A DNA stretch of 64,000 bases from NCBI GenBank assembly GCA_964459095.1, contig CAYWKL010000001.1, forward strand, positions 21,253 to 85,252. Direction: 5' to 3'. This DNA comes from an uncultured Gammaproteobacteria bacterium (GTDB taxonomy: Bacteria > Patescibacteriota > Microgenomatia > Daviesbacterales > UBA10151). The notes under the pieces are model-generated. The model worked only from the letters and a program-made list of their open reading frames with translations. It searched no databases and was not told where the DNA came from. Every line of letters starts with the position of its first letter. Within the stretch, counting starts at the first letter, position 1. Below, piece by piece: positions 1 through 64,000 of this stretch. The position numbers were made by a program, and so were the translations under genes.

Positions 1-1
1 T

Positions 2-832
2 GCCTCAATTGACGAAATAAATGAGGAAGCAAACCCTGATTATGCTGTAGCAAATTTTGCCTGGGCAACAAGAGGATTTTACTGGTGGATGAACAGTTTA
101 CCTGAGGATTTTTTAAGATTTAATTTCCAAAAACCTATTGGTGTGCTTGAGTTTTCTTATCCAGCAATTGCTTTGCGGGAAATTGAACCATACTCTATAT
201 TTCCTGTTTTTAATACCTGGACTGCTCCGGATACAGACTTTATCGTAATTAAGGTTCCTAAGTTTAGGGTTTTAGATAAACAGGAGATTACAAAGTATGA
301 TTTCAGATCAAATACAAATAATTGGACTACGGAAGGATTATACTGGGAAGAAAATACTATTCTCTCATCTGAAGACGAAGGTCTAATAGTGGATAAACAA
401 TCGTCTAGACTGCCTAGTCCCAGATGGCAATCATCACCTGTAGATATTGATGGATGGAGGGGCTTTGAAATAGAATTCACAACAATAACAGAAACGGACT
501 CAGAAAAAATTAAAGGCGGATTTGTTTATGTAAATTTCTATAAAAGCCAAGAAGATGCGAAGCAGTCTAAAAACAGGATAGGGGTAAGAGTGAGTTCCAG
601 GACTAACGTGCCAAATATTTGGCTTAATAAATCATTGATTGGGACAGTGCCAAAAGATGCTAGATATATGACTATTGCTTTTTATGCATATGAAACATCA
701 ACTTCTAAAAGCATTTTACAGACATTAACTTTATATAAAGCGGATGTTGAGGTAGATTTGGGAGGAGTTAAAGTTACACCAATTCATATCGATCAAAATA
801 ATTTATTCCCCAACAGCCATGGGAACTTATAA
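2..832 (+). CDS. Hypothetical protein, 5'-partial. The reading frame is open back to the window edge.
   Basis: The ORF track gives 89..832. The same frame has no stop from nt 2, so the gene probably starts upstream of the window. I recognise no motifs. Confidence 0.45.
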   Translation, partial: ASIDEINEEANPDYAVANFAWATRGFYWWMNSLPEDFLRFNFQKPIGVLEFSYPAIALREIEPYSIFPVFNTWTAPDTDFIVIKVPKFRVLDKQEITKYDFRSNTNNWTTEGLYWEENTILSSEDEGLIVDKQSSRLPSPRWQSSPVDIDGWRGFEIEFTTITETDSEKIKGGFVYVNFYKSQEDAKQSKNRIGVRVSSRTNVPNIWLNKSLIGTVPKDARYMTIAFYAYETSTSKSILQTLTLYKADVEVDLGGVKVTPIHIDQNNLFPNSHGNL

Positions 833-855
833 ATTTTTTTGATAGAATAATCGAT

Positions 856-1860
856 ATGAAAAGATTAGCTCTTATAGGCTATGGGTATTGGGGACCTAAT
901 ATCTTAAGAAATTTATTTGATACTCCAAATACTGAAGTTGTTTATTTAGCTGATTTGTCAAAAGATAGACTTAATTTAGCAAAAAAAAGATACCCTTCAA
1001 TTAAAACAACTGAAAATATTGATTTAATTCTGAATGATCCTTCAATTGACGGAGTAATAATTGCAACACCTACAAAAACTCATTTTTCACTCGGACAAAA
1101 GTTTTTAAATCTAGGAAAAAATATTTTAATAGAAAAACCAATGACCCAAAATTTGGAAGAAGCAATTAACTTAGTTAGGCTTTCCAAAAAAAAGAAAAAA
1201 TTGCTTATGGTAGATCACACGTTTTTATTTAACGATGCAGTTATAAAAATCAAGGATTTAATTGATAAAGGAGAGTTAGGAAATATTTTATATATAGACT
1301 CAGTTAGGGCTAACCTTGGGCTTTTTCAAACAGATGTTAATGTAATCTATGATCTCGCTTCACATGATTTTTCAATAATTCAATATTTTCTTGAATCTAA
1401 ACCCAAATCAATAAAAGCAACAGGCGCATCCCATTACAGCAAACAGGAAGATGTTGCATACATTAGCGCAAAGTACCCAAATAATATAATGGCACATGTT
1501 CATGTAAGTTGGCTTTCTCCTTTAAAAATAAGAAGAATGATGATAATAGGAACAAAAAAAATGATAGTTTATGATGACACCGAAACTGCTGAAAAAATAA
1601 GAGTTTATGATAAAGGGATTATTATGGATTTAAATAGTGCATTAGCTGAGCAAATAAAGATTGGATACAGGTCTGGGGATGCTTGGTTACCGAAAGTAAA
1701 CATAATAGAACCATTAAGTCTAATGCTTGAAGAATTTGTTAGAGGTATAGAAAAGAAAAAGGGAGAAGTTAAAAGTTCCGGGAACTTTGCCTTAAGCGTG
1801 ATGGAAACTCTTGACGGCGCTACTAAATCCGTTAGAACAGGAAGAAAGGTAAATCTATAA
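856..1860 (+). CDS. Gfo/Idh/MocA-family NAD(P)-dependent oxidoreductase (WbpB/GnnA-like sugar-nucleotide 3-dehydrogenase)
   Basis: N-terminal Rossmann motif 'LALIGYGYWGPN'. Has the family's conserved 'EKP' motif ('ILIEKPM'). Lies immediately upstream of an acetyltransferase and an aminotransferase. Confidence 0.75.
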   Translation: MKRLALIGYGYWGPNILRNLFDTPNTEVVYLADLSKDRLNLAKKRYPSIKTTENIDLILNDPSIDGVIIATPTKTHFSLGQKFLNLGKNILIEKPMTQNLEEAINLVRLSKKKKKLLMVDHTFLFNDAVIKIKDLIDKGELGNILYIDSVRANLGLFQTDVNVIYDLASHDFSIIQYFLESKPKSIKATGASHYSKQEDVAYISAKYPNNIMAHVHVSWLSPLKIRRMMIIGTKKMIVYDDTETAEKIRVYDKGIIMDLNSALAEQIKIGYRSGDAWLPKVNIIEPLSLMLEEFVRGIEKKKGEVKSSGNFALSVMETLDGATKSVRTGRKVNL

Positions 1861-2330
1861 TGCCTGTTTCAAAAGATACAAAACTTGGAAAAAATGTAAA
1901 AATTTTCCATAAAGATTTAGTGAATATTTACGGATGCCAGATTGGTGATAATAGCATTATTGGTGCTTTTGTAGAAATTAAACCCACTGCTAAAATTGGA
2001 AAAAATGTAAAAATTCAAGCAGGAGCATTTATCCCTGAAGGTGTAATTATAGAAGACGGAGTTTTTATTGGACCCCATGTTGTTTTTACTAATGATCTTT
2101 ATCCAAGGGCTATTAATGAGGATGGGACTTTAAAGAAATCAAAAGATTGGCAGATAACTCCAACTTTTGTTAAAAAGGGTGCATCAATTGGTGCTAATGC
2201 AACTATACTTTGTGGAATAACAATTGGAGAAAAAGCAATGATTGGAGTAGGAGCTGTTGTGACAAAAAGTATCCCTGATAAAGCAATTGCTATTGGAAAC
2301 CCTGCAAAAATTAAAAGATATCTTAAATAA
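1860..2330 (+). CDS. Left-handed beta-helix (hexapeptide-repeat) N-acetyltransferase, WbpD/WlbB/PglD-like
   Basis: Repeated [LIV]-G-x-x-x-x hexapeptides ('IGDNSIIGAFVEI', 'IGKNVKIQAGAFI', 'IGANATILCGITIGEKAMIGVGAVV'). 156 aa. Its start shares 1 nt with the upstream stop (TAATG). Confidence 0.7.
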   Translation: MPVSKDTKLGKNVKIFHKDLVNIYGCQIGDNSIIGAFVEIKPTAKIGKNVKIQAGAFIPEGVIIEDGVFIGPHVVFTNDLYPRAINEDGTLKKSKDWQITPTFVKKGASIGANATILCGITIGEKAMIGVGAVVTKSIPDKAIAIGNPAKIKRYLK

Positions 2331-2332
2331 AT

Positions 2333-3439
2333 ATGCACATCCCCCTAGTAGACTTGAAATCTCAATACAAGGATATAGAAAGCTCAGTTAATAAAGAGGT
2401 ATTAAAAGTTTTAAGAGAAGGAGATTTCATTTTAGGTAAAAGTGTAGATAAGTTTGAAAAGAAATTTGCTGATTATATTGGGGTTAAATATTGTATTGGG
2501 GTGGCATCTGGGACTGACGCCCTACTTTTATCTCTAAAAGCTCTAGGTGTAGGCAAAGGAGATGAGGTAATTACAGTTCCAAATACTTTTATCGCTACAG
2601 TTTTTCCAATCATTCTCCTTGGGGCAAGGCCAGTTTTTGTGGACATAGATCCTAAAACTTATCAAATTGATACAGAAAAACTAAAGGAGACAGTCACTAA
2701 AAAAACAAAGGTAATTTTACCAGTACATTTATTTGGAATTCCTGCAAACATGAAAGAGATATTAAGTCTTGCAAGAAGTTCCAATATTTCTGTACTCGAG
2801 GATACTGCTCAAGCACATGGAAGTTCTATAGAAAGCAAAAAATGCGGATCATTTGGTGATATTTCTGCCTTTTCATTTTATCCAGGCAAAAATTTAGGCG
2901 CAGCAGGAGATGGCGGAGCTGTTGTCACAAATAGTGCAAGGCTTGCAAATCTAATAAAAAGTATGCGCAATATTGGGCAATCAAAAAAATATAAGCATGA
3001 TATTTTTGGGTTTAATAGCCGCCTTGACTCTCTGCAGGCAGCCGTACTTTTAGTAAAACTAAAACTTCTTGACAAGTGGAATACTAAAAGAAGAAGCCTT
3101 GCAAATAAGTATAAGCAGTTACTTAAAGATTTACCAATTATTTTACCACCGGATCTTCCTACTGGATTTTTAGAAAACTTTCATTTATATATAATCCGAA
3201 CAAAAAAAAGAGAAAAATTAATGGATTATTTAAAATCAAAAAAAGTTTTTTGCGGAATACATTATCCTATTCCAGTACATCTACAAAAATCACTGAAATA
3301 CTTAGGGTTTAAAAAGGGGGATTTCCCTATTACTGAAAAATATGCAAACGAAGTGCTCTCGCTTCCAATTTTTCCACAAATGAGTGAGGAGCAGGTATTT
3401 AGAGTTTCATCACTTATTCACAAATTTTTTAAAAAATGA
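2333..3439 (+). CDS. DegT/DnrJ/EryC1/StrS-family PLP-dependent sugar aminotransferase (WbpE-like)
   Basis: N-terminal 'IPLVDLKSQY'. 'GVASGTDALLLSLKALGVGKGDEVITVPNTFIAT'. Typical length of 368 aa. Confidence 0.85.
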   Translation: MHIPLVDLKSQYKDIESSVNKEVLKVLREGDFILGKSVDKFEKKFADYIGVKYCIGVASGTDALLLSLKALGVGKGDEVITVPNTFIATVFPIILLGARPVFVDIDPKTYQIDTEKLKETVTKKTKVILPVHLFGIPANMKEILSLARSSNISVLEDTAQAHGSSIESKKCGSFGDISAFSFYPGKNLGAAGDGGAVVTNSARLANLIKSMRNIGQSKKYKHDIFGFNSRLDSLQAAVLLVKLKLLDKWNTKRRSLANKYKQLLKDLPIILPPDLPTGFLENFHLYIIRTKKREKLMDYLKSKKVFCGIHYPIPVHLQKSLKYLGFKKGDFPITEKYANEVLSLPIFPQMSEEQVFRVSSLIHKFFKK

Positions 3440-4395
3440 GTAGTTTAAAAATTGTAGTTACAGGTGGGGCAGGTTTAATTGGATCTTGGGTAGTTGATTA
3501 TCTCCTATCAGATAAAGATCTTAAAGTAAAAGAAATTGTTGTTTTAGACAATTTTTTTAGGGGAACAAGAGCTAATTTAAGAGAAGTTTTAAAAAATAAA
3601 AAGGTAAAGGTAGTTAAGGGTGATATCAGAGATATAAGTCTTGTAAATAAAGTAATAAAAAACGCAGATTTTGTAATACATGAAGCAGCAATAAGAATCA
3701 CTCAATGTGCTGAAAATCCAAGAGAGTGTAATGAAGTATTGGTTGACGGGACTTTTAACATTTTAGAAGCTTGTGTTAAACAAAAGGTAAAAAAACTAAT
3801 TTTTAACTCTTCTGCTTCTGTTTATGGAGACCCCTCATATCTTCCAATGGATGAGGATCACCCATACAATAATTTAACAGCCTATGGAGCTGGAAAAATT
3901 GCAAATGAACATATGGCAAAAGCTTTTAGAAAAATGTATGGATTAAATTATATGTGTCTGCGCCCTTTTAATGTATACGGACCAAGAATGGATATTTACG
4001 GCGCATATACAGAAGTTTTAATAAGGTGGCTTGATAGAATAGATGAAGGGCTTCCGCCAGTTATTCATGGCGATGGCAAACAATCAATGGATTTTGTGTA
4101 TGTTGAAGACGTTGCTAAAGCCACAATGTTAGCGTTAAAGTCCAAGATTAATGAAGGTGTTTATAATGTAGGGACTGGAAAAGAAACTGATCTTAGAACT
4201 TTATTAAATTTGCTTTTAAAGGTAAATAAATCAAAGTTAAAACCTATTTTTGAAAAGCAAAGAACTGCAACTCATGTTTCAAGAAGAAGAGCTGATATAA
4301 AAAAAGCAAAAAAGGATTTAGGGTTTGTTGCTAAAACATCTGTTAAGGAGGGTTTAAAAAAGTTAATTGAATGGAAAAAAGAAAGCGTCTTGTAA
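3436..4395 (+). CDS. NAD-dependent epimerase/dehydratase (extended SDR)
   Basis: 'VTGGAGLIGSW' GxxGxxG motif. 'YGAGK' (YxxxK) catalytic motif. 319 aa. Has a 4-nt ATGA overlap with the upstream gene. Confidence 0.8.
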   Translation: MSSLKIVVTGGAGLIGSWVVDYLLSDKDLKVKEIVVLDNFFRGTRANLREVLKNKKVKVVKGDIRDISLVNKVIKNADFVIHEAAIRITQCAENPRECNEVLVDGTFNILEACVKQKVKKLIFNSSASVYGDPSYLPMDEDHPYNNLTAYGAGKIANEHMAKAFRKMYGLNYMCLRPFNVYGPRMDIYGAYTEVLIRWLDRIDEGLPPVIHGDGKQSMDFVYVEDVAKATMLALKSKINEGVYNVGTGKETDLRTLLNLLLKVNKSKLKPIFEKQRTATHVSRRRADIKKAKKDLGFVAKTSVKEGLKKLIEWKKESVL

Positions 4396-4399
4396 AACC

Positions 4400-5524
4400 A
4401 TGAATATCCCCTTAACAAAACCCTACTTCAGCAAAGATGAAGAAGATGCAGTCATTAAGACCCTTAGGTCTGGCTGGGTTACGCAGGGTCCAAAAGTAGA
4501 GGAATTTGAGAATTTGGTAGCAAAATATACAGGAGCTAAGTATGCTAGCGCTGTTTCATCGGCCACAACTGGACTCTTTTTATCCCTTTATGCATTAGGT
4601 GTAGATCCTGGGGATGAGGTAATTGTTCCTTCTTTTACTTTTATTGCCTGTGCAAATGTAATTGTGCACTTAGGAGGACAACCAGTATTTGTTGATATAG
4701 ATTCTGAAACATATAATCTTAGTCCAGCTCTGGTTGAGAAGAAAGTTACTAAAAAAACTAAAGCAATAATTGCTGTAGATCAAATAGGACTTCCTTGTAA
4801 TATAAAAGAAATTTTAAAAATTGCTAGAAGAAATAATATTCATATTGTTGAAGATGCAGCATGTGCCATTGGAAGCAAGGTTAATGGAAAAATGGTGGGC
4901 AGTTTAGGACATTTAACAGTTTTTAGTTTTCATCCAAGAAAATCAATAACAACTGGTGATGGGGGAGTAATAGTAACAAACAATAAATCCTTAGATAAAA
5001 AGCTAAAGATGTTGAGGCAACACGGAATGTCTGTTTCTGACGTTAAAAGGCATAAATCAAACAAAGTAATTAAAGAATCTTACCGGTTTGTTGGTTTTAA
5101 TTTCAGAATGACAGACCTTCAAGCTGCAGTTGGAGTAGAGCAAATGAAAAAGCTTCCTGAAATACTTAAAAAAAGAAGACTTTTAGCAGAACGTTATACT
5201 AATGCATTTAAAAATAAAAAAAATATAATCACTCCTTTTGTTCCCAAGGGTTTTGTTCACAATTATCAATCTTATATGATTAGATTAAATACTAAAAAAG
5301 TAAGTGTTGCTGCTTTGAGGCAAAGACTATTAAATTTAGGAGTTAATACCAGGTTTGGAATTATGGCTTCTCACCTAGAACCTGCATATACAAAAATGAT
5401 GGGGAAAATTTCTTTACCTGAAACAGAAAAAGCAACAAGGCAAACTTTGATTTTACCCCTCTATTATCATATGACAAAAGAGCAACAAGAATTTGTCATT
5501 GATGAGATTTTAAAGGCAACTTAA
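4400..5524 (+). CDS. DegT/DnrJ/EryC1/StrS-family sugar aminotransferase (second copy)
   Basis: 'MNIPLTKPYF…', 'VSSATTGLFLSLYALGVDPGDEVIVPSFTFIACANV'. The longest ORF starts at 4367 and overlaps the upstream gene. The ATG at 4400 fits the family's N-terminus better. Confidence 0.85.
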   Translation: MNIPLTKPYFSKDEEDAVIKTLRSGWVTQGPKVEEFENLVAKYTGAKYASAVSSATTGLFLSLYALGVDPGDEVIVPSFTFIACANVIVHLGGQPVFVDIDSETYNLSPALVEKKVTKKTKAIIAVDQIGLPCNIKEILKIARRNNIHIVEDAACAIGSKVNGKMVGSLGHLTVFSFHPRKSITTGDGGVIVTNNKSLDKKLKMLRQHGMSVSDVKRHKSNKVIKESYRFVGFNFRMTDLQAAVGVEQMKKLPEILKKRRLLAERYTNAFKNKKNIITPFVPKGFVHNYQSYMIRLNTKKVSVAALRQRLLNLGVNTRFGIMASHLEPAYTKMMGKISLPETEKATRQTLILPLYYHMTKEQQEFVIDEILKAT

Positions 5525-5531
5525 AAAATAA

Positions 5532-6653
5532 ATGGAAGATTTTGAGCACGGAATTCCTGACAATCCCTATAATAAGCATGCTTGGATACTGGGCAACCCT
5601 GAGATAGGGGAGGGTGTTTGGATAGGAGCCTTTTGTTTAATTGATGCTCTGCATTCACACTTAAAAATAGGGAAATGGTGTGATATTTCAAGCGGTGCAC
5701 AAATAATCACTCACTCAACTGTAAGAAGGTGCATATCTGAAAGAAAACTAAACTTTATTGATAAAGCACCAGTAGAGATTGGCGATTATTGCTTTATAGG
5801 GACAAATGCGGTAATTTTAATGGGAACAAAAATTGGCCACCACTCTGTTATAGCTGCAGGAGCGCTAGTAGAGGAAGATTCAAATATCCCCCCTTATTCT
5901 TTGGTTGCAGGCGTTCCTGCAAGAGTAATTGGGTCAAGCAGAAAGTACCTCAAAAATCTACCAATGGAGTCAGTGTCAGTTGTTATCCCTGCCTATAACG
6001 AGGAAGAAACAATAGAGGAGGTTGTCAAAGATGCCCTTAAAAATTTATCAATACTTGTAAAAGATTATGCGGTTGTCTTAGTTGATGATGGATCAAAAGA
6101 TAAAACAGGAAAAATTATTGATCAATTATCAAAGAAAAATAAGAAAGTAAGGGCTATTCATCACAAGAAAAATCAAGGATTTACAGGGGCCATAAAAACT
6201 AGTTTAAAATCTGGGACGAAAGATTTAATTTTTTTAGCTCCTGCTGATGGACAATTCAATTTTAAGGAACTAGGTGCTTTTATAAAAGCTATTAATGGAT
6301 ATGATTGTGCGGTTGGATACAGAATTAAAAACGAGGAGACTTTTATAAGAAAATTTAACTCCAAAGGCTTCCATTTGCTATCAAGAATTTTGCTAAATAT
6401 AAATTTAAAAGAGATTTCAACAGTATCAATGTGGAGAAAGACTATGATAGATTCATTAACAATAGATTCTAGCCAAGGGAGTGCAATGCTTCTACCTGAA
6501 ATTATAAGTAAGGCTATAAAAAGGGGGTTTAAATTTACTGAAGTACCTATTCACTGGTACGAGCGAAAAGGTGGGAAATCAAAAGGAGCTAATCCAATAG
6601 TTATAGTTAAAACATTTATAGAAATGCTTCGGTTGTCAATAAAGAATTTATAA
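5532..6653 (+). CDS. Two-domain fusion: an N-terminal hexapeptide acyltransferase (~aa 1-135) joined to a C-terminal GT2 DPM1/ArnC/GtrB-like polyprenyl-phosphate glycosyltransferase
   Basis: N-terminal hexapeptide repeats ('IGEGVWIGAFCLI', 'IGDYCFIGTNAVILMGTKIGHHSVIAAGALV', 'VAGVPARVIG'). Then 'VSVVIPAYNEEETIEEVV…VLVDDGSKDKT…HHKKNQGFTGA' in one uninterrupted ORF. Confidence 0.65.
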   Translation: MEDFEHGIPDNPYNKHAWILGNPEIGEGVWIGAFCLIDALHSHLKIGKWCDISSGAQIITHSTVRRCISERKLNFIDKAPVEIGDYCFIGTNAVILMGTKIGHHSVIAAGALVEEDSNIPPYSLVAGVPARVIGSSRKYLKNLPMESVSVVIPAYNEEETIEEVVKDALKNLSILVKDYAVVLVDDGSKDKTGKIIDQLSKKNKKVRAIHHKKNQGFTGAIKTSLKSGTKDLIFLAPADGQFNFKELGAFIKAINGYDCAVGYRIKNEETFIRKFNSKGFHLLSRILLNINLKEISTVSMWRKTMIDSLTIDSSQGSAMLLPEIISKAIKRGFKFTEVPIHWYERKGGKSKGANPIVIVKTFIEMLRLSIKNL

Positions 6654-6665
6654 ATAAGTTAATAC

Positions 6666-9401
6666 ATGCTAAGAAAATTTAGCTCAAAAATCTTTAAGTT
6701 CATAAATAATCATTTCTCACTTTTTTTATTGGCTGTAGTGTTTATCTCTTTAGGACAAATGATTTTTATGGATGTGTGGCAGGATGACCAAGCCCTTTTT
6801 TTTAAATTGGCCCACATAAATGAGCCAGCGGGATTCTTTGGGGATGGACCGTTTGGTGCAGGGCCCTATCGATATGCTGCTACCCCATTTATTCCGATTT
6901 ACCACTTCTTTAAATTTAACACTTACGCCTATTTTGCTTTTATGCTCACTTTATACGGTCTTGCAACCATTGCTTTATATAAAACTTTTAAACTTATTTT
7001 AGGAGATACTGCTGGAAAAGTTTCGGGATTCTTATTTGCAGCAGGGTACATAACTTCTGATGGCGCTTACAGAATGGCAAATAGTGTAACTACTAGTTTC
7101 TCAGTTATATTTGTGTCTTTAATTCTCTATTCTTACTGGAAATATTTAAGAAAAAGAGGAACTGTTTGGTATATTCTTGCACTTATCTTTTTCTTTCTAT
7201 CTCAAGAACTGGCTATTACAAGGATGCATTATTTTTTTGCAGTAATAATTATATTTGAGATTATTTTTTTTATCTGGGGGAGTTCAATCAAAAAAATATC
7301 CTTTGTAATTTTAAGATTAATCCCATTTTTTATAGTTTTTTATCATTACATGATTTCTGGTGGAGATCCACGAGTTGGAGAGTCTTCAAGTTATTTTTTT
7401 GCATTTCTAAACAATAAATTCTATTTATATTATGGATTTTTTGCATCCCTAGCTAATTTAATAATTCCTGACTGGCTACTTAAACCTATTTTCAATTTTT
7501 TATCTCAAGGCTCTAATTTAGGACTTTCAAATATTTCAAGATTAACACTTATTTTCTTGGTGCTTTTTTCTGCAACTGCTATTTTTTTTATTTTTAAAAA
7601 GAGTTTGAAGATTAAGATAACTTCATTTATCTTAATTATAAGTTGGCTCCTTTGGGCTAAAAACATTTTTAACACTCCTTTTTTAAGTCTTTCACCTTCT
7701 GATTTTTTTTCAGCTTATATAGGCGGAATAATATTAATAATTTATAGCTTAGGTATTTTTTACTTTGAGAGGTTTAAAAAAATTCTCATTTTTCTAGGAT
7801 TTTGGCTTGTGGGAAATATCATTGCATACTCAGCTTACTTCCCAACAGTTGCGTATGAAACAACTAACAGATATTTAACACATTCATTTCTGCCATTAGT
7901 AGCTATATACGGATTAATATTTAGCATTTGCATAAAAAAGAAGGGTTTTACTAAATATATAGCTTATTTAATTATGGTGATTGCCTTTCTTAATATTTTC
8001 GCTTCAATTCAATATCAGCAAAATATCCTAATTAGCAGAAGCTTTAAAACCAAGAGTTTTTATAGCCAGCTAAAAACTTTGCTCCCTGAAATAAAAAAGG
8101 GTGACATTATATTCTTTGATCTTGCTGATTCAAACCAAGGGATATATAAAGATGCTATCTCTGCCGCGATGATGCCCGATACTACCTCGTTTGCATGGAG
8201 ATATGGGATTGATAGGTATGATTTTAAGTTAACAAATGATTTCAATGAGTTATTAAAAATATTCTCTGATGAGAAAAAAAATCCCCAGCAAGTCCACTCT
8301 TTTTGGTTTTCAGGTAAAGACTTAGTTTCAACTTCCAAAGATGTAAGAAAATACTTACAGGGATCTCTAAATGTAGAAAAAGATATTGATCTTAACTTAA
8401 CATCAAATGCTCAATTAGAAAATAAAAACGACTCAACTTTATATAGTCAAGAAGATATTAAAATTGATTTTGAAGACCCAATTAAAAATTTGGTTCCATT
8501 AACTTTAAGTTTAATTATAAAAGCTAATCCTTTAGACTTAAGAGATCTGAAATTTCCACTAATAAACACTGCTTTAAATGAACCAACAAAAGTAAAATAT
8601 AGTTTGCTAGGTGTTAATGAAATTCTACATTTTTTTGAGTATCAAAAATTCAAGAATTCCTTCTATCAAAATTTAAAGTTAAAAACTTCAAGTAACTGGC
8701 AGGATAGAGTTTTAGAGAACTTGATGGATCAGGACTCATCTAGTGTTTGGCAATCTGATAGAGTTCTATGGAGGGATAACAGAGCTCTTGTAGAAATAGA
8801 ACTTCCGACCGAAAGTACGCTTAGTAAATTAGTTTGGGTAAATGGTTTTCCTAACAACACACCTATTTCCTATTCAATTGAAAGTTCCCTAGATGGAAAA
8901 AATTGGACTCAGGTATTAATAGTAAATAAAAATGAAAAAATAATTGACACAAGACCTCAAATAGTTAGTTTTAAACCTACAAAGGTAAAGCATATTCGTA
9001 TGGTTATAACAGCTACAATTGGAGGGGACTCCCCTAGCCTGTCAGAAATTTGGGTAGTTCCTTCAAGATTTAACGATTTGGAAATAGAAGAAGCTGAAAA
9101 TTATTTAACAAATCCCTTTCTGTATATCAGCGAAAAGAGCCATTTCTTCAACTTACTTAACTTAACCTCAAATACAGGCAAGACATCGCTTTATTGGAAA
9201 AATGATAAAAGTGAAGCTTTTCAAACAAGTAAAGATACACAAATTAATATAATCTATGATGGAATACCAAGAGTATACGAAACCCCTATTCCCGCAGGAG
9301 GATTAAACCTTTCAAGTATCATGTTATCGAATTTTACTATCCCCGGAGATATATCAATATTAAATATCAGCTCTTCAGTAAAGCCATTGAAAAAATTATG
9401 A
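6666..9401 (+). CDS. Large polytopic membrane protein (GT-C-like?) with a C-terminal F5/8-type-C (discoidin)-like carbohydrate-binding domain
   Basis: About 450 aa of hydrophobic helices with 'DVWQDDQ' near the N-terminus. The C-terminal domain 'SSSVWQSD…LVEIELPTESTLSKLVWVNGF…YSIESSLDGKNWTQ' matches the discoidin pattern. Confidence 0.55.
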   Translation: MLRKFSSKIFKFINNHFSLFLLAVVFISLGQMIFMDVWQDDQALFFKLAHINEPAGFFGDGPFGAGPYRYAATPFIPIYHFFKFNTYAYFAFMLTLYGLATIALYKTFKLILGDTAGKVSGFLFAAGYITSDGAYRMANSVTTSFSVIFVSLILYSYWKYLRKRGTVWYILALIFFFLSQELAITRMHYFFAVIIIFEIIFFIWGSSIKKISFVILRLIPFFIVFYHYMISGGDPRVGESSSYFFAFLNNKFYLYYGFFASLANLIIPDWLLKPIFNFLSQGSNLGLSNISRLTLIFLVLFSATAIFFIFKKSLKIKITSFILIISWLLWAKNIFNTPFLSLSPSDFFSAYIGGIILIIYSLGIFYFERFKKILIFLGFWLVGNIIAYSAYFPTVAYETTNRYLTHSFLPLVAIYGLIFSICIKKKGFTKYIAYLIMVIAFLNIFASIQYQQNILISRSFKTKSFYSQLKTLLPEIKKGDIIFFDLADSNQGIYKDAISAAMMPDTTSFAWRYGIDRYDFKLTNDFNELLKIFSDEKKNPQQVHSFWFSGKDLVSTSKDVRKYLQGSLNVEKDIDLNLTSNAQLENKNDSTLYSQEDIKIDFEDPIKNLVPLTLSLIIKANPLDLRDLKFPLINTALNEPTKVKYSLLGVNEILHFFEYQKFKNSFYQNLKLKTSSNWQDRVLENLMDQDSSSVWQSDRVLWRDNRALVEIELPTESTLSKLVWVNGFPNNTPISYSIESSLDGKNWTQVLIVNKNEKIIDTRPQIVSFKPTKVKHIRMVITATIGGDSPSLSEIWVVPSRFNDLEIEEAENYLTNPFLYISEKSHFFNLLNLTSNTGKTSLYWKNDKSEAFQTSKDTQINIIYDGIPRVYETPIPAGGLNLSSIMLSNFTIPGDISILNISSSVKPLKKL

Positions 9402-9935
9402 TTTCAATTGTTTAAGCAAGTCTTTAACACTGTCAATATTTATTTGGATATCTTTTTGTTGTGCACTTGGAACACTTATTTTAATTGAGTTAAGAACAAT
9501 AAGTTGTTTATCTAGGGACTCAATAATTTTTATCTTAAGTAAATCTGCTGTTTCATTATCTTCTCTGGATAGTTCTTCATATAAAGAAACAGCATTTTTT
9601 CTTCTGTTTTGAGCATTGCTCATGGTTTTCAATGCGTTACTATAACCTTTATTATTGTATAAATATTCACCTTCTATCAATCTCTTTTCAGATAAAGTTA
9701 AACTATATTCTGCTTTATTCGTTTTGCCAAACGTTATTAACTCTCTAATTGACTCTTTAAATTGTTTTAGTGGATAAAGCGGATCACCTAGCACCTTACC
9801 AGGAGTTATAGGAAAAAAGAGTTCATATGAGCTAGGAGGTGTTGCAGTTTTTTCTGCTTGGGCTTCCACCCTACCTACAATAAATATACCTGTAAACAAA
9901 AGGAGCGAAACAATGAATAAGTTAAGAATCTTCAT
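9396..9935 (-). CDS. Secreted hypothetical protein (signal peptide + coiled/low-complexity region)
   Basis: 'MKILNLFIVSLLLFTGIFIVGRVEAQAEK' looks like a signal peptide. No catalytic motifs. Confidence 0.5.
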   Translation of the reverse strand: MKILNLFIVSLLLFTGIFIVGRVEAQAEKTATPPSSYELFFPITPGKVLGDPLYPLKQFKESIRELITFGKTNKAEYSLTLSEKRLIEGEYLYNNKGYSNALKTMSNAQNRRKNAVSLYEELSREDNETADLLKIKIIESLDKQLIVLNSIKISVPSAQQKDIQINIDSVKDLLKQLKS

Positions 9936-10716
9936 CTTTAACTACAATATAGGAGATGTACATAGATGGTGTCAATAACCAATAAAAATAACTATCAAGT
10001 TTTTTTACAATCTTTAAACTCTCTCTGAGAAGTCTTTTATTTATAAGTCCTATCAATATTTCTGCAGGTAGAAATAATGTCCACACAGGGAGTCCTCTTG
10101 TAGTCAAAAGTTTAAACCCTTGCGTCCTTAGCAACTTAACTATATCCTTTTTGTAAAAACTTGTTGATTCAATTTCGGCAAAACTACTTCCTCTTAGTAA
10201 TGGTATTAAGCCTCCTAAATTTATAATGTTATACCCAATACTGTTTCTTTCTATTAATATTACTTTTCCATTCTTTTTTAGAATTTCTTTAATTTTTTTT
10301 ATAACTTTTATTTGCTCATTGAGGACTGTGATATACATCAGAGTTGTCACAATAATTATTACATCAAAACTTAGCGGTTTAAATTTAATTTCTTTTATAT
10401 CTCCAACATAAGCTTTAGCTCTTGGATTTAAAGAATTGTTGTAAATGTCAACGTAAGTTTTAGCAATGTCGATGCCGATTATATTTGCTTTTGGAAAATC
10501 TTTCAAAATTCTTTTTGATATTCTTCCAAATCCGCAGCCGAGATCTAAAATCTTTACTTTCTTTTCCTCATCAATTGCATTTTTAATAACCTCATACATC
10601 CATTCATCTAAATAGTCATTTACATACCTGGGTAAGGATTTGGGTAATACACCCTCAATTTTATCTTTATATTTTTTACTTCTTTCTTCCCAAGCACTAG
10701 TAATTTTGGCTTTCAT
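9922..10716 (-). CDS. Class I SAM-dependent methyltransferase
   Basis: Motif I 'ILDLGCGFGRISKRIL'. Also 'NIIGIDIAKTYVD' and 'VIIIVTTLMYI'. Confidence 0.7.
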   Translation of the reverse strand: MKAKITSAWEERSKKYKDKIEGVLPKSLPRYVNDYLDEWMYEVIKNAIDEEKKVKILDLGCGFGRISKRILKDFPKANIIGIDIAKTYVDIYNNSLNPRAKAYVGDIKEIKFKPLSFDVIIIVTTLMYITVLNEQIKVIKKIKEILKKNGKVILIERNSIGYNIINLGGLIPLLRGSSFAEIESTSFYKKDIVKLLRTQGFKLLTTRGLPVWTLFLPAEILIGLINKRLLRESLKIVKKLDSYFYWLLTPSMYISYIVVKDEDS

Positions 10717-11627
10717 TTTTTCAATTTTAGAGAAACTAAAACAAGAAATACACTCATCTCTGCTATTGTTAGTAAAAAACGAAATGCCAATGCGATTCCT
10801 GATGCTAGGCTAAGTGGAATCTGCGCATAGATACTTAAAAAATAAGCTAGGGAAACCTCAGTTACTCCAAGGCCTCCAGGAGCAATAATTGTTAGGTATC
10901 CAATTAACCAAGAGAAAGCATAAATTCCTGAAATAGTGAGAAGATTTAAATCTAGTTTATGAAGAAAGGCATATTGAATAAGGATAAGTCCGAGTCCATT
11001 GAGAACAAAGTTAAATACAAAAAAAGGGGAAGGGAGTAAAAGATTCCTATTATTTGGCAAGTTACCTCTTTCACCCACATCCTTTTTTGCAAGTTTCAGA
11101 AGTGTATTTAGAATTTTCCTACTTATGAATGGCATTAGTGTTAAGCTGCCTGCTATAAGAAAGAAAAACATAATAAACTTTACTTGGGATGAAGGTATAA
11201 TAAATTCAAGAGCGAATAAAGAAACAAAACAAGCAGCAAGAACAGATAAAAAAATCTCCTGAACTAAAGAAATGAGAGTTTTTTCCCTAGATATACTAAG
11301 CTCGCTTTTAGCAAGTTCTATCCTTCCTAAATATTGCCATACAGTTCCTGGTATGTACCTTGATGTAAGAGAAATTATCCATACACGTAAAGCTACAATT
11401 AGCTTAATTTTCCTGTCTCTTATTAGTAAATACCAACAGAAAGCAGCTTCTGGATAAACAAAAAGTAAAACTATAAATGAAACTGCTAAAATAGCGATGT
11501 CAAGATTTTGTAAATATCTTTCAAATTGAGCCCAATTTAACAACACATTCCTTAGAAGAAAGGAGAGTAAAAGAATAGGAATTAATACTTTAAAGATTGC
11601 CTTAAGTTTGCTTAAATCATTAAACAT
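10713..11627 (-). CDS. Flippase-like integral membrane protein (lysyl-phosphatidylglycerol-synthase TM-region family, UPF0104-like)
   Basis: Eight-helix hydrophobic profile. 'IAPGGLGVTEVSLAYFLS' (P-G-G-x-G-x-x-E) and 'RYIPGTVWQYLGR'. Confidence 0.55.
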   Translation of the reverse strand: MFNDLSKLKAIFKVLIPILLLSFLLRNVLLNWAQFERYLQNLDIAILAVSFIVLLFVYPEAAFCWYLLIRDRKIKLIVALRVWIISLTSRYIPGTVWQYLGRIELAKSELSISREKTLISLVQEIFLSVLAACFVSLFALEFIIPSSQVKFIMFFFLIAGSLTLMPFISRKILNTLLKLAKKDVGERGNLPNNRNLLLPSPFFVFNFVLNGLGLILIQYAFLHKLDLNLLTISGIYAFSWLIGYLTIIAPGGLGVTEVSLAYFLSIYAQIPLSLASGIALAFRFLLTIAEMSVFLVLVSLKLKK

Positions 11628-11681
11628 ATCAAAAACTCAACAATTGTATACTAAACTAAACCAATAGTATATTTAAGAAAA

Positions 11682-12851
11682 ATGTCACACTTTCACTCCC
11701 TTTATAGACAATTAAAAAATAAATTTCAAAAAAGCAATTTATTTAAACCCATTTCCTTTTTGTTACTTTTTTCCATCCCGAGCGTGTTAGTTACTTTTTT
11801 TTTACTTGAAATATTTGTAAGAATTTTTCTTCCAGTAAGCGATGCCCCAGATATTTACTTTGACCCAAACTTGGGAAATATATTTGTTCCAAACCAAAAA
11901 GGTGTTTTTGTCAAAGGAAAAAGTAGCGAAATCAAGGCCAAATATAATATTAATAACAAAGGCTGGAATTCCCCCTATGACTATGGGTACGAGAAACCCA
12001 CAGATACAATAAGAATTGCTGTTATTGGAGATTCCTATATCGAAGCTTTGCAAGTTGATTATGATAAATCCTATCCTTATTTACTAGAGAATTTACTGAA
12101 TAAGAATGACAATCACGGAAAGAAAGTTCAGGTTTATACTTTTGGACATTCTGGAGCAAATCTTTTCCACTACCAAAGCATCCTTACTGAAGTAGTTAAA
12201 AAATATAATCCGAACTTTGTAATTATTAACATAGTTTTAAATGACTTTGATGAAAGCTTTTACGGACTAAGCAGAAAAGATAACTGGTCCTTAATTTATG
12301 AGGATTCTAAGTTTAAAAAAGTCTTTCCAAAAGAAGTTAGTAATTTGCCTCTTAAAAAATTTCTTAGACACTCTGCAATTGTAAGATATCTGACTATAAA
12401 TCTCGATCTAGTCAATACTTCACCAATTTTCAACAAACTTTTTTATGCAGAAACAAGAAATTACAACAAAAATGAAACTCCTAAACAAATCGATAAAAAG
12501 ACTATTGCTTTATTGATTCGCTTTGTTTTAGAGAATATCAATAAAGAAAACAAACAAAATAATATAAAAACCATACTTATATTGGATACAGATAAGAAAA
12601 AAGTTTACGAAAATAATTACACCTTTAAAAATTTTTACATTTCAGAAACTAAGAATATTGCTCAACAGTTAGGGATACCTATTCTAAATCTTGAAGAAGT
12701 ATTTGAAAAGGATTGGAAAAATAATCATATGAGATTTAATTTCGAATTTGATGAGCATTGGAATGAATATGGTCATAAAACAATAGCTAATGCCCTTTTT
12801 GAGTTTTTAGACAAAAGGAATTTATATCTTAAGATTTTTGAGAGCAATTAG
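11682..12851 (+). CDS. Membrane-anchored SGNH/GDSL hydrolase-fold protein, AlgX/AlgJ-like glycan O-acyltransferase candidate
   Basis: N-terminal TM helix. Block I 'IAVIGDSYIEA'. 'VLNDF'. C-terminal 'FDEHWNEYGH' resembles the D-x-H-W signature of AlgX/AlgJ. Confidence 0.5.
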   Translation: MSHFHSLYRQLKNKFQKSNLFKPISFLLLFSIPSVLVTFFLLEIFVRIFLPVSDAPDIYFDPNLGNIFVPNQKGVFVKGKSSEIKAKYNINNKGWNSPYDYGYEKPTDTIRIAVIGDSYIEALQVDYDKSYPYLLENLLNKNDNHGKKVQVYTFGHSGANLFHYQSILTEVVKKYNPNFVIINIVLNDFDESFYGLSRKDNWSLIYEDSKFKKVFPKEVSNLPLKKFLRHSAIVRYLTINLDLVNTSPIFNKLFYAETRNYNKNETPKQIDKKTIALLIRFVLENINKENKQNNIKTILILDTDKKKVYENNYTFKNFYISETKNIAQQLGIPILNLEEVFEKDWKNNHMRFNFEFDEHWNEYGHKTIANALFEFLDKRNLYLKIFESN

Positions 12852-13937
12852 ACTTTTTGACGATGCTTTTTCCCAAGTAAACTGTCTTCCCCACTTAAGA
12901 GCTCCTTTAGACAACTGGTGATAAAGTTTTTTATTGGTTATTAATTTGTGAATTTCATTGGCTAAATCAACAGGACTTCTTTTAGTAATTATTCCACTTA
13001 TCCCATGCTTTACTGAATCTACCAAACCAGCAGATTTGTAAGCAACAACTGGAGTCCCTGCAATATTAGCTTCTATATTAACAAGTCCCCAACCTTCTCT
13101 TTTAGAGGGGTTTACTAATATATGAGCTTTTGACAATAATTCAAATTTCTTTTTTTCATCAATATGTCCTAAAAATTTAATCTTTTTTTTGAAATAAGCT
13201 TTTTCTACCTTCTTTTTTATTTTTTTCTCATACTCTTTTGTCTCCCCTTTTCCTACAACCCAAAAGGAATAATTCTTATTTTTTTTATATAGAAGTTCAA
13301 AGGTTTTAAGAACGTCTTCCATTCCTTTATCTCTTGATAATCTTCCCAAATACATTATGGTTGGGTTTTTCTCTTTCTTGTTTTTTTTGAATTTCACTAC
13401 ACTTACACCGTGATGGATTACATAAATATTACTTTTTTTGATACCAAAGGAAATTAAATCTTTTTTTGTAGAATCGGAAGCAGTAATAAAGATAGTATTT
13501 TTATATATACTAAATATAAGAGGTTCCAAAAGGTAACCTAACAATCCAACAATAAAATTTATTGGGAATTTAAAATGATTGAAGAACCATACTTCTTTTG
13601 CTACTTCCTGGATAATCGCCAATTTAGGATTTTTAACATATAAGGGTGTAAAAAAAGGGATTCCATGAAACTGATCTATTATCAAGTCAAAATTCTTTTT
13701 GTTTTTCAAGTAAAAAAATAACGCAGCAAGCTGAACACCCAAGTATTGATTCCCTTTCCTTATAATTTCTACCTGATCAATATTCTCTTTTCCCCTTGAA
13801 TTTTCAAATCTTGAAGAAAGAAGGGTTACTTTATGCCCTTTTTTTATCCACCCTTTAGAGTGTTCATGAATACTTTGTTCTGCACCTCCTGCTAAGGGGT
13901 GTTTGGGATCTCGCCAAGAAAGAATTAGAATATTCAT
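12822..13937 (-). CDS. GT4-family (GT-B) glycosyltransferase
   Basis: 'WRDPKHPLAGGAEQ' N-terminus. E-x7-E region 'EGWGLVNIEANIAGTPVVA'. Confidence 0.85.
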   Translation of the reverse strand: MNILILSWRDPKHPLAGGAEQSIHEHSKGWIKKGHKVTLLSSRFENSRGKENIDQVEIIRKGNQYLGVQLAALFFYLKNKKNFDLIIDQFHGIPFFTPLYVKNPKLAIIQEVAKEVWFFNHFKFPINFIVGLLGYLLEPLIFSIYKNTIFITASDSTKKDLISFGIKKSNIYVIHHGVSVVKFKKNKKEKNPTIMYLGRLSRDKGMEDVLKTFELLYKKNKNYSFWVVGKGETKEYEKKIKKKVEKAYFKKKIKFLGHIDEKKKFELLSKAHILVNPSKREGWGLVNIEANIAGTPVVAYKSAGLVDSVKHGISGIITKRSPVDLANEIHKLITNKKLYHQLSKGALKWGRQFTWEKASSKSLIALKNLKI

Positions 13938-13945
13938 TGCAAGAC

Positions 13946-15967
13946 CTAATTAATTACCTCCCAAATTTGCGAAATTGAATTTTCATATATTTTCACAATT
14001 TTATAATCTCCTGGAGAAAGTTTTAATCTATTTTCAAAACCTTGATTTTTACTTAAAATTATGTACTTTGCACCTAATTTATAAAGATATTCTCCTGCTT
14101 TTTTGTGATCAGTAATTCCAAAAAGCTTATTATTGTAGAGCAACTTTTTCCCAGATAGTACCCCAACATAGTCTCTTATATTTCCATAAGAAGGATTAGT
14201 ACTATCAAATGTGGCACAAACTAGACATTTTGAATCCTCAACAACTGTAACTCCTTTTTTCTTCACTTTTAAATGTAAAAGAGCGTCATATTCAGACTGA
14301 CTAATTATATATTTATGACTGAGTTTGTTTAAAACTAAGTATGTCACATAAGCACCGCTAATAACTGCAACTGTAAGTATTAACAAATAAAAAATACTAA
14401 GATGCTTTTTTGAAATAAGATAAATAGTAAAAAGAAATAATAAAACACTGGCTATTATAATAATTGGAGTTATAAGTTTGATTTTAGGTCTTATTAAGAA
14501 ATAGATTGTAGCGACAGATAGATTCCGAAGTTTAACTCCTTCTTTATCAACTGGGAAATTCTTATTAATCTGTATAGTAATGTCATCTCCAATCTTTACT
14601 TTAATATAGGGATGATTTAGAAGTTTTGATAAATCTTTTTGAGAAAAATTTTCGAAAACTATACTTTCCTTTTTTAAAATAATTTTTTTATTGTCAGATA
14701 AAGTTATTATTACACCAGCTCCGCTGTAAGATAAGTTAAAGGAATTTATATTATCAAATTTAACTACTGAACTAGGGTCATTTATCTTGTCAACAACAGA
14801 GGGTATGTTAATTAACAAATTGTCCTCTGTAACTTTATCTTTATAGAAAGGCTCCTGAAAGTTTTCTTGATATATCCTAAAATCAACTAATTCTATACTT
14901 TTGGTCTCTGGGTTAAATATAATTCCCATTCTATATTCAGGAGTTTGATACCAATAGCTCCGTACCTTGGTATTTAGAAGATCACTTCCTCCTATTAAAC
15001 TTGAGGGTGTTTCTTTAAATTTGGCTTTAAACCATTTTCCGAATTCTTCCATAGTTAGAAATTCCATTCCAGTCTTATTTGCCAAACCAACAAGTGTATC
15101 AAGCTGTGTCGAGTATGATTTAGAATAAACATCTTCTGGTAAATCCGCTTCTAGCCCAAATACAGCTTGACCAAAGAGGTTAGAGTTTTTTAAGGCATAA
15201 AGTTTAAATAGGTTTTTTAAATAGTCATTATTAAACCCCAAAGTTAAATAATCTTGACTGCTGTATTTACTTACAATTGAATCTCCATAAGCATTTAAAG
15301 GGTCCCTTGGAGCCCACTGAATTGTAACTACACCTAGCTTATTTTTCTCTGTGGCAGGAATTCCTGCATGAAACTTGCTCGGATAAAATGGATATGACCA
15401 ATATTGCCCCCAGATAGAGTAATTATCTGTTGAATACTGATCTGCCACAGAAAGGTTGGTAATTATTCCGTACTTTTTAAACATATACTCTAGCGAGAAA
15501 CTGTCTATCCACCAAGCCCCTACAGATTTTGGATAGAATCCAAATCTGCCTTTAAACTGCGCAAATAGTATATTTATCAATTTAATCCTCTCTTTTTGCT
15601 TATAACCTACTAAAAATAAAGACCGTGCTCTGTGCCAAGAATCAGAAGAATGATAATCTACACCAGCCCTTTTTGCTAAATCAGGTGTAACTTCAACAAA
15701 AATTCCTATTTCCTGTTTTTTGTCAAAATCTTTAATGAACTCAATAATTTTAGAATCTTCTAATACGTCGTAAGTTACAAGCCAAGTAGAGGGTAATCTT
15801 CTTTTTATTATTTCCTTATACTCTGCTTTAATACTTTCAAATGGAGTCTTGTTATAATTTGAAATCCTTACAGGATGGATAAGATTTATGTACTCTTGAT
15901 TTGCAAACACATTTTTTGGGAATAAAGAAAAAAAAATTACAAAAAAAAATAGGATAGTTGTTTTCAT
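13946..15967 (-). CDS. Secreted, C-terminally membrane-anchored protein carrying a conserved extracytoplasmic domain of unknown function (paralog of the N-terminal half of 44560..47982)
   Basis: Signal peptide. 'FVEVTP…SVGAWWIDSFSLEYM…DQYSTDNYSIWGQYWSYPFYP…VVTIQWAPRDP' aligns by eye with 'FLEVTP…SVGAWFIDSFSLNYM…DQYSTDNYQIWGQYFGYPYYP…VVITQWAPRDP' in the 1140-aa protein. Late TM segment 'IIIIASVLLFLFTIYLI'. Confidence 0.5.
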   Translation of the reverse strand: MKTTILFFFVIFFSLFPKNVFANQEYINLIHPVRISNYNKTPFESIKAEYKEIIKRRLPSTWLVTYDVLEDSKIIEFIKDFDKKQEIGIFVEVTPDLAKRAGVDYHSSDSWHRARSLFLVGYKQKERIKLINILFAQFKGRFGFYPKSVGAWWIDSFSLEYMFKKYGIITNLSVADQYSTDNYSIWGQYWSYPFYPSKFHAGIPATEKNKLGVVTIQWAPRDPLNAYGDSIVSKYSSQDYLTLGFNNDYLKNLFKLYALKNSNLFGQAVFGLEADLPEDVYSKSYSTQLDTLVGLANKTGMEFLTMEEFGKWFKAKFKETPSSLIGGSDLLNTKVRSYWYQTPEYRMGIIFNPETKSIELVDFRIYQENFQEPFYKDKVTEDNLLINIPSVVDKINDPSSVVKFDNINSFNLSYSGAGVIITLSDNKKIILKKESIVFENFSQKDLSKLLNHPYIKVKIGDDITIQINKNFPVDKEGVKLRNLSVATIYFLIRPKIKLITPIIIIASVLLFLFTIYLISKKHLSIFYLLILTVAVISGAYVTYLVLNKLSHKYIISQSEYDALLHLKVKKKGVTVVEDSKCLVCATFDSTNPSYGNIRDYVGVLSGKKLLYNNKLFGITDHKKAGEYLYKLGAKYIILSKNQGFENRLKLSPGDYKIVKIYENSISQIWEVIN

Positions 15968-16710
15968 CTTTTTATATGTTTCCTAGTGTAGAAATTAGTT
16001 TTTAATCTAAAATATACTCCTAAAGTATCCAAAAACATCCGAAAAATTGTTTTCCAAGAAATCCTACTGGTTTTTTTATCAAATTTAACTTCTAAAGGCG
16101 CTTCAAATATTCTCTTAAATCCCAAAGCTCTTGCAACTGCTAAAAGCTCTATATCCATTGCATATTTTTTCACAAACATTCTTGGTAGGACCTTTTTTAT
16201 CACATTTCTTTTAAATATTTTTATTCCACTTTGAGTATCAGTTAAAGGAAGTCCAAATAACGCCTTAACAAATATATGATAACCAATGCTTAAAGTTCTT
16301 CTTAGGAGTGGATAATTTACCCTTGAAACAGGATGCCTTTTTGAACCAATAATTATATCTGCATTATACCAAGTCATATGCGACATCAACATCATAATAC
16401 TAGCCGGGGAAATTTCTCTTCCTGCATCTATAAATGAAACGAGCTCTCCCCTACTTCTCATAATCCCATACCTTACCGCAAATCCCTTACCCCTATTTTG
16501 AGGGTAGTCAAAAATTCTAATCCTCTTTGATTTTAAATTTTTTACTTTTCTTTTAGTCTCTTCAGGATCACCATCGATCACACAAATAATTTCAAAATTA
16601 AAATTTTTTAGCCCTTCTAGTAAAACTTTTTCTATAGTTTGTAAATCTTTTCTTAAAGTTCTTGCCTGTTTGTAAGCGGGTACGATAACTGATAGTAATT
16701 TCTTTCTCAT
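15964..16710 (-). CDS. GT2-family glycosyltransferase
   Basis: 'LSVIVPAYKQARTL', 'ICVIDGDPEETK'. 248 aa. Confidence 0.8.
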   Translation of the reverse strand: MRKKLLSVIVPAYKQARTLRKDLQTIEKVLLEGLKNFNFEIICVIDGDPEETKRKVKNLKSKRIRIFDYPQNRGKGFAVRYGIMRSRGELVSFIDAGREISPASIMMLMSHMTWYNADIIIGSKRHPVSRVNYPLLRRTLSIGYHIFVKALFGLPLTDTQSGIKIFKRNVIKKVLPRMFVKKYAMDIELLAVARALGFKRIFEAPLEVKFDKKTSRISWKTIFRMFLDTLGVYFRLKTNFYTRKHIKR

Positions 16711-16749
16711 TGCAGAAACCTATTGTATATTTTTTTAGCTGATTATCAA

Positions 16750-18003
16750 TCACCTTCTAAGGAGGATTATTGTAAGGATTGAAAGTATTATTAGCATAAT
16801 AAATGAAACCATCAACGAAACCATTATTACTTGTATTAAACTACTATGAAAATAAACTATTAAAATTATTTGAAGTAATGCTCCTATACAAGGGATAAAA
16901 ACAGTTTTAACTTTTCCTATTGATAAATTGAAATTTATTACTACCCAAGCTAGCGACAAAACAGTAATAAATAACCCATATGGAAGCAAAATCTGTGAAC
17001 CACTTAGGTAGGCTTTTCCAAAAAGAAGGGATATTGCTAAATCCGGAAATAAAAAATATATAAAAATAATGACCGAACTAAAAAATAATGTAATACCTAG
17101 TGTTAATAAAAAAACCTTAATGAATTTTTCATTATTTGAATTTTTCATCGAAATTATCGGAAACATTACTGAAGTAACTGGGGCAACTGCAAAGAAAATT
17201 ATTTTACCAAGGGAGGATACTGATGCGTAAATCCCTGCATTGAAACTATCAAAAAAATGCTTAACAAGAAGAACATCAGATGAGTAAAATGAAGTTAAGG
17301 TTATAAATTGCAAAAAGACCGGAATTGTATAAAGAAAGATAGATTTCATCTTTATTATAGAGTTTGATTTTTGAGTTCTCCTAATGTCTTTTAAGAAGTA
17401 AAAACTAAGTCCCCATCCAGCTATTGAGGCAATTAGAATCCCTAGTAAAGCTCCAAAAACTTTAAGTCCTAACAATACTAGTGCAAACCATAAAAAAAGT
17501 TTAATTAAAGTGTCAGAAAAAATACTTCCGACAAAAAGCCCGAACCTCAACATTCCTTGTAGGATTGCGCGATAAAATGCAGCCGGGATAAAGAAAAAAA
17601 ACCCAATTGAAACCAAATACAATAAAAAAGTATTATTAATATTTAAAAAGTCTGATATATTTGATGAAAAGATAGAAATTATAAATACTAAACCAAAACT
17701 TAAATAATAGATTTTTTTATTCAATAAGCTATAAATTAAGCGAATTTCATTTTTGCTTTTTGCTGATGATACAAATTTAACTATTACAAGGCTAAGAGAT
17801 TGCGGAAATATCGCCAAAATGGTTACCAAAGATATTAGAGCTGCAAGCACTCCATAATCAGAGGGTCCTAGCACTCTGCCCATAGTCATATGATAAATAT
17901 AATTAATTGCATTTGCGCCGTTGGTCCCAAGAACCATAATTAAACTACCTGAAAAAAAAGGGTGTCCAACCACTAGTAAAAAATTTTTCCTCATGATACC
18001 CAA
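16750..18003 (-). CDS. Wzx-like (MOP-superfamily) polysaccharide biosynthesis/flippase protein
   Basis: About 12 predicted helices. N-terminal 'GANAINYIYHMTMGRVLGPSDYGVLAAL' is typical of Wzx/RfbX. Confidence 0.6.
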   Translation of the reverse strand: MGIMRKNFLLVVGHPFFSGSLIMVLGTNGANAINYIYHMTMGRVLGPSDYGVLAALISLVTILAIFPQSLSLVIVKFVSSAKSKNEIRLIYSLLNKKIYYLSFGLVFIISIFSSNISDFLNINNTFLLYLVSIGFFFFIPAAFYRAILQGMLRFGLFVGSIFSDTLIKLFLWFALVLLGLKVFGALLGILIASIAGWGLSFYFLKDIRRTQKSNSIIKMKSIFLYTIPVFLQFITLTSFYSSDVLLVKHFFDSFNAGIYASVSSLGKIIFFAVAPVTSVMFPIISMKNSNNEKFIKVFLLTLGITLFFSSVIIFIYFLFPDLAISLLFGKAYLSGSQILLPYGLFITVLSLAWVVINFNLSIGKVKTVFIPCIGALLQIILIVYFHSSLIQVIMVSLMVSFIMLIILSILTIILLRR

Positions 18004-19151
18004 TATCCTCTAAAAAAAAGCGAACTTTCTATAAAGAGCAAAACTCCTGACACAATTATATATAAGAATCTAAAAAAGATTGGCAATTTAGCCAAAATTA
18101 TTCCTAAAAAAATAAAACCAGGGAAAAGGACTAGCACATAACGCGGAAGAGAAGAAAAACTACCTTGGAATGTTGGTACAATAAATCCTAATACCAAATA
18201 TATCATGTATTGGTAATTAATTTTTTTGACAAATCCAAATATGATTAAAAAAATAAAAAGTAGTGCGCTAATAAATTCCAAAATTATAGTTTGATAGATC
18301 ATATTCCATTGATTAATATTCAGAAGTATTCTTATATATCTAAATATTATCTGCGGTATGGTAACAATTCCTTGCTGATGTTGTTCCCCAACAATAAGTT
18401 GTTGGTTATAAAAGGCAAATGGATCTTGGGCAACAATAATAAGATTAATCATATATACGATTAATCCCAGTGGAATAATAAATATCCAAAAAAATTTAAA
18501 TCTATTTTTCCCAAAAAACTTTGGAACGAACGAAAAGAAAATTAATATCCCGAAAATTCTTGTTACAGATGCAAAAAGACCAAAAATTGATGAGTATAAC
18601 CACTTATTTTTCCTTGCCAAATAAAAAGAAACCAAAGTCAAAAATAGAAATAATGATTCAGAATATACTGCGCCAAAAAAAAATGAGGTAGGATATAAGA
18701 CTAAGCTCAAAACAGCCAAAAAAGCAATTTTTCTAGAATGATCAATTCTAATTAAATCATAAAGAACTATTAACGATAGCAAAAAGAACAAATTATTAAC
18801 TAATACTCCTATAAAAATCGGATAAAAGTAACTTGTGAAATCATTTACGATGAGTGGTTGTGATAAATAGCCAATCACCTTAGGATATAGAGGGAAGAAG
18901 GCATACTGTAGGGGTTTGTAACCATTAACTGCTATTGAAATAAAATGTTCTCCATCAAAGTTTGCCCAAGAAAAAAATTCTGGTAGAAGAGAGAAGTTTT
19001 TATATGTGCCGCCTAAAAACTTGTCTGTTGAGAAAATTGTCAAATATCTACTTGAGAAAAAGAGCGCTAAAAAAGTAATTAGTTTCCAGGAAAAAAAAAT
19101 TCCTAATATTGCCCAGAAATCAGATCTTATTTTTTTAATCTCCCAAAGCAT
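17991..19151 (-). CDS. Polytopic membrane glycosyltransferase-like protein, PIG-V/DUF2029-type (GT-C superfamily)
   Basis: 'WANFDGEHFISIAVNGY' resembles the conserved D-x-E-H/Y…IA..GY loop of PIG-V/GT87-type mannosyltransferases. The longest ORF starts at 19241. The internal Met at 19151 removes a 107-nt overlap with the upstream GT4. Confidence 0.45.
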   Translation of the reverse strand: MLWEIKKIRSDFWAILGIFFSWKLITFLALFFSSRYLTIFSTDKFLGGTYKNFSLLPEFFSWANFDGEHFISIAVNGYKPLQYAFFPLYPKVIGYLSQPLIVNDFTSYFYPIFIGVLVNNLFFLLSLIVLYDLIRIDHSRKIAFLAVLSLVLYPTSFFFGAVYSESLFLFLTLVSFYLARKNKWLYSSIFGLFASVTRIFGILIFFSFVPKFFGKNRFKFFWIFIIPLGLIVYMINLIIVAQDPFAFYNQQLIVGEQHQQGIVTIPQIIFRYIRILLNINQWNMIYQTIILEFISALLFIFLIIFGFVKKINYQYMIYLVLGFIVPTFQGSFSSLPRYVLVLFPGFIFLGIILAKLPIFFRFLYIIVSGVLLFIESSLFFRGYWVS

Positions 19152-20169
19152 ACTTATAAACCTCAATTGTTTCTTCTGTGCATCTGCTCCATGAGAATCT
19201 CTTAATATTCTCAAACCCCTTTTGTACGAGCTTCTTTGCAAGTCTTGGATCGCCTAAAAGTTTTCTTATCCCCTCTTCAATTGAGGAGGGATTGTATGGA
19301 TTAACATAAATTACACCTTCTCCTCCTACCTCTTTCATAGCTGATATTGGGCTTGTAATAACTGGAGTTCCGCAAGCTTGTGATTCAACAATAGGTAACC
19401 CAAACCCTTCATAAAATGATGCAAGAATAGTTATCTTTGCAAGATTAATTGTGCAGACCAAATCTTCAGTCGGCATAAATCCTTTAAGGTGTATTAATGG
19501 ACTTTCTTTAAACCTATCAAGAAACTTCTTATAAGAAGATAACTCTTTGTGTTCTGAAATTGTAGTAGTGAAACTGTTTCCTATCATTACTAAGTTAACG
19601 TTTGCCGACTCCGCGGCTTCTGCAATCCCATAAAGATTTTTATTCCAATTTATATCCCCATAATAAACAATGAATTCTGAAGGAAGGTTATATTTTTTTG
19701 AAACATTATCTAATTTATTTTGGCCCTCTATTTTAGTGAATTCTCTAGAAGGGGCAAGGTATATCGGAAATACCTTTTCTTCCTTTACTGACAATTTTTT
19801 TTCAATATCTTTTTTTGAGGAATAAGAATCTGTGATTATGCAGCTAACTTGTCTTAAAGATAGTTTCTGTCTTAAGAGATTAATGCCTCCTTTTATACCT
19901 TTGGGATAATGCTCTGGGAAGAGTAATGGAATCACATCATGTATTGTCACAACAATAGGGAAGTTTTTAAAAAGAGGCAGAGTGTGATTGAAAAAATCAA
20001 AGGTTGGGTAATGAACAAGATCAACTCTTCCTAGAGCAGACAAGTCCTCAAATTCAATTACTGAAATTTTTTTCTTTCTCAAATTTAGAATGAGATTTCT
20101 TGTATAGTTACCTATTCCTCTTTTATCATGACCCTCTTTTAAATTTCTAATACTTATACCAACTTTCAT
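19135..20169 (-). CDS. GT4-family glycosyltransferase
   Basis: 'EGFGLPIVESQACGTPVITS' E-x7-E motif. Confidence 0.85.
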   Translation of the reverse strand: MKVGISIRNLKEGHDKRGIGNYTRNLILNLRKKKISVIEFEDLSALGRVDLVHYPTFDFFNHTLPLFKNFPIVVTIHDVIPLLFPEHYPKGIKGGINLLRQKLSLRQVSCIITDSYSSKKDIEKKLSVKEEKVFPIYLAPSREFTKIEGQNKLDNVSKKYNLPSEFIVYYGDINWNKNLYGIAEAAESANVNLVMIGNSFTTTISEHKELSSYKKFLDRFKESPLIHLKGFMPTEDLVCTINLAKITILASFYEGFGLPIVESQACGTPVITSPISAMKEVGGEGVIYVNPYNPSSIEEGIRKLLGDPRLAKKLVQKGFENIKRFSWSRCTEETIEVYKYALGD

Positions 20170-21041
20170 TGTCTTAAATATCTGTAGTATGCCCTTGGGA
20201 ATCTTAATGAGGAAAAAAAAGAAAAAATAATTCCAGGAACTCCATCTAAAATCCCTTTATGCCTTATTAAAGTCATAAAAAACCAAACAGATGGTTTAAT
20301 TAAAAAGTAGTTAATTCCTTCAAAAATATTTTTTTGAACATGTTCACGAATAAGTTCATCTTTAATTAAATTTACATACCTAGAATTCCTATCAAGATAT
20401 CTTTTAAAGGTTGGGTCTGCAATATGAAGTAAGTCATTTTCTAACCAACCCACCTTTCCATTCACTACAATTTGCTCATGTACGCTTTTGCAAGGAAAGT
20501 ATGCTTTTCCTTTTTTTACCAACCTTATTACTCCATCCGGATAAACACCTCCGTACTTTAGAAAGCTTCCAAGAAAATAGTTTAGACGCGGTATAAAAAA
20601 TGCACAATATTCTTTAGTATCTTTGCCTATATTTCCATCTCTTTTCTCAAGCAAGGCTACATGTTCCCTGAATAATTTTCTTTTTTTTAATCCTTTCTCG
20701 TATTGATCAACTTCCTCATCTTTCATATTCAAAACCAAAATTATCTCTTTTCCTAAGGACTCAGTAACTCTTTCATCCGCATCAAGTTGCAGAATCCACT
20801 CATTAGTGGCTGCATCAAGTGCTTTTTGTTTGTTTATATGAAATATTGGTGGGTTTTCAGTCTCAATGATTTTTGCATTAAATTTCCTAGCAATTTCAAG
20901 AGTATGATCGCTAGATCCTCCATCAACAACAACGACTTCTGAGGCTATATTTTTTACTGAGCTCAAACATTCCTCTAGTGTTTTTTCTTCATTATAAACA
21001 GCAAGCACAATTGATAAATTTTTCATATTATTTAGCTGCAA
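20166..21041 (-). CDS. GT2-family glycosyltransferase (KdtX/WaaE-like)
   Basis: 'LSIVLAVYNEEKTLEECL…VVVVDGGSSDHTLEIA…QLDADERV'. Confidence 0.8.
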   Translation of the reverse strand: MQLNNMKNLSIVLAVYNEEKTLEECLSSVKNIASEVVVVDGGSSDHTLEIARKFNAKIIETENPPIFHINKQKALDAATNEWILQLDADERVTESLGKEIILVLNMKDEEVDQYEKGLKKRKLFREHVALLEKRDGNIGKDTKEYCAFFIPRLNYFLGSFLKYGGVYPDGVIRLVKKGKAYFPCKSVHEQIVVNGKVGWLENDLLHIADPTFKRYLDRNSRYVNLIKDELIREHVQKNIFEGINYFLIKPSVWFFMTLIRHKGILDGVPGIIFSFFSSLRFPRAYYRYLRQ

Positions 21042-22647
21042 TTAAATAAAAAGCCGTACCACCATCTGGAAAATAAACTATTTTCTTAATTTCAAAATCA
21101 TTTATGTATCTTAATCCATCATACTGACTTGAAGTAACTACATAAAGCCTTGCTGGTTGAGGAAAAACCTCAATTGGTTCCCAGTACTCAAATATATATC
21201 TGTCAAACGCGGAAACTAGATTAAAACTCCTAGTGTGTGAATTATTATACTCGACTTCTTTAACATATTCCTCTAATGGCTTTTTTGTATAGAAAAGGAA
21301 AAAAATATAAGGTTGTGATCTTACGTTGGTCATATAAACTTCTTTGTATTCTGGGTGTTTTTGTACATATTCAACAATTTGCTTCATACCATATTGCCAA
21401 TCTATAGCATACCTTTTTGCATATTCTGAATAATATTTTTGGCAATATTGATTAAAGTTCAAAAGAAAGAAGAATAAAAGTATAAAGCCTGTGATTATCT
21501 GAACCCAGCCCAATTTAGAAATGGTTAGGAACCTATAAATTCCGTAAGCCTCAATTATTTGCCAACTACCTAGAGAAAACATAGCTCTTGCCGCATGAGG
21601 TACTTCTGTACTAAATGAGGCAGCAAGGGGTGCAAGTATCGCTACAATTAAAATCACTAAGCCTGTTTTTTTTCTCGATAATAAAATTAGCACCGAACCC
21701 AAAATTAAAAAGGGTAGATCTAGCAAATAAAATTCTCCTGTTACTCGTGAGGATAATCTTGGATTTTTATCCCCATTTTTAAAAAGATAGTCGTAAGAAA
21801 AGTGTGATAAATAATTACTTAGAACTACGTTTACTTTTCCTAAACTTAAATTCTCGGTTTTAGAGAAAATATAAGTTTTTTTGGCTAAATCATCAGGTAT
21901 TAAGGTTTGCTTTGCTCGCGAAATTCCTAAAAGAGCTGGGTTAAAAAATACTACTCCTCCAATCAAAAATATTAAGATTAAACCAATTAATAAATCAGTC
22001 CTTTTGCTTTTTAGCTCATTGTAAAAAAGTACAAAAAGTAAAATTAAAACAATAGGGACAATAATTTTGGGACTATGATAACTTAAAAAGGTAACCCCAA
22101 AAGTAAGAAAAGAGAGCCCTAAAAATCCATTTTTTTTATCAAGGCCTTTAAAAAATAAATAAAGACTAAGCAGGAAAAAGAAAACTGTGAAGTTTAACTC
22201 ATGATTAAATCTTGAAAAATGAATAGCATATGGCGAGATGGCTAGCAGAAATGATGCTATTAGCCCTATTAAATTATTTTTAAAGACAACTCTTCCAAGA
22301 AAGAAAATTATTAAAACATTTAATGTCCCAAAAAATACTGAGGGCAATCTAACGCTAAGTTCTGAAAGCCCAAGGATCTTTACAAAAATAGCAGTTAAAT
22401 AAATATGAACAGGGTGCTTGTCATCCAAAAAGGAAATAAAATATGCTGGGAAGAAATTCCCTCTCTCATCTCTTCCATAACTCGCGATTGTCCATGCATT
22501 ATAACCTACTGCAGCCTCATCCCAGGAAATAGATGGAGGTACCTCTGTAATTTTATAAATCCTTACAATACCAGCAAAAGCAATAATAAGTATTAAAATA
22601 AACCAAACTTTATACTTAAAAACTTGTTCTAATTTATTCATATACAC
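21028..22647 (-). CDS. GT-C glycosyltransferase, PMT/ArnT-like (GT39/GT83-type), paralog 1
   Basis: N-terminal TM, then 'PPSISWDEAAVGYNAWTIASYGRDERGNFFP' (loop-1 DE motif). More than 10 helices. Soluble C-terminal domain. Confidence 0.7.
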   Translation of the reverse strand: MYMNKLEQVFKYKVWFILILIIAFAGIVRIYKITEVPPSISWDEAAVGYNAWTIASYGRDERGNFFPAYFISFLDDKHPVHIYLTAIFVKILGLSELSVRLPSVFFGTLNVLIIFFLGRVVFKNNLIGLIASFLLAISPYAIHFSRFNHELNFTVFFFLLSLYLFFKGLDKKNGFLGLSFLTFGVTFLSYHSPKIIVPIVLILLFVLFYNELKSKRTDLLIGLILIFLIGGVVFFNPALLGISRAKQTLIPDDLAKKTYIFSKTENLSLGKVNVVLSNYLSHFSYDYLFKNGDKNPRLSSRVTGEFYLLDLPFLILGSVLILLSRKKTGLVILIVAILAPLAASFSTEVPHAARAMFSLGSWQIIEAYGIYRFLTISKLGWVQIITGFILLFFFLLNFNQYCQKYYSEYAKRYAIDWQYGMKQIVEYVQKHPEYKEVYMTNVRSQPYIFFLFYTKKPLEEYVKEVEYNNSHTRSFNLVSAFDRYIFEYWEPIEVFPQPARLYVVTSSQYDGLRYINDFEIKKIVYFPDGGTAFYLIAAK

Positions 22648-24157
22648 TAAATATTGCTTTTCCGGAGAGATCTTTTATAGTTTTTGTCTTTTCTCTACTA
22701 CCAACGTATTCCCCTGGTTTAGCAAATATAATTAGTTTCTTGTCTTTCTCGTTTTCTAATTCACTCAAGTTAAAGGAGAAGTTATTAAAGCTTTTGACTA
22801 AAGAATGTCCCCATTTATCTGGAGGATTATATTCAACTGTTTTTTGGAACTTATCAGGAGGAAACTCTAAATAGTATAAAGCAAATATATAAGGTTGCCC
22901 TAAATAATCAGATATGAAGACTTTATCGTATTTTCTTAAATCAATACTCCCTTTAAATATTTCTTTATAAGGGTATTGCCAATCTAAAGAGGATCTTAAG
23001 TTGTAGTTTTTAATAAAATCATAAAAATAGGCGAAGAAAAAGATAGCATAAAAAAACAATACAACGCAGTAGAAAAATCTTAACTTGAAAGCATCCTTTA
23101 AATAAACAATTCCATAAGCAGTAATGATAGATATAAATGGTATAAATAAAATAGCCCTTAGGGCATGAGGCGATTCTTTGCTGATTGCCGCAGGAATTAA
23201 ACTCAAAAATAATATATAGAAAATTACACCTGACTTTTTTTGTTTTTGCTTAAGGACCGCAAAAATTCCCACCGAAATAAAAATAATATCTAGCAAATAG
23301 AGCATCCCTCCAAACCCTGTGTGGCTTCTTAAGTTTTTGTCTCCATTTGTAAAAAGAAAGTCAGGGCTCAAATCTGATAAATAGTTGGAAGTGAAATTAT
23401 ATAATACATTTACTGGACTATCTCCCTGGCTTAAAATACTGGTAGTCTTAAATCTTGAAGTTTGCTCAACGACATTTAACTTAAATGCAGGATAAAAAGA
23501 TATAAGAAATAATAAAAGAAGCAAGGGTAAGTAAACCAAACTCTTTCTATTTAAATTTTTAAGCCAACTAATAAAAACCCATATAAGAAAAAGGGGAGTA
23601 ATTATTCTAAAACTGTTATAGCTGTAAATGCTCGGTATAAAGGCAAGGATTGTTACTAATTTTACTAAGAAAGAATTTTTGGAGTTCAAAAAAGAAAAAA
23701 ATCCAAGACAAAAAAATGCTATACCTGCTGTTGCCTCAAAACCCGCTCTGCTCACTATAAAAAACCAAGGAGATATGGACAATAAAAAGGAAGATAAGAG
23801 TCCTATTTTTTCTCCCTGTTTTGTAAATAGTTTCCGGCAAATTAAAATAATTAACATCATTGTTGCAAATGCATATAAACTTGCAGGAACTCTTACAGAC
23901 CATTCATTTAAGCCGAAAAGTTTTACAAAAAAGGCAACTGAGTAAATATAAACAGGTAATTTAAATTCACCAAATGCTCTAAAATGGACTGGTAAAAATT
24001 TACCCCACTCATCTTTTAGACTCTCTGATATAGAATAAGCATTATATCCAATGGATGCTTCGTCCCAGTACAAGGAGGCAGGTATTTGAGGTAAAAATAT
24101 TAATCTTGTTGAAAGAAAGAAGAGAGTTATTAAAAAAAATGCTATTTTTATTTTCAC
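22634..24157 (-). CDS. GT-C glycosyltransferase, PMT/ArnT-like, paralog 2
   Basis: 'PASLYWDEASIGYNAYSISESLKDEWGKFLP'. Same architecture as 21028..22647. Confidence 0.7.
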   Translation of the reverse strand: MKIKIAFFLITLFFLSTRLIFLPQIPASLYWDEASIGYNAYSISESLKDEWGKFLPVHFRAFGEFKLPVYIYSVAFFVKLFGLNEWSVRVPASLYAFATMMLIILICRKLFTKQGEKIGLLSSFLLSISPWFFIVSRAGFEATAGIAFFCLGFFSFLNSKNSFLVKLVTILAFIPSIYSYNSFRIITPLFLIWVFISWLKNLNRKSLVYLPLLLLLFLISFYPAFKLNVVEQTSRFKTTSILSQGDSPVNVLYNFTSNYLSDLSPDFLFTNGDKNLRSHTGFGGMLYLLDIIFISVGIFAVLKQKQKKSGVIFYILFLSLIPAAISKESPHALRAILFIPFISIITAYGIVYLKDAFKLRFFYCVVLFFYAIFFFAYFYDFIKNYNLRSSLDWQYPYKEIFKGSIDLRKYDKVFISDYLGQPYIFALYYLEFPPDKFQKTVEYNPPDKWGHSLVKSFNNFSFNLSELENEKDKKLIIFAKPGEYVGSREKTKTIKDLSGKAIFSVYE

Positions 24158-25807
24158 TTAATTTTCAACAATTTCAAAAGCTATATCTCCATTTAGAAAA
24201 TTTATAGTTTTAAGTTTTTCTTTTCTAGAAAAATCTCCATATTTACCAATAAAGAGGATTTTTTTATCTGGATACTTTTTTACAATATCTGCATATGTAG
24301 TCCCTTTATCAGCTAAATCAGGAAAATAGAACTTGTCAAAATTTAAAACTCTTATCCAATCGTAAGTTTCAAATCTATTTAAGTTAGGATCATTTTGAAA
24401 CTTACTTGGGTCATATTTAGAAAAAAATAAAGTAAACATGTGTGGCTCGCCGTAATGTCTAGAGAATACAATTAGGTCGTAGTTCTCTTTATTTCGATTT
24501 ATATAATCCACAACCTGTTTATAACCATACTGCCAATCCCTTGAATATCTTGTTGAGTACAAACCGTAGTAAAGATAAAAATAGTATCCAATAGAAATAA
24601 TGAGAATAAATATAGTAAAAAAAATAGATGCAAGAAATAGTCTGCTTTTTCTAAATATCCAACCAAAAAATATTGATAGACCATAGGCTGTAAGTACTGA
24701 ATAAGCTGGAGCTACAATAAGAGTCCTTAAAGCATGAGGGGTACTATCGTTTGTTACCGATACTGGAATAATTCCTAAAAGTATCCAAGAAAAAATAAAA
24801 AAAGCAAATCTCTCTCTTCTTTTTACAAGAAAATATACTCCTAATAAAATGAATGGTGCTTGAAAAAGAAAAAGTTCACCCATTCTCTGAACATGGTGTT
24901 GTTTATGAGGTGCTCCGCTAATAAACAAAAAGTCAGGTGTGAAGTGGGCTAAATAATTTGAAATGAAATATAAACTAACATACGTGACTCTGTTATGGAT
25001 TAAAACGGGGAGCGGATCAGGCAGATTTGAATTTCCTCTTGCTTCATTAATCCTGGGAACCAACCCTGGATCATCTGTGATACTTACGAGTTTATATCTA
25101 GCACTCCCTTCCCCACTTAAAACAAAAGGGATCATCGGAATCAAAAGAATAAAAAAAAGTACTAAACTTATTAAAAAATATTTTTTGTAATTTATTAAAT
25201 ATTTAAAATAAAATGTCCAGTTAGCTAAAAGAAATAGCGGAGTAAAAACTCTTGCGCTATTGTAGGTATACAAAGAGATTGCCAGCGGTATACTCGAGAC
25301 TACTAGGTATTTACTTTTAGAAAAACCTTTAATTAATAGCCAAAAACCCAAGAGGATCCAGAATATAGAGAAAGACGATTCAAAAGAAGCTCTTGTTAGG
25401 TGTATATGCCAAGGAGAGATACTTAATAAAAATGCAGAAATTAATCCTATTTCAAATTTTTTAAATAACTCTTTAGTGAGAAGAAAAATTAGTAAAACGC
25501 TAAGAGTCCCATAAACTACAGGTGTAATTCTAACACCAAGTTCATTTAACCCAAATATCCAAATTCCTGGAATTGAAAAATAAATTTGAACAGGAAGTTT
25601 GTACTCACCATAAGATTTAAAATGCAGTGGAAAAGATACTCCCCATTCGTCTTTTCCAGTCTTTAGAATTGAATAAGCATTGTATCCTATAGATACTTCA
25701 TCCCAGTTTAAAGACGGAGGAATCTCAGCAACTTTATATATTCTTAGAAATAAGGCTAAAAAAAGAATAAATGAAAGAAAAAATATTGTTATTTTGGTTC
25801 GTTGCAT
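24158..25807 (-). CDS. GT-C glycosyltransferase, PMT/ArnT-like, paralog 3
   Basis: 'PPSLNWDEVSIGYNAYSILKTGKDEWGVSFP'. Confidence 0.7.
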   Translation of the reverse strand: MQRTKITIFFLSFILFLALFLRIYKVAEIPPSLNWDEVSIGYNAYSILKTGKDEWGVSFPLHFKSYGEYKLPVQIYFSIPGIWIFGLNELGVRITPVVYGTLSVLLIFLLTKELFKKFEIGLISAFLLSISPWHIHLTRASFESSFSIFWILLGFWLLIKGFSKSKYLVVSSIPLAISLYTYNSARVFTPLFLLANWTFYFKYLINYKKYFLISLVLFFILLIPMIPFVLSGEGSARYKLVSITDDPGLVPRINEARGNSNLPDPLPVLIHNRVTYVSLYFISNYLAHFTPDFLFISGAPHKQHHVQRMGELFLFQAPFILLGVYFLVKRRERFAFFIFSWILLGIIPVSVTNDSTPHALRTLIVAPAYSVLTAYGLSIFFGWIFRKSRLFLASIFFTIFILIISIGYYFYLYYGLYSTRYSRDWQYGYKQVVDYINRNKENYDLIVFSRHYGEPHMFTLFFSKYDPSKFQNDPNLNRFETYDWIRVLNFDKFYFPDLADKGTTYADIVKKYPDKKILFIGKYGDFSRKEKLKTINFLNGDIAFEIVEN

Positions 25808-27378
25808 ATTTTAGAGGCATTTACTTTGTATGCAGTTAATCTATCATAACCGGAAATATCCTTGACTTCAAATTCATATTTGAGATTATGAATCCTTGCC
25901 TGAATATCTGATATTGCTACATTATCCCCTACTAACATGATCTTGCTTTTGCAATCAGCAATTTTCCAGTCAATTGGCTTAAACTTGATATTATTGACGG
26001 TATATATTTCATATACTTTCACGTCTTTCGAATAGTAGGGACTCTCAAGTTGAGAACGAAGCTCTTTTTGTAAATTTTTAGGGTCAAAACTGGTTAAATA
26101 TGCTAATCTTAATCCTGCACCAGGGTCTCGGGCTGAATCTATAATTATTTTGTAATCCTTGTATTTATTTAATTTTTGGAATAGGGAAAGGTAAACATTT
26201 CCATAATCTTTTGCCCGTTCATACTTAAATAAAATAAAATACGAGAAATAAAATGACACCAGGGATTGAATTACGATAAGGATTAATACCGCAAATCCTA
26301 TTTTGCCTGGAAAATATTTAATGATTTTAAAAAAACCTAAAGATATGATAAGTGCGAATATCCAAATAGATTCTAGAGCTCTGAGTGGATAATAACTGTC
26401 CCCAGTTAGCGCTGCAGAAACTGGAGTAATAATTATTAAGATTAAAACTAGCTTAAAAAATTTTTTGTTTAGTGACTCTCTTAAGCTTTTAATACCAAAA
26501 ATAAATGGAATAATAAATATCGTGTAAAAAACCCCAAGTGTTGGCGGCATTCTCCCGAGTGCTGATCCCAAGTCAAAGAACAAATTTCTAGGTGAAAAAT
26601 AGATTAAATATCTTTTTATAAATTCTCCCAAAAAAGAGTGTGTCGTTCCTAAATATCCGACCTCAACTAAACGCCTAGTTAAAGCTCCCGTTGTCAAAAG
26701 AAAAAGGTGCGGCATCATTAAAATGATAAACGCGAATAAACCTAAAATTAGTCCTTTTTTATGTTTAAGGAAATACTGTCTAAAAAGAAAAATGAAACTA
26801 GGTAGAAAGAGTAAGCTTATAATTCTCTCACTGTAGTAAGCATGAGTTGATAAAGCAAGAAGAGTTGTAGCAACCACAAAAAACCAAATTTTTCTTAAGG
26901 AAAGGGTAAAAAATAAAAGACTGCTAACAAAAAATAAAACTCCCAAATTCCCTTCAGCAACCAAACGGCTAAAATATATAGACCAGGGAGAAATCGCAAT
27001 AATAAGTGATGAGATAAGCGCTAGCTCTTGTCTTTTTTTAACGCTAAATAGCTCTAAGCTCAAAAAGTAAGTAATTAGAACCAACAACGTACCTGCTAGA
27101 GCAGAAACAGATCTTGCGGACTCTACTCTGTTTCCAAATATTGAAATTGGAATGGTTGCAAAATAAGTATATAACGGAGGCTGGTAGGACCCGAATGATC
27201 TAAAAAGTAAGGGGAAAGGTTGTCCATATCTATCTTTACCAGACTGCATTAGAGAAAACGCGTTATATCCATGTGACTCTTCATCCCTGTGGATTCCAGC
27301 AGGAATCTCTCCCAGCTTATAAAATCTCAGTGAAAAAGCAAGAATAAGTATAAACGACAAAAGGATTTTTGATTTCAT
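25789..27378 (-). CDS. GT-C glycosyltransferase, PMT/ArnT-like, paralog 4
   Basis: 'PAGIHRDEESHGYNAFSLMQSGKDRYGQPFP'. Confidence 0.7.
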   Translation of the reverse strand: MKSKILLSFILILAFSLRFYKLGEIPAGIHRDEESHGYNAFSLMQSGKDRYGQPFPLLFRSFGSYQPPLYTYFATIPISIFGNRVESARSVSALAGTLLVLITYFLSLELFSVKKRQELALISSLIIAISPWSIYFSRLVAEGNLGVLFFVSSLLFFTLSLRKIWFFVVATTLLALSTHAYYSERIISLLFLPSFIFLFRQYFLKHKKGLILGLFAFIILMMPHLFLLTTGALTRRLVEVGYLGTTHSFLGEFIKRYLIYFSPRNLFFDLGSALGRMPPTLGVFYTIFIIPFIFGIKSLRESLNKKFFKLVLILIIITPVSAALTGDSYYPLRALESIWIFALIISLGFFKIIKYFPGKIGFAVLILIVIQSLVSFYFSYFILFKYERAKDYGNVYLSLFQKLNKYKDYKIIIDSARDPGAGLRLAYLTSFDPKNLQKELRSQLESPYYSKDVKVYEIYTVNNIKFKPIDWKIADCKSKIMLVGDNVAISDIQARIHNLKYEFEVKDISGYDRLTAYKVNASKICNEPK

Positions 27379-27381
27379 AAT

Positions 27382-28029
27382 TTATGCAAAATATTTCTTA
27401 AAAGAACCTAGAGTATAAATTATCCCAAGACTAATAATAGAAACAATCACAGGAAAAAGCGCGATTGGTCCAAAATTATTTCCTATATCTGTAAGACCAG
27501 AAATCAATATAATTAGGGAAAAAGAAGCGGCTAGCCACTTATTAAGAAATGTGAGTAAGTAAAATGCTCCAACAAGTGCAAAGGGAAGAAAAAGTAATGG
27601 AAATTTAGAGGGAAAGTAGTTTTCGATGTCAAATAGCCTTGCTTCATTATTAAAATACTTAACCAAAGGAGGCCTTGTTTTGTTTATGTAGAAAACAAAA
27701 AGTCTATTACTTGCAAAATAAAAATCAAATTCCTTAAAAAAGTATTGATATCTATCTTTAATTTGAATTTCTTCAAGCTCTGAATTTCTAAAAATGCTTT
27801 GATCTGAAAAGTTATATAGTAAGTAACCCAAAAGAATTAAAAACAAACTACAGATCAAAAATACCCTGAATTTGGATATTTTTTTATTTACTAAGAAACT
27901 TAGTAAAGAATAGCTTAGTAGTAGGCTAGCTAGTCCTTGGAATAAATTAATTTTAAAGATCACAAAAAACCAAGATGTAAAAAAGCAAACTGTAATAACA
28001 AGAAGTACTAAAAAAAATTCTTTTCTCAT
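27382..28029 (-). CDS. Small integral membrane protein, function unknown
   Basis: Hydrophobic 215-aa ORF. The longest ORF (to 28101) overlaps upstream by 73 nt. The Met at 28029 gives a 1-nt stop/start overlap. Confidence 0.4.
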   Translation of the reverse strand: MRKEFFLVLLVITVCFFTSWFFVIFKINLFQGLASLLLSYSLLSFLVNKKISKFRVFLICSLFLILLGYLLYNFSDQSIFRNSELEEIQIKDRYQYFFKEFDFYFASNRLFVFYINKTRPPLVKYFNNEARLFDIENYFPSKFPLLFLPFALVGAFYLLTFLNKWLAASFSLIILISGLTDIGNNFGPIALFPVIVSIISLGIIYTLGSFKKYFA

Positions 28030-29450
28030 TAAATTACAAAAAGTCGCCAAATAAAGGGAAGATGCAGTTTTGAAAGGAATGTTTGAGGTCCTAAAATGCA
28101 CTCAGCTCCTTGACAAGAGATTTCATAATGAGAGTAAATATATTTAATATTAAAATAAAATCCTGTGATAATAACGAAGATTAATATTAATCTTATTAGA
28201 TTCTTTAAAAAGGAGGCTTTTAATATCTCGTTTATTATTGAAGGAAAAAGTAGAAAGCCCAAAGTCAACCTAAAACCCAGTGGCTGGATGTTTGGATTAA
28301 AGGCATTAACCAGTAAACTTCTTCCCCCAAGGAGCATACCAACTGCAATAAAAGAGGTAAAAAAATTTGCTTTTTTTATTAAATAAATAAGACCCCAACT
28401 TCCCATAATTGAAAGAAACGGAAAAAGAGGATACCTATACCAGGCAAGTAAATCACCTTCGCCTCCTGAAATCATAATTATAATAAGCCAATAAACAAAA
28501 CTAAAAGGGATTATTATTAGCTTTTTTGAAGGAGGAGAAAAAATAAAGTAAACTGCACAGAGTAGAGTAAAAACATACCAACTATCAGTAAGGGTTGTCC
28601 AGTCATAAGATGGAGAAGTAAAAAACCAAGCTAAACTTTTAAATCCAACTGGTCTAAAAGATTGAACTGAAGTAATTTTCCAGAAGATTTCTGCATCGAA
28701 ATAAATCCCATATGCAAAGAAAATTAAAATAAAAGGGATTGTAGAAAAAAAAATATAAATTGCATTTCTTATCATTCTTTGTTCAAAAAGGATAAATAAT
28801 ACCAAGGGCATAATAAAAAAGCCTGTGGGTTTTGCAAGTCCTGCAACACCACAAAGAACTGGGATTGGAAGAAGATAAATCTTTTTTCTTTGGTCCTTAA
28901 ATTTTATTAATAAAAAAATTATAATTATTAAAGATAACGCAATTAGATTTTCAGGAACTGCCATTCTTGAACTTAAAACAAATATAGGAACAGTTCCATA
29001 AATCAACATAGATAGTATTCCAACCCAAAAGTAAGTTAATTTTTTGGCAACTAAAAAAATAAAAATTGAAGTAAGGGTAGAAATAAATATAACTGGAAAC
29101 CTTATAAATGCTGTGGGGATCCAATCTGTCCTATCAGCTTTATAAAAATGACCAAACCATCCCACTAAAAGAGAAAAAAGAGGTGGCTCATCAAGCCAAG
29201 GTTTATAAAGTGACACTCCCCCTTTTGGAAGTCCTCCTTTATAATCAATCGTTCCCCTAAAAACTTCTGCCTTTTTTGGATAATCCAGAGTTGACCAAGA
29301 AACGGGAACTCCGGTTTCAACAAGGTAAATCCCTGACCAACCATAGAGCATTTCCTCAAGATTTCCCATAAAAGGGGATCTTTCATAATTGTGCGCTCTT
29401 AAAATAAATGTAAATATAAATGCCAATAAAAATATCACAATTTTTATCAT
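28029..29450 (-). CDS. Polytopic membrane protein, divergent GT-C-like
   Basis: '…KPWLDEPPLFSLLVGWFGHFY' acidic loop motif. 'GLAKPTGFF'. About 11 helices. Confidence 0.45.
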   Translation of the reverse strand: MIKIVIFLLAFIFTFILRAHNYERSPFMGNLEEMLYGWSGIYLVETGVPVSWSTLDYPKKAEVFRGTIDYKGGLPKGGVSLYKPWLDEPPLFSLLVGWFGHFYKADRTDWIPTAFIRFPVIFISTLTSIFIFLVAKKLTYFWVGILSMLIYGTVPIFVLSSRMAVPENLIALSLIIIIFLLIKFKDQRKKIYLLPIPVLCGVAGLAKPTGFFIMPLVLFILFEQRMIRNAIYIFFSTIPFILIFFAYGIYFDAEIFWKITSVQSFRPVGFKSLAWFFTSPSYDWTTLTDSWYVFTLLCAVYFIFSPPSKKLIIIPFSFVYWLIIIMISGGEGDLLAWYRYPLFPFLSIMGSWGLIYLIKKANFFTSFIAVGMLLGGRSLLVNAFNPNIQPLGFRLTLGFLLFPSIINEILKASFLKNLIRLILIFVIITGFYFNIKYIYSHYEISCQGAECILGPQTFLSKLHLPFIWRLFVI

Positions 29451-29466
29451 TTTATTAATTTTATCT

Positions 29467-30216
29467 TTATTTTAAGTTAGAGTAATATTTAAATTTAATA
29501 ATTTTATATTTATGTAATTTGTAAAAGAATAAATACAAAAAAGTCTCTAAAATAAATTTAATTCCTTTTATAACTTTTATTGAGGAGGCTTTATCATGAT
29601 ACCTAGTAGGAATAGGAATTTCTCCAATTCTAAAACCATGACTAAGTGAAGAAAAGACCATTTGTTGATCAAAAACAAAATCATCAGAAAAATTTTTAAA
29701 TGGCACTGTTTCCAAAACTTTTCTAGAATATGCCCGAAAACCTGAAAAGTGCTCAGTAAAATTAACTCCTAAAATGATATTTTCAAAAAAACAAACTAGC
29801 CGATTTATGAAATATTTAAGTTTAGGCATTCCACCCTGCAGGGCTGAAATTTTACTTTGTATTCGACTTCCAAACATAAAGTCAAATCTTCTTTGAATTA
29901 TTGGCCTGATTAATTCTTTTATTAAACGAGCGTCATATTGGTAATCTGGGTGAAGCATTACTACTATCCCAGCCTTTTCTTCTAAGGCCTTTTCATAGCA
30001 TGTTTTTTGATTACCTCCATAACCTAAATTTTTTTTATGAGTTAGTACTTTTATCCCTAAACCTTTCGCAACATCAACAGTATTATCTGTGCTTTTATCA
30101 TCAACAAGAAGTATGTTTTGTGATAAGTTTTTTGGGATCTCATTAAAAGTGTCTTGTAGTGTGCGCGCAGCATTATAGGCTGGCATAACGATTATTACTT
30201 TGCGAAAATTTCTCAT
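29467..30216 (-). CDS. GT2 DPM1/GtrB/ArnC-like polyprenyl-phosphate sugar synthase
   Basis: 'VIIVMPAYNAARTLQDTFNEIPKNL…ILLVDDKSTDNTVDVAKGLGIKVLTHKKNLGYGGNQKT'. Confidence 0.75.
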   Translation of the reverse strand: MRNFRKVIIVMPAYNAARTLQDTFNEIPKNLSQNILLVDDKSTDNTVDVAKGLGIKVLTHKKNLGYGGNQKTCYEKALEEKAGIVVMLHPDYQYDARLIKELIRPIIQRRFDFMFGSRIQSKISALQGGMPKLKYFINRLVCFFENIILGVNFTEHFSGFRAYSRKVLETVPFKNFSDDFVFDQQMVFSSLSHGFRIGEIPIPTRYHDKASSIKVIKGIKFILETFLYLFFYKLHKYKIIKFKYYSNLK

Positions 30217-31850
30217 AATTTTATAGCATAAAAAGCTGGCTCTTTATTATAAAAGTAAAAGGTTTTAAGAATTTTATTTTTTTCAACACTCTTTATAGGA
30301 ATGCTCCAAGAACTGGCAATAACTAAAGTATTTTTATTTTTTTTATCTTCTCCCCAATTTAGTTTCCTTATAGAGAATTTATCAAAAAGGACTTCTCTTT
30401 CTTTTTTCCCTAACTTATATTCATTTTGCATTTTTTGCGGGTTTAGTTTTCCATAATAGGCCAGATAATAATGTGCGCCTGTGCCAATTCTGGGACTTAC
30501 GTCCCCATATTCTGGGTCAAAAATAATTTGGTTGAAACTGCTATAGTTTGCCCAAATAAATAGTGATACTTCTTTAAAGGGATATTGCAAATCTTGGGAT
30601 TTTTCTCTTGGGTAATTAACAAAGTAAATCATTAGAAAGAAGCCAAAGTTCAAAAGAATTAGAACAGGAATTAATATATATATTGGATACCTAAACTTAA
30701 TTTTTTTTTCTTTTAAAATATTAAAGGCAAAATAAAATCCACAAGCTGATATTATATTTAGCATAGTAAATACCATTATGCTTCTGTGGGGGCTGTGAGC
30801 CTCAAAAGTTAGGCCGCTTGGTATTGTTCCAAGAATTACCCAAGCAAGGATAAATTTTTTTGCGCTAGAAAAATTGCGTAATTTAATCAAATAAATTAAT
30901 CCTAAAATAAAAAAAGGAAATTGCAGAAAATACAAAGGGCCTGAGTCAATTAACCCCTGATTGGTAAGATCAAGTCCGTCTACAAATAAAAAAGTCGGAT
31001 TAAATTGGATCAATAATCTATTAAAACTATACTTGATGATCATTAATTTTTCTTGTACGTAGCTTATTTCTGGGTTTTTTTGTTTGACAAACTGAATTAG
31101 TTCTCCAAGTACTGGATCTTGAGTTATAAACACTGTTTTCGATCTGTATTGTGCATTCGGATTTGTTAAAATAATCAGATAAAGAGGCATTAACAAAAAT
31201 AAAAAGACAAGTATTGGCCAAAAGAAAATCTTTAAATTGTAAGAGGGTTGATTTCTAAAAATTAGAATAAAGGAAATAATCACTAATGGAATAATTAGCG
31301 CATGCGAAAAGTAAGTATACATTGCTAAAGCTAATAGTCCAAAACCAAAATAAAGACTAACTCTTTTTTTAGAAAGTAAAAGACCAAAACCCAAAAGCAT
31401 AAAAAAAATTCCTGCTCCGTTTTCAAAACTTTTGCGTGAAAAAAATATTTCGAAAGGTGCTATAGCAGTAAAAAAGCTGGCTATTAGAGCTACCCGATTA
31501 TTTCTTAATAGCTTAGTAACAAAAAAGTACACTGCAAAAATGTTTAAACTCCCAAAAATTGCTGCTGGAATCCTAATGGTAATTTCTCCTCCACCTAAAA
31601 GAAAAAAGATGGGTACTGTTATATAAGTATAAAAAGGAGATTTGTAATCATTAACTGAAGTAAAAATTGTAGGTAGGAAATTACCATATATATCTTTTCC
31701 GGTTTGCGCTATAGATATAGCATCATAAAGTTGTGTTACCTCATCATGATTTAGTTGTATAGGAAACTCTCCTAACTTGTAAAATCTTAAAAAAACTCCC
31801 AGTAGAAAAATTAATACTAAAATTAAAAATTCTTTGTTCAGTTTAAGCAT
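30213..31850 (-). CDS. GT-C glycosyltransferase, PMT/ArnT-like, paralog 5
   Basis: 'PIQLNHDEVTQLYDAISIAQTGKDIYGNFLP'. Confidence 0.7.
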   Translation of the reverse strand: MLKLNKEFLILVLIFLLGVFLRFYKLGEFPIQLNHDEVTQLYDAISIAQTGKDIYGNFLPTIFTSVNDYKSPFYTYITVPIFFLLGGGEITIRIPAAIFGSLNIFAVYFFVTKLLRNNRVALIASFFTAIAPFEIFFSRKSFENGAGIFFMLLGFGLLLSKKRVSLYFGFGLLALAMYTYFSHALIIPLVIISFILIFRNQPSYNLKIFFWPILVFLFLLMPLYLIILTNPNAQYRSKTVFITQDPVLGELIQFVKQKNPEISYVQEKLMIIKYSFNRLLIQFNPTFLFVDGLDLTNQGLIDSGPLYFLQFPFFILGLIYLIKLRNFSSAKKFILAWVILGTIPSGLTFEAHSPHRSIMVFTMLNIISACGFYFAFNILKEKKIKFRYPIYILIPVLILLNFGFFLMIYFVNYPREKSQDLQYPFKEVSLFIWANYSSFNQIIFDPEYGDVSPRIGTGAHYYLAYYGKLNPQKMQNEYKLGKKEREVLFDKFSIRKLNWGEDKKNKNTLVIASSWSIPIKSVEKNKILKTFYFYNKEPAFYAIKL

Positions 31851-33430
31851 ATATCTGCTAACAAATAAACCCTTTCCGTATTCGTTGAATCTTTGAATAC
31901 CTTGTTAAACTTTACGCTTTCAAAATATCGTTTTAATCTTTTTATGTCTTTTTCAGTTACATAAGCTCTAGTTTTTGTTAAAGAATACTCGCACCGATTA
32001 AATTTCTCATCCGAGTTAATAGTCCTTATTTGCCATAGTGAACTTTGGTTAAATTTATAAGGAAATTTCAAATTCTCAAAATTATTATCTGGCCTAAAAT
32101 TTGTATTCCATGCAACATAAGGAATAATATCAGTAATAATTTTGTCAGAATAAGCAACAGGGGTATTTCCAAAACTGCTACTTGCATCATCTATCACATT
32201 TTGAATCCAGACAGGACGAATGTTGTTAGTTTTTTTAATAAAACTTATAGGAAAAACTAAATTTAAAATCAACTCAAATAAAGCAAGAATTAAGATTAGG
32301 GAAGATACTCCTAGTCTTAATTTAGAAAGACCTAATGCTATGATCATAGCTACAAATGGCATAAAAAATATAAAGGTTTCTATTGCCGAATTTTGGAAAA
32401 TTAATGGGTAGGTAAAAACAATTATAAAACCTAAAAGGAATCTATAGTTTGTCTCATATCTTATAAGGGTGTAAACTCCTATTAAAAAAGGGATTATCAA
32501 TATTTTTTCCCATACCCCTATTAGGGGAAAATTTATTACTCCTTGGCTATCAAGTTCTCCAAAAAGTTTATCTAAACTTATGTTTGAAAGGTATGAAGAT
32601 AAATTATAGGTTACGTAGTGTGTTTTATTGAAAAATATCTTGCCAAGAATTTGCGCCAAGTTAGCATCATAAACCTGCCCTCTAAGTCTATTAATACCAT
32701 TACTTATACTAAGATCATAAAAATTTAAAAAGTTATTCTCAAGTAAACTCCTTAAGCCTTGTTCAATATTAAGATAAACTATTAAACTTAAAGCAGATAG
32801 GAAAAAGGGTGTTGCGCAAATTAACCATTTATGCTTATTTCCCCATTTTTTTTGCACAAAACATATTGTATAGATTACAAATATTGGCAAGATAAACCAA
32901 GCTATTTTTTCTGTTAATATTATTAGCAGAAATAAAACAATTAGAAGGAAATAGTTTATCTTAGGTCTAATCAAGTAGTAAAATGTAAGGGCAAATAACA
33001 CTGTTAAAACTATTTCCTCATTTGGCACTTTTGAAAGAAAATAAAGGGGAGGAGCAAAAGCTACTAAAACACTCGTATACAAACTAATTGATTTATCTTT
33101 AAATAAGCTTTTTGAGATTAAATAAGAAATCAGAATTAAAAAAGTACCTATAACGATAAATGGCAATCTTACTCCTATCTCATTTTTTCCAAAAAACAGC
33201 TCTCCAAAGGCTACAATATAGGAAACAAGCGGGAGCCGATAGTCACTTAGAGAATTAAATAAAAAAGGTAAGTTTCTTCCTAGCTCATCTGTGGCGAAGT
33301 GAGAAAGTGTATACCCTCTGTACGCAATCCTCGCTTCTTCCTCGGTAAAGTATGGGAAATCAAAATTTATTAATCTAATTAAAAATCCCAAACTCAAAAT
33401 AACAATTATCAGATTTATATTTTTGGTCAT
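31838..33430 (-). CDS. GT-C glycosyltransferase-like, divergent PMT-type
   Basis: 'FPYFTEEEARIAYRGYTLSHFATDELGRNLP'. Polytopic. Confidence 0.6.
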   Translation of the reverse strand: MTKNINLIIVILSLGFLIRLINFDFPYFTEEEARIAYRGYTLSHFATDELGRNLPFLFNSLSDYRLPLVSYIVAFGELFFGKNEIGVRLPFIVIGTFLILISYLISKSLFKDKSISLYTSVLVAFAPPLYFLSKVPNEEIVLTVLFALTFYYLIRPKINYFLLIVLFLLIILTEKIAWFILPIFVIYTICFVQKKWGNKHKWLICATPFFLSALSLIVYLNIEQGLRSLLENNFLNFYDLSISNGINRLRGQVYDANLAQILGKIFFNKTHYVTYNLSSYLSNISLDKLFGELDSQGVINFPLIGVWEKILIIPFLIGVYTLIRYETNYRFLLGFIIVFTYPLIFQNSAIETFIFFMPFVAMIIALGLSKLRLGVSSLILILALFELILNLVFPISFIKKTNNIRPVWIQNVIDDASSSFGNTPVAYSDKIITDIIPYVAWNTNFRPDNNFENLKFPYKFNQSSLWQIRTINSDEKFNRCEYSLTKTRAYVTEKDIKRLKRYFESVKFNKVFKDSTNTERVYLLADICLN

Positions 33431-33441
33431 CTTTTATCAAC

Positions 33442-34920
33442 TTATTTTACATATATGCTATATTCTTCTAAAGACGATTTTATTTGTCTAAATCCTTGCT
33501 TATTTAAGGTTTCTTTATCTGCCGAACTAGCAAGTAAAACATCTCCGTCTAAAAGTTTCACTCCTGGCCTCCACATTTTTAAAGGTTTGCTAAAATAAGC
33601 TTTCTCAAAAAACTTTGCTGCGCTAGATTCCTTTTGATAATAATCCCAAAGAATAACTGGTTTAAGTTTATATTTTTTTGAATATTTAGATAGCTCCTTA
33701 AAAGTTATATTTGATGTGCTAGAAAAATCTGTAACAACCTGTCTAGGATATTCGTTCCAATAATAGGAGACAAATTCAATGTAATTTATAAAAACTAAAC
33801 ATAAAATTAAGAAAAAAATTAACTTACTTTTTTTAAGTAAAAAAGATATTCCTTGAGTAGAGATTATTGCAAAAAAAGGCATTAATGCCATTAATCTACT
33901 AGCTCTGTAAATTTGATCAGTCAGCCCGAAAAAAATAGGCGTTAGGAAAAAACAAGCCAAAGCAAAATAAAGAGGCATGCTTTTTTTGGCAACACCCTGG
34001 TAAATACCTGTTAGGAAAAAAGGTAAGGTAAAAAATAAAAACATCCCGTGTTTGCCTGTAGAATGATAAGCAGTAGCATCTCCTTTTAAGAATAAGAAAC
34101 TTAGGTCAAAGGAAGATAAATATGGAAGAAAAAAATCCTGATAATTTGCTAGATGAACTGGCTGGTTATAGTTGAGTAGTGCCCCAGGATATTTGATTAA
34201 ACCGACAGCTATGAATAAAAGTGTAGGTAAAAACCCAGCTAAAAAAAACCTAAGAGACTCCAGCTTTGATTTATTCTTTTTTGTTCTATCAAGTAGGATA
34301 GCTCCTATACCAACTAAAGCATATACAGGTACAATGAGTCTCATACCGTTATATGAAAATATACTTAAACCTAAAGAAATACTCCCCAGGAGCAAATAAA
34401 TATTGCGATTAAGTTTAAAATATTTAAACATCATTAAAATCCAAAAACATATAAAAGGCAAGGGAGCAATATTTTCACTAGCTAAATGGCTTTGTATCAA
34501 AAGCAAGGGTGACATTGAAAAAATTAACAAGCCTATTAAAGATTCTAAGTTAGCGAAAATCTGTTTTAAAATTAAAAAAAGTAAAGTAACACTAACTAAA
34601 GCTATAAAAACACTAACTAACCTTAAATTGAACAAAGATTTTCCAAGTATTTTGAAAACTATGATACTTGAATATATTGTGATAGGCTGCTTCCATTCTT
34701 TTTTGTCTAAGGTTAGAATAAACAAAGGAATAATTCTTTTATTCTCATCACGTAAAGTCTCAGATATAAGAATACTGTTTAAACCAATAGCTGCTTCATC
34801 TCCATTTATTCCAGGAGGTATAGATTCAAGTTTGTACGAAAAAATAAAGAAAAAAATTAAGGATATTAAAAAAATAAATAATATTTCTTTCTTTACGGCA
34901 ATAATTCCCAAACTTTTCAC
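33442..34920 (-). CDS. GT-C glycosyltransferase-like, PMT-type
   Basis: 'PPGINGDEAAIGLNSILISETLRDENKRIIP'. Confidence 0.6.
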   Translation of the reverse strand: MKSLGIIAVKKEILFIFLISLIFFFIFSYKLESIPPGINGDEAAIGLNSILISETLRDENKRIIPLFILTLDKKEWKQPITIYSSIIVFKILGKSLFNLRLVSVFIALVSVTLLFLILKQIFANLESLIGLLIFSMSPLLLIQSHLASENIAPLPFICFWILMMFKYFKLNRNIYLLLGSISLGLSIFSYNGMRLIVPVYALVGIGAILLDRTKKNKSKLESLRFFLAGFLPTLLFIAVGLIKYPGALLNYNQPVHLANYQDFFLPYLSSFDLSFLFLKGDATAYHSTGKHGMFLFFTLPFFLTGIYQGVAKKSMPLYFALACFFLTPIFFGLTDQIYRASRLMALMPFFAIISTQGISFLLKKSKLIFFLILCLVFINYIEFVSYYWNEYPRQVVTDFSSTSNITFKELSKYSKKYKLKPVILWDYYQKESSAAKFFEKAYFSKPLKMWRPGVKLLDGDVLLASSADKETLNKQGFRQIKSSLEEYSIYVK

Positions 34921-34923
34921 TTA

Positions 34924-35772
34924 CTATTTCTTTCCTAACTTTTGACTAATAAATATACTTAAGCGAATTAATAAGCCAATTAGAAACCCGTGGAAGATGT
35001 TTGCACTTTTTATCTGGTAATATTTCCTTCCTGTTTTCTCTAAGGGGGTAAGTTCAGATAAAAATCCACCATTACCGGTCTTTACTTCATCTTCACTACC
35101 TCCTAGTACATGAGATATTCTTGCTCCAGGAATATAGTAAACTTTAAGTCCTACTTTTTTTATACTCCTACAAAGATCTAGATCCTCATAGTAGAGAAAA
35201 TATTTCTCGTTAAACCCTCCTACTCTTTCAAAAGTATTTTTTTTAATCATCATACATGTCCCATATGCACTTTCCACCTCAATATTGCCCCCTGTCTTTG
35301 GAGCATACTCTGAGTATAAATTTTCTTTGCCAAATACATATTCTCCTATTGCGCGATTTAATGTAGGAAGATTTCTAACCGAAGGTTGTATCTTCCCATT
35401 CATTGTAAAAATTGCAGGAACAACTATTCCTACCTTTTCATTCTTACTAATAAATTCATATAAGATTTCTAAGGTATTCTTATATAGTTTTGTATCAGGA
35501 TTCAAAAAAACTAAATAACTGTTTGAAGCTATATTTGCTCCTATATTATTTGCTACAGAGAATCCAGAATTTTCAGCGCATTCGATTAATTTTATTTTCT
35601 TTTTTTCATTTAAAGCTTTAAACTCTAATATTTTCTGGCAAGTCCTATCACTTGAATTATTATCAACAATAATTAGTTCGGAATCCTCAGAGATGCTTTC
35701 AGCAGTAGATTTAAGATATTCATCTATAGTTTTTTCATTATTGTAAGTAACAGTTATTATTGACAGCTCCAT
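34924..35772 (-). CDS. GT2-family glycosyltransferase
   Basis: 'LSIITVTYNNEKTIDEYL…LIIVDNNSSDRT'. Confidence 0.8.
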   Translation of the reverse strand: MELSIITVTYNNEKTIDEYLKSTAESISEDSELIIVDNNSSDRTCQKILEFKALNEKKKIKLIECAENSGFSVANNIGANIASNSYLVFLNPDTKLYKNTLEILYEFISKNEKVGIVVPAIFTMNGKIQPSVRNLPTLNRAIGEYVFGKENLYSEYAPKTGGNIEVESAYGTCMMIKKNTFERVGGFNEKYFLYYEDLDLCRSIKKVGLKVYYIPGARISHVLGGSEDEVKTGNGGFLSELTPLEKTGRKYYQIKSANIFHGFLIGLLIRLSIFISQKLGKK

Positions 35773-36893
35773 TAGTTTTTTATTAGATTTTTTATTTTCT
35801 TTTCAAAATGTTCTTCAGAAAATATTAAAGCCTTTTGTTTAGCATTTTTTCTCAATTTTCTAATTTTTTCCTCACTACCTTTTATTATGTTTAATGTATA
35901 CTCCTTTAACTTCGAGAGGTCATTCCATAAAAAACCATTAATACCCTGATCAATTATTTCAGGTTGACCCCCTAAGTTTATAACAACAGGAATGCATTCA
36001 GCAGACATAGCCTCCACAGTTGAAATTCCAAAATGTTCAAACTTTTTAGGATTATTTTCACCAAATCCTGTTGCGTGCCAATAAATTGAGGATTTGCCAT
36101 ATAGCTTTACCAGATCCCCAAAACTTATATTTTCAAAAAACTCAACAGGGTAATTTTTTGCAAGGTTTTTAAGGTATTCAAAGTATTTTTCATTCCCTGA
36201 ACTTAAACCTCCAGCTAAACAAAGCCTCCAATCTTTTAAGCCTTTGTCAACCATTTCTTTAAAAACTTTTATCAGGACATCATGCTTTTTTGGTTTAGAA
36301 AGTGAAAAAAAACCTACAGATAGTATTTGTTTTTCTTTTTTCAAAGGGGCAAGTTTATCTACTTCAACAGGAGGATAGATTACTTCACCCGCTAGATTTA
36401 GGTATTTTTCAATATTCTCTTTTGTAAATTGGGAATTATAAATTGCTTTTGTCCAAGATTTAAGCTTTATCTTTCCAAAAAGGCCACTAGTTTTAACTAC
36501 ATCAAGTGGTGACTGAAAATGTATGAAACTTTTTTTTGCTCCTGATAAAAAAATACTCCCATCAGATAGATAGAAGAAAACATCATATTTAGTTAAAAAT
36601 AAATACCTACTTAGAGCGTTTGAACCAATTCCAAAAGGACCTTTTTTAAAATTAACTTTAGAAAGATTTAAGTCATGAAAGAGGTGTATTTTCTTTTTTA
36701 TTAGATAAATTCCAAGAGAAAATAAATGTGCATCAAGAAGCACGTCTACACTATGCTCTTTAGATAAAACTTCTGCAATTGTTAAAACGTACCTTTCACC
36801 ACCACCTGATGTATCCAAATAGGGTGTATAGATTGCAATTCTCACTCTATTAAGTATTATACTTAATTTAAAAATTACTCTACATATCCCCAA
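35772..36893 (-). CDS. GT4-family glycosyltransferase
   Basis: 'FGISTVEAMSAECIPVVINLGGQPEII'. Confidence 0.8.
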   Translation of the reverse strand: MGICRVIFKLSIILNRVRIAIYTPYLDTSGGGERYVLTIAEVLSKEHSVDVLLDAHLFSLGIYLIKKKIHLFHDLNLSKVNFKKGPFGIGSNALSRYLFLTKYDVFFYLSDGSIFLSGAKKSFIHFQSPLDVVKTSGLFGKIKLKSWTKAIYNSQFTKENIEKYLNLAGEVIYPPVEVDKLAPLKKEKQILSVGFFSLSKPKKHDVLIKVFKEMVDKGLKDWRLCLAGGLSSGNEKYFEYLKNLAKNYPVEFFENISFGDLVKLYGKSSIYWHATGFGENNPKKFEHFGISTVEAMSAECIPVVINLGGQPEIIDQGINGFLWNDLSKLKEYTLNIIKGSEEKIRKLRKNAKQKALIFSEEHFEKKIKNLIKN

Positions 36894-38362
36894 AGAGATT
36901 CAGTAAGATTTAAATCCTCAGCAGAGCAAAGCTCCTTAAGGTTTTGAAAATCCTTTTCTCTAGGCTTAACTACTCCAATTATTCCTGAACGGAAATCTAT
37001 TTTCTCATCAGATAAATAAAAAGGTAAAGATATATTATAGACTGGTACATCAAGGGATGGCTTTGTTAGTTTAAGACCATTCAGATAAAAAATATACCTG
37101 AAGCCAAATTGGTTCCCAATTGATGTTATATATGAAATTCCAACACAAGGAAAATTTCTTTTTTTACTATCCTTAAGAATATATGAAGTAATTTCTTGTC
37201 TTTCCTTATATCCAAAATTTGCACTGTCTTTTATATTTACTAACAGATTTAAATTATTTACAAGTATTGCAAAAAACAATATAAGAATTATACGTATTCC
37301 AATTTTTTTGAATTTAACAATATATGCTAGCGCAAATACTATTATTATAAGAAATAAAGTGTCAATATTTGTAAAATAATATTCAGAAATCCCTTTACTT
37401 GAAAAACTAAAAAATAAAACCATTGATGCAAACCATGTAAAAATGATCAGAAAAATTCTTTTGCTTATAAATGCTTTGTAAGAAAGAAAGAATAAAATTA
37501 ACAGGAGTGCTGTCGCAACTATTAAATTTGTTGGAAAGCTGCCTCGCTCTGGAAAAAATAATAAGCCATACGAGTTTGAACTTACGTGAGATAAAACTTT
37601 AATAAATTTTTCGGTGAAGTTGGAGCTTTCCTGACTAAGAATAAAAGAATTAAAAATCGCTTTTAACTGAATAAAACCGTGCCTTGTTTCAAACAGTATT
37701 AATGGTACTACAGGAACTAAAAAAGCTATAAAAGTTTTAATTAGATCTTTTTTAGAAGGTAGCTTTCTGGCCAAAAATAAAGCAACAATAGCAGAGAGTA
37801 GAAGTGGTGCTTCAGCTAAACTGATATGCCAAATAAGTCCAGATAAAAACCCCAAAAGAGGTAAGAAATTTAAATTACCTTTGGCTATATTTACAACTGT
37901 ATAAAAAAACCAGATCTCCCAGATAAACATAGTATTTGTTGGAACTACCCAGCGATCATGCAAAACTCGAGTAAGTAAAACTGATTGCAAAAAAGCCGCC
38001 ATTAAACCTACCCAAACATTAACAAGCTTCTTAAAGATATAAAAATAACTTAAGATTGTTAGAATAGAAAGAACCAACCCAAATAATATTGCACCTGTTG
38101 GAAGCATATTAGTTATCAAAAAAAATGGAACAAGTGAATAATAAAATAACGGGCCAATGAAGATACCTGTTTGGCTTGTTTCTTGCCCTATCAACCTTAA
38201 GTGTTTGTTTACTACAATGTCCTTTACTATCCAGGAATAGATATCCCCATCATGTGCATATTCAAATCTTTCGTATGCTTTGTAAGCTCTAAAAAAAACT
38301 GAAATACAGATTATTATCAATAAAAGAAGCAAAATCTTTTTCCTGAAAAAAAACTTTTTCAT
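36875..38362 (-). CDS. Polytopic membrane protein, PMT_2-like GT-C candidate (paralog of 58007..59503)
   Basis: '…FEYAHDGDIYSW…LIGQETSQTGIFIGPLFYY' parallels 'FLGDEGRDALVVKK…LGPPTSVGNMYLGPLYYY' in 58007..59503. Confidence 0.5.
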   Translation of the reverse strand: MKKFFFRKKILLLLLIIICISVFFRAYKAYERFEYAHDGDIYSWIVKDIVVNKHLRLIGQETSQTGIFIGPLFYYSLVPFFLITNMLPTGAILFGLVLSILTILSYFYIFKKLVNVWVGLMAAFLQSVLLTRVLHDRWVVPTNTMFIWEIWFFYTVVNIAKGNLNFLPLLGFLSGLIWHISLAEAPLLLSAIVALFLARKLPSKKDLIKTFIAFLVPVVPLILFETRHGFIQLKAIFNSFILSQESSNFTEKFIKVLSHVSSNSYGLLFFPERGSFPTNLIVATALLLILFFLSYKAFISKRIFLIIFTWFASMVLFFSFSSKGISEYYFTNIDTLFLIIIVFALAYIVKFKKIGIRIILILFFAILVNNLNLLVNIKDSANFGYKERQEITSYILKDSKKRNFPCVGISYITSIGNQFGFRYIFYLNGLKLTKPSLDVPVYNISLPFYLSDEKIDFRSGIIGVVKPREKDFQNLKELCSAEDLNLTESLWGYVE

Positions 38363-39172
38363 TTAAAGCTTAAAGGAGAAGTTGTTCCTCAGGAGTTCTT
38401 CATCTATTTCTTTATAAATTTGTTCTCTTGTTTTAGGTTGTTGAAACTCCCAAAGTCTTATATAAGTAATAATTAAGCTGAATACTTGTAGTATTGAATC
38501 TATCACCCCAATAGTTCCTGAGAAAAAACCTTTTTTTATAATCCCTTGATTTATTGTTTCAGTAAGTAAAATTCTAAGCAGTCTCCACCCAACCATTTTT
38601 GGATGTCCTGATCTTAATCTTAAGTTTGCATCTATTTTTGAGTAGTCGAGACTTTTAAGAACTATTTGATCAATATTTCTGTGGGTTAAGTGTAGAAGGG
38701 ATTTTTTTGTATATCCTAAGGATCCTTTAAATGTAGCATACTCATGTACACTCCCTACCCAACTTATAAAATCAGATTTTTTAATAAGTCTTATAACCCA
38801 GTCTGGCCAAAAGGGACCATATTTTTCTTCCTTACCAAAAATTATATTTTTTCTTGACAGTGCATATGCTGAGTGCTCTGAATTAGAAACCAAAGTAAGT
38901 ATTTCTTCCTTTAAATCCTTTAGCACTCTTTCATCAGCATCTACATATAAAATCCAGTCTCCTTTAGTTTTATCAAATGCAAAGGTTCGCAAACTTGAAA
39001 AATCTTCCATTTCTACAGAAAAAATTTTTTCTGTGTATTTTTTTGCAATATCTTTAGTTTTATCAGTTGAAGCGTTATCAACAACAATTATCTCATCAGC
39101 CCATTTAACAGATTCTAGACATGTTGAGATTTTATCTTCTTCGTTTTTTGCTATGACTGCAACGCTTAACAT
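38363..39172 (-). CDS. GT2-family glycosyltransferase (KdtX/WaaE-like)
   Basis: 'LSVAVIAKNEEDKISTCLESVKWADEIIVVDNASTDKT'. Confidence 0.75.
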   Translation of the reverse strand: MLSVAVIAKNEEDKISTCLESVKWADEIIVVDNASTDKTKDIAKKYTEKIFSVEMEDFSSLRTFAFDKTKGDWILYVDADERVLKDLKEEILTLVSNSEHSAYALSRKNIIFGKEEKYGPFWPDWVIRLIKKSDFISWVGSVHEYATFKGSLGYTKKSLLHLTHRNIDQIVLKSLDYSKIDANLRLRSGHPKMVGWRLLRILLTETINQGIIKKGFFSGTIGVIDSILQVFSLIITYIRLWEFQQPKTREQIYKEIDEELLRNNFSFKL

Positions 39173-39192
39173 TATTAAAATTTATCATATCA

Positions 39193-40038
39193 TTACAAAC
39201 TCCCTTTTCCAAACTTACATAAAAGAAAATCTATAAAAGCTTTGCGTTTTGCAGAATTCCTTAAATTCCTTAGTGCCTCCCTAATTAATGCTAATCTTGT
39301 TCGAAATGGTAAAAACTTTGAAGCAAGAAGTAATCTATTTCTTGTAATATAGTAGTCCTGTAAGGAGGAACCAAGACCTGTTGATTTTGCGTTATCATGA
39401 AAAATAAGTGCCTGGGGAACATACATTATTTTAAAACCTGCTTTTTTAGCCCGCAAACAAAAATCCGTGTCTTCATAATATAAAAAGTATCTCACATCAA
39501 ATATACCAATTTTTTCAAACACTTTCGCCCTTACAAATATTGCTGCGCCGGTTGCAAAGTCCACTTCTAAATCCTTATCAAATTGACCTTCATCTTTTTG
39601 ATCTACTCCGATATGAGACCCTAATACATTCTCAGAATCAAATTCTCCACCCGCATACCAAATTATTTTAGAGTTTGCAAAATAAATTTTGGGGCTTGAG
39701 ATGTCTGAGGAGTGCTCCTTAGACTTCTCAAGAAGTACCCGAATAGTATTTTTTTCAATATAGGTGTCTGGGTTTAAAATAAAAACATACTCATTTTTTT
39801 CTTCTAGTGCTTTTTTTATACCAACATTATTTCCACCACTGTAACCTAGATTTTCACCTGTTTGCATAAATGTAAGATTATTCTTTTTTGGAAGTCCTTC
39901 CTCCAGGCCATCCCCTGAGTTATTATCCAATACAATGATTTGTAAATCCTTATAAGAAGAATTTAAGACTGACCTTACACACTTTAAGGTTAAGTCCTTA
40001 ACTTTGTAATTCAAAATTACAACAGCGATTTTTTCCAT
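39193..40038 (-). CDS. GT2-family glycosyltransferase
   Basis: 'IAVVILNYKVKDLTLKCVRSV…IIVLDNNSGDG'. Confidence 0.8.
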   Translation of the reverse strand: MEKIAVVILNYKVKDLTLKCVRSVLNSSYKDLQIIVLDNNSGDGLEEGLPKKNNLTFMQTGENLGYSGGNNVGIKKALEEKNEYVFILNPDTYIEKNTIRVLLEKSKEHSSDISSPKIYFANSKIIWYAGGEFDSENVLGSHIGVDQKDEGQFDKDLEVDFATGAAIFVRAKVFEKIGIFDVRYFLYYEDTDFCLRAKKAGFKIMYVPQALIFHDNAKSTGLGSSLQDYYITRNRLLLASKFLPFRTRLALIREALRNLRNSAKRKAFIDFLLCKFGKGSL

Positions 40039-40943
40039 CAGTTTGAAATTTTATTTTTGGCTTTTTGTACAAGCCTTTTGAGGAGATTTTTTGGAAGATT
40101 GCCATATTTAAACCAATAATCAATTTCCTTTTGCGCTTGCCTTTTTTCTAAATCCAAATCAGCTAGCGAAATCTCTTTCTCCTGGAACTTTTCATATTCC
40201 CACATTCTTAAATATAGAACAAAAAAAGAAAAAGCCTGAAGTACGCTTAAGGCTAGACCATGCAGCCCATCTTTGAAACCTTTATTTGCAAAAAAACGCC
40301 CTAAAAACTCAGAAGTGGGTTTTTTTATTAGATCTTTCCAGTCAAATTTATATCCTTCTTTTCTAAGCTCTTTTGCTTGGATTTCACTGTAACGGATCAT
40401 TCTTTGTAAGTACTGGCTAATTGAATTGTAGTGATAGTGGATTATTGCCCATCTTTCCTCTGGTGGTACTTTTACACCCTGGCCTTCTACTTTTGGTTTA
40501 CTATGTATTTTGTTCCCCCAAAAACTTCTGCCTTTTCTAAAAAAACGTATTTGATAGTCTGGCCACCACAAAGAAGCCTTCATCCATTTTCCGAAAATAA
40601 TGTTTTTTCTTGGTATCTCCAGGTAGTTTGATACTGTGTGTTTGTTTACAAAATCCTTTATATAATCTGCTAAGGAAGAAGGTATTTCCTCGTCTGCATC
40701 AACTATTAAAACCCACTCGTGAGATGCTTTTGAAATCACAAAATTTCTTGCTGGCTCAACATATCCTATTCTCTTGTGAAAAATAACTATCGCTCCTAAT
40801 TTTTTTGCAATTACTGGGGTATCATCATCAGAGTGCATATCACAAACTACAATCTCATCTACCCAGCTTAGTGAGTTAATCACCCTCTCGATAGTTTTTT
40901 CTTCATTAAAAGTATTTATTACAGCAGTAATTTTTCCATTCAT
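40038..40943 (-). CDS. GT2-family glycosyltransferase (KdtX/WaaE-like)
   Basis: 'ITAVINTFNEEKTIERVINSLSWVDEIVVCDMHSDDDT'. Confidence 0.75.
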   Translation of the reverse strand: MNGKITAVINTFNEEKTIERVINSLSWVDEIVVCDMHSDDDTPVIAKKLGAIVIFHKRIGYVEPARNFVISKASHEWVLIVDADEEIPSSLADYIKDFVNKHTVSNYLEIPRKNIIFGKWMKASLWWPDYQIRFFRKGRSFWGNKIHSKPKVEGQGVKVPPEERWAIIHYHYNSISQYLQRMIRYSEIQAKELRKEGYKFDWKDLIKKPTSEFLGRFFANKGFKDGLHGLALSVLQAFSFFVLYLRMWEYEKFQEKEISLADLDLEKRQAQKEIDYWFKYGNLPKNLLKRLVQKAKNKISN

Positions 40944-40965
40944 GATATTTCTACTATACTAAAAT

Positions 40966-42582
40966 TTAGTTCATCTTGAAAATTAATTTCTCTTCACCTA
41001 GTGGATTTGATATCGCTTGATATCCCTCTAATTTATCTTTATCAGTATTTGAAGTAATAAAAAGTGACTTTCCTTCTAGATTTTTGGCAAAATCTTCAAA
41101 ATCTTGGGCAGGTAAATTACCTATATAAACATTATCAAATTTTTTAAATTCTTTATTTAACAATTTGTTTCTTTTTTTATTTTGGGAAATAATTTTTTCA
41201 GGTTTTTGATCTGCAAAAAGAGGGTAAGCATATTCAATATTATCTATCTTGTCAGATAGTATTACAAAATCAAACTTTTTTTTATTAATGTTTGCAAATT
41301 CTGAAGCTTTCTTTGCAGAATATGACCAAAAGTCGCCGTATAGATTTGGTGACAAAAAGAAAAGTTTTTCTATAAAGAAAATAAGTTGCATTCCAATAAG
41401 AAAAATCAAGCAAAAACCAATTACTTTTCCCCATTTTAAAGAAAATAGATAAATAAATCCTGAACCTGAAGCTAAAATTAGCGGCGGGAGCATAAAAGAA
41501 CTTCTTAAGAAATGAGTTACACCCAAAAAAGCGGTTGGCACAGGTGAAATTAGAATCCAGAAAAAATTTAAGAAAAATATTTTTTTACTCTTTTTGAATA
41601 AAAAGATTAAACCAAAAAAAAGAGCAATAATTTGGGAAAAATATATTGCTCCAAAATTTGCCATATTATGACGAGGGTTTCCATCACCGCTAAAAATAAG
41701 AAATTGTGGCGAAAAATTTTCAAAATATGATTTTAAAAATAGCACAAAATATTCATTAGCTTTGTTGTGAAAAATTGATGAAATTTCTCTTGGTAATGAG
41801 CTCAACGATCTTTCTTCATTGATTTTTTGAATTACAAATGTATTTTTTTCTGGATCCGAAAAAATGTTTAACTTTGAAAATCTTTCCTCAGATCCCAGAT
41901 AAATAGTTTGATAAAAAGAGGCAAAAGCAAAAGACCCTAATATCAACACAGCAAAAATTACCTGCAACTTAACTTTTAAAAGATTTGAAATCTTATTTGT
42001 AAAAAGAACCAATGTAGGGATGAATAAAAAAAGAGTTAATTTATAAGTTGGATAAGTATGAATAGCAAATCCAAAAAGAAGGGCAGAGAGTGGATAATAC
42101 CAACCATTTTCTTTTCCTTTAAGGTACAGGAAAACTCCAAGTACTGATAAAAATAAGGCAAAGTGAGCTTCAAATCCTGCTCTACTTAAAGATATGTCCC
42201 AGGTTGAAATAGCCATTAGGGAGGCTGCAAAAAGACCGGCTTTTTCAGAAATCAACTTTTTGCCAATTAAAAAAATTAGAAGTACTAAAAGGACCCCAGA
42301 CAATGCTGACAGGCTTCGTACACCTAAGGTACTATCTTGAAAAAAAGCAACAAAAGGGATTGATGCATAGACATATACTGGGGGTCTACCACCTCCCATT
42401 GAAAAAAATAGTGGAAAACTTTGGCCTGTTTGATCTTTTCCTGTTTGGTAAAGAGATTTTGCATCCAATACTATAGTCAACTCATCTCCATAAAGTGCGG
42501 GTGGATTGTTGGAAAGATCAATAAATCTTAAAAAAAAGCTAAAAAGTAAAATTAAAGCAAGCAGTATTGTTGTTTTTTTCAT
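40966..42582 (-). CDS. GT-C glycosyltransferase, PMT/ArnT-like, paralog 6
   Basis: 'PPALYGDELTIVLDAKSLYQTGKDQTGQSFP'. Confidence 0.7.
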   Translation of the reverse strand: MKKTTILLALILLFSFFLRFIDLSNNPPALYGDELTIVLDAKSLYQTGKDQTGQSFPLFFSMGGGRPPVYVYASIPFVAFFQDSTLGVRSLSALSGVLLVLLIFLIGKKLISEKAGLFAASLMAISTWDISLSRAGFEAHFALFLSVLGVFLYLKGKENGWYYPLSALLFGFAIHTYPTYKLTLFLFIPTLVLFTNKISNLLKVKLQVIFAVLILGSFAFASFYQTIYLGSEERFSKLNIFSDPEKNTFVIQKINEERSLSSLPREISSIFHNKANEYFVLFLKSYFENFSPQFLIFSGDGNPRHNMANFGAIYFSQIIALFFGLIFLFKKSKKIFFLNFFWILISPVPTAFLGVTHFLRSSFMLPPLILASGSGFIYLFSLKWGKVIGFCLIFLIGMQLIFFIEKLFFLSPNLYGDFWSYSAKKASEFANINKKKFDFVILSDKIDNIEYAYPLFADQKPEKIISQNKKRNKLLNKEFKKFDNVYIGNLPAQDFEDFAKNLEGKSLFITSNTDKDKLEGYQAISNPLGEEKLIFKMN

Positions 42583-44567
42583 ATTTTATAAATTCTTATT
42601 CCTCCTTCATCATAAATCAGCTCAAAACTTTTTGGTACGTTTAAAAGTTCTTGATCGGGTTCTAAATATAAATATCTAGCAGAATATTTCTCGGCAAAGT
42701 TTTCTAGCTTTTTTCCGGTATCATCCTTAAAGGCCTCTTCTCTAATTCTTAATAAGTCATCTATTCTGTACCCCATTATTTTGACCTGTTCCTCATCCGA
42801 TAAAAGTGTCTTTCTTCCTGAAAATGCAGAAACATAACCGGTGTCGTACCAATTGTATATTGGTTTCGGGGGATAAGTTTTAGATCCTTTATATTTATCA
42901 AAAGGAACTGTAAGAATAATATCAGAAGGATTAGAAACCTTATTCAAAAAGGTAAGAGCATCTAAAGATTCATAGGTTATTTTTGAAAGAGGTTGATTTG
43001 TATAAAATTGCAATAATAATCCAACTTGCGTAGGAATAGAAAGTATTATTATAAAAAATGAAATGACTATTTTTAATAATTTGTGCCTTAGGGCTTTTAT
43101 GAGATCTGCTACTGTAATCGCTGCAAGAAAACCGAAAAGCAAAAGAAAGTACTGGTTAAATTGAATTGTATTCCAGGCAACTCCCTTTTGTAGAAAAAAC
43201 ACAGGAATAAAGAAAGAGAGCGTTGTTATAATAATAAAAAATAAATTAAAAAAATCTTTATATATTTTTTTGGAGGTAAGTTTAAAGTAGGTAAAAAATC
43301 CTATAAACCTCATGCCTAAATTGCCAAAAAGGAAAATCAAAAATGCAGTTGCTTCAACTTGAATAACTCTTTTCCAGTTATTTTCTGCTATGTATGTTTG
43401 TCTTCTAAGTTCAAGATCTAACCAATTTAACCGGTCAGGAGCAACCACCATTGTTCTTATAAACCACCATGGCTCATACACTAAAAATTCCTTAGAATTT
43501 TTGCTATTTGGCAAATAAATAAGCATTGAAAAAATCAACGTATACAAAAAAATAATTGAAATCTGGAGCTTTCTTTTTATGATCAATTCAAATAGTCCTG
43601 TTGCTAAAAGCCCCCCTAAAATTAAAAGACCAGCATAAATTTTAAATTCAATTATTATTGCACCAAAAAAAATGCTAAGCCAAAAATATGTTTTGTTTCT
43701 TTCTTTAATAAAATTAAAAAAGGAGATTAAAAAGGCAATTAGAATAATAAATGCTGACGCGTGAGGAGGATTTCCTAACACAGAATGAGTTTGGGAAACC
43801 CAAAAAATAGTTTCACCTGAAAGGTTATGATTTTGTGGGATTGTAAGTAAGTAACCAAAACTTCCTACAAAAAATACAAAAAACATCGACCAAAGGCCAG
43901 CAATTTTACTTCCAGACCACTTTCTAACAAGTAAATAGCTTGAAAGACCAAGAAGAAGAGAAAAAACAACAGGCATTAATCTAAAATAGATATCTAAATT
44001 AGAAAATTTATAAAGTCTGCTCATCTCTGACATTAATAAATCTGAAAAAAAATGATAATTTTGTAGAGGCTTTCCTAAATATTCAGGATTTTTAAAAGGG
44101 AAGTCTCCCCTTTTTAATTCTTCCATTAAACTTAAATGCCAAACACCATCATGGCCGTGTGAGCTGTAAAAATAAATCCCATCTTCATATTTCATACCTG
44201 AAGGAGCATTAACAGCAACCTGAAAAATTATTCCTAGGATCAGTAGAGTAAAGAAAAATTTATTATTCTTTATCCATCCTCTCAGCAATTCAAAATCAAG
44301 CTTATTTAAGGATTTAATCAAAACTAGCAAACCTAAGACCGGAATCAGCCAAATAAGAAATTTTAAATAAAGAAATGTTAAAACGTATGCACTGATTGTA
44401 AAAAAAGCAATTCCAAAAATGCTCGCTATAGTAAAGTCCTCCAAAAATCCTCTTGAGCGATAATTAATTAATCTAAGAATCACATAAGATGGAAGGGTAA
44501 AAGAGATAAGTGAAACAGTTAGAAATAAAAATAGAAGTAAAAACTGAATCAAAATATTTTCAATCAT
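42579..44567 (-). CDS. Polytopic membrane protein of an unclassified family with a 'GHDGVWH' motif (paralog of the C-terminal half of 44560..47982)
   Basis: 'FYSSHGHDGVWHLSL…NYHFFSDLL…FIGNLGMRF' versus 'GPNGHDGVWHVAL…NYHYLYDLL…FIGNLGVRF'. Both C-terminal soluble tails are alike. Confidence 0.5.
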   Translation of the reverse strand: MIENILIQFLLLFLFLTVSLISFTLPSYVILRLINYRSRGFLEDFTIASIFGIAFFTISAYVLTFLYLKFLIWLIPVLGLLVLIKSLNKLDFELLRGWIKNNKFFFTLLILGIIFQVAVNAPSGMKYEDGIYFYSSHGHDGVWHLSLMEELKRGDFPFKNPEYLGKPLQNYHFFSDLLMSEMSRLYKFSNLDIYFRLMPVVFSLLLGLSSYLLVRKWSGSKIAGLWSMFFVFFVGSFGYLLTIPQNHNLSGETIFWVSQTHSVLGNPPHASAFIILIAFLISFFNFIKERNKTYFWLSIFFGAIIIEFKIYAGLLILGGLLATGLFELIIKRKLQISIIFLYTLIFSMLIYLPNSKNSKEFLVYEPWWFIRTMVVAPDRLNWLDLELRRQTYIAENNWKRVIQVEATAFLIFLFGNLGMRFIGFFTYFKLTSKKIYKDFFNLFFIIITTLSFFIPVFFLQKGVAWNTIQFNQYFLLLFGFLAAITVADLIKALRHKLLKIVISFFIIILSIPTQVGLLLQFYTNQPLSKITYESLDALTFLNKVSNPSDIILTVPFDKYKGSKTYPPKPIYNWYDTGYVSAFSGRKTLLSDEEQVKIMGYRIDDLLRIREEAFKDDTGKKLENFAEKYSARYLYLEPDQELLNVPKSFELIYDEGGIRIYKI

Positions 44568-47500
44568 TTCTTTTCGAATAAATAATTACATCTTCGTTTT
44601 CAAAAAGAACTTTGTAATTTTCTCCATCTAGAAAACTGTTGTAAAACTTAGGGATATAAATATACTCAATTCCATTGTCAGTAAGAAACGATTTTGCTTC
44701 TCCTTTTGATGCAAAAAATTCTTTTGACTGAATTCTTCTTTTTTTATAATCAATTCCTAAAATCTCATTTTGAACTTCATCTTCCAAAAAAACTGGTTTT
44801 TCAGAAAAAGCTGAAACATATGAAGAGGTATCATATGCGAAAAGGGGCAGCGGGTCAGACAATTTTATTTTCGTAGAAGATTCATAAGGATATGTTAAGA
44901 CAATTCCTTTTTCTTGTTCCTGTAAAAAATCTAACCCTTTAAGTTCACCACTGCTAATATAGGTATGCGGCAGAGGATATAAATAACCTTTTGCAACAGC
45001 TACAGAATTTATTGGTGCTAATATTAGTATGAATCCTAAAAGTAATATATTTAATATTGAAGGTAATTTTAGATAAATAAATGCAACAAAAATCCCTGCA
45101 TAAATGGCAGAGAAATAAAGAAAATAATAAAAAAATTGAATTGTATTCCAAGGAGTTCCTATTTGTATAAAAAGAAGAGGTAAAATAAAAGAAAAAATTA
45201 AAATACAGAAAGTTAAAAATACCAAACTATTTTTTAAATACTTAAGATAAAGTAAACCTATCAAAACAAAAAATCTTACCCCTAGGTTTCCTATAAAAAA
45301 TAAAAATACACCTAAGGATTCAACTAAAAAAAACTTAAACATCTCTCCTCTTTGCAGATACGCAGATCTTGCTCCAGACAATCTTATCCAACCAATTCTG
45401 TCAGGGGTATCAATCATTGTATGAACAAGCCATAAAGGAGCAAATAAAAAGTTTTGAGAAATTTTAAAATTAGGAATAAAAATTCCAAGTGACAAAATCG
45501 AACCCAAAAGTAAAACAAATATCAAATATATTTTTTTTCTAAAGAATTGAAAAATCATTAAAATAAAAACGGATATAAAAATGAGAATCGATGAATAAGC
45601 TTTAAAACCAATTAGCCCCCCCAAAAGCATTCCGCTAACAGCTATCATCCCCCACTGTCTAGTATTTAACTTGCTTATTAGGAGCAAACTGGCAATAACT
45701 AAAATGAATGAGATCGCAAAAGGCGGATTTAAATTAAAAGATATCGATTGATTTGCCCAAAAAGAAGATTCTCCAGATAAAACTCTTTCTTTTATCCAAG
45801 TTACAACCCACCCAAAACTACCTGCAAAATATACAAAGTAAAGTGGAATTAAATATAAGGAAATGGTGTTTTTAATTTTCTCAAATTTTAGGGGTAAATT
45901 ACTTATAAAACTTACTACACCTAATCCCAAAAGAATTGAGAATAAAATAGGAAAGAATCTAAAAACTAAATCCTCTGTTGAAATGAAACTCAAACTGGAC
46001 GTAGTTGCTATTAAAAGATCATATAAATAATGATAGTTTTTTAGAACTTCACCAGAAAAAACGGGATTTTCTGGGGGTAGGCCATTTTTTATTTGATTTG
46101 CTAGTGCAACATGCCATACTCCATCATGACCATTAGGTCCCCAAAAACCCATTCCATAAATAAATGAAAGACCACTTTTAAAGGTGGGCATCACTTGGAA
46201 TATTGTTCCTAAAATTATTAAACCTAATATATATAAATTAGGCATTTTTAGGTTAAATTTATACTTTCCCTTATAAATAATACTTAAAATTAAAAACACC
46301 AAAATATAAAAAAAGAGGAGAAGGTTAAGTTTAAAAAAGCCAGCTATATAAGAGACTAATGTTAAACTCGTTAGTCCAATTACAGTTGATAAGAATACTT
46401 CTTCAACTAAAGTATTGTAGATTTTTGAAATGAACTTTCTAACTATGAAAAGTCCTGGAATAAAAATCCCAATAATAAAAAAGATTGTGAATTTAAGTGA
46501 GTTTAAAATTGCTTGAAGTGGTTTCCAAAGTAATTGCGTATCTAAAACATTTGAATTTTGTTTAGGCTCCAGAGTATTTTTTAAGGCATTTAAAATGACT
46601 CCATCAATTGAAGAAATTTGTTTATCAATGGAAATATCACGAGTCATAAAAGCAATCTCTCTATTATTCCCTGCCTGATTTTTATACGATATTAAAAAGT
46701 CACTGTTAATCCTTTTGTAATTTAAATCACTTATCTTACCTTCATCTATAACTAATTTTTGCCCAAAACTTACTTCATCTAAAACTCTTGTTGCAGATGT
46801 TGCAAAATTTAGTGTCTCACAACTGTGTTTAAAACAAAGTTCTTCTTGATTGTCCAAATATTGTCTAACATCTCTCAAAATTGAACCATCTCTTCCATAA
46901 AACCAGGCAGCTCTATAAAAAACATCCATAAACCAGACAGATTTATTTTCAGTTCCTAGTGGATCATTTGAAACAATTATTTGTTCAGGGGATAGATTTG
47001 GAAAAGTTTTTTTGTAAATTTCAGAGAATTCGCTCATGGTAAGAAAGGTTAGCTTTCTTTTTTTTCGATCTTGATCCAAAACGTCCATTTGCTTCGTATA
47101 CTCCCCTTTATACTTATTCCATGAATATGAATTCTCAAGCCCTACAACTATTTGATTAACCTGATTATATTGTTGATCTAGATATAGACTTGTTATTTTT
47201 TTAAAATAATTAATATCTAAATCATGAAAATCTATATAATCATTTGGTTGAACGCTTAAAGTACTCTCTTCAACTGCTTTTCCATAACCATTCACTGGAT
47301 CCCTTGGGGCCCATTGAGTTATTACAACTGGAATTTTATTTTCTAATGTTTGAGCCGGCAAAAGAGTATGAGTCTTTTGAGGGTAATAAGGATAACCAAA
47401 ATATTGGCCCCAAATTTGATAATTATCAGTTGAGTATTGATCTGAAACTATTAAGGCAGCGCTGATACCGTATTTTTCGTACATGTAATTCAAGGAAAAA

Positions 47501-47982
47501 CTGTCTATAAACCATGCCCCAACTGATTTCGGATAATCACCAAATGTATCTTTGAATTTACTAAAGGAGGCATCTATTAATTTAACTCTATCTTCCTTTG
47601 AATAACCTGTTAAAAATACACTTCCTGCCCAATGCCAATTCCCGGATTCGTTGTATTTGATATTAGCAAGACTAGCAAACTGTGGAGTTACTTCCAGAAA
47701 TACTCCCTTTTCATAACTCCTTTCGTTTTTTAGTAAATTTATTATTTTTGCATTTGTAAAAACATCAGGCCTTATCAAAAATGTTGCAGGAATATTTCTC
47801 TTTTTTAACTCATCAAGCTCTCCTTTAACTGCATCTTCGGGTTTTTGATCTTTAGGATCCCAAAAATCTGCTCCTCTTACGGGATTTACTACAGTAACAT
47901 AGGAGTTAGAAGCTGCAAGAATCTTATTGGGGTAAAGAAGAGTTACTACTAAAGTTAAAACAAATAAAGTTATTTTAAACAT
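44560..47982 (-). CDS. 1140-aa protein: signal peptide + conserved extracytoplasmic domain (shared with 13946..15967) + 'GHDGVWH'-family polytopic membrane domain + C-terminal soluble tail
   Basis: See the two paralogy observations above. N-terminal 'MFKITLFVLTLVVTLLYPNKILAASNS' signal peptide. Confidence 0.5.
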   Translation of the reverse strand: MFKITLFVLTLVVTLLYPNKILAASNSYVTVVNPVRGADFWDPKDQKPEDAVKGELDELKKRNIPATFLIRPDVFTNAKIINLLKNERSYEKGVFLEVTPQFASLANIKYNESGNWHWAGSVFLTGYSKEDRVKLIDASFSKFKDTFGDYPKSVGAWFIDSFSLNYMYEKYGISAALIVSDQYSTDNYQIWGQYFGYPYYPQKTHTLLPAQTLENKIPVVITQWAPRDPVNGYGKAVEESTLSVQPNDYIDFHDLDINYFKKITSLYLDQQYNQVNQIVVGLENSYSWNKYKGEYTKQMDVLDQDRKKRKLTFLTMSEFSEIYKKTFPNLSPEQIIVSNDPLGTENKSVWFMDVFYRAAWFYGRDGSILRDVRQYLDNQEELCFKHSCETLNFATSATRVLDEVSFGQKLVIDEGKISDLNYKRINSDFLISYKNQAGNNREIAFMTRDISIDKQISSIDGVILNALKNTLEPKQNSNVLDTQLLWKPLQAILNSLKFTIFFIIGIFIPGLFIVRKFISKIYNTLVEEVFLSTVIGLTSLTLVSYIAGFFKLNLLLFFYILVFLILSIIYKGKYKFNLKMPNLYILGLIILGTIFQVMPTFKSGLSFIYGMGFWGPNGHDGVWHVALANQIKNGLPPENPVFSGEVLKNYHYLYDLLIATTSSLSFISTEDLVFRFFPILFSILLGLGVVSFISNLPLKFEKIKNTISLYLIPLYFVYFAGSFGWVVTWIKERVLSGESSFWANQSISFNLNPPFAISFILVIASLLLISKLNTRQWGMIAVSGMLLGGLIGFKAYSSILIFISVFILMIFQFFRKKIYLIFVLLLGSILSLGIFIPNFKISQNFLFAPLWLVHTMIDTPDRIGWIRLSGARSAYLQRGEMFKFFLVESLGVFLFFIGNLGVRFFVLIGLLYLKYLKNSLVFLTFCILIFSFILPLLFIQIGTPWNTIQFFYYFLYFSAIYAGIFVAFIYLKLPSILNILLLGFILILAPINSVAVAKGYLYPLPHTYISSGELKGLDFLQEQEKGIVLTYPYESSTKIKLSDPLPLFAYDTSSYVSAFSEKPVFLEDEVQNEILGIDYKKRRIQSKEFFASKGEAKSFLTDNGIEYIYIPKFYNSFLDGENYKVLFENEDVIIYSKRND

Positions 47983-49453
47983 TTCTTAGAGATTTTATAT
48001 CGTTTTTGATTTTGTCTTTTCCAAAAATAAAGATCAATGTAAAATAACAGCTCACCCCTATAAATATTGCCAGTATTAACGAAAAAACCTCTCTTACAAA
48101 GAAAATTGAAAATGTATAAACCAATATTGCCATGAGCAGTGAGGAAATTGTGGGGAGTGCAACAGCCTCTAAAACTTTTATAGCTAAGACTTTTTTGACA
48201 TAAATAATCGTTAGTACAGAGCTGAAAGAAATTACAAATGAGGAAACTGCCACCCCTTGAAAACCTATTACTAAACTAAGTATTGGTGTCAGTATAAAAG
48301 TAAGAACAGTCCACATTACCATTAACTTCAAAGTAATTTTTATTTGCCCTATTGCATTAAGGGTATTTGTAAATGTTGTAGAAATTACAGCCCAATAAGT
48401 CGAGAATGCAAAAAGGTAAAAACTAAAAACAGCGGGTTTCCATTTATCAGAAACAACAAATTCAACTAAAGATGGTAGAATTGCTCCAATCCCAAAAAGA
48501 ACTGGATAAACTAAAAGCGAAGTTATAAAAAGTGATTTTTCAACTAATTTAGATAAATTTTCTTTGTCTTCTTGCAGTCTTGAAAAAGCAGGAAAAGTAA
48601 TTCTTATAACAACATTCATTATTTCAAGAGGTAAAAGTGCCAGTGATTGGGACCATGTAACATATCCAACACCGGATGTTCCTATTATCTTTGCTACAAC
48701 TAGTGGGACAAGACGGTCCTTTGCTAGAGCCAACAAAGTATTTAGCTGGAAAGGCACCCCAAAAGATAAAAGTCTTTTTGCTGAAATTTTATCAACACCT
48801 ATGCCGATTTTAACCGGGGCAACTATATATATTGCTAATACTCCTAAAAATGATCTGGAAAAGGAAGCAATTGTAAAACTCCAAAGATCAAAATTTAAAA
48901 AAACTAAAGCAATCAATAGTCCGTTAAAAACAAATGTTTCAAGAATTTCCACCCCAACAAGAGGTTTAAAATTTAAATTACGCTCAAGCATTACTGAGGG
49001 TATAACTTTAAGAGAAGTTAAAAAAAAGCAGATCCCAAGTACTCTTACCAACCACACCCCATTTTCATCTAAACCATAAAATGACGAAAGAAGTGGGGCT
49101 AAAACAACAATAATAACACTTAGTGCACTAACAAGAGTTTGTTGAATTGTAAAGGTTGTTTTTATATCCTGATGAGTTATCTCATCTTTTTTTTGTATTA
49201 AGGAAGCTCCTAAACCTACATCAGAAAAGAAAGCAAAAAAAGAAATGACTGCAGTAGCTATATTAAAAACTCCTAATGTATCAACAGGTAAAACTCGAGC
49301 AAGGATTATATTTATTGTCAAAAACCCTATTGCTCGAAGAGCAATTTGTCTTGCTGTGAGAGTAATGAAGGAAGATTTTATTCTTCCTTTAATCTCAGAA
49401 AGACTTAAATAAGCAGAGCTTTTCTTAGAATAAGCAGAACTGGATAAATCCAT
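47975..49453 (-). CDS. Wzx-like (MOP-superfamily) oligosaccharide flippase / polysaccharide biosynthesis protein
   Basis: 'ARQIALRAIGFLTINIILARVLPVDTLGVFNIATAV' N-terminus. About 14 helices over 492 aa. Confidence 0.7.
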   Translation of the reverse strand: MDLSSSAYSKKSSAYLSLSEIKGRIKSSFITLTARQIALRAIGFLTINIILARVLPVDTLGVFNIATAVISFFAFFSDVGLGASLIQKKDEITHQDIKTTFTIQQTLVSALSVIIVVLAPLLSSFYGLDENGVWLVRVLGICFFLTSLKVIPSVMLERNLNFKPLVGVEILETFVFNGLLIALVFLNFDLWSFTIASFSRSFLGVLAIYIVAPVKIGIGVDKISAKRLLSFGVPFQLNTLLALAKDRLVPLVVAKIIGTSGVGYVTWSQSLALLPLEIMNVVIRITFPAFSRLQEDKENLSKLVEKSLFITSLLVYPVLFGIGAILPSLVEFVVSDKWKPAVFSFYLFAFSTYWAVISTTFTNTLNAIGQIKITLKLMVMWTVLTFILTPILSLVIGFQGVAVSSFVISFSSVLTIIYVKKVLAIKVLEAVALPTISSLLMAILVYTFSIFFVREVFSLILAIFIGVSCYFTLIFIFGKDKIKNDIKSLRNV

Positions 49454-49480
49454 AAGTTAATTTTAACAAAGAAGCTTAGT

Positions 49481-50752
49481 TCATACATTTCCCAAATTCT
49501 TTTTTGAAAAAAATGAGTAAAAATAATAAGTGCAGGCCCCAACAAAAATACTTTGGATAATACTTCTTGAGAAATTATAATCTAAGCTTATATTTAGAGA
49601 CTGCCAAATACTGACTGAATCATATAAATTAGGCGCAATAGGAGAGAAAAGTCCTATTGTTAGTCCGGGATCAAAAAAGAAAAGGGAAGCAAACCAACTA
49701 AAAAGAATTAAACTTAAAGGAATTAAACTCTCAAATCCTGAACGGATTAGGTGAATTGCCAAAAATGGTGTTACCCATAGTAACCATTGAGGATGAAAGT
49801 GAGTAAAAATAAAAAAAGACAAAAGTATAATTAAAAAAATATTCCATAAGTTTTTTCTCTCAATACCCTTTATAGAGATAAAGATATAAAGAAATATTAA
49901 AAGGGTAGGAAAAAGTAATATTGACTCGCCTCCTGAAATTGGAACTGCGGCGTAAAAACTTTTCAAAGTTTGATTTGCTACTAACGCTGAGTTCTTGAAA
50001 CCACTTGAGCTTAAAAAGGGGAGTATGAGTATTATATAGGGAATTAGCCCTAAGAAAAAAATTCCTGCTCTTTCAAAAAAACTCTTTTTTATTAAGGCTA
50101 AGGATACTAAAAGAAAAAGTGGGTAGATTTTAAAAGCTATACCTAACCCTAAACTTATTGAGGCAAAAGACGTAAATTTTGAATATTGAGAGCGTGCTAC
50201 AAAGTAAATTGCCAAAATTGAAAAAAAAGTAGGGATAATATCAAATTGTCCCATCATATAAGTTGCATAAATATCAATTGGATTAAACATCCAAAACATA
50301 AGTATTAAAAACTTATCCTTTTTTTCTGTAAATAATTTCATTAATAAAAAGGCTACACTTAAATCAAAAATCAAATAGGGTATTTTGAGTGTCAAAAGAT
50401 GCACGAGAAGGGAAGAGGACAAAAGAGTATCTTTAATGTTGATTAAAAAGTTAATTCTAAACTCCTCACCTACAACTAAAGCAAAAGGTGCTCCAAAACC
50501 TCCAAGGAAAAAATATACAGCAGGGGGATAGTTAAAATTAAACTGCCCAAAGGTTTTATTTATTGGATTCCCCTTTGATAAATTTGGAAGATAATCATAA
50601 AAATTTAAAGGATTAGTTTTTGATAAAACATATCCACCTAGATCAAAAATTTGAATATCAGAGTGATAAGTAAAAGGGGAAATAAGCAACCTTAAAAGTA
50701 TACCTACTATTAAAATGGCAGCGAATTTGTTCACTATTAAATCATATAACAA
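49481..50752 (-). CDS. Polytopic membrane protein, possible GT-C-type (DUF2029-like?)
   Basis: Hydrophobic throughout. 'FTYHSDIQIFDLGGY' early loop. I recognise no firm family motif. Confidence 0.4.
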   Translation of the reverse strand: MLYDLIVNKFAAILIVGILLRLLISPFTYHSDIQIFDLGGYVLSKTNPLNFYDYLPNLSKGNPINKTFGQFNFNYPPAVYFFLGGFGAPFALVVGEEFRINFLINIKDTLLSSSLLVHLLTLKIPYLIFDLSVAFLLMKLFTEKKDKFLILMFWMFNPIDIYATYMMGQFDIIPTFFSILAIYFVARSQYSKFTSFASISLGLGIAFKIYPLFLLVSLALIKKSFFERAGIFFLGLIPYIILILPFLSSSGFKNSALVANQTLKSFYAAVPISGGESILLFPTLLIFLYIFISIKGIERKNLWNIFLIILLSFFIFTHFHPQWLLWVTPFLAIHLIRSGFESLIPLSLILFSWFASLFFFDPGLTIGLFSPIAPNLYDSVSIWQSLNISLDYNFSRSIIQSIFVGACTYYFYSFFSKKNLGNV

Positions 50753-52418
50753 CTCTTTTAAATTTAGAACCCAAACTTATGAAAAACAAAGCAGTAATCA
50801 AAGATATAATTGAAACGATATCTAATGCCACTTTCCATGGTATTTCAGTAAAATAAATTCTTATTTTACTTTTCCCTGCTGGAATTTTCACGGTAATTTC
50901 ACCAAATTTTTCACCTGGGATGATTTTAGTTGGATTGTTATTCAACTGTGCAACCCAACCTGGAAAAAAATATTTATTAAATCTTAATATTCCAGAATTT
51001 GAGCTTTCTAGTAAAAATAAGTAATTAAATTCTGAATTCTTTCTTGTATTTATAATCTTAAGATCAGAGTAAGAAACAATAGGATAAAGTTTATTAGGTC
51101 TTACAGAAGTCTCCTTTGGAAGCCTTAGATATTCTTCTTGAGTGTCTTGATATTCAGTATTCGCCTTTGGGTAAGGGATATATCTTTTTAAATAATATTC
51201 GTCAGTTCTCCCAAGAAAATCTTCTGGTCTAAAGTAATTAAAACTTATAAGTATTGTTAGAAATATCAAAATTATTCCCGCTAAGTTAGAGTATTTAAAA
51301 AATTTAAATGGAATTATAAAAAATGGTAGGAAGAATGTTGTTAACATTAAAAAGCGCCAGGGAAACTGAAAATATGGGAAAAACGGAAAATTTGACCAAA
51401 TAAAACTTGACCTAAAATTCATCAAAAAAATTGCTATCAGAAGGGAAAGAATTGCCCAAATAAGAAGAGATTTCTCTGTTAAACTAGTTTTTTTCCAAAG
51501 TGATATTAACAACAATATACCTGTTATAAAGGCAAAAATACCTGGTAAACCGAGGAAAAACGAAATGCCATCATATGGGCCGGGGACTGAGGCACCATAC
51601 CCCCAGTACGGTTTAAAAAGTTGCAAAAGGGAAGGGAAGTGGTCAGCAAAATTAAACACAGTATCGTATTTCATTAACCTGCTCTCTGTTATTGCAGGCA
51701 ACCAAAAATAAATGCTCACTAATAGTCCAAGAAAAAAACCAAAGAAAGTTTCAACTAAAGGTTTTAGGGAAAATCTAACATTTATTAATCTTGTTAAACA
51801 AAATAAAAGAGCAAAAGGAATAAACATATACGCGCTTATATTGTGCGACAAGATAAGACCCCCTACTGATAGTGCACAAATCCCTATCCATTTAAGGTTT
51901 CTTTTTTGTTTTGTTATTTTTATTATTGAAAGAATAATTAAAGGTAAAAAAATAAAGGCAACTGTCTCCCCTATTGCCCCTCTTACATAAATATCTACTG
52001 CTCTGTATGGGGCATATATATAAATTAGTGCTCCTGCAAGAGATAAAAGCCTGCCGACAAACTCTCTAAGTAAAAAAAACATTGCAAATCCTGATGTAAA
52101 CAAACTTAAAGCAAAAACAGCTTTTATACTATCGACAAAGTTTAAGCTTAAAAGATGAAACATCTCACCAAAATAAAAAGGTAAGGGAAAAACAAAATTA
52201 AAAAGAGGGTAACCAAATCCAAAACTTAAATCTGGCACAAATCTTGGTGGAATCTGCCCAGCTCTTAGTGTTCTATCCATCTCAAAAAGCCAAGCAATAT
52301 GCAAATCGTCAGACGCTCCGTAGTACCCGGGTACAAGAAGTGAAAAAGTAGTTGGACTAATTAAAACAAACAGTAAAATCCACCAATATTTATTTAGAAA
52401 ATATTTTTTGCTTTCCAT
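50742..52418 (-). CDS. Polytopic membrane protein, unclassified GT-C-like family with 'DDLxI…RWVPD…GFGYP' motif, tandem paralog A
   Basis: 'PGYYGASDDLHIAWLFEMDRTLRAGQIPPRFVPDLSFGFGYPLFNF'. C-terminal beta-rich domain plus a terminal TM. Confidence 0.5.
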   Translation of the reverse strand: MESKKYFLNKYWWILLFVLISPTTFSLLVPGYYGASDDLHIAWLFEMDRTLRAGQIPPRFVPDLSFGFGYPLFNFVFPLPFYFGEMFHLLSLNFVDSIKAVFALSLFTSGFAMFFLLREFVGRLLSLAGALIYIYAPYRAVDIYVRGAIGETVAFIFLPLIILSIIKITKQKRNLKWIGICALSVGGLILSHNISAYMFIPFALLFCLTRLINVRFSLKPLVETFFGFFLGLLVSIYFWLPAITESRLMKYDTVFNFADHFPSLLQLFKPYWGYGASVPGPYDGISFFLGLPGIFAFITGILLLISLWKKTSLTEKSLLIWAILSLLIAIFLMNFRSSFIWSNFPFFPYFQFPWRFLMLTTFFLPFFIIPFKFFKYSNLAGIILIFLTILISFNYFRPEDFLGRTDEYYLKRYIPYPKANTEYQDTQEEYLRLPKETSVRPNKLYPIVSYSDLKIINTRKNSEFNYLFLLESSNSGILRFNKYFFPGWVAQLNNNPTKIIPGEKFGEITVKIPAGKSKIRIYFTEIPWKVALDIVSIISLITALFFISLGSKFKRVVI

Positions 52419-54072
52419 AAAAATAAATTAAAACTAAAAAGACCATTGTTAAAGCCGTTAGAATATTTGCAACTTCTCTAACTTTCGTATTCTCAAAAAT
52501 ACCCTTTATTTCATACTCTCCCTTTGGTAAATCTATTTCTATTCTTCCTAATAGATTGTTGTTTGAGTGGGTTATTTTTTTACCGTTTTCATAAACTGTC
52601 CAATTCGGAAAATCAAAAACTGGGATTTCTATTTTTGATTCTTTTTTTGCATCCGCATTGAATGAAAAATTGCTCGAGTGATTTGAGAAGTTAAATATTT
52701 TTGCATTACCTGATTTTACCAAAGGAGCGTCCGGGGCTTTTTCTCTTGGTTCATATGCAGTTTTAGGTAGATAATCTAATATTGCGGCTTTTTGTTGTTC
52801 TTCAAATAACTTTCCAGACAACTTTTGAGTATCAGTTAAATTATAAATTCTTTGTGGTCTAAAATATGTCCAGTTTAAAAAAATTACAGCTGATGAAATT
52901 GCGAAAAATATTAAAAGGGAGAACTTTTTTGGAAAAATACTAACAAAGAATCCTCCAAGTAAACTAGCTGAAAAAACTGATAAAGCCAAAAATCTCCAAG
53001 GAAACTGAGTAAATTGCAAAGTGTCAGAAAGCTCCCAAATAAATGCAGATTTGTTATGCATCATAAATACTGAAAATGAAAACATAGTAAGTCCAAACAA
53101 AACAATAAATAGATTTTTAATTCGTTCCCTTTTTCTTTGAAGGAAGAAAAAAATTAGCCCTAATATAGAAAGAGGGGCAAAAAACCACAAAGGCCATCCT
53201 ATTTGAAATGATATGGTATCTTTATCCCCAGGCACTGAAGCACCATACCCCCAGAACCTATCCAGAAAAATTTGCTTAATTGAAACAAAATGGGCCCTGA
53301 AATTTAAATCCCCTATCCTTAAGGAATCTGTATTAACTAAGTCTTTCTCAAAATACGCTGGAATAGTGAAAAATGCTGATAAACCAAATCCTCCCAAAAA
53401 GGCTAAAATTAGAAGTAGAGGATTTTTTCTTTCATAAATAATCCAAAAAATACACCAAAGAAAAATCCAAGGTAAAAATAAAATTGTCATTATTGTATGA
53501 CTGGTAAAAAATGCTCCTAATAATAAAGAACTAAATAAAAAATATTTGTAAGTATTTTTGTCTATTAATTTTAAAAGAATGTAAAAAAGTAAAGGAACTA
53601 GGGCAATTGCAAAACTTTCTGATAGTGCACCTCTTACATAAGTATCTAAAGCCCTGTATGGAGCGAACATAAATAAAACAGCACCTGTTACCCCAGAAAT
53701 TTTTCCCCAAAGATCTTTTACAAAAATATACATCCCTAACGAACCTATTATTAAAGGAATTAAAAAGAGTATTTTTGCTGAAATGATATATCCAAAAATG
53801 AAACTTAAAAATGCACCTACATAAAAGGAGAGAGGGTTGTAATAATTGTAAAGAGGGAATCCATTTCCAAACCCCATATCAGGAACCCATCTGCAGGGAA
53901 TTTGAAAATCAACCAAACATTTTCTCATCTCAAAAAGCCTCATAATTTGAAGATCATCATGGTGAGAAAAATAACCGGGGAGAAGAAGTGGCCAGATTGT
54001 GAGGATAACAAGAGTTGTTAAACAAAAGATCTCCCAGTTTTTAGTAAATCTTTTTTTTAGAGTAGTAAACAT
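52390..54072 (-). CDS. Same family, tandem paralog B
   Basis: 'PGYFSHHDDLQIMRLFEMRKCLVDFQIPCRWVPDMGFGNGFPLYNY'. Confidence 0.5.
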   Translation of the reverse strand: MFTTLKKRFTKNWEIFCLTTLVILTIWPLLLPGYFSHHDDLQIMRLFEMRKCLVDFQIPCRWVPDMGFGNGFPLYNYYNPLSFYVGAFLSFIFGYIISAKILFLIPLIIGSLGMYIFVKDLWGKISGVTGAVLFMFAPYRALDTYVRGALSESFAIALVPLLFYILLKLIDKNTYKYFLFSSLLLGAFFTSHTIMTILFLPWIFLWCIFWIIYERKNPLLLILAFLGGFGLSAFFTIPAYFEKDLVNTDSLRIGDLNFRAHFVSIKQIFLDRFWGYGASVPGDKDTISFQIGWPLWFFAPLSILGLIFFFLQRKRERIKNLFIVLFGLTMFSFSVFMMHNKSAFIWELSDTLQFTQFPWRFLALSVFSASLLGGFFVSIFPKKFSLLIFFAISSAVIFLNWTYFRPQRIYNLTDTQKLSGKLFEEQQKAAILDYLPKTAYEPREKAPDAPLVKSGNAKIFNFSNHSSNFSFNADAKKESKIEIPVFDFPNWTVYENGKKITHSNNNLLGRIEIDLPKGEYEIKGIFENTKVREVANILTALTMVFLVLIYFYGKQKIFSK

Positions 54073-55750
54073 AAAAAAGAAAAACTACAAATACTAAGCT
54101 GGTTAAGGTTAAATAATCTCCGATACTTCTAATGAAAGTATTTGTAAGTCTTGCTTCTATTATATGACGGCCAGGGCTAACATCAAAAGTAATTAAACCT
54201 AAACAAAACTCTTGCCTCCTACAATCATTATAAATGTGTTTTACTTCTTTCCCATCAATAAAAACTTTCATCCCTGGGAAATGAAATAAGGGAAGGCGCA
54301 ATCTAGATTTTTCGAAAACTAAAATTTCTCCTTTCTGCGAACTGGCTTTTTTTACATAACTAATAAAATCAACATCACCACTCATTACCTCGGGCAATTT
54401 CGGAGCTTTTTCTATTGGAGGAAGTTTTGCATAAATTGGTAAGTAGTCAAAAATACTAATTGTTAATTGTTTCTCCCAAAGGTTTCCTGAGAATTTATCT
54501 TTGTCAGAAATATTTAACCATTTTAAAGGTTGAAAAAAGCTTGCGTACATAACAAATGCAATAACTACTGATAGTATCCCAACAACTAAAGAAGCTATAT
54601 TACTTTTTTTAAAATGCAGTTTAGAAATTTGATAAATTGAGATTGCGCTTAATGCGGAGAGTAAAAAAATACTGACTGCATTAAATCTCCATGGAAACTG
54701 CAGGTAAGTTAAGAAGGGAATTGGCGACCAAAGAAAAGAAGATTTTTGGTGCATCATAAAAAGAACCAAAAGTTCAACCATTGATAAAACAAAAGTAAGT
54801 ATTGCCAATTCCTTATTTTTCCTAAAATTTACAATCCCTAGAATTACCGCTAATAAAGAAAGAACCCACTGAACATGCCCGGTTGTTAGGGATAAATCGT
54901 CTCCAGGCCCTAAATAAGAAGATCCAAACCCCCAGTGATTTGAGATAAACAATTGATAAACGTCCACAAAGTGTTGTCTATAATCAAAATACCCTCCTAA
55001 AAGGGACTCTGTATGAGCAAATTGTCTCTCAAATAAAACAGGTAATGTAAAAAAAGCGGCAAGTCCTAAGCCAAAAAGCCCTGACAAACCAATTTTAATA
55101 GTCTCTTTCCATTTTTTTTCTAAAATTATTAAAGATAAAATCCAAATTCCTAAAACAGGAAAAAATATCAAAGACATTAAGTTATGGGTTGTAAGTAGAA
55201 GTGCAACAGATATTGCAAAAAAACAAAAATAATTTAATCCTCTTTTCTTGATTAGCATATAAGATGACCAAAAAAGTAATGGAAAAAAGACTAACGCCCA
55301 AAACTCACTCATTGCTCCCCTTACATAAACCTCAACTGCTTTATAAGGAATATATGTATAAAGAAGGGTTCCAACAAATCCCGGCCAAATACCTAAAAAA
55401 TTTCTCAAAAACAAAAACATTGCAAAAGCACTAAAGACAAACCCCACTGCAAAAAGTATTTTTACAGAATCTATAAATTGGAATCCTATTAAGTGAATTA
55501 TTTCTCCTAGATAATAAACACCTGGAGGGTAATATATAAATTGCGGGTAACCGTACTGATAACCTGGATCAGGAACCCATCTACAAGGAAATTGTAATTC
55601 TTGAAAGCATTTGTCCATTTCAAAAATCCTAAAAGCTTGCAGATCATCTTGCATTGGGAAAAATCCTGGGCGCACCAAGCTATAAAAGGTAGGAATTGTA
55701 AAAATAAAAAGTAAAATCCAAACAAAGATCTTAGGTTTTAAGATATTCAT
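54041..55750 (-). CDS. Same family, tandem paralog C
   Basis: 'PGFFPMQDDLQAFRIFEMDKCFQELQFPCRWVPDPGYQYGYPQFIY'. Confidence 0.5.
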   Translation of the reverse strand: MNILKPKIFVWILLFIFTIPTFYSLVRPGFFPMQDDLQAFRIFEMDKCFQELQFPCRWVPDPGYQYGYPQFIYYPPGVYYLGEIIHLIGFQFIDSVKILFAVGFVFSAFAMFLFLRNFLGIWPGFVGTLLYTYIPYKAVEVYVRGAMSEFWALVFFPLLFWSSYMLIKKRGLNYFCFFAISVALLLTTHNLMSLIFFPVLGIWILSLIILEKKWKETIKIGLSGLFGLGLAAFFTLPVLFERQFAHTESLLGGYFDYRQHFVDVYQLFISNHWGFGSSYLGPGDDLSLTTGHVQWVLSLLAVILGIVNFRKNKELAILTFVLSMVELLVLFMMHQKSSFLWSPIPFLTYLQFPWRFNAVSIFLLSALSAISIYQISKLHFKKSNIASLVVGILSVVIAFVMYASFFQPLKWLNISDKDKFSGNLWEKQLTISIFDYLPIYAKLPPIEKAPKLPEVMSGDVDFISYVKKASSQKGEILVFEKSRLRLPLFHFPGMKVFIDGKEVKHIYNDCRRQEFCLGLITFDVSPGRHIIEARLTNTFIRSIGDYLTLTSLVFVVFLFYVYYSKKKIY

Positions 55751-57276
55751 TTTGCAGGTGTTACTTTAAAAAGTAAAATTGATAAAGGAGGTGCTTTAAA
55801 ACCCTCTGCTTTAGGATAATCTTTAATCAGAGTAAATCCCTCTTCAAAATTAGATAGGTTCTGAGCGTTAGCTACATAAAAAGTGGGAACTTCTTTTGCA
55901 GTTATCCTTAAATCCTTAGGAAAATCCTTATTGCTTGGGGCAATTTTAATATTGGTATTTTTATCCAAATAAATTTGTAGGCCATCTGGCAGAGTCCCGA
56001 ATGTCCCTTGTGCTCCAACAACAATTTCCCTACCGCCTGACTCACTTTTCAAATAATTTGCTATTTCCTTTAAACCATAACCAGCTGTCCAGTCCTCTAG
56101 ATACCCTCTTCTTTCGTTTTTGGGTAAGGGGGTTTTTGAGGGATTAGCTAAAACATAATAATTAAAATAAGCAGTTTGAGGAAGAATTAGTAAAAGAAAG
56201 ATCAAAATCTTAATCAATGATTTTATTTTTAACTTTCTGTCTATTTCAGATATTACCCAGGCCGCTATAACAAGAAGCGGGGGGATTGAAAATAAAATAT
56301 ACCTTGCTGTAAAAGTTCTTAAGAATGCCATTTCAATAAGTAGCGGAATTAGCGCCCAAGCGCAAACAGCTAAAGCACTTCTGTTTCTTAAAACAAAACT
56401 TAAAAAAATTCCTGAAATAATAAGGACCAAAATAGGTATTGTTATTATTTTAGGAAACCAGTCTATTAAATCATTTAAATGAGGTATAAAAGGATCCAGG
56501 GGTCTTGGTATCAATTCCTGGACAGAAAAGATATAGTCTTGATTTCTTAAGCTTAATGAAGAAAATCCTGGCCCAAGTCTTAAAAGATTGTACATCATCA
56601 ACCCAATCAGAATAGAAACAATAAAAAATCCAATTGATTTAAAAAATCTCTTAGTTAAAATTCTTTTTGAAAAATTAAAGGTAAAAAAAACTGCAGGGAT
56701 AGATAAAAAATTAAACATTCCTGGAGTTTTAGTTAAATAACCTCCTCCTAAAATAAATCCTAAAATCAAGCTTAAGTCGAGTCTTGGATTTTTAATAAGT
56801 AAAAGAGAAAAAATTAAGGCCCAAATTGAAAAAAAAGAAAGCATTGAATCAACCAAAGCCATCCTGTCAAAAAAGATCACCATAGGAGTTATAACTATTA
56901 AAAAACCTGCCCAAAGTCCTACTTGTCTGTTAAAAAATTTCCAACCTAAAAATATTGCTCCTAAAAAAGTTAATAAACCTGAAAAAACTGAAAGTATTCT
57001 CCCTGCAAATAAAGGATCTGAAAAAACTTTAAACATTGGCATCAATACCCACATAAAAAGTGGTGTTTTCCCATCAGATAAAGGAAGAAATCGCAAAGTT
57101 GGCTCTGCTCTCATAACTTGTGCCCATCTTATATAGATTGCCTCATCTGCAAAAATTGGCTGAAGAGTTAAATTAGGGAGTCTTAAGACAAAATATGAAA
57201 TACAAAGAAAAAATAAAATAATTAAAGAAAATTTATTTTTTTTAAAAAAATAGCGCATTTTAACTGTATCTTCCAA
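55747..57276 (-). CDS. GT-C glycosyltransferase, ArnT-like (GT83-type)
   Basis: 'LTLQPIFADEAIYIRWAQVM' resembles the ArnT D-E-x-R/Y loop. Polytopic. Sits directly upstream of a DPM1-like GT2. Confidence 0.65.
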   Translation of the reverse strand: MEDTVKMRYFFKKNKFSLIILFFLCISYFVLRLPNLTLQPIFADEAIYIRWAQVMRAEPTLRFLPLSDGKTPLFMWVLMPMFKVFSDPLFAGRILSVFSGLLTFLGAIFLGWKFFNRQVGLWAGFLIVITPMVIFFDRMALVDSMLSFFSIWALIFSLLLIKNPRLDLSLILGFILGGGYLTKTPGMFNFLSIPAVFFTFNFSKRILTKRFFKSIGFFIVSILIGLMMYNLLRLGPGFSSLSLRNQDYIFSVQELIPRPLDPFIPHLNDLIDWFPKIITIPILVLIISGIFLSFVLRNRSALAVCAWALIPLLIEMAFLRTFTARYILFSIPPLLVIAAWVISEIDRKLKIKSLIKILIFLLLILPQTAYFNYYVLANPSKTPLPKNERRGYLEDWTAGYGLKEIANYLKSESGGREIVVGAQGTFGTLPDGLQIYLDKNTNIKIAPSNKDFPKDLRITAKEVPTFYVANAQNLSNFEEGFTLIKDYPKAEGFKAPPLSILLFKVTPAK

Positions 57277-58006
57277 CTAAATCATTTATCCTAATTCTGA
57301 ACATATCATAAATTGCGGCCAGAGCATCTTTTACAACTTGCACTCTTTCTGTATCTACATAATTCCAGGTAACTTCAACTTCTGCAATTTTAAACCCGTA
57401 TTTTTTTGCCAAATATAAAAGTTCTACGTCAAAGCCAGCATTAACTGCCCCACCGCTAAAGTGTACTACTCCCCACTCTTTTTCTATTTTGGGAATAATT
57501 TTATCAATTGAGGATCTGTTAAAAGCTTTAAAACCACACTGCGTATCTGAAAAAGGTAATCCTAAAATTATTCCTCTTAAAACTGAGAAACCCCAAGCTG
57601 CAATAACTCGAATTGCTGGGGCTCCTTTTCTTCCTTTTCTTGATCCGATCACTAAATTAAAACCATCTTCAAACTTAGGGAGAAATTTTTCTATTTCAGA
57701 AATTGGAGTAGCTTGATCCATATCTGTAAAAAGCACAATTTCTCCTTTTGATCTGAGTAAACCTGTTAAAACTGCTTTTGCCTTACCACCATGAGAATTT
57801 TCTATCAACCTAAAGTTTTGATATTTTTTTGTTTCCTCGTTTATAAGTTCTATCGAATCATCACTAGACCCATCATCAACAACAATTATCTCATATGTGT
57901 ATTTCTGATCCTTTAAGTAGTCAAAAACTTTCTCTAAACTTCCTTTCCTTATATTACTTGCTTCATTGTAGGAAGGTATAACAATTGACAGAATTACTTT
58001 TTCCAT
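57260..58006 (-). CDS. GT2 DPM1/ArnC-like polyprenyl-phosphate sugar synthase
   Basis: 'LSIVIPSYNEASNIRKGSLEKVFDYL…IIVVDDGSSDDS…LFTDMDQATP'. Confidence 0.8.
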   Translation of the reverse strand: MEKVILSIVIPSYNEASNIRKGSLEKVFDYLKDQKYTYEIIVVDDGSSDDSIELINEETKKYQNFRLIENSHGGKAKAVLTGLLRSKGEIVLFTDMDQATPISEIEKFLPKFEDGFNLVIGSRKGRKGAPAIRVIAAWGFSVLRGIILGLPFSDTQCGFKAFNRSSIDKIIPKIEKEWGVVHFSGGAVNAGFDVELLYLAKKYGFKIAEVEVTWNYVDTERVQVVKDALAAIYDMFRIRINDLVGRYS

Positions 58007-59503
58007 TTAATTAGGACTACCTCCTGGGTTAGGAACTAACTTAAAAACTTTTACCCCATCAACATTTTCCTCATTTTCTATTTTTGCATATCCAAAAGCA
58101 GATATCTCATATTTAGGGTGGTTTATTGGGTTACACACTTTATCCTCACAAACAACAAAAAGCTGGCCAGTGTTAGCCTCGCTTAAATGTTTTGGAGGGT
58201 TCCCTAATTTGTAAAGATAAAATTGATAAGCTGAGTCATAATTTCTCTCTGCAATTAAAGCAAAATTAAAGGCTTCACCTTTTGATTTTTTAAATATATA
58301 TTCTGAGATCATTTTTGTTTTTAGGTATTGATTATTTGGAGGAATAAATAATGGGCTATTTATTAAGCTGATATAACCAACAACTAATATAGCTAAAACA
58401 ACAAATGGAAATTTAAAAGGTTTCTTAATTATAAAAATAAATGCGCCTAGTAGTAGATAAGGTGTCGGATTTAAAAAACCTAAGTAATGATCATAAACAG
58501 CTTGTCTATAAAGGGAAAGTCCTATTAAACCAAAAACCAACCAGCAACTTAATAGCAAAATAGGGTAATTAATTTTTTTGTATCTAACGAAGTTATATAA
58601 ATTGGTAAAAATCGGGATAGCAATGATTACGGACAGTACCCAAATTACAAAACTTATACCTGAAGCTATATACCTTCCAATTAAATTATCTGAATAGATT
58701 GGCAAAAACCTAATAATTGGCGAAGCCAGCTCTTTATCTATTGGGGTCTCTTTTCCAGAAATTATATTCATTAAGGATCGAAAATTTAAAAAATTATACT
58801 TAAAATCAAAAATTACAAGGGGCAGCATTAAAAAAATAAACGAAAGTATCCCGAGTGAAGTTCCTAAAAATAAAGACTTTTTAGGCAATTTTCTTGATGC
58901 TTCATAAAAATAAAAAACTATTATTGTAGGAAGTAATAGAAGAGCTAAATAGTGCATTTGGATTGCAAAAGCGAACGCTATTCCTATTAAAACAAACCAT
59001 CTAAAATCGCCAGTTTTATGGATTTTATACAAACCAAGAATTACAAGGGAGGCAAAAAAAGGTTCAGGGTTAGGATTCCATGAGGATTTAGAATAAATTA
59101 TATTTACTGGTGAAATTGAATAAGTTAAAGATGCTAGTATGGCTGGCAAAAATCCAAACCAAGATCTTGAAAGATAATAAATCAGAACAACAGTTAAACT
59201 GCCAATTAGTGCAACCATTCCTGCTGCTCCAACTGGATCAAGCCAAAAAATTGCCATAGGAACACTCATCATGTAGTAATAAAGAGGGCCTAAATACATA
59301 TTTCCTACTGAAGTAGGGGGACCAAGCAAAGGATAATCTTTGTCCACTAAAATTTTCTTAACCACCAAAGCGTCTCTTCCTTCATCACCTAAAAAGGTCA
59401 TGTACTCATCCAGACGATAAAAACGAAAGAAAATAGTGATAAGAATTATTAGTGCAAAAACTAAAACTTCTAATTTATGTTTATTTATTTTTTCGATAAT
59501 CAT
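58007..59503 (-). CDS. GT-C glycosyltransferase-like, PMT_2-type
   Basis: 'FLGDEGRDALVVKKILVDKDYPLLGPPTSVGNMYLGPLYYY'. Confidence 0.55.
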   Translation of the reverse strand: MIIEKINKHKLEVLVFALIILITIFFRFYRLDEYMTFLGDEGRDALVVKKILVDKDYPLLGPPTSVGNMYLGPLYYYMMSVPMAIFWLDPVGAAGMVALIGSLTVVLIYYLSRSWFGFLPAILASLTYSISPVNIIYSKSSWNPNPEPFFASLVILGLYKIHKTGDFRWFVLIGIAFAFAIQMHYLALLLLPTIIVFYFYEASRKLPKKSLFLGTSLGILSFIFLMLPLVIFDFKYNFLNFRSLMNIISGKETPIDKELASPIIRFLPIYSDNLIGRYIASGISFVIWVLSVIIAIPIFTNLYNFVRYKKINYPILLLSCWLVFGLIGLSLYRQAVYDHYLGFLNPTPYLLLGAFIFIIKKPFKFPFVVLAILVVGYISLINSPLFIPPNNQYLKTKMISEYIFKKSKGEAFNFALIAERNYDSAYQFYLYKLGNPPKHLSEANTGQLFVVCEDKVCNPINHPKYEISAFGYAKIENEENVDGVKVFKLVPNPGGSPN

Positions 59504-60204
59504 CTTAGGCGGTATTTAATCCAAAATTTGACCAAATCAATAAAAGAATTAATTATGACTTTTAAACTTGCTCCAGTTGGTTTGCCGAAAAGCCTTGGAT
59601 AGTGATTTACACCAATTTGAACAATATTAAATCCATATTTTTCTGCCTTTATAACAAGCTCTGCATTAATCATCCCCCCTCTTGTTGACTCAAGGTGAGG
59701 AATTGTGTCTAGGAATCTCTTACTTACTATTTTAAAACCGCAGTCTACATCCTTGAGCTTTAATCCAAAAAAAATAAAAAGTAAAATTGCCCACCCTTTT
59801 GCGATTACTAAACGAATAAACGGATCATTTCTTTTTATTCTATATCCAATGATTAAATCTGCCTCAAAAGTTTTGTCTATAAATTTAGTTACCTCAGAAA
59901 AATCAAACTGTCCGTCAGCGTCCGTGTATGTAATCCAATCAAATTTGGATTGATAAAATCCAGCCTGCAGCGCAGCACCATACCCTCCATTTCTTTGATG
60001 AATCACCTTAATTTTGTCGTGTTTTTTAGCGTAGTTTTCTGCTTTTTCCCCTGTTTTGTCTCTTGAGCCATCATCAACAACAATTATCTCGTAGTCCTCA
60101 AGGTCAAGATTTTCCAGCACTTTTTGGGCTTTTTCAACAGTTGAAACAATATTCCCCTCTTCATTAAAGCATGGAAAAAAGACAGAAAGCTTTTGAACAG
60201 ACAT
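59500..60204 (-). CDS. GT2 DPM1/ArnC-like polyprenyl-phosphate sugar synthase
   Basis: 'LSVFFPCFNEEGNIVSTVEKA…IIVVDDGSRDKTGEKA…TDADGQF'. The longest ORF extends to 60240. That would overlap the divergent plus-strand gene, so the Met at 60204 is preferred. Confidence 0.75.
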   Translation of the reverse strand: MSVQKLSVFFPCFNEEGNIVSTVEKAQKVLENLDLEDYEIIVVDDGSRDKTGEKAENYAKKHDKIKVIHQRNGGYGAALQAGFYQSKFDWITYTDADGQFDFSEVTKFIDKTFEADLIIGYRIKRNDPFIRLVIAKGWAILLFIFFGLKLKDVDCGFKIVSKRFLDTIPHLESTRGGMINAELVIKAEKYGFNIVQIGVNHYPRLFGKPTGASLKVIINSFIDLVKFWIKYRLR

Positions 60205-60227
60205 GTTTACTATGCTAACATCAAATT

Positions 60228-61373
60228 GTGTCCAAAACAATTAAAAATCTATTAATTTTGAGTCTAACAGCAATATTTCTAACTATACTTATTTGGCTTC
60301 CGTCAATTTTGGGGTTGAAGAATTTTTATTACATGGATTTTTCGCAAGGTTTCGCGAATATTTATAGAAATTATGATGGTCTTGAATATATAGTAATTGC
60401 AAAAACATTCTATAATCCAACATTAATAGCTAATCTTGGCCAGACTCTTCCTGCAAATTATTATGCTGCCCATTTCCCAGGATATTCATTTCTAATTTTG
60501 ATCTTTGCACCAGTTTTTGGAATGTTAAAGTCTATGCTTTTTGTTTCAAGTTTATTCACGATTCTTTCAGTGTGGGCTTTTTATTTTTTGGTTAAAGACT
60601 TTAAACTCTCGTCTAATCCGCTTTTGCTCTCCATAATTTTTCTTATTCTTCCTGCAAGGTGGCTTATTGTACACTCGATTGGCTCCTCAGAACCCATATT
60701 TATTTTCTTCATAATCTTAGCACTTTATTTTTTCATGAAATTTGAAGAGATTCCAAAACAAAAGTTTATCTGGGCTGCAGCATTTTTTGGTTTAGGAGCA
60801 CAGATAACAAGACCTCCTGGGATTTTACTTTTTGCCTGTCTAGGACTTTACTTAATATGGAAATATCGGGAAAAAATCCTTACTAAAATTTGGAAGTTTT
60901 ATCCCCTTTTACTTATTTCTTTAGGATTACTGGGCGTATTTTATTGGTATTTACTTTCTTATGGTGATTTTTGGGCATATTTTAAAAGTGGAGACAATAT
61001 TCATTTATTATTTCCCCCATTCCAGGTATTTAACTCAAACCAGTTTTGGGTTGGGCAGCATTGGTTGGAAGATATAATTTTAGTTTTTATTTTAGGACTA
61101 TATGGTGGAATTTTACTTATAAAACAAAAACTTCTGCCTTTAGGATTTTTTGTATTAATTTATATTACAGCGTCCTTTTTTGTAGCTCATAGAGATATAA
61201 GTAGATACACACTCCCAGTTTTTCCATTTGTTTTAATTGCATTTGAAAAAGTTTTAGTAAGCAGAGAGTTTAGATTAGTTTTGATAATTTTAGCGCTAGC
61301 TATTTACCTTTATGTCCAAAATTTTATATTAAATAATATTGCACCAATTCCTAATTTAAAGGTTTTTGATTAA
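60228..61373 (+). CDS. Polytopic membrane protein, PIG-V/DUF2029-like GT-C candidate (paralogous motif to 17991..19151)
   Basis: 'YDGLEYIVIAKTFY' parallels 'FDGEHFISIAVNGY'. GTG start at 60228, with an in-frame TAA 12 nt upstream. Confidence 0.45.
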   Translation: MSKTIKNLLILSLTAIFLTILIWLPSILGLKNFYYMDFSQGFANIYRNYDGLEYIVIAKTFYNPTLIANLGQTLPANYYAAHFPGYSFLILIFAPVFGMLKSMLFVSSLFTILSVWAFYFLVKDFKLSSNPLLLSIIFLILPARWLIVHSIGSSEPIFIFFIILALYFFMKFEEIPKQKFIWAAAFFGLGAQITRPPGILLFACLGLYLIWKYREKILTKIWKFYPLLLISLGLLGVFYWYLLSYGDFWAYFKSGDNIHLLFPPFQVFNSNQFWVGQHWLEDIILVFILGLYGGILLIKQKLLPLGFFVLIYITASFFVAHRDISRYTLPVFPFVLIAFEKVLVSREFRLVLIILALAIYLYVQNFILNNIAPIPNLKVFD

Positions 61374-61441
61374 GAATTAAACTAATTTCCTGATCTTCTG
61401 ATACACAAAACTGCTATAGCTTAGCGTTGTATCAGACTTAG

Positions 61442-61466
61442 ATATCACACCCCGGGGGTGTGATAT
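61442..61466. repeat. Perfect inverted repeat ATATCACACCCC-G-GGGGTGTGATAT (12-bp arms) in the only sizeable intergenic gap. Candidate operator or hairpin.
   Basis: Read directly: arm 61442-61453 is the exact reverse complement of 61455-61466. There is no downstream T-run, so it is not a canonical intrinsic terminator. Confidence 0.6.
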
Positions 61467-61500
61467 TAATTGCACGATGTCGCGCATATTGATTATAGTA

Positions 61501-61528
61501 TTGACAATTGGGGTTTTATATTTATAAT
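61501..61528 (+). promoter_or_regulatory. Consensus sigma70-type promoter: TTGACA (61501-61506), 16-nt spacer, TATAAT (61523-61528). It sits 7 nt upstream of the ATG at 61536.
   Basis: Both hexamers are perfect consensus with 16-nt spacing. It would produce a leaderless or near-leaderless mRNA for the 61536 ORF. Confidence 0.4.
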
Positions 61529-61535
61529 TCTGATT

Positions 61536-62375
61536 ATGTCTAGAGGAACCCCAGAGTTTACGCCTACAAGTCACATGACAATTAAAGCAGGAGTACCTTT
61601 TAGATTACCTAATATTTATGTTCAGAGTGACATACCAAGATATCCAAGTCATGTAGAAGAATTGTCAGAAGTTACCCTACAAATTCATACTGGAATTTGG
61701 AGAGTTCTGGAAGACCATTTTGTAGCAATTCAAGATCTTCAAGGGATATCAGTTGGTAGATTGCGAAGTTTAAGAAAAGTTAATTTTGAGGGTGCTGATT
61801 TAGACAGACTAAGTAGTGGCAGAAGCGACTCGGAGGCATATATAAACCCAGTTGGGCATTTTTTCCCAAAATTCGATGTAGGGGATGGTCGAGTTCAGGT
61901 TGAGGAAAGTACTTTACCCAGACAAGTAGAATTTGCTCTGTCAGTAGATGGGCCAATACGGTTTGATTCCTTGGGATTCATGATGATTTACCGCGGGGGT
62001 GAAAGAATTGGAGCTAGAGACAGAGACGAACCTAGTTTAGTAGTAGCTCGACCAGGACTTTATTTGGACCGGGTAGACGATCCAATTGATGGAATTATAC
62101 TCCACCCTTTCTGTGCATCTGTTTGCAACGATTATGCAAAAGTGCTATTCCCTCCTGCCAAAATGCATTCTAATCAAGATTTCTTAAGGTATCCATGGTG
62201 GGTTATTTACGATGGAGCCCGACCACCTCTCGAGAATCTCTACAGAATGATTGATGAAATTGACCATCAGCAAAGACAAGAAAATGCACAAAGAATTATG
62301 GCATCTATAGAGGCAGCTGCGAGTAGCGAAACAGACAACCGAGCTCCATCCGATCTTAGCGAAACACACGACTGA
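61536..62375 (+). CDS. Hypothetical soluble protein, compositional outlier (clearly higher G+C and R/D/G/P-rich). Alternative TTG start at 61470.
   Basis: An uninterrupted roughly 900-nt ORF. Local G+C is visibly about 45% against about 30% in the flanks. No TM segment and no recognisable motif. Confidence 0.45.
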   Translation: MSRGTPEFTPTSHMTIKAGVPFRLPNIYVQSDIPRYPSHVEELSEVTLQIHTGIWRVLEDHFVAIQDLQGISVGRLRSLRKVNFEGADLDRLSSGRSDSEAYINPVGHFFPKFDVGDGRVQVEESTLPRQVEFALSVDGPIRFDSLGFMMIYRGGERIGARDRDEPSLVVARPGLYLDRVDDPIDGIILHPFCASVCNDYAKVLFPPAKMHSNQDFLRYPWWVIYDGARPPLENLYRMIDEIDHQQRQENAQRIMASIEAAASSETDNRAPSDLSETHD

Positions 62376-62385
62376 AATCCTTAAA

Positions 62386-63567
62386 CTAATCTCCTTTGTT
62401 TCTCCATGTTATAAAGTGATTAATTGTAAAATTCCAAATCATAACAGGTGGGATTGTGGCAAAGAAATACAAATTATAGTAGGCAACATTAACTCCTAAA
62501 ATATTTACTGTTCCTTCCCCATAAATTAAATCCAAAAGTTTGACTATTAAAACTCCAATAAGTAATCCTCCCAAACTAATTAAATTGAATGTTGCAAACT
62601 TAGAATAAATTGGACTTGTATTTTTTCTGTGTCTAAAGGTCCAAACGTGATTGAGGATAAAGTTATTAACAATTGCTATTTCTGTAGAAAATGCTTTAGA
62701 AGTTGCAGGAGGTGTTCCCAAATAGACTATGAAAACATTATAAAAAATAAAGTCTACTGTTGTTCCTGTTACACCAACTAATCCAAATTTTATTAAAGTT
62801 TTTGCCCTTCTTGTTAAATAAAAGATAGGAATATGTATTCCCCAAGAATTCAGCCTAATATCAAGCGAATAAGTAATAACATCGTAAATATAATTTATAA
62901 CTTTATTTTTTGAATATCCTTCTGCTCTGTTTTTAAAAACAAGCGGGATTTCTTTATACTTCTTGGTATGTAGAGTCAGCTCATGAAGCATTGCAGGTTG
63001 AATAATAAAAGTTTTTTCTTTCCAAGGAAGTTTTTGAATATCTAGCTTGTTAAAAAGTTCTGGGATAAAAGCTCTTGTGGAATTAGTAAACTCATGAACC
63101 TTAAAAGGTCCCATCAGAATTCTACAAAAAAAAGATGCTCCTGAACTAAAAAATTTTCTAGAAGGGGCTAGTAAATTTTTTCCACCTAGAACAAATCTTG
63201 AGCCAATTGCCAGATCATTTCCTTCTTCTATGGTTTTAATTAAACGCACAATTATCTCAGGATCAACTTGCTCGTCAGCATCTATCTGAATCAAAATATC
63301 AGGGTTCAAGTGTTCTAGAGCATATTGATGACCTTTCATTATGGCAACCCCTAATCCTTTTTCCACACTTAAATAATGTACATTTGGGTATTTTTTTTCT
63401 AAGTCTTTTGCAATTCTTGCTGTACCATCTAAAGAGAGGCTATCTACTATTAATATTTCAAGTTTGTGTCCAGGCAGTTTCGTTCCTTGAGATAAAACAT
63501 CTTCTACCATGCTTTTTATGTTCCCCACCTCATTAAAAGTAGGAAGAAGTACTGAGACTGTTTTCAT
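62386..63567 (-). CDS. GT2 DPM1-like polyprenyl-phosphate sugar synthase fused to a C-terminal GtrA-like 4-TM domain
   Basis: 'VSVLLPTFNEVGNIKSMVEDV…ILIVDSLSLDGT…IDADEQV'. C-terminal 'VGVTGTTVDFIFYNVFIVYLG…IVNNFILNHVWTFR' (GtrA signature N-x3-N-x2-W-T-F). Confidence 0.75.
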   Translation of the reverse strand: MKTVSVLLPTFNEVGNIKSMVEDVLSQGTKLPGHKLEILIVDSLSLDGTARIAKDLEKKYPNVHYLSVEKGLGVAIMKGHQYALEHLNPDILIQIDADEQVDPEIIVRLIKTIEEGNDLAIGSRFVLGGKNLLAPSRKFFSSGASFFCRILMGPFKVHEFTNSTRAFIPELFNKLDIQKLPWKEKTFIIQPAMLHELTLHTKKYKEIPLVFKNRAEGYSKNKVINYIYDVITYSLDIRLNSWGIHIPIFYLTRRAKTLIKFGLVGVTGTTVDFIFYNVFIVYLGTPPATSKAFSTEIAIVNNFILNHVWTFRHRKNTSPIYSKFATFNLISLGGLLIGVLIVKLLDLIYGEGTVNILGVNVAYYNLYFFATIPPVMIWNFTINHFITWRNKGD

Positions 63568-63590
63568 TTATTTAAGAGATTGTAATTTAT

Positions 63591-64000
63591 TTAGGAGAAT
63601 TTAGCGAGATCAGAATCCACCATCATTCCTATTAACTCTTTGAACTTTATTTTTGCTTCCCAACCTAGAGTTTGTTTTGCTTTTGCAGGGTTACCACACA
63701 AAGGACCAGTTTCTAAAGGTCTTATAAATCGATCCGAAACCTCTACATGATCTTGCCAATTTAAACCTGCGTGAGCAAAGGCAACCTCAACCATTTCTCT
63801 TATAGAATGAGTCTCGCCTGTTGCTATTACAAAATCATCAGGAGTCTCTTGTTGCATAATCAAATAAATTGCTTCAATGTATTCTTTTGCATACCCCCAG
63901 TCACGCTGCGCGTCCAAATTGCCCATTTCCAATTTCCAGTCTCTTGTAACAATTGGTCTTCCTGCTTCGTTTAAAGGAGGGCTTTTAACTTTGTTTGCAA
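63591..64000 (-). CDS. gmd: GDP-mannose 4,6-dehydratase, C-terminal part (the gene continues beyond the window end)
   Basis: 'GNLDAQRDWGYAKEYIEAIYLIMQQETPDDFVIATGETHSIREMVEVAF' matches the GMD C-terminal signature 'GNxDxxRDWGHAKDYVEAMWLMLQQ..PxDFVIATG'. The frame stays open upstream to position 64000. Confidence 0.8.
   Translation of the reverse strand, partial: ANKVKSPPLNEAGRPIVTRDWKLEMGNLDAQRDWGYAKEYIEAIYLIMQQETPDDFVIATGETHSIREMVEVAFAHAGLNWQDHVEVSDRFIRPLETGPLCGNPAKAKQTLGWEAKIKFKELIGMMVDSDLAKFS

Follow-up and report, generated by a model that had tools for sequence, protein, structure and literature searches.

We found that the four neighbouring open reading frames (ORFs) at positions 21028-27378 of the 64,000-nucleotide stretch analysed here (the window), designated A to D, encode distinct GT-C glycosyltransferases. 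C, B and A fall into three separate orthogroups and form a fixed trio kept across Microgenomates, a group of ultra-small uncultured bacteria, while D is accessory. The source is itself an uncultured Microgenomates bacterium, probably related to Daviesbacteria, and the genes lie in a giant cluster that probably serves the building of cell-surface glycans. Judged from sequence, all four are predicted to be catalytically competent, and they are probably distinct enzymes of an extracytoplasmic assembly line producing a surface glycan whose core is conserved and whose decorations vary between lineages. The four genes are:

21028-22647, minus strand: A, 539-aa GT-C glycosyltransferase, third in the C-B-A trio (PMT_2, E = 5e-16)
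22634-24157, minus strand: B, 507-aa GT-C glycosyltransferase, second in the trio (PMT_2, E = 1.2e-07)
24158-25807, minus strand: C, 549-aa GT-C glycosyltransferase, first in the trio (Pfam PMT, 27.4 bits; cut-off 22.7)
25789-27378, minus strand: D, 529-aa accessory GT-C glycosyltransferase (PMT_2, E = 6.6e-09)

The number, lengths and shared strand of the ORFs agreed with the original prediction, and the overlaps of 14, 0 and 19 nt that it gave for the A/B, B/C and C/D junctions were reproduced using the longest ORFs. The B-to-A overlap is 8 nt, not 14, if A begins at the ATG at codon 3, while the 19-nt overlap of C with D is firm because C has a single possible start.

Among 78 orthologous loci of Microgenomates (Daviesbacteria, Woesebacteria and Shapirobacteria), ~60 have the order C-B-A, with B sitting between C and A. 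The median gap was -4 nt from C to B and -8 nt from B to A, and the gaps at these two junctions were zero or negative in 83-93%. The exact order C-B-A-GT2-GT4-PigV was present in 41/78 loci, and the same gene order was recovered in independent assemblies from many studies. Together with a second GT4, the core genes downstream of C-B-A are:

20166-21041, minus strand: GT2 (Pfam Glycos_transf_2), following A in nearly all loci with 45-66% identity
19135-20169, minus strand: cytoplasmic GT4 of GT-B fold (Pfam Glycos_transf_1), position conserved across loci
17991-19241, minus strand: PIG-V-like GT-C, mannosyltransferase-type (Pfam Mannosyl_trans2, 33.9 bits; cut-off 22.4), position conserved
16750-18003, minus strand: Wzx-like flippase (Pfam Polysacc_synt and Polysacc_synt_3), position conserved
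15964-16710, minus strand: gt2_15, GT2 of polyprenyl-phosphate sugar synthase type (best NCBIfam match PpgS, near full-length and below the equivalog cut-off), position conserved

The last of these, gt2_15, may make the lipid-linked donor on which the core module draws.

In line with their earlier description as PMT/ArnT-like paralogs, all four proteins passed the Pfam gathering score for PMT_2 or PMT (the PMT matches being A and C), and hhalign revealed near full-length homology among them (against C: A, E = 1e-103; B, 2e-107; D, 4.5e-61). The predicted loop-1 pattern, P..[LI].[WR]DE...GYNA[WYF][ST], was found in A, B, C and D. Its C-terminal companion, 'Y.F.L[FY]...EYN', held as written for A and B and had no match in C or D; the C-terminus is a small alpha/beta domain, most divergent in D. 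Orthogroups A, B, C, D, F and I all retain the D-E pair that follows TM1, along with R22, D53, R93, R139, E143, Y182, R237, R361 and K430 (C numbering). An AF2 model of C (pLDDT 80, pTM 0.82) was matched by Foldseek to the solved GT-C structures of STT3/AglB/PglB (E ~1e-8), ArnT (1e-6) and Pmt4 (2e-4), and also resembled ALG9, DPY19 and AftB, with modest TM-scores (0.44-0.55) and large rmsd. With C as query, phmmer found nothing among PDB chains up to an E-value of 1, hence no PMT.

In a neighbour-joining tree of 104 proteins (50 bootstraps), A, B and D each formed a clean clade (42-50/50 bootstraps). The A orthogroup was monophyletic (16/16 members; bootstrap 50/50), as were those of B (19/19; 42/50) and D (10/10), and one clade took in all 19 true C orthologs. 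C is the best-conserved trio member, with ortholog identities of 55-66% for Daviesbacteria and Woesebacteria and ~50% for Shapirobacteria, and B the fastest-diverging, with only 50-51% identity to the closest relatives. Of the explanations first offered for the paralogy, a diversification of donor or acceptor specificity fits best, since each paralog forms a separate orthogroup, is intact and keeps its catalytic residues across Microgenomates.

D lies directly upstream of C in just 6/78 loci. The two closest relatives (L085 and L086) lack it here and have no counterpart of segment 25770-28035. The segment also covers most of a further gene:

27382-28101, minus strand: m27, 239-aa polytopic membrane protein (7-TM; ~7 hydrophobic peaks)

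There was no Pfam match for m27, and tblastn located homologs directly upstream of a D ortholog in 10 other loci. D stands outside the conserved core, with m27 and D forming an accessory cassette.

Approximately 20 GT-C-fold genes occupy roughly half of the 64-kb window. Further copies had been predicted at 30213, 33442, 40966 and 55747, and all are PMT_2 proteins with the DE pair; EEE in loop 1 of the 31838 copy was likewise confirmed. The named copies are thus real, but the earlier tally was too low, as PMT_2 also occurs at 28029-29450, 58007-59503 and 60228-61373 (plus strand). The genes upstream of D and m27 are:

28029-29450, minus strand: E, accessory GT-C (Pfam PMT_2)
29467-30216, minus strand: gt2_29, GT2 of DPM1/AglJ/PpgS type (NCBIfam AglJ, 1.9e-21; PpgS, 2.9e-19; both below cut-off)
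30213-31850, minus strand: F, accessory GT-C (Pfam PMT_2)
31838-33430, minus strand: G, accessory GT-C (Pfam PMT_2)
33442-34920, minus strand: H, accessory GT-C (Pfam PMT_2)
36875-38362, minus strand: L, GT-C gene, a BLAST relative of K
40966-42582, minus strand: I, GT-C gene (PMT_2)
42579-44567, minus strand: U1, GT-C gene (GT-C fold in the predicted model)
44560-47982, minus strand: U2, GT-C gene
47975-49453, minus strand: second flippase, among the GT-C genes
49481-50752, minus strand: U4, GT87-like (Pfam GT87 matched by 15/27 orthologs)
50742-55750, minus strand: YfhO/PTPS_related trio of GT-C genes
55747-57276, minus strand: J, GT-C gene (PMT_2)
58007-59503, minus strand: K, GT-C gene (PMT_2)
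60228-61373, plus strand: twelfth Pfam PMT_2 gene of the window
62386-63567, minus strand: GT2 fused to a GtrA/DPMS transmembrane domain

GT2 and GT4 genes are interspersed among the GT-C genes of 36875-59503. E, F, G and H each form their own orthogroup, found in only 19-35 of the loci. The best PDB sequence match of gt2_29, which is 60-72% identical in other loci, was the Pyrococcus furiosus dolichol-P-mannose synthase 5mlz, and this GT2 may make donors used by the accessory GT-Cs. Matches of the GT2s to polyprenyl-phosphate sugar synthases all fell under the NCBIfam equivalog cut-offs, the best being PpgS, AglJ, PgfS and ArnC for gt2_15, gt2_29, gt2_57 and gt2_59, respectively.

We propose that a lipid-linked oligosaccharide would be begun in the cytoplasm and flipped outward, and that the C-B-A trio and the PIG-V-like enzyme may then lengthen it stepwise, one linkage each. 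Translated from overlapping or abutting frames, C, B and A would have as partners the GT2, GT4, PIG-V-like GT-C, Wzx-like flippase, PpgS-like GT2 and second GT4. Each GT-C would act on the outside of the cytoplasmic membrane, moving sugar from a polyprenyl-phosphate-sugar donor that neighbouring DPM1/GtrB/PpgS-like GT2 enzymes would make on the cytoplasmic face. The likely product is a surface glycoconjugate with a core glycan common to Microgenomates, to which D (with m27) and the accessory GT-Cs E-L may attach lineage-specific decorations, a logic akin to that of a conserved core bearing a variable outer glycan. Within the window we recognized no priming phosphoglycosyltransferase and neither an LCP ligase nor one of WaaL type, so the proposed pathway is without its start and end genes.

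The building of mycobacterial arabinan by several GT-Cs is established, as is three-component extracytoplasmic glycosylation, whose systems have been defined (PMC11127046). The mycobacterial embCAB and arabinan/LAM set (EmbA/B/C, AftA-D, PimE, MptA-C; donor synthases Ppm1 and PpgS) likewise has GT-C paralogs arranged in tandem within a single operon, where each serves a different acceptor or linkage. As in our proposal, GT2-type synthases supply its polyprenyl-phosphate sugar donors and cytoplasmic GT4 steps precede extracytoplasmic GT-C steps. It also joins GT87 (PimE-like) and PMT_2-type enzymes, and the window has a GT87-like gene and PpgS-like GT2s; AftA, AftB and AftD are fold matches of window proteins. 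In contrast to Emb, the proteins here are non-GT53 (A-D had no Pfam Arabinose_trans match) and have the small C-terminal domain instead of Emb-type carbohydrate-binding modules, and the GT-C genes are gathered in one locus of a very small genome rather than spread over 4.4 Mb.

The ER-lumenal ALG3/9/12/6/8/10 and GPI PIG-M/V/B pathways, with DPM1/ALG5 and the RFT1 flippase, follow the same order of cytoplasmic GT4/GT2, MOP-type flippase and serial GT-C paralogs using lipid-phosphate sugars. The window has PIG-V-like and PIG-M/GT87-like genes and the C model matches the ALG9 fold, but the likeness is in pathway design only, sequence similarity being marginal; for the en-bloc transferase of an ALG-type pathway, U1 is a candidate at fold level only. 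Three-component systems (GtrA/GtrB/GtrC, ArnC/ArnEF/ArnT, CsbB/GtcA/YfhO, GT136) pair a GT-C transferase with a flippase and a GT2 that synthesizes the polyprenyl-phosphate sugar, and are mirrored here by the recurrent GT2/GT-C neighbours, the GT2-GtrA fusion and the YfhO-like genes. However, such systems use one GT-C to place single side-branch residues onto a finished polymer, whereas here 3-4 GT-Cs form a coupled series that is inherited together with GT4s and a Wzx-like flippase, suggesting that the enzymes build the chain itself.

A possible, if doubtful, alternative is that A-D are PMT-kind protein O-glycosyltransferases, each acting on Ser/Thr of its own secreted or surface proteins (such as pilins or S-layer proteins), in which case the C-B-A trio might be a hetero-oligomer comparable to Pmt1-Pmt2 or EmbA-EmbB. 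It keeps this standing because the closest sequence families, PMT and ArnT, act on protein and lipid A, not on growing glycans. Eukaryotic PMT1/PMT2 (GT39) and bacterial Pmt have the Pfam PMT/PMT_2 domain and loop-1 Asp-Glu motif in common with A-D. PMT paralogs work as heterodimers, which would suit a coupled trio, and the conserved overlapping junctions suit stoichiometric co-production of subunits. In addition, the leading Foldseek matches of C are protein-modifying oligosaccharyltransferases, and PgfS, matched by nearby gt2_57, makes the donor for protein glycosylation in a streptococcal system. Against this, Pfam found neither MIR nor PMT_4TMC domains in A-D, Foldseek placed Pmt4 below the oligosaccharyltransferases and ArnT, and no acceptor protein is evident. 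Moreover, the trio sits with a Wzx-type flippase, GT4s and PIG-V-like and GT87-like GT-Cs, typical of lipid-linked glycan assembly and not of protein modification by single sugars, and the ~20 GT-Cs of this one locus far exceed the need of any known protein O-mannosylation system.

We consider it rather improbable that the proteins are ArnT-like modifiers placing single sugars or amino sugars on a membrane lipid or on a polymer of the cell wall, in the way that lipid A, teichoic acid or O-antigen side branches are modified, each an independent three-component system for surface-charge or antigenic variation. ArnT (5ezm, E = 1e-3) was the sole PDB sequence match of the C profile, but the match is marginal and covers residues 68-224 only. 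Homologs carry the database label 'Ara4N transferase-like', the window contains amino-sugar genes (two DegT aminotransferases and one acetyltransferase) alongside the ArnC-like GT2, and the m27-D cassette and GT2/GT-C pairs resemble self-contained modules. Yet Pfam identified no ArnA, ArnD or ArnE/F-type domains in the window, and the strict co-inheritance of C-B-A and its coupling with GT4s and a flippase in different lineages point to one pathway, not independent modifiers. LPS is reported absent from this bacterial group, which also counts against such a role.

The genes had also been read as a tandem duplication array, perhaps a phase- or recombination-variable repertoire, with a collapsed or expanded repeat as the artefact to be considered. 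Pairwise identity among the paralogs was 27-36% (BLAST), against 43-60% for orthologs from other Microgenomates lineages of phylum level, so the duplications are older than the Microgenomates radiation. A-D are true but very old paralogs, born by duplication, and the four-gene block is composite rather than a recent array. No DNA repeat longer than ~70 nt linked any of the copies, which excludes an assembly artefact and leaves no shared repeats to recombine on; within 21028-27378 there were no slippage-prone homopolymer tracts of nine or more bases or simple-sequence tracts. Despite the head-to-tail layout, the varying gene content upstream of C and the unusually deep divergence of B even between close relatives, a recent, variable or artefactual origin is therefore highly improbable, the more so as conserved orthologs of every single paralog occur in ~70 species and gene order is identical in independent assemblies.

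Variation between lineages is by gain and loss of accessory genes; G, F and gt2_29, for example, are missing from L085. Across relatives, the orthologous 21.6-kb loci contained 6 PMT_2-type and 9 GT-C-type ORFs (medians), indicating that a GT-C-rich locus is a lineage-wide trait.

ORF calling confirmed the four minus-strand genes that the original prediction had read as a tandem array of PMT/ArnT-like paralogs, here named A to D. They are listed with m27, the gene beside D.
21028-22647, minus strand: A, 539 aa
22634-24157, minus strand: B, 507 aa
24158-25807, minus strand: C, 549 aa
25789-27378, minus strand: D, 529 aa
27382-28101, minus strand: m27, membrane protein of 239 aa, ~7 hydrophobic peaks, unmatched in Pfam

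Transcription runs D, C, B, A. Using the longest ORFs, we reproduced the predicted junctions, with overlaps of 19 nt at D/C, 0 nt at C/B (TAA, then directly GTG) and 14 nt at B/A, the last shrinking to 8 nt when A starts at its ATG. G+C content of the region is ~30%, and a scan of positions 15000-34999 returned fewer promoter-like sites than in shuffled sequences and only weak terminators. For all four proteins the PMT_2 or PMT score clears the Pfam gathering cut-off, and each has 9-12 hydrophobic peaks, consistent with polytopic GT-C enzymes (~9-13 helices plus a PMT profile). Profile comparison aligned A, B and C over nearly their full length and D over its membrane domain and part of its C-terminal domain, which upholds the homology of the paralogs. 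The predicted loop-1 motif matches all four, while the C-terminal motif as written holds in A and B but not in C and D. The further copies predicted in the window are genuine PMT_2 genes, but their count was too low: PMT_2 also matches at 28029-29450 (E), 58007-59503 (K) and 60228-61373 (plus strand), and BLAST relates a gene at 36875-38362 (L) to K.

We used an AF2 model of C (pLDDT 80, pTM 0.82), in which a helical membrane domain is followed by a small alpha/beta C-terminal domain, for structural comparison. Foldseek against the PDB placed only GT-C enzymes at the top, with fold matches at probability 1.0 and TM-scores of 0.44-0.55; these included STT3, AglB and PglB (E ~1e-8), ArnT (1e-6), ALG9, Pmt4, DPY19 and, as a weak match, AftB (E 5.6e-3). 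A, B, C and D all carry the Asp-Glu pair that follows TM1. This pair and a number of Arg, Glu, Tyr and Lys residues are conserved across the orthogroups of these four genes and of two further GT-C genes, F (30213-31850) and I (40966-42582); judged by these residues, no paralog appears to have lost its catalytic function. From the model and the positive charge of the N-terminus, the Asp-Glu motif probably faces outward. A polyprenyl-phosphate-linked sugar is the putative donor, with DPMS/PpgS-like GT2 genes adjoining as context.

A-D are new members of a known family, and their features argue against placing them among the canonical PMTs or ArnT. PMT (GT39) proper was rejected, since Pfam matches neither MIR nor PMT_4TMC in any of the four. 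ArnT (GT83) proper was also rejected: a C-ortholog profile searched against PDB sequences gave ArnT 5ezm as its sole match, marginal (E 1.2e-3) and confined to residues 68-224, and the single C sequence matched nothing in the PDB, ArnT included. The window also lacks formyltransferase/decarboxylase, deformylase and ArnE/F-type domains, containing only DegT aminotransferases and ArnC-like GT2s from the Arn context. Membership of the Emb/Aft family (GT53/GT85) was discarded because no Arabinose_trans or related Pfam family matches A-D and a C-terminal-domain profile found nothing among PDB sequences at E up to 10. The 'WQYG[YM]K' motif that follows the final TM helix in A, B and C may correspond to the OST WWDYG motif; the same profile search, used to look for this, gave no match.

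The paralogs are old, with pairwise protein identities among A, B, C and D of only 27-36%. A repeat search across positions 9000-61000 returned only short AT-rich matches, none shared as DNA repeats between paralogs, which leaves mis-assembly or recombination no similar DNA to work on. Together, these results rule out an assembly artefact or recent duplication, and the collapsed or expanded repeat raised as a caveat to the array finds no support. Phase variation was ruled out as well, since neither homopolymers of ≥9 bases nor simple-sequence repeats occur within 21028-27378. The suggestion of a phase- or recombination-variable repertoire therefore fails, with neither the slippage repeats nor the near-identical DNA segments of a contingency locus being found.

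We then compared the quartet with orthologous loci. Protein C has >5,500 homologs, those with names belonging to Candidatus Daviesbacteria and other Microgenomates members. A scan of one genome per species identified 342 loci encoding a C relative, the best 80 of which come from Daviesbacteria, Woesebacteria and Shapirobacteria and from Microgenomates or Patescibacteria bins. ORFs were called in 84 loci and each was assigned to its best-matching window protein. Median ortholog identity was 60% for C, 45% for A, 44% for B and 43% for D, in each case exceeding that to any paralog. Neighbour joining of 104 PMT_2 proteins recovered separate orthogroups, with clean clades for A (16/16), B (19/19) and D (10/10), and also for I and the GT-C genes G (31838-33430) and H (33442-34920), at bootstraps of 42-50/50. 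For C, 19 true orthologs formed one clade and four 'C-like' proteins another. Under a very strict criterion, only 2 columns are constant within each of A, B and C yet different in all three. Clustered at 50% identity, the wider subfamily counts 12,270 representatives at E ≤1e-3 and 3,075 at 1e-30.

Gene order sets C, B and A apart as a conserved trio. Of 78 loci, 41 have the exact order C-B-A-GT2-GT4-PIG-V-like and ~60 have C-B-A, with median gaps of -4 nt from C to B and -8 nt from B to A; 83-93% of these junctions overlap or abut. Because these gaps recur across loci, the overlapping junctions are a conserved feature of the trio. The gene upstream of C varies among the 78 loci, being E in 15, F in 14, I in 11 and a DPM1-like GT2 in 9; D occupies this place in only 6. 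The multi-copy arrangement also recurs in relatives, where the medians per orthologous locus of 21.6 kb are 6 PMT_2-type and 9 GT-C-type ORFs; the multi-GT-C design is thus a lineage trait rather than a peculiarity of one genome.

D is accessory to the trio and forms a two-gene cassette with m27. In the closest relatives found, loci L085 and L086, whose C is 83-84% identical to that of the window, C comes straight after E, and similarity to the window DNA ends at 28036 and restarts at 25769, leaving the m27 and D segment without counterpart. L085 also lacks G, F and the GT2 gene adjoining them (29467-30216). In ten other loci, an m27 homolog lies immediately upstream of the D ortholog, so that the pair, absent together in L085 and L086, behaves as a cassette at differing places. 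As these contigs were viewed over only ~21 kb, D may exist elsewhere in the two genomes.

Divergence within the trio is uneven. Between the window and L085, identity is 81% for the downstream GT2, 79-80% for the PIG-V-like protein, 81% for C and 64% for A; B is only 50-51% identical to its counterparts (L085:11647-13164 and L086:8397-9914), with neighbouring genes at 77-86%. Both dN (0.41) and dS (2.96) of B are raised against neighbours such as C (0.11 and 1.30). Comparison of B between the window and its close relatives revealed no sharp recombination breakpoint of the kind the original prediction had proposed to look for, and these values hint that B may be an older allele introduced by recombination. 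The dN/dS ratios suggested as a further check could be computed and are all <0.25, but they are unreliable because dS against the closest relative (0.5-3.0) is at or near saturation, which makes loop-specific positive selection undetectable.

The quartet lies in a minus-strand run at ~9.4-60.2 kb, a glycan-assembly supercluster flanked on one side by amino-sugar nucleotide genes and on the other by a GT2-GtrA fusion. The window contains ~20 genes of the GT-C fold, occupying ~32.8 kb of 64 kb by summed coordinates; 12 are Pfam PMT_2 genes, to which L is added. Other features of the window, including the genes U1-U4, are as follows.
856-6653, plus strand: amino-sugar nucleotide cassette (GFO/IDH/MocA oxidoreductase, hexapeptide acetyltransferase, two DegT aminotransferases, epimerase/dehydratase, hexapeptide-GT2 fusion)
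6666-9401, plus strand: F5/8 type C (discoidin)-domain protein, 911 aa
9396-9935, minus strand: DUF5667 protein
11682-12851, plus strand: SGNH/GDSL-type hydrolase or perhaps an O-acetyltransferase, inside the cluster but on its opposite strand
13946-15967, minus strand: U3, 673 aa, sharing 40% identity across 385 aa with the extracellular N-terminal region of U2
17991-19241, minus strand: PIG-V-like GT-C, by Pfam
42579-44567, minus strand: U1, 662 aa, no Pfam match
44560-47982, minus strand: U2, 1140 aa, its C-terminal part U1-like and forming with U1 a conserved family that matches nothing in Pfam and is annotated as 'hypothetical' throughout
49481-50752, minus strand: U4, 423 aa, no Pfam match of its own; close orthologs match GT87 (PimE-type) in 15/27 and PIG-M in 9/27
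50742-55750, minus strand: three tandem YfhO/PTPS_related paralogs, 30-36% mutually identical, with overlapping junctions
60228-61373, plus strand: short PMT_2 protein, 381 aa, adjoining the GT2-GtrA fusion
62386-63567, minus strand: GT2 fused to a GtrA/DPMS transmembrane domain, a putative donor synthase and flippase in one protein

The YfhO/PTPS_related genes are a second ancient tandem GT-C trio, which recurs in Woesebacteria-type loci. Comparing U1 and U4 with GT-C profiles by hhalign gave no clear answer for either, and their classes were settled by fold for U1 and by the Pfam matches of its orthologs for U4, which is accordingly a predicted GT-C of mannosyltransferase type. U4 occurs twice in tandem in many related loci. 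In its AF2 model (pTM 0.88), U1 adopts a GT-C fold that most resembles the OST catalytic subunits STT3 and PglB, with DPY19, AftA and AftD also matched, and its C-terminal domain alone matches the globular domain of AglB-S2; a profile search found no OST among PDB sequences. An invariant 'AWYDTGY' in this domain presumably resembles the OST WWDYG motif. Because U3 matches the N-terminal part of U2, the latter appears to be a U3-like domain fused to a U1-like GT-C; the position of U3 in L085 also holds a 672-aa gene.

Interleaved with the GT-C genes are nine small GT2s, three GT4s and two Wzx-like flippases. Four of the GT2s best match polyprenyl-phosphate sugar synthases (AglJ, PpgS, PgfS and ArnC), and one of these four also matches the dolichol-P-mannose synthase 5mlz. 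The classes that would make up a three-component extracytoplasmic glycosylation system, a GT2 polyprenyl-phosphate sugar synthase, a flippase and a GT-C, all occur in the window, but the GT2 matches all fall below equivalog cut-offs and the only GtrA domain lies 35 kb away. Neither a priming enzyme nor a ligase was recognised in the window. The amino-sugar cassette suggests that the product contains a di-N-acylated amino sugar.

The model that we favour, and consider probable, is an extracytoplasmic assembly line. A lipid-linked glycan would be begun by cytoplasmic GT4 and GT2 enzymes and exported by a Wzx-like flippase; GT2 synthases would load single sugars onto polyprenyl phosphate, and the GT-Cs would add these outside the membrane, one linkage each. 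C, B, A and the PIG-V-like enzyme would make a core common to Microgenomates, while D and other patchy GT-Cs would add lineage-specific decorations. Family, fold, catalytic motif, orthology, synteny and coupling are directly supported, and we infer the donor, topology, order of action and product. The enzymology of extracytoplasmic systems offers a framework, and mycobacterial LAM/arabinan, where several GT-Cs act on one polymer, a precedent (PMC11127046) to which we liken the window.

Three other readings were weighed. Protein O-glycosylation by a hetero-oligomeric PMT-like enzyme would suit the PMT-type Pfam matches and the coupled trio, and is set against the missing MIR and PMT_4TMC domains and the lack of a recognisable acceptor; we regard it as rather unlikely. 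Less likely still is a ~60-kb Microgenomates-wide supercluster whose ~20 GT-Cs (PMT_2, YfhO-like, PIG-V-like, GT87-like and the Pfam-less U1/U2 family, OST-like in predicted fold and C-terminal domain) would build a large lipid-linked glycan outside the membrane, with its transfer en bloc to protein or wall and C-B-A as an obligate hetero-oligomeric core enzyme. Bacteria with genomes of ~1 Mb would then possess an equivalent of the ER dolichol pathway or of mycobacterial LAM. ArnT-like enzymes that modify a lipid or wall polymer independently of one another, a reading compatible with the marginal ArnT sequence match and set against the missing Arn context, are improbable.

Ultra-small Patescibacteria, Microgenomates among them, carry genomes of ~1 Mb from which many biosynthetic pathways are missing, and are believed to live on other cells. 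That about half of a 64-kb window encodes GT-C enzymes, and that related genomes keep the C-B-A core, implies a central place in their biology for an elaborate surface glycan, conserved in some parts and variable in others, with possible roles in attachment, host recognition or phage defence. In the literature searched, which was incomplete, we found no relevant description of GT-C expansions in Microgenomates/CPR, and the conserved trio and the GT-C density in a very small genome appear to be undescribed in searchable literature. With three enzymes, a donor synthase and a flippase, the trio is a tractable target, and its reconstitution could reveal the surface display of an unculturable lineage.

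At least nine distinct, stable orthogroups are concealed behind the annotation labels 'GT39 family' and 'ArnT-like'. Many public records with a Microgenomates-type locus (L005, L006, L009 and others) are titled 'uncultured Gammaproteobacteria bacterium', which appears to be a placeholder or mislabel.

Follow-up and report, generated by a model that had tools for sequence, protein, structure and literature searches.

Does the repeated adjacency of a gene for a lipid-linked sugar synthase and a gene for a GT-C transferase mean that each synthase serves its own transferase? This question is raised by a stretch of 64,000 nt of patescibacterial DNA (the window; genes are named here by their lower coordinate, in positions within it). 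To judge by the names of homologs, its source is probably Daviesbacteria-like; three related MAG records bear the label Gammaproteobacteria. The window contains a 48-kb operon-like array of 35 co-directional genes on the minus strand, which runs from 60204 to 12822. A sequence-only reading had recognised three units of GT-C transferases with DPM1-like GT2 synthases in it: 59500/58007 (pair 1), 57260/55747 (pair 2) and a third one with two GT-C genes, 28029 and 30213, flanking the synthase 29467. All the open reading frames which it named are present at their exact coordinates, each on the minus strand. The four GT-C genes (28029–29450, 30213–31850, 55747–57276 and 58007–59503) match Pfam PMT_2 with 29–44 bits, above the gathering cutoff of 26.1 bits, and the GT2 genes (29467–30216, 57260–58006 and 59500–60240) match Glycos_transf_2 with 76–98 bits. 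The start at 60204 proposed for 59500 is borne out by the gene call of the source, 234 aa (P0121).

The overlaps of 17, 4 and 4 nt reported in these units are correct in length, but they say nothing on pairing, since every one of the 34 junctions in the array is an overlap or a gap of at most 39 nt. The 17-nt overlap of 55747 and 57260 holds only if translation starts at TTG; with the ATG that lies six codons further on, the genes would be separated by 1 nt. Recognisable GT-C genes are 16 of the 35 in the array, and the chance of finding one immediately downstream of a GT2 is about 0.47. Three of the four short GT2s have a GT-C directly downstream, which is not significant (P ~0.27, calculated from the gene content of the array). 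In the window alone the adjacency is no more than chance, and it gains meaning only by comparison with other genomes. The DPMS/ArnC-like GT2s are of the class announced, but there are six of them in the window rather than five: 59500, 57260, 29467, 15964, an acetyltransferase::GT2 fusion on the plus strand (5532–6653) and a GT2::GtrA_DPMS_TM protein (62386–63567). Genes for GT-C transferases are far more abundant: 17 are recognisable by Pfam or BLAST, up to 21 with profile-profile matches. PMT_2/PMT is found above threshold in 12 proteins, PTPS_related in three and PIG-V in one; inspection of the sequences shows that most paralogs have DE behind TM1. Domain searches of the window detected neither a stand-alone GtrA nor a priming phosphoglycosyltransferase.

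When other genomes are compared, pairs 1 and 2, the first four genes of the array, prove to be two true synthase-then-transferase units in a conserved module. Pair 1 starts with a TM-less GT2 of 234 aa from the ArnC/GtrB/PgfS-like clade (59500–60204, minus strand; Pfam GT2 97.5 bits), with ArnC as best NCBIfam match (74 bits, far under the equivalog cutoff). Its orthologs in six other genomes have 58–69% identity and in three of them are joined to the downstream gene. This gene (58007–59503, minus strand) codes for a PMT_2 GT-C of 498 aa with about 11 TM segments and a GDE motif after TM1 (PMT_2 43.7 bits); its orthologs are 48–53% identical. In half of the six relatives (L081, L083/L084 and L088) pair 1 is a single GT2::PMT_2 polypeptide of 722–731 aa, which aligns end to end with 59500 and 58007, the latter as its C-terminal part. 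Pair 2 is formed by a TM-less GT2 of 248 aa (57260–58006, minus strand; GT2 97.6 bits; best NCBIfam match PgfS), 52–74% identical to its orthologs in six other genomes, and a PMT_2/PMT GT-C of 509 aa (55747–57276, minus strand; PMT_2 44 bits, PMT 23.3 bits). In six genomes the latter has an ortholog (49–59% identity) downstream of that of 57260, separated from it by 0–2 genes. Both pairs recur as orthologs with their gene order unchanged in six other genomes, which include MAGs named Daviesbacteria and Staskawiczbacteria. Fusions are also frequent elsewhere: at least 17 of the 150 closest representative clusters have GT2::GT-C proteins (14 with PMT_2, two with YfhO, one with GT87), three of them with GtrA_DPMS_TM, including P0286, which is GT2-GtrA-PMT_2. 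Part of the fusions of the same GT2 clade have GT4, GT2 or DegT partner domains, not GT-C.

The short GT2s had been taken for lipid-phosphate sugar synthases, and both sequence and predicted fold place them in the DPMS/GtrB/ArnC class. In NCBIfam they come closest to ArnC, PgfS, PpgS, AglJ and Dol-P-hexose transferase; all the GT2s stay below the equivalog cutoffs. Among PDB sequences 57260 matches GtrB (4.7e-14), ArnC (2.8e-13) and DPMS (1.8e-11). Its AF2 model of 247 residues (pLDDT 88.7) has exclusively ArnC, GtrB and DPMS structures as its top 24 Foldseek matches, with 232–254 aligned columns. For 29467 the family profile finds PfDPMS in the PDB with 2.4e-13, the second match being at 4.4e-8; the top six structural matches of its AF2 model (pLDDT 86.4) are ArnC/GtrB/DPMS with soluble GpgS nearly equal, and bias is possible in this model, as its alignment contains only paralogs of the proposed class. 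Could these proteins instead be ordinary cytoplasmic enzymes which extend a lipid-diphosphate-linked oligosaccharide, their adjacency to GT-C genes being a by-product of a dense operon? The four short GT2s do lack the C-terminal TM helices found in GtrB, ArnC and PfDPMS, as well as an equivalog-level match; the chance level of adjacency, the near-equal matches of 29467 to GpgS-like soluble GT-A enzymes and the GT4 or GT2 fusion domains of certain relatives would agree with such a role. However we consider it very improbable, given that the best structural and sequence matches are three solved lipid-phosphate enzymes, that independent fusions to PMT_2, YfhO, GT87 and GtrA_DPMS_TM recur and that the order synthase to GT-C is kept in six genomes. 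Furthermore GacI/GacJ and PpgS/Rv3632 are examples of a lipid-phosphate synthase that has no TM helices of its own and a separate protein as its membrane partner (10.1101/180810).

As lipid-phosphate synthases, the short GT2s might all have belonged to one recent duplicate family with a single specificity. They are mutually only 22–37% identical and have their own orthologs elsewhere, which indicates old, divergent paralogs, individually conserved. Their NCBIfam subfamilies also differ: 59500 and 57260 are nearest to ArnC/PgfS, 29467 to AglJ/PpgS/DPMS and 15964 to PpgS. It is plausible that different synthases provide distinct sugars.

The third unit has a different nature. Its synthase (29467–30216, minus strand; 249 aa; GT2 75.8 bits) is a DPMS-like TM-less GT2 with AglJ and PpgS as best NCBIfam matches. 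It belongs to a widespread family, with at least 595 homologous loci across phyla (45–63% identity). An adjacent polytopic protein is present in 27 of 80 loci of the family across phyla, and at least 18 of the 32 that were scanned are GT-C; in other phyla the family has certain TPR-PMT_2 proteins as neighbours. The pairing proposed for 28029 and 30213 is not supported: these flanking GT-Cs of the window are not conserved partners in the related loci L001–L003. The first (28029–29450, minus strand; 473 aa; PMT_2 42.8 bits; EE in place of DE after TM1) has only a weak 23% match there, whereas 30213, one of three PMT_2 paralogs in 30213–34920 (minus strand; 492, 530 and 545 aa; 29–42 bits), is not the best window match of any gene in L001–L003. 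Next to the 29467 ortholog these loci have GT-Cs orthologous to 40966, 25789 and 24158 of the window, and these neighbours differ between loci. The partner conserved in the lineage is instead the polytopic membrane module 27382–28029 (minus strand; 215 aa; source gene call P0241). L001 and L003 have fused 29467 orthologs of 470 aa, whose C-terminal domain is homologous to this module (Smith-Waterman z ~12 and ~6, against less than 1.5 in controls). Synthase and membrane module have thus probably been split into two genes here, with GT-C 28029 inserted between the two halves, and the product of the synthase probably feeds several surrounding GT-Cs, not one dedicated partner.

The rest of the array is also on the minus strand. 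After pair 2, in all relatives, come three PTPS_related/YfhO-like GT-C paralogs (50742–55750; 569, 560 and 558 aa; Pfam PTPS_related/YfhO), which match the PMT_2 profile with 98% hhalign probability, DD/DE motifs aligned. They are followed by a polytopic protein of 423 aa without Pfam match, a probable GT87-like GT-C (49481–50752; hhalign against PMT_2 90%, E 1.4e-6); at the equivalent position of the L088 block a 419 aa protein has a weak GT87 match. A Wzx-type flippase (47975–49453; Polysacc_synt_3, 189 bits) is conserved behind the PTPS block in relatives. The next two genes, 44560 and 42579 (42579–47982), code for large polytopic paralogs of 1140 and 662 aa with 31–33% mutual identity, possibly remote GT-Cs (hhalign against PMT_2 90%, E 1.5e-6), which have no match in Pfam or PDB; relatives keep a protein of about 1150 aa behind Wzx. 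The hhalign probabilities of 82–90% behind the GT-C status of 42579/44560, 49481 and 6666 are inflated for membrane proteins. In 34924–42582 we find a PMT_2 GT-C (40966), classical GT2s (40038, 39193, 38363 and 34924), a GT4 (35772) and a GT-C-like protein of 495 aa (36875), with a BLAST match to GT-C 58007 (23% over 473 aa). Four PMT_2/PMT paralogs (21028–27378; 529, 549, 507 and 539 aa) have one-to-one orthologs in L001–L003 with 37–62% identity. The tail (12822–21041) contains GT2 20166, GT4 19135, a PIG-V-like GT-C (17991), a second Wzx (16750), the TM-less GT2 15964–16710, an exported protein of 673 aa (13946) and GT4 12822. PpgS is the best NCBIfam match of 15964, for which the search yielded only three relatives, all distant; in 13946 a sub-threshold similarity to DUF2304/GacJ (15.2 bits) falls on the C-terminal TM region.

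Outside the array there are further genes of the same kind. On the plus strand, amino-sugar nucleotide genes (856–5524: GFO 3-dehydrogenase, hexapeptide acetyltransferase, DegT, SDR dehydratase and an ArnB/PseC-like DegT) precede a NeuD/PglD-type N-acetyltransferase fused to an ArnC-like GT2 (5532–6653; Hexapep and GT2; NeuD family 58 bits, ArnC 73 bits), whose GT2 domain is 38–39% identical to the pair 1 fusion proteins of L081/L083/L088. Its probable GT-C partner starts 12 nt past its end (6666–9401, plus strand; 911 aa). This protein has a polytopic N-terminal half with DD after TM1 (hhalign against PMT_2 82%, E 1e-5) and a C-terminal F5/8 type C sugar-binding domain (F5_F8_type_C 38.8 bits). 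Aminotransferase, acetyltransferase::GT2 and GT-C-like protein probably form a further Arn-like unit. It recalls the Arn pathway (ArnB/ArnA/ArnC/ArnT) by its SDR, ArnB/PseC-like aminotransferase, N-acyltransferase, ArnC-like GT2 and GT-C-like protein. It differs by the GT2-fused NeuD/PglD-type acetyltransferase instead of a formyltransferase, by the discoidin-type domain of 6666 and by scores far under the equivalog cutoffs (ArnC 73 vs 529; ArnB 290 vs 631). Lipid A synthesis is not known from CPR bacteria. At the other end, a divergent short PMT_2-like membrane protein (60228–61373, plus strand; 381 aa; PMT_2 37.1 bits) has orthologs with 62–65% identity in the identical divergent position in L081 and L083. 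The GT2 fused to a GtrA/DPMS transmembrane domain (62386–63567, minus strand; 393 aa; GT2 80.5 bits, GtrA_DPMS_TM 70.4 bits) has an ortholog in L083 (60% identity). Its counterpart in relatives lies behind sugar-nucleotide genes, a full rml set in L081–L083, L085, L086 and L088, a partial one in L087.

The dedicated transferase which had been proposed for each polyprenyl-P-sugar is not supported by these numbers: about six synthases face 17–21 GT-C-type genes, therefore one donor for one transferase cannot be the rule throughout and most donors would be shared. A strict arrangement, in which each GT2 makes a different polyprenyl-P-sugar used only by the adjacent GT-C, would account for the conservation of pairs 1 and 2, the fusion of pair 1 and the different subfamilies of the GT2s, and in S. 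mutans SccN/SccM and SccP/SccQ do work with distinct anomers of Glc-P-Und (PMC11754754). We consider it unlikely, since the variable GT-C neighbours of the 29467 ortholog in L001, L002, L003 and the window also speak against it. Even in S. mutans the product of SccN serves another transferase too (PMC11754754), and one flippase is common to three L. lactis systems (PMC8035078). We think it probable that the locus assembles an envelope glycan, for the most part on the outside of the membrane, from lipid-linked sugars shared by the GT-Cs. On the cytoplasmic face the six DPMS/GtrB/ArnC-class GT2s would charge polyprenyl phosphate with single sugars, taken from nucleotide sugars. The lipid-linked sugars would then be flipped, with the two Wzx-type proteins, the GtrA/DPMS-TM domain of 62386 or the module 27382 as candidates, and would be the donors for the 17–21 membrane transferases of GT-C fold.

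Precedents for such synthase/GT-C systems are csdAB/CD/EF, CsbB/YfhO and GacI/J/K/L (PMC8035078). A GT-A (GT2) polyprenyl-P-sugar synthase gene likewise adjoins a GT-C in GtrA/GtrB/GtrC, CsbB/GtcA/YfhO, CsdAB/CD/EF with CflA and SccN/SccM with SccP/SccQ, and several pairs, each with a different lipid-linked donor, can be present in a single organism or cluster (PMC8035078, PMC11754754). Pairs 1 and 2 match these multi-component transmembrane glycosylation systems in order, conservation and enzyme class. The window differs from them by its TM-less synthases, the lack of a stand-alone GtrA, the natural fusion of a pair in relatives, a ratio of GT-C to synthase of about 3 to 1 within one 35-gene array and its CPR host. 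In GacI/J/K/L of group A Streptococcus and PpgS/Rv3632 of M. tuberculosis a TM-less GT2 depends on a separate small membrane protein, fused in some species; flipping is attributed, as a proposal, to a member of the Wzx family, and the last transfer to a GT-C (10.1101/180810). Synthase 29467 with 27382 and the two Wzx genes resembles this arrangement. The module 27382 differs by its 215 aa, roughly six TM segments and no DUF2304 match. Mycobacterial arabinogalactan/LAM (PMC11127046) and N-glycan/GPI assembly in the ER lumen also have few lipid-monophosphate donors common to many GT-C paralogs, with the glycan built outside the cytoplasm. The window shares with them a PIG-V-like and possibly a GT87-like member, whereas all its genes are in one array and no DprE, PRPP or arabinose genes are seen in it; the likeness is one of logic only.

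The same mechanism could instead act on proteins, such as S-layer proteins, pilins or Ser/Thr-rich disordered regions, the array being devoted to protein O-glycosylation. This alternative is suggested by the PMT/PMT_2 (protein O-mannosyltransferase-like) and YfhO-like families, by the TPR-PMT_2 neighbours of certain 29467-family members in other phyla and by PgfS as best match of 57260; streptococcal proteins are O-glycosylated by GtrB with the YfhO-family PgtC2 and by PgfS with PgfM1/M2 (PMC12041528). It is the less favoured possibility: two Wzx flippases and eight cytoplasmic GT2/GT4 enzymes point to a lipid-linked oligosaccharide, the non-enzymatic proteins of the window have no Ser/Thr-rich tract (at most 28% S/T per 40 aa), its GT-Cs are devoid of TPR or MIR domains and in L085 a LytR_C protein lies within the block. 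We are somewhat inclined to believe that the main acceptor of the shared lipid-linked sugars is a Wzx-flipped lipid-linked or a wall-linked glycan. The mechanism is well known, whereas the scale in which it appears here is unusually large, and the host is a CPR (Patescibacteria) bacterium.

The open reading frames named in the sequence-only reading are all present at their coordinates on the minus strand, with the overlaps cited for them. They belong to an uninterrupted array of 35 co-directional genes, which runs from 60204 down to 12822; the GC content of the window is about 30% throughout. Genes are named here by their lower coordinates. GT-C transferases with a PMT_2 or PMT domain in Pfam are found at 58007, 55747, 40966, 33442, 31838, 30213, 28029, 25789, 24158, 22634 and 21028. 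Others are of the PTPS_related/YfhO type (54041, 52390 and 50742) or of the PIG-V type (17991). The array also has four short GT2s of 234–249 aa (59500, 57260, 29467 and 15964), five classical GT2s, three GT4s and two Wzx-type flippases (47975 and 16750). A divergent PMT_2-type gene (60228) lies on the plus strand: its start codon and that of the array are 23 nt apart (60204–60228), therefore the promoters must lie within coding sequence. The same divergent arrangement is present in L083, a locus from another genome, where the starts are 49 nt apart. Between two glycosylation blocks, at 9396–12851, there are genes for a DUF5667 secreted protein, a SAM methyltransferase, a family-less membrane protein of 304 aa and an SGNH/GDSL hydrolase-like protein, which may be glycan-modifying enzymes.

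The overlaps had been cited for the proposed pairs, each of a synthase with the transferase that consumes its product. We rejected them as evidence for pairing: every junction of the array is either an overlap or a gap of at most 39 nt, which points to one transcription unit and not to pair-specific coupling. Recognisable GT-Cs make up 16 of the 35 genes, which gives any GT2 a chance of about 47% of being followed by one. A GT-C downstream of three of the four short GT2s (P about 0.27) is unremarkable within the window. Adjacency in the window is at chance level, therefore it takes other genomes to assess the pairs.

The DPM1-like GT2s had been taken for lipid-phosphate sugar synthases, a class which is supported by matches to GtrB, ArnC and DPMS in sequence and in fold. 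All four short GT2s match the Pfam GT2 domain (74–98 bits), and the DDGS.D and D.D positions, acidic motifs of the GT2 catalytic domain, are near-invariant across the alignment. A sequence search of solved structures with 57260 gives GtrB, ArnC and Pyrococcus DPMS as the best matches. Its AlphaFold model (247 residues, pLDDT 88.7) has GtrB, ArnC and DPMS only at Foldseek ranks 1–24, with alignments that span 232–254 columns. With a profile of 30 members of the 29467 family PfDPMS scores 2.4e-13, and the next match (4.4e-8) is weaker by five orders of magnitude. The model of 29467 (pLDDT 86.4), which was built from an alignment of paralogs only and not of its own family, has ArnC, GtrB and DPMS as its top six; the soluble GpgS is found at rank 7, so the margin is narrower than for 57260. 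GtrB, ArnC and PfDPMS have anchoring helices at the C-terminus: such a TM segment is absent from 59500, 57260, 29467 and 15964, and the GtrA_DPMS_TM domain is found only on 62386 (62386–63567), a GT2 fusion outside the array. From sequences and models we conclude that the short GT2s are probably polyprenyl-phosphate glycosyltransferases of the TM-less kind. DPM1 is likewise of a TM-less subtype. GacI is a characterised TM-less polyprenyl-phosphate GT2 (10.1101/180810). The best matches of the short GT2s among curated families are ArnC, PgfS, PpgS, AglJ and a haloarchaeal dolichyl-phosphate hexose transferase; none comes near its equivalog cutoff (44–80 bits at best, against 325–529), therefore no sugar specificity can be assigned. 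A metagenome scan with 15964 gave only three matches, with 27–28% identity. We also considered the case that the short GT2s are recent duplicates of a single family, and rejected it: they have 22–37% identity to each other.

The two pairs at the head of the array are GT2 59500..60204 with GT-C 58007..59503 (pair 1) and GT2 57260..58006 with GT-C 55747..57276 (pair 2). They had been proposed as units of a synthase and a GT-C, and this is upheld in other genomes. Both GT2s have numerous close homologs with 58–85% identity; the named ones belong to Candidatus Daviesbacteria and other Patescibacteria. The order 59500-type, 58007-type, 57260-type, 55747-type, followed by PTPS_related paralogs, is kept in six other genomes (loci L081/L082, L083/L084, L085, L086, L087 and L088). 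Within the 20 kb examined four of the six also have a Wzx gene, and in two of these four a protein of some 1150 aa comes next. The genes of the head block are clear orthologs of their counterparts in the window: the GT-Cs show 48–59% identity to them, against at most 30% to any paralog. In L081/L082, L083/L084 and L088 pair 1 is a single protein of 722–731 aa, which aligns end to end with the two genes of the window. Conserved adjacency and fusion indicate that synthase and GT-C are functionally linked in pairs 1 and 2. Upstream of the GT2::GtrA_DPMS_TM gene L081–L083 and L085–L088 carry sugar-nucleotide genes and an extra SDR epimerase; the window ends inside this epimerase (63591–63932). The rml set is full in L081–L083, L085, L086 and L088 and partial in L087, without RmlC/RmlD. 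These neighbours could indicate a lipid-linked 6-deoxyhexose donor.

Fusions are also found in a wider circle of relatives. We searched exhaustively 1.84 billion representative proteins with 59500 and considered the best 150 clusters, 30 of which have a length of at least 600 aa. A GT-C domain is present in 17 of these 30 long clusters (14 PMT_2, 2 YfhO and 1 GT87) and a GtrA/DPMS-TM domain in three. One of these three, a protein of 923 aa (P0286), is organized as GT2-GtrA_DPMS_TM-PMT_2: it has all three classical components in a single chain. In other long forms the GT2 is fused to GT4, GT2 or DegT domains. Among the individual relatives, P0348 (1210 aa) and others, there are a fusion in the opposite order (YfhO-GT2), a DegT::GT2 fusion and several of GT4::GT2 type. 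The domain fusions provide independent evidence, at the level of domain architecture, that the 59500-type clade would work with GT-C enzymes. In the literature searched we found no description of natural synthase::GT-C fusions, or of such arrays in Patescibacteria. Natural fusions of a synthase, a flippase-type module and a GT-C give independent genomic support to the three-component model. They are attractive for structural studies of how a lipid-linked monosaccharide is brought across the membrane to the GT-C enzymes, a step that is still unsolved.

The third unit which had been proposed (28029–31850) has a different outcome. It was described as GT2 29467..30216 flanked by two GT-Cs, 28029..29450 and 30213..31850. 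The 29467 family is large, with at least 595 loci from many phyla and 45–63% identity. A co-directional polytopic protein is adjacent in at least 27 of 80 loci. We scanned 32 such proteins: 16 are PMT_2, three are LPG_synthase_TM, and PMT, GT87 or DUF2298 accounts for a few others. The distant GT-Cs were detected with a TM filter and Pfam, as HMMs built from the paralogs of the window were too insensitive. This family often, though not always, adjoins a GT-C. In other phyla (L005, L007, L008, L087 and others) a GT2 of the family, or a neighbouring one, lies beside an LPG_synthase_TM protein (MprF flippase-type) or a PMT_2 with TPR repeats, which hints at alternative flippases and protein acceptors.

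The three loci closest to 29467 (L001–L003) have one-to-one orthologs of most paralogs of the window, in a shuffled order. The neighbours of the 29467 ortholog are there orthologs of 40966, 25789 or 24158. Among the genes of these loci none has 30213 as its best match in the window, and 28029 is matched weakly (23%): the proposed GT-Cs are not kept beside the synthase. Instead, in L001 and L003 the ortholog has about 470 aa, with an extra C-terminal polytopic domain homologous to the unannotated ORF 27382–28029, a protein of 215 aa according to the source gene call. A homolog search with 27382 finds only itself and one relative with 44% identity, therefore the link rests on pairwise statistics with shuffles: Smith-Waterman z values are about 12 and 6, with controls below 1.5. 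So 29467 and 27382 would form a split membrane-anchored synthase, with GT-C 28029 between its halves, and the comparison suggests that the small ORF codes for a synthase partner rather than for a hypothetical protein. The arrangement is reminiscent of GacI/GacJ and PpgS/Rv3632, in which the synthase is stimulated by a small membrane partner and some species have the two in one fused protein (10.1101/180810); unlike GacJ, the 27382-type modules have no DUF2304 signal. The records of L001–L003 (CAZCNP010000002.1, CAZTVZ010000002.1 and CAZAXL010000003.1, GC 32–39%) are titled uncultured Gammaproteobacteria and match Daviesbacteria-named genomes gene for gene at the locus; the label is probably wrong.

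Another lead for a partner of the GacJ type is found after GT2 15964. It is followed, with a 4 nt overlap, by a protein of 673 aa (13946–15967, minus strand), whose TM region matches DUF2304, the GacJ family, below threshold (15.2 bits against 25.5); a GacJ-type role would be a lead only. This protein and one of 1140 aa (44560–47982, minus strand) have in common an exported N-terminal domain of about 400 aa, with 39–40% identity and no match in Pfam.

The GT-C genes are more numerous than the synthases. Twelve proteins of the window exceed the gathering score of PMT_2 or PMT; PTPS_related is above threshold in one of its three paralogs, and hhalign relates each of these to PMT_2 (98%). The GT-C proteins have 9–14 hydrophobic segments, in keeping with a class that has 7–13 TM helices and carries its acidic motif in the first loop on the extracytoplasmic side. 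The motif after TM1 is DE in 9 of 13 aligned paralogs and EE in two; it is not clear in 60228 and 36875. Sequence searches of the PDB found no match for GT-C 58007 or for the 662 aa protein of the 42579/44560 family, and the large uncharacterised proteins have no match in Pfam up to E 5. By hhalign the 42579/44560 and 49481 families are both linked to PMT_2 (90%), and a 419 aa protein of L088, in the position of 49481, has a weak GT87 match. For the 911 aa protein 6666–9401 the link to PMT_2 (82%) concerns the N-terminal half, in which TM1 is followed by a DD motif. Annotation could be improved for PTPS_related and for three polytopic families of the locus that are so far unannotated, as they are probably GT-C relatives. 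In total 17 GT-C-type genes are certain and up to 21 possible, for about six synthases. One dedicated transferase per donor, as had been proposed, is too strong a claim: one-to-one dedication is not general and several GT-Cs must share a donor. Shared donors are known elsewhere: decaprenyl-P-arabinose in mycobacteria (PMC11127046) and the product of SccN in S. mutans (PMC11754754).

Outside the array, the plus strand has an Arn-like arm (3436–9401). It contains an SDR dehydratase, an ArnB/PseC-like DegT and a NeuD/PglD-type N-acetyltransferase fused to an ArnC-like GT2 (5532–6653), with amino-sugar nucleotide genes upstream. The GT-C-like protein of 911 aa, which is polytopic and has a C-terminal F5/8 type C (discoidin-type sugar-binding) domain, begins 12 nt further on. 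The arm is probably a fifth synthase/GT-C unit. Its logic is that of Arn, with acetylation in place of formylation. Equivalog scores in the window are low for ArnC (73–74 bits against 529), ArnB (290 against 631) and ArnA (57 against 777); the ArnA model matches the SDR only and there is no formyltransferase. By these matches the arm appears to work like Arn without being a member of that pathway. Before it, at 856–3439 (plus strand), there are a GFO-family oxidoreductase similar to UDP-GlcNAc 3-dehydrogenase, a hexapeptide acetyltransferase and a DegT, which we take to resemble the WbpB/WbpD/WbpE-type set for a 3-acetamido sugar.

Three- and multi-component transmembrane glycosylation systems are an established arrangement (PMC8035078, PMC11127046). 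Several synthase/GT-C pairs may be present in one organism: B. subtilis has CsbB/YfhO, YkoT/YkoS and YkcC/YkcB, L. lactis has csdAB/CD/EF (PMC8035078) and S. mutans has SccN/M and SccP/Q (PMC11754754). Systems that glycosylate proteins are known too, namely GtrB/PgtC2 and PgfS/PgfM1 (PMC12041528). The array of the window has this type of arrangement; notable are its large scale, the lineage of its host and the fused proteins in relatives. There is no stand-alone GtrA in the window; candidate flippases are the two Wzx-type genes, the GtrA_DPMS_TM domain of 62386 and module 27382. The sugars, flippase and acceptor of the system are putative. We regard it as rather unlikely that in this lineage of the candidate phyla radiation a complex surface glycan is for the most part put together outside the cytoplasm, by about twenty GT-Cs that draw on some six lipid-linked monosaccharides, with the GT2::GT-C and GT2-GtrA-GT-C fusions as self-contained machines. 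If it were, mycobacterial arabinan/mannan or ER-lumen glycan assembly would have in this locus a counterpart encoded by one operon. Within such a fusion the synthase would supply its lipid-linked sugar to the transferase on the other side of the membrane; the two-domain forms would do without a free flippase and the three-domain ones would have a GtrA-type module built in. The locus offers a concrete picture, of which we found none in the literature searched, and a testable one, of how uncultured bacteria with reduced genomes may build their surface.

Follow-up and report, generated by a model that had tools for sequence, protein, structure and literature searches.

The 1140-aa protein encoded at 44560..47982 (minus strand) and its 662-aa neighbour (42579..44567, minus strand) share a membrane module, here termed Y, that is a putative catalytic module and represents a GT-C glycosyltransferase family, unclassified until now, of Microgenomates-type CPR bacteria. 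Y consists of a multi-span core with conserved polar residues in predicted extracytoplasmic loops, with an outer alpha/beta tail after it. As a whole, Y most closely resembles the oligosaccharyltransferases (OSTs) STT3, AglB and PglB, yet lacks their DXD and WWDYG signatures. The two Y copies, Y1 in the 1140-aa protein and Y2 in the 662-aa protein, belong to a conserved genetic unit in which a Wzx flippase gene is followed by Y1 and then Y2, amid many other GT-C, GT2 and GT4 genes. The best explanation, to which we assign a probability of roughly 55%, is that a Wzx-flipped, lipid-PP-linked glycan is moved en bloc by OST-like or ligase-like Y1/Y2, with an outer domain, X, and the tail assisting.

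A first-pass annotation of the window (the whole stretch of 64,000 nucleotides analysed here) had described three architectures built from shared modules, and all three were borne out. The 1140-aa protein is X plus Y plus a tail, the 662-aa protein is Y plus a tail, and a 673-aa protein (13946..15967) is X plus transmembrane (TM) helices plus a tail; each open reading frame is present where it had been placed, on the minus strand. Formal alignment upheld both paralogies: by BLASTP, residues 102-646 of the 662-aa protein aligned to residues 582-1112 of the fusion (33% identity, E 2e-66), and residues 2-396 of the 673-aa protein to residues 3-405 of the fusion (39% identity, E 1e-83). The tail common to X-only and Y proteins gave no significant match by BLAST, and it was recovered by profile-profile comparison with hhalign (X-only vs Y-only tail, 97.7% probability, E 2e-12; X-only vs fusion tail, 97.6%, E 5e-12; fusion vs Y-only tail, E 1e-28). 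The Y motifs GHDGVWH, NYH[FY] and GNLG[MV]RF occur in both copies as reported, except that the 662-aa copy reads LFGNLGMRF and not FIGNLGMRF.

Custom HMMs set the domain limits within the fusion. A signal peptide precedes the X ectodomain (aa 22-491, 46510..47919; X HMM E 1.8e-131; 39% identity to the 673-aa protein). Four TM helices in aa 492-582 (46237..46509) then join the outer X domain to the GT-C core (aa 583-1002, 44977..46236; Ycore HMM E 2.1e-126), which carries GHDGVWH at 46111..46131, and an OST-CC-like tail follows (aa 1003-1140, 44563..44976), an alpha/beta globular domain predicted to be extracytoplasmic. A hydropathy scan placed the TM segments at 496-514, 525-543, 552-570 and 580-598, the fourth reaching into the beginning of the core, and found K/R-rich loops at 515-524 and 571-579. 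The Y2 protein has four N-terminal TM helices, a core at 42999..44261 with GHDGVWH at 44136..44156, and a tail at 42582..42998. In the 673-aa protein, a signal peptide is followed by X (14528..15910), the membrane anchor and the tail (13949..14320); the 'TM anchor' named earlier consists of two helices (residues 494-519 and 525-549, 14321..14515). Predicted topology places X, the tail and EL1 (the core's first outer loop) on the outer side. All of these features are on the minus strand.

Direct scans of X and Y against Pfam and NCBIfam gave no matches (for Y, at E up to 1), and Y found nothing among PDB sequences by phmmer or profile search, even at E 10. In GT-C enzymes the first extracytoplasmic loop typically carries an acidic motif of DxD, DD or DE type a short way past TM1, and later outer loops hold basic and polar residues that are conserved (PMC6801728). 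Y has a multi-span membrane fold of the GT-C kind and conserved basic and polar residues in its later outer loops. Its invariant Asp in EL1 (D140 in Y2, D620 in the fusion) is single, lying in G-H-D-G next to a conserved His and without a second acid. D140, Y171, H172 and K309 were 100% conserved in 194 family members (70 Y2, 37 Y1 and 87 diverse Y); E252 was conserved at 89-100% and R420 and N466 at 90% or more, Q469 was invariant, and D378/R379 were invariant in Y1 and Y2. K309, E252, R420, N466, Q469 and D378/R379 all fall in predicted outer loops or at helix ends, and in the fusion D620, Y650-H651, K794, E738, D861-R862 and R903 were confirmed in the sequence. Y1 and Y2 form distinct clades that both retain the predicted catalytic residues.

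The invariant outer-loop polar residues, the EL1 Asp included, hold over ~190 sequences at 25-60% identity, which would be unexpected for a pseudoenzyme. The lack of a sequence family assignment could also suit a transporter or a non-catalytic scaffold, yet matches to MFS and other transporters had Foldseek probabilities of 0.15 or below and TM-scores of ~0.1; we reject the transporter reading on these values and consider this whole group of non-catalytic readings very improbable.

The earlier guess of a GT-C- or polymerase-like nature for Y was supported. Both structure-search methods ranked OSTs first and aligned them with Y over the full length, the C-terminal domain included. OSTs combine an N-terminal TM region with a C-terminal globular domain containing a CC unit, and their DK or MI motif is recognisable solely through 3-D superposition (PMC3703281). 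Y has the same layout as these GT66 enzymes, and many of its members carry three extra N-terminal TM helices relative to STT3/AglB/PglB. Where OSTs have DXD, Y has the one invariant Asp; a further residue, D192, was 100% conserved in Daviesbacteria Y1/Y2 and 49% conserved in diverse members, and lies outside any DXD. The positions equivalent to WWDYG (573-577) read WYDTG in Y2 (90-100%) and YDSTA in Y1, and were variable in diverse Y (W 17%, D 19%), so that 'WYDTG' is confined to Daviesbacteria Y2 and WWDYG is not a feature of the family. We reject bona fide STT3 membership because neither the metal-binding DXD nor WWDYG is a family feature. STT3 models of Pfam and NCBIfam likewise did not match Y at E up to 1, and there was no PDB profile match at E up to 10. 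Two further differences are the N-terminal DUF3863-like ectodomain of Y1 and the occurrence of the Y-type tail without a GT-C core, in the 673-aa protein.

By sequence profile, the GT-C families nearest to Y are PTPS_related (PF10131) and YfhO (PF09586). Against the window's three PTPS_related paralogs, Y reached 76% probability (E 2e-5, hhalign) over 388 columns extending into the C-terminal domain, with EL1 unaligned; direct Pfam matches to either family were absent even at E up to 1 (hmmscan). The PTPS_related genes sit in the same conserved cluster as Y, directly upstream of Wzx. We know of no solved YfhO-type structure for comparison. The window's PMT_2 paralogs gave just 43% probability over 52 columns (hhalign), and we did not use this as evidence.

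X is an exported barrel of DUF3863 type, from the glycoside-hydrolase/deacetylase superfamily, with conserved carboxylates and tryptophans. It had been called a novel extracytoplasmic domain; the predicted location stands, and the domain is a distant relative of DUF3863 (PF12979) and so not wholly novel. The match to this family and to structure 3lm3 was found by both sequence and structure, at 17% identity, and the window's own X proteins fell below any Pfam score in the direct scan. The fold, inferred from a model of the 673-aa paralog, is a DUF3863-like 7-stranded beta/alpha barrel plus a beta-sandwich. The DUF3863 structure 3lm3 is that of BDI_3119, a 'putative glycoside hydrolase/deacetylase'. 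To our knowledge no function has been assigned to DUF3863, and we found no mention of it in PMC open-access papers or bioRxiv. X differs from DUF3863 in being exported by a signal peptide and then membrane-tethered or fused to a GT-C. CE4/NodB deacetylases bind metal through an Asp-His-His triad and carry TFDD and H(S/T)xxH motifs; this metal site is absent from X, and we reject its assignment as a canonical CE4 enzyme.

Clustering at 50% identity divides the Y family into about 2000 clusters, with members in Daviesbacteria, Woesebacteria and other Patescibacteria of Microgenomates type. This uncatalogued GT-C family lacks a Pfam or NCBIfam model. Searches of PMC open-access papers and bioRxiv on OSTs in CPR bacteria, GT-Cs in Microgenomates and STT3/AglB/PglB in Patescibacteria or Daviesbacteria found no paper on it. 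The fusion has >120 full-length orthologs at ~50% identity, the named ones being from Daviesbacteria. The proposal that X is sometimes fused and sometimes separate held across 80 loci plus representatives, which include X-Y fusions (38 + 1), Y1 orthologs lacking X, and a separate X-tail gene, at one locus (L029) placed between two Y genes. Daviesbacteria-type genomes have X fused to the N-terminus of Y1, and two or more Y genes are present in 62 of the 80 loci. What is conserved more deeply is the Y1/Y2 paralog pair coupled to the Wzx flippase; X is a lineage-specific addition to Y1.

In 36/36 loci the X-Y fusion is immediately preceded by a Wzx gene on the same strand; the spacing ranges over -50..+15 nt, and most pairs overlap by 1-8 nt. 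In the window, the Wzx-type gene (MOP, Polysacc_synt_3; 47975..49453, minus strand; Pfam PF13440, E 1.4e-55) ends within the beginning of the fusion gene, its stop overlapping the latter's start by 8 nt (ATGTTTAA). The Y2 gene in turn shares 8 nt with the fusion gene and 4 nt with the gene downstream. This conserved neighbour encodes a 538-aa PMT_2-type GT-C (40966..42582, minus strand; Pfam PF13231, E 1e-9), and most Daviesbacteria-type loci have a pmt-like gene after the Y pair. The same cluster holds GT4 and GT2 cytoplasmic transferases, amino-sugar nucleotide genes, small GT2s of polyprenyl-P-sugar-synthase type in abundance, and 17 other GT-C genes. No initiating phosphoglycosyltransferase was identified within the window.

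The substrates and chemistry that we infer for Y1 and Y2 would be as follows. A glycan would be built on a polyprenyl-diphosphate carrier in the cytoplasm, and the co-translated Wzx would flip it to the outside. At the outer face, Y1 and Y2, which may form a heteromer, would take it over and, as OST-like or ligase-like transferases, pass it en bloc to an acceptor other than an N-X-S/T sequon, for which surface proteins and wall polymers are candidates. X, on the same side, might bind, trim or modify either the acceptor or the glycan. The tail may be a portable docking or substrate-binding module, and docking of this kind would allow the X-only protein to join the same machinery. By way of analogy, the pair, as a putative heteromer, can be likened to the paired GT-Cs Pmt1-Pmt2 and EmbA-EmbB, and X-Y1 to ArnD-ArnT. 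ArnD works on the cytoplasmic face and is separate from ArnT, whereas X is predicted to be extracytoplasmic and is fused to Y1. The OST-like reading draws support from the conservation, the outer topology, the coupling to Wzx, the Y1/Y2 pairing and the GT4/GT2 and amino-sugar context.

Points against this mechanism are that DXD and WWDYG are not family features, that the window yielded no initiating phosphoglycosyltransferase, and that the small polyprenyl-P-sugar-synthase-type GT2s, in which the cluster is rich, would fit single-sugar chemistry. In a rival reading, Y1/Y2 are single-sugar GT-C transferases (like PMT, ArnT, ALG or AftA) that use polyprenyl-monophosphate sugars made by these GT2s and decorate the Wzx-flipped glycan or a protein stepwise. 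We regard this as a possible reading that deserves weight, but one we would bet against. OSTs, matched over their full length and C-terminal domain, came first in both structure searches; Wzx-type flippases, coupled to the fusion in 36/36 loci, carry lipid-PP-oligosaccharides; and the 17 other GT-Cs could cover the single-sugar steps.

A distinctly unlikely variant makes Y1/Y2 a polymerase or ligase, functional analogues of Wzy/WaaL that would polymerise the repeat units flipped by Wzx or join them to a wall anchor. It is a special case of en bloc transfer, the acceptor being a glycan or lipid and not a protein. The position of Y directly after Wzx fits this variant, as does the lack of a Wzy, WaaL or LCP gene recognisable by Pfam within the window, and the missing sequon-binding WWD motif speaks against a peptide N-X-S/T acceptor. 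Structural similarity of Y to solved Wzy, WaaL or SEDS polymerases and ligases was not found.

GT-C enzymes make N-glycans, O-mannose, GPI anchors, mycobacterial arabinans and lipid A modifications, and new GT-C families are rare and usually recognised only from structures. Y is the GT-C most tightly tied to the flippase in a cluster conserved across a major CPR lineage. CPR surfaces are presumably important for an episymbiotic or attached lifestyle, and Y1/Y2 are candidates for the final transferase of their glycans. With an OST-like scaffold lacking sequon-reading motifs, Y bears on OST evolution and glycoengineering, and the X-Y1 fusion offers a functional context for DUF3863. A bolder and rather unlikely extension is that Microgenomates-type CPR bacteria perform an ER-like surface glycosylation, in which Wzx flips a glycan built in the cytoplasm, more than a dozen GT-Cs extend it outside, Y1/Y2 transfer it en bloc independently of sequons, and the fused DUF3863-type domain processes it. 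If so, Y1/Y2 would be a new class of bacterial oligosaccharyltransferase, and DUF3863 would gain its first functional context.

The X-only gene also lies near a flippase gene. A second Wzx-type gene (16750..18003, minus strand; Pfam PF01943 and PF13440) is found two genes upstream of it, with a GT2 gene (15964..16710) in between. On one metagenomic contig (P0369), Wzx, X and Y are combined in a single chain, possibly a frameshift artefact.

The three minus-strand open reading frames lie exactly where the first-pass annotation had placed them: a 662-aa protein (Y2, 42579..44567), an 1140-aa fusion protein (Y1, 44560..47982) and a 673-aa protein (X-only, 13946..15967), in a window with a GC content of 31%. 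Pairwise alignment matched the membrane module Y of the 662-aa protein, from residue 102 to 646, to residues 582-1112 of the fusion (33% identity, E 2e-66), and the extracytoplasmic module X of the 673-aa protein (residues 2-396) to residues 3-405 of the fusion (39% identity, E 1e-83). The tail common to all three went undetected by BLAST; profile-profile alignment of the tails alone joined the X-only tail to those of Y2 (97.7% probability, E 2e-12) and the fusion (97.6%, E 5e-12), and the latter two to each other (E 1e-28). Together, BLAST and profile-profile alignment upheld the proposed module scheme (X-Y-tail, Y-tail and X-TM-tail) and therefore gave the architectures X-TM4-Y-tail, TM4-Y-tail and X-TM2-tail for the fusion, Y2 and the X-only protein, respectively. 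Both Y copies carry the GHDGVWH, NYH[FY] and GNLG[MV]RF motifs. The tail of the X-only family holds an invariant CxxC pair (C581-C584 of the 673-aa protein; 14216..14227) that is absent from the Y tails; it could form a disulfide or bind a metal, as a feature peculiar to the free-standing X protein.

Y found no counterpart in Pfam or NCBIfam up to E 1, nor among PDB sequences up to E 10 even when a profile of 107 sequences was used, and a Pfam model covered Y in none of 36 diverse fused relatives. AlphaFold2, given 107 homologs, modelled the 662-aa protein with high confidence (pLDDT 92.9, pTM 0.94). When this model was searched with Foldseek, a method independent of the other structure search used on Y, the best ten matches were all oligosaccharyltransferase (OST) catalytic subunits (AglB at E 5.7e-9, STT3A/B, PglB and yeast Stt3), aligned over about 590-780 columns, with DPY19 and AftA ranking after them. 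Transporters entered the Foldseek list only at probability 0.15 or below, and we rejected this identity for Y; Wzy, WaaL and SEDS proteins appeared in neither structure-search list. The sole, weak sequence-profile link was to the PTPS_related/YfhO-type GT-C paralogs in the window (hhalign 76%, E 2e-5); the PMT_2 paralogs reached 43%. Y is a GT-C.

OST catalytic subunits bear four marks: a TM region followed by a C-terminal CC unit, two DXD motifs, WWDYG, and a DK/MI motif (PMC3703281). Y shares the first of these, the STT3/AglB/PglB-type architecture. Residue frequencies were tabulated over 70 Y2, 37 Y1 and 87 diverse Y sequences (Y2 numbering). D140 of GHDGVWH is the single 100%-invariant Asp in the first outer loop (EL1), with no second acid; the 'DxD in loop 1' feature, described as GT-C-wide (PMC6801728), is thus only half present. 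W143 and H144 are conserved at 96-100%, E252 at 89-100%, and Y171, H172 and K309 are 100% invariant; D378/R379, R389, E405 and R420 do not vary among the Y1 and Y2 of Daviesbacteria. A WWDYG-like 'WYDTG(Y)' at 573-578 (42849..42866) occurs only in Daviesbacteria Y2 (90-100%); its Y1 counterpart is 'YDSTA(Y)' (aa 1047-1052, 44827..44844), and diverse Y members vary here. For GT66/STT3 membership, the architecture fits, but the lone Asp and the confinement of the WWDYG-like motif to Daviesbacteria Y2 speak against it. Y is therefore a GT-C of OST-like build outside GT66. Because the Ser/Thr-pocket motif is missing, an N-X-S/T sequon is an unlikely acceptor. The Daviesbacteria 'WYDTGY' does recall the OST WWDYG(Y) Ser/Thr-pocket motif; convergence, relic or chance are all conceivable.

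The model of the 673-aa protein was likewise confident (pLDDT 92.0). The X profile matched 3lm3 by sequence (E 2.9e-8) and many X orthologs have precomputed PF12979 matches, which makes X a distant member of the DUF3863 family, built as a 7-stranded beta/alpha barrel plus beta-sandwich. Across 79 free and 93 fused X sequences, R34, D67, E92, W111, D155, D176, Q177, D181, W186, W218, R221, D222, D239 and E273 are ~84-100% conserved in both forms; fused X has Asn for H200 and Ser for D275. The same sequences lack the Asp-His-His metal triad, and a canonical CE4 deacetylase was rejected. The conserved residues therefore make X look like a functional sugar-binding or sugar-processing site. The literature searched did not mention DUF3863.

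Both X-containing proteins begin with a signal peptide. Between X and EL1 the fusion has four TM segments, with K/R-rich loops in the cytoplasm, so that X faces the same outer side as the GHDGVWH loop. In some shorter fusions (P0391, P0402), a crude hydropathy scan placed two TM segments ahead of the core, after X; in others it gave only one above threshold, and an even count is not firm there. Ten helices follow EL1 in the Y model, so that the tail lies outside as well; in the 673-aa protein, two TM helices bring the chain back outside for the tail. X and the tail are thus predicted to be outside, and the invariant polar residues of Y to lie in loops and helix ends at the outer face.

Full-length orthologs number more than 120 for each of the three proteins, and those with names belong to Candidatus Daviesbacteria or Microgenomates. 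When 1.84 billion representatives were searched exhaustively by HMM, 2011 Y-family clusters emerged at E <= 1e-3 (1006 at E <= 1e-30), with length peaks at about 560 aa (core and tail), 650 aa (plus N-terminal TMs) and 1010-1160 aa (plus X). Y is encoded in at least 503 stretches of GTDB species representatives; 77 retrieved loci came from Daviesbacteria, Woesebacteria, other Microgenomates and other Patescibacteria. Many GTDB representative MAGs titled 'uncultured Gammaproteobacteria ... binchicken' (L005, L007, L009 and about 35 further loci) have a Daviesbacteria- or Woesebacteria-type locus; these titles look like placeholder taxonomy. One 394-kb contig titled Bathyarchaeia archaeon (L050, DATKWK010000035.1) probably reflects mis-binning and not a true archaeal member of the family, its six labelled genes being 50-70% identical and syntenic to Patescibacteria loci L053, L061 and L068.

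Labelling the ORFs of all loci with custom HMMs gave 71 TM-Y-tail, 40 Y-tail, 38 X-TM-Y-tail, 1 X-Y-tail and 2 X-tail architectures. At least two Y genes lay within +-8 kb in 62 of the 80 loci counted, and the paired genes form two distinct clades. All X-Y fusions are Y1 and the partner is Y2; some Y1 genes lack X (L010, L071, L081, Woesebacteria loci), and in L029 a separate X-tail gene is flanked by two Y genes. Y is thus a conserved paralog pair, with candidate catalytic residues kept in both. The Y genes are also tightly coupled to the flippase Wzx: a same-strand Wzx gene stood directly 5' of all 36 fusions with upstream sequence, at distances from -50 to +15 nt (most often -8, -4 or -1), and a Y gene was among the next two labelled genes in 35. 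Overlaps in the window are 8 nt (Wzx/fusion), 8 nt (fusion/Y2) and 4 nt (Y2/PMT_2). A 1639-aa ORF on one 8.8-kb Logan contig (P0369) joins Wzx (aa 15-493) to X, a TM linker, the GT-C core and tail. This is either a Rosetta-stone fusion or the product of a frameshift or assembly error where stop and start normally overlap. A 171-aa TTG-start ORF antisense within Wzx (48564..49079, +) is most likely spurious in this AT-rich DNA. The X-only gene lies just downstream of a second Wzx-type flippase (16750..18003, -), with one GT2 between that overlaps its start by 4 nt; both X-containing genes of the window are therefore flippase-proximal.

We propose that the substrate of Y1 and Y2 would be a Wzx-flipped, lipid-diphosphate-linked glycan, which the two may transfer en bloc to a non-sequon acceptor, OST-like or ligase-like, with X perhaps binding or processing glycan or acceptor. 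We give en bloc transfer, including a polymerase/ligase sub-case, a probability of about 0.5. Addition of single sugars from polyprenyl-P-sugars, as by PMT, ArnT and ALG enzymes, is the main alternative and, though less probable, a serious one, given the one-Asp active site of Y and the many GT2 synthases close by; a non-enzymatic role is very improbable. Proof that Y1 and Y2, here candidate en bloc transferases, form a new class of bacterial oligosaccharyltransferase would be of high interest. The superfamily of Y is already known; our searches of curated libraries and literature turned up no description of the family itself, its OST-like build without the OST motifs, the CC-like tail as a portable module, the fusion to DUF3863 or the invariant coupling to Wzx.

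The genes sit in a glycan supercluster of about 50 kb. GT-C-type genes number at least 19 in it, and they are accompanied by GT4s, two Wzx, amino-sugar nucleotide genes and small GT2s, one of which is joined to a GtrA domain. The order PTPS-like genes in varying number, Wzx, fusion, Y2, PMT_2, GT2, GT2, GT4 is repeated in other genomes. The GT-C genes (13 PMT_2/PMT-like, 3 PTPS_related/YfhO-like, 1 PIG-V-like, Y1 and Y2) span 17991..60240 (-) and 60228..61373 (+), an exceptional density of lipid-linked-sugar transferases in 64 kb. Between Wzx and the PTPS-like genes, a 423-aa multi-TM ORF (49481..50752, -), with no Pfam or NCBIfam match and missing at the same position in orthologous locus L001, may be a further unclassified membrane glycosyltransferase. 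On the plus strand (856..9401), a GFO/IDH/MocA oxidoreductase, two DegT aminotransferases, an epimerase/dehydratase and a hexapeptide-acyltransferase-GT2 fusion suggest di-amino/N-acyl sugar synthesis; these genes are followed by one whose 911-aa product includes a discoidin (F5/8 type C) domain.
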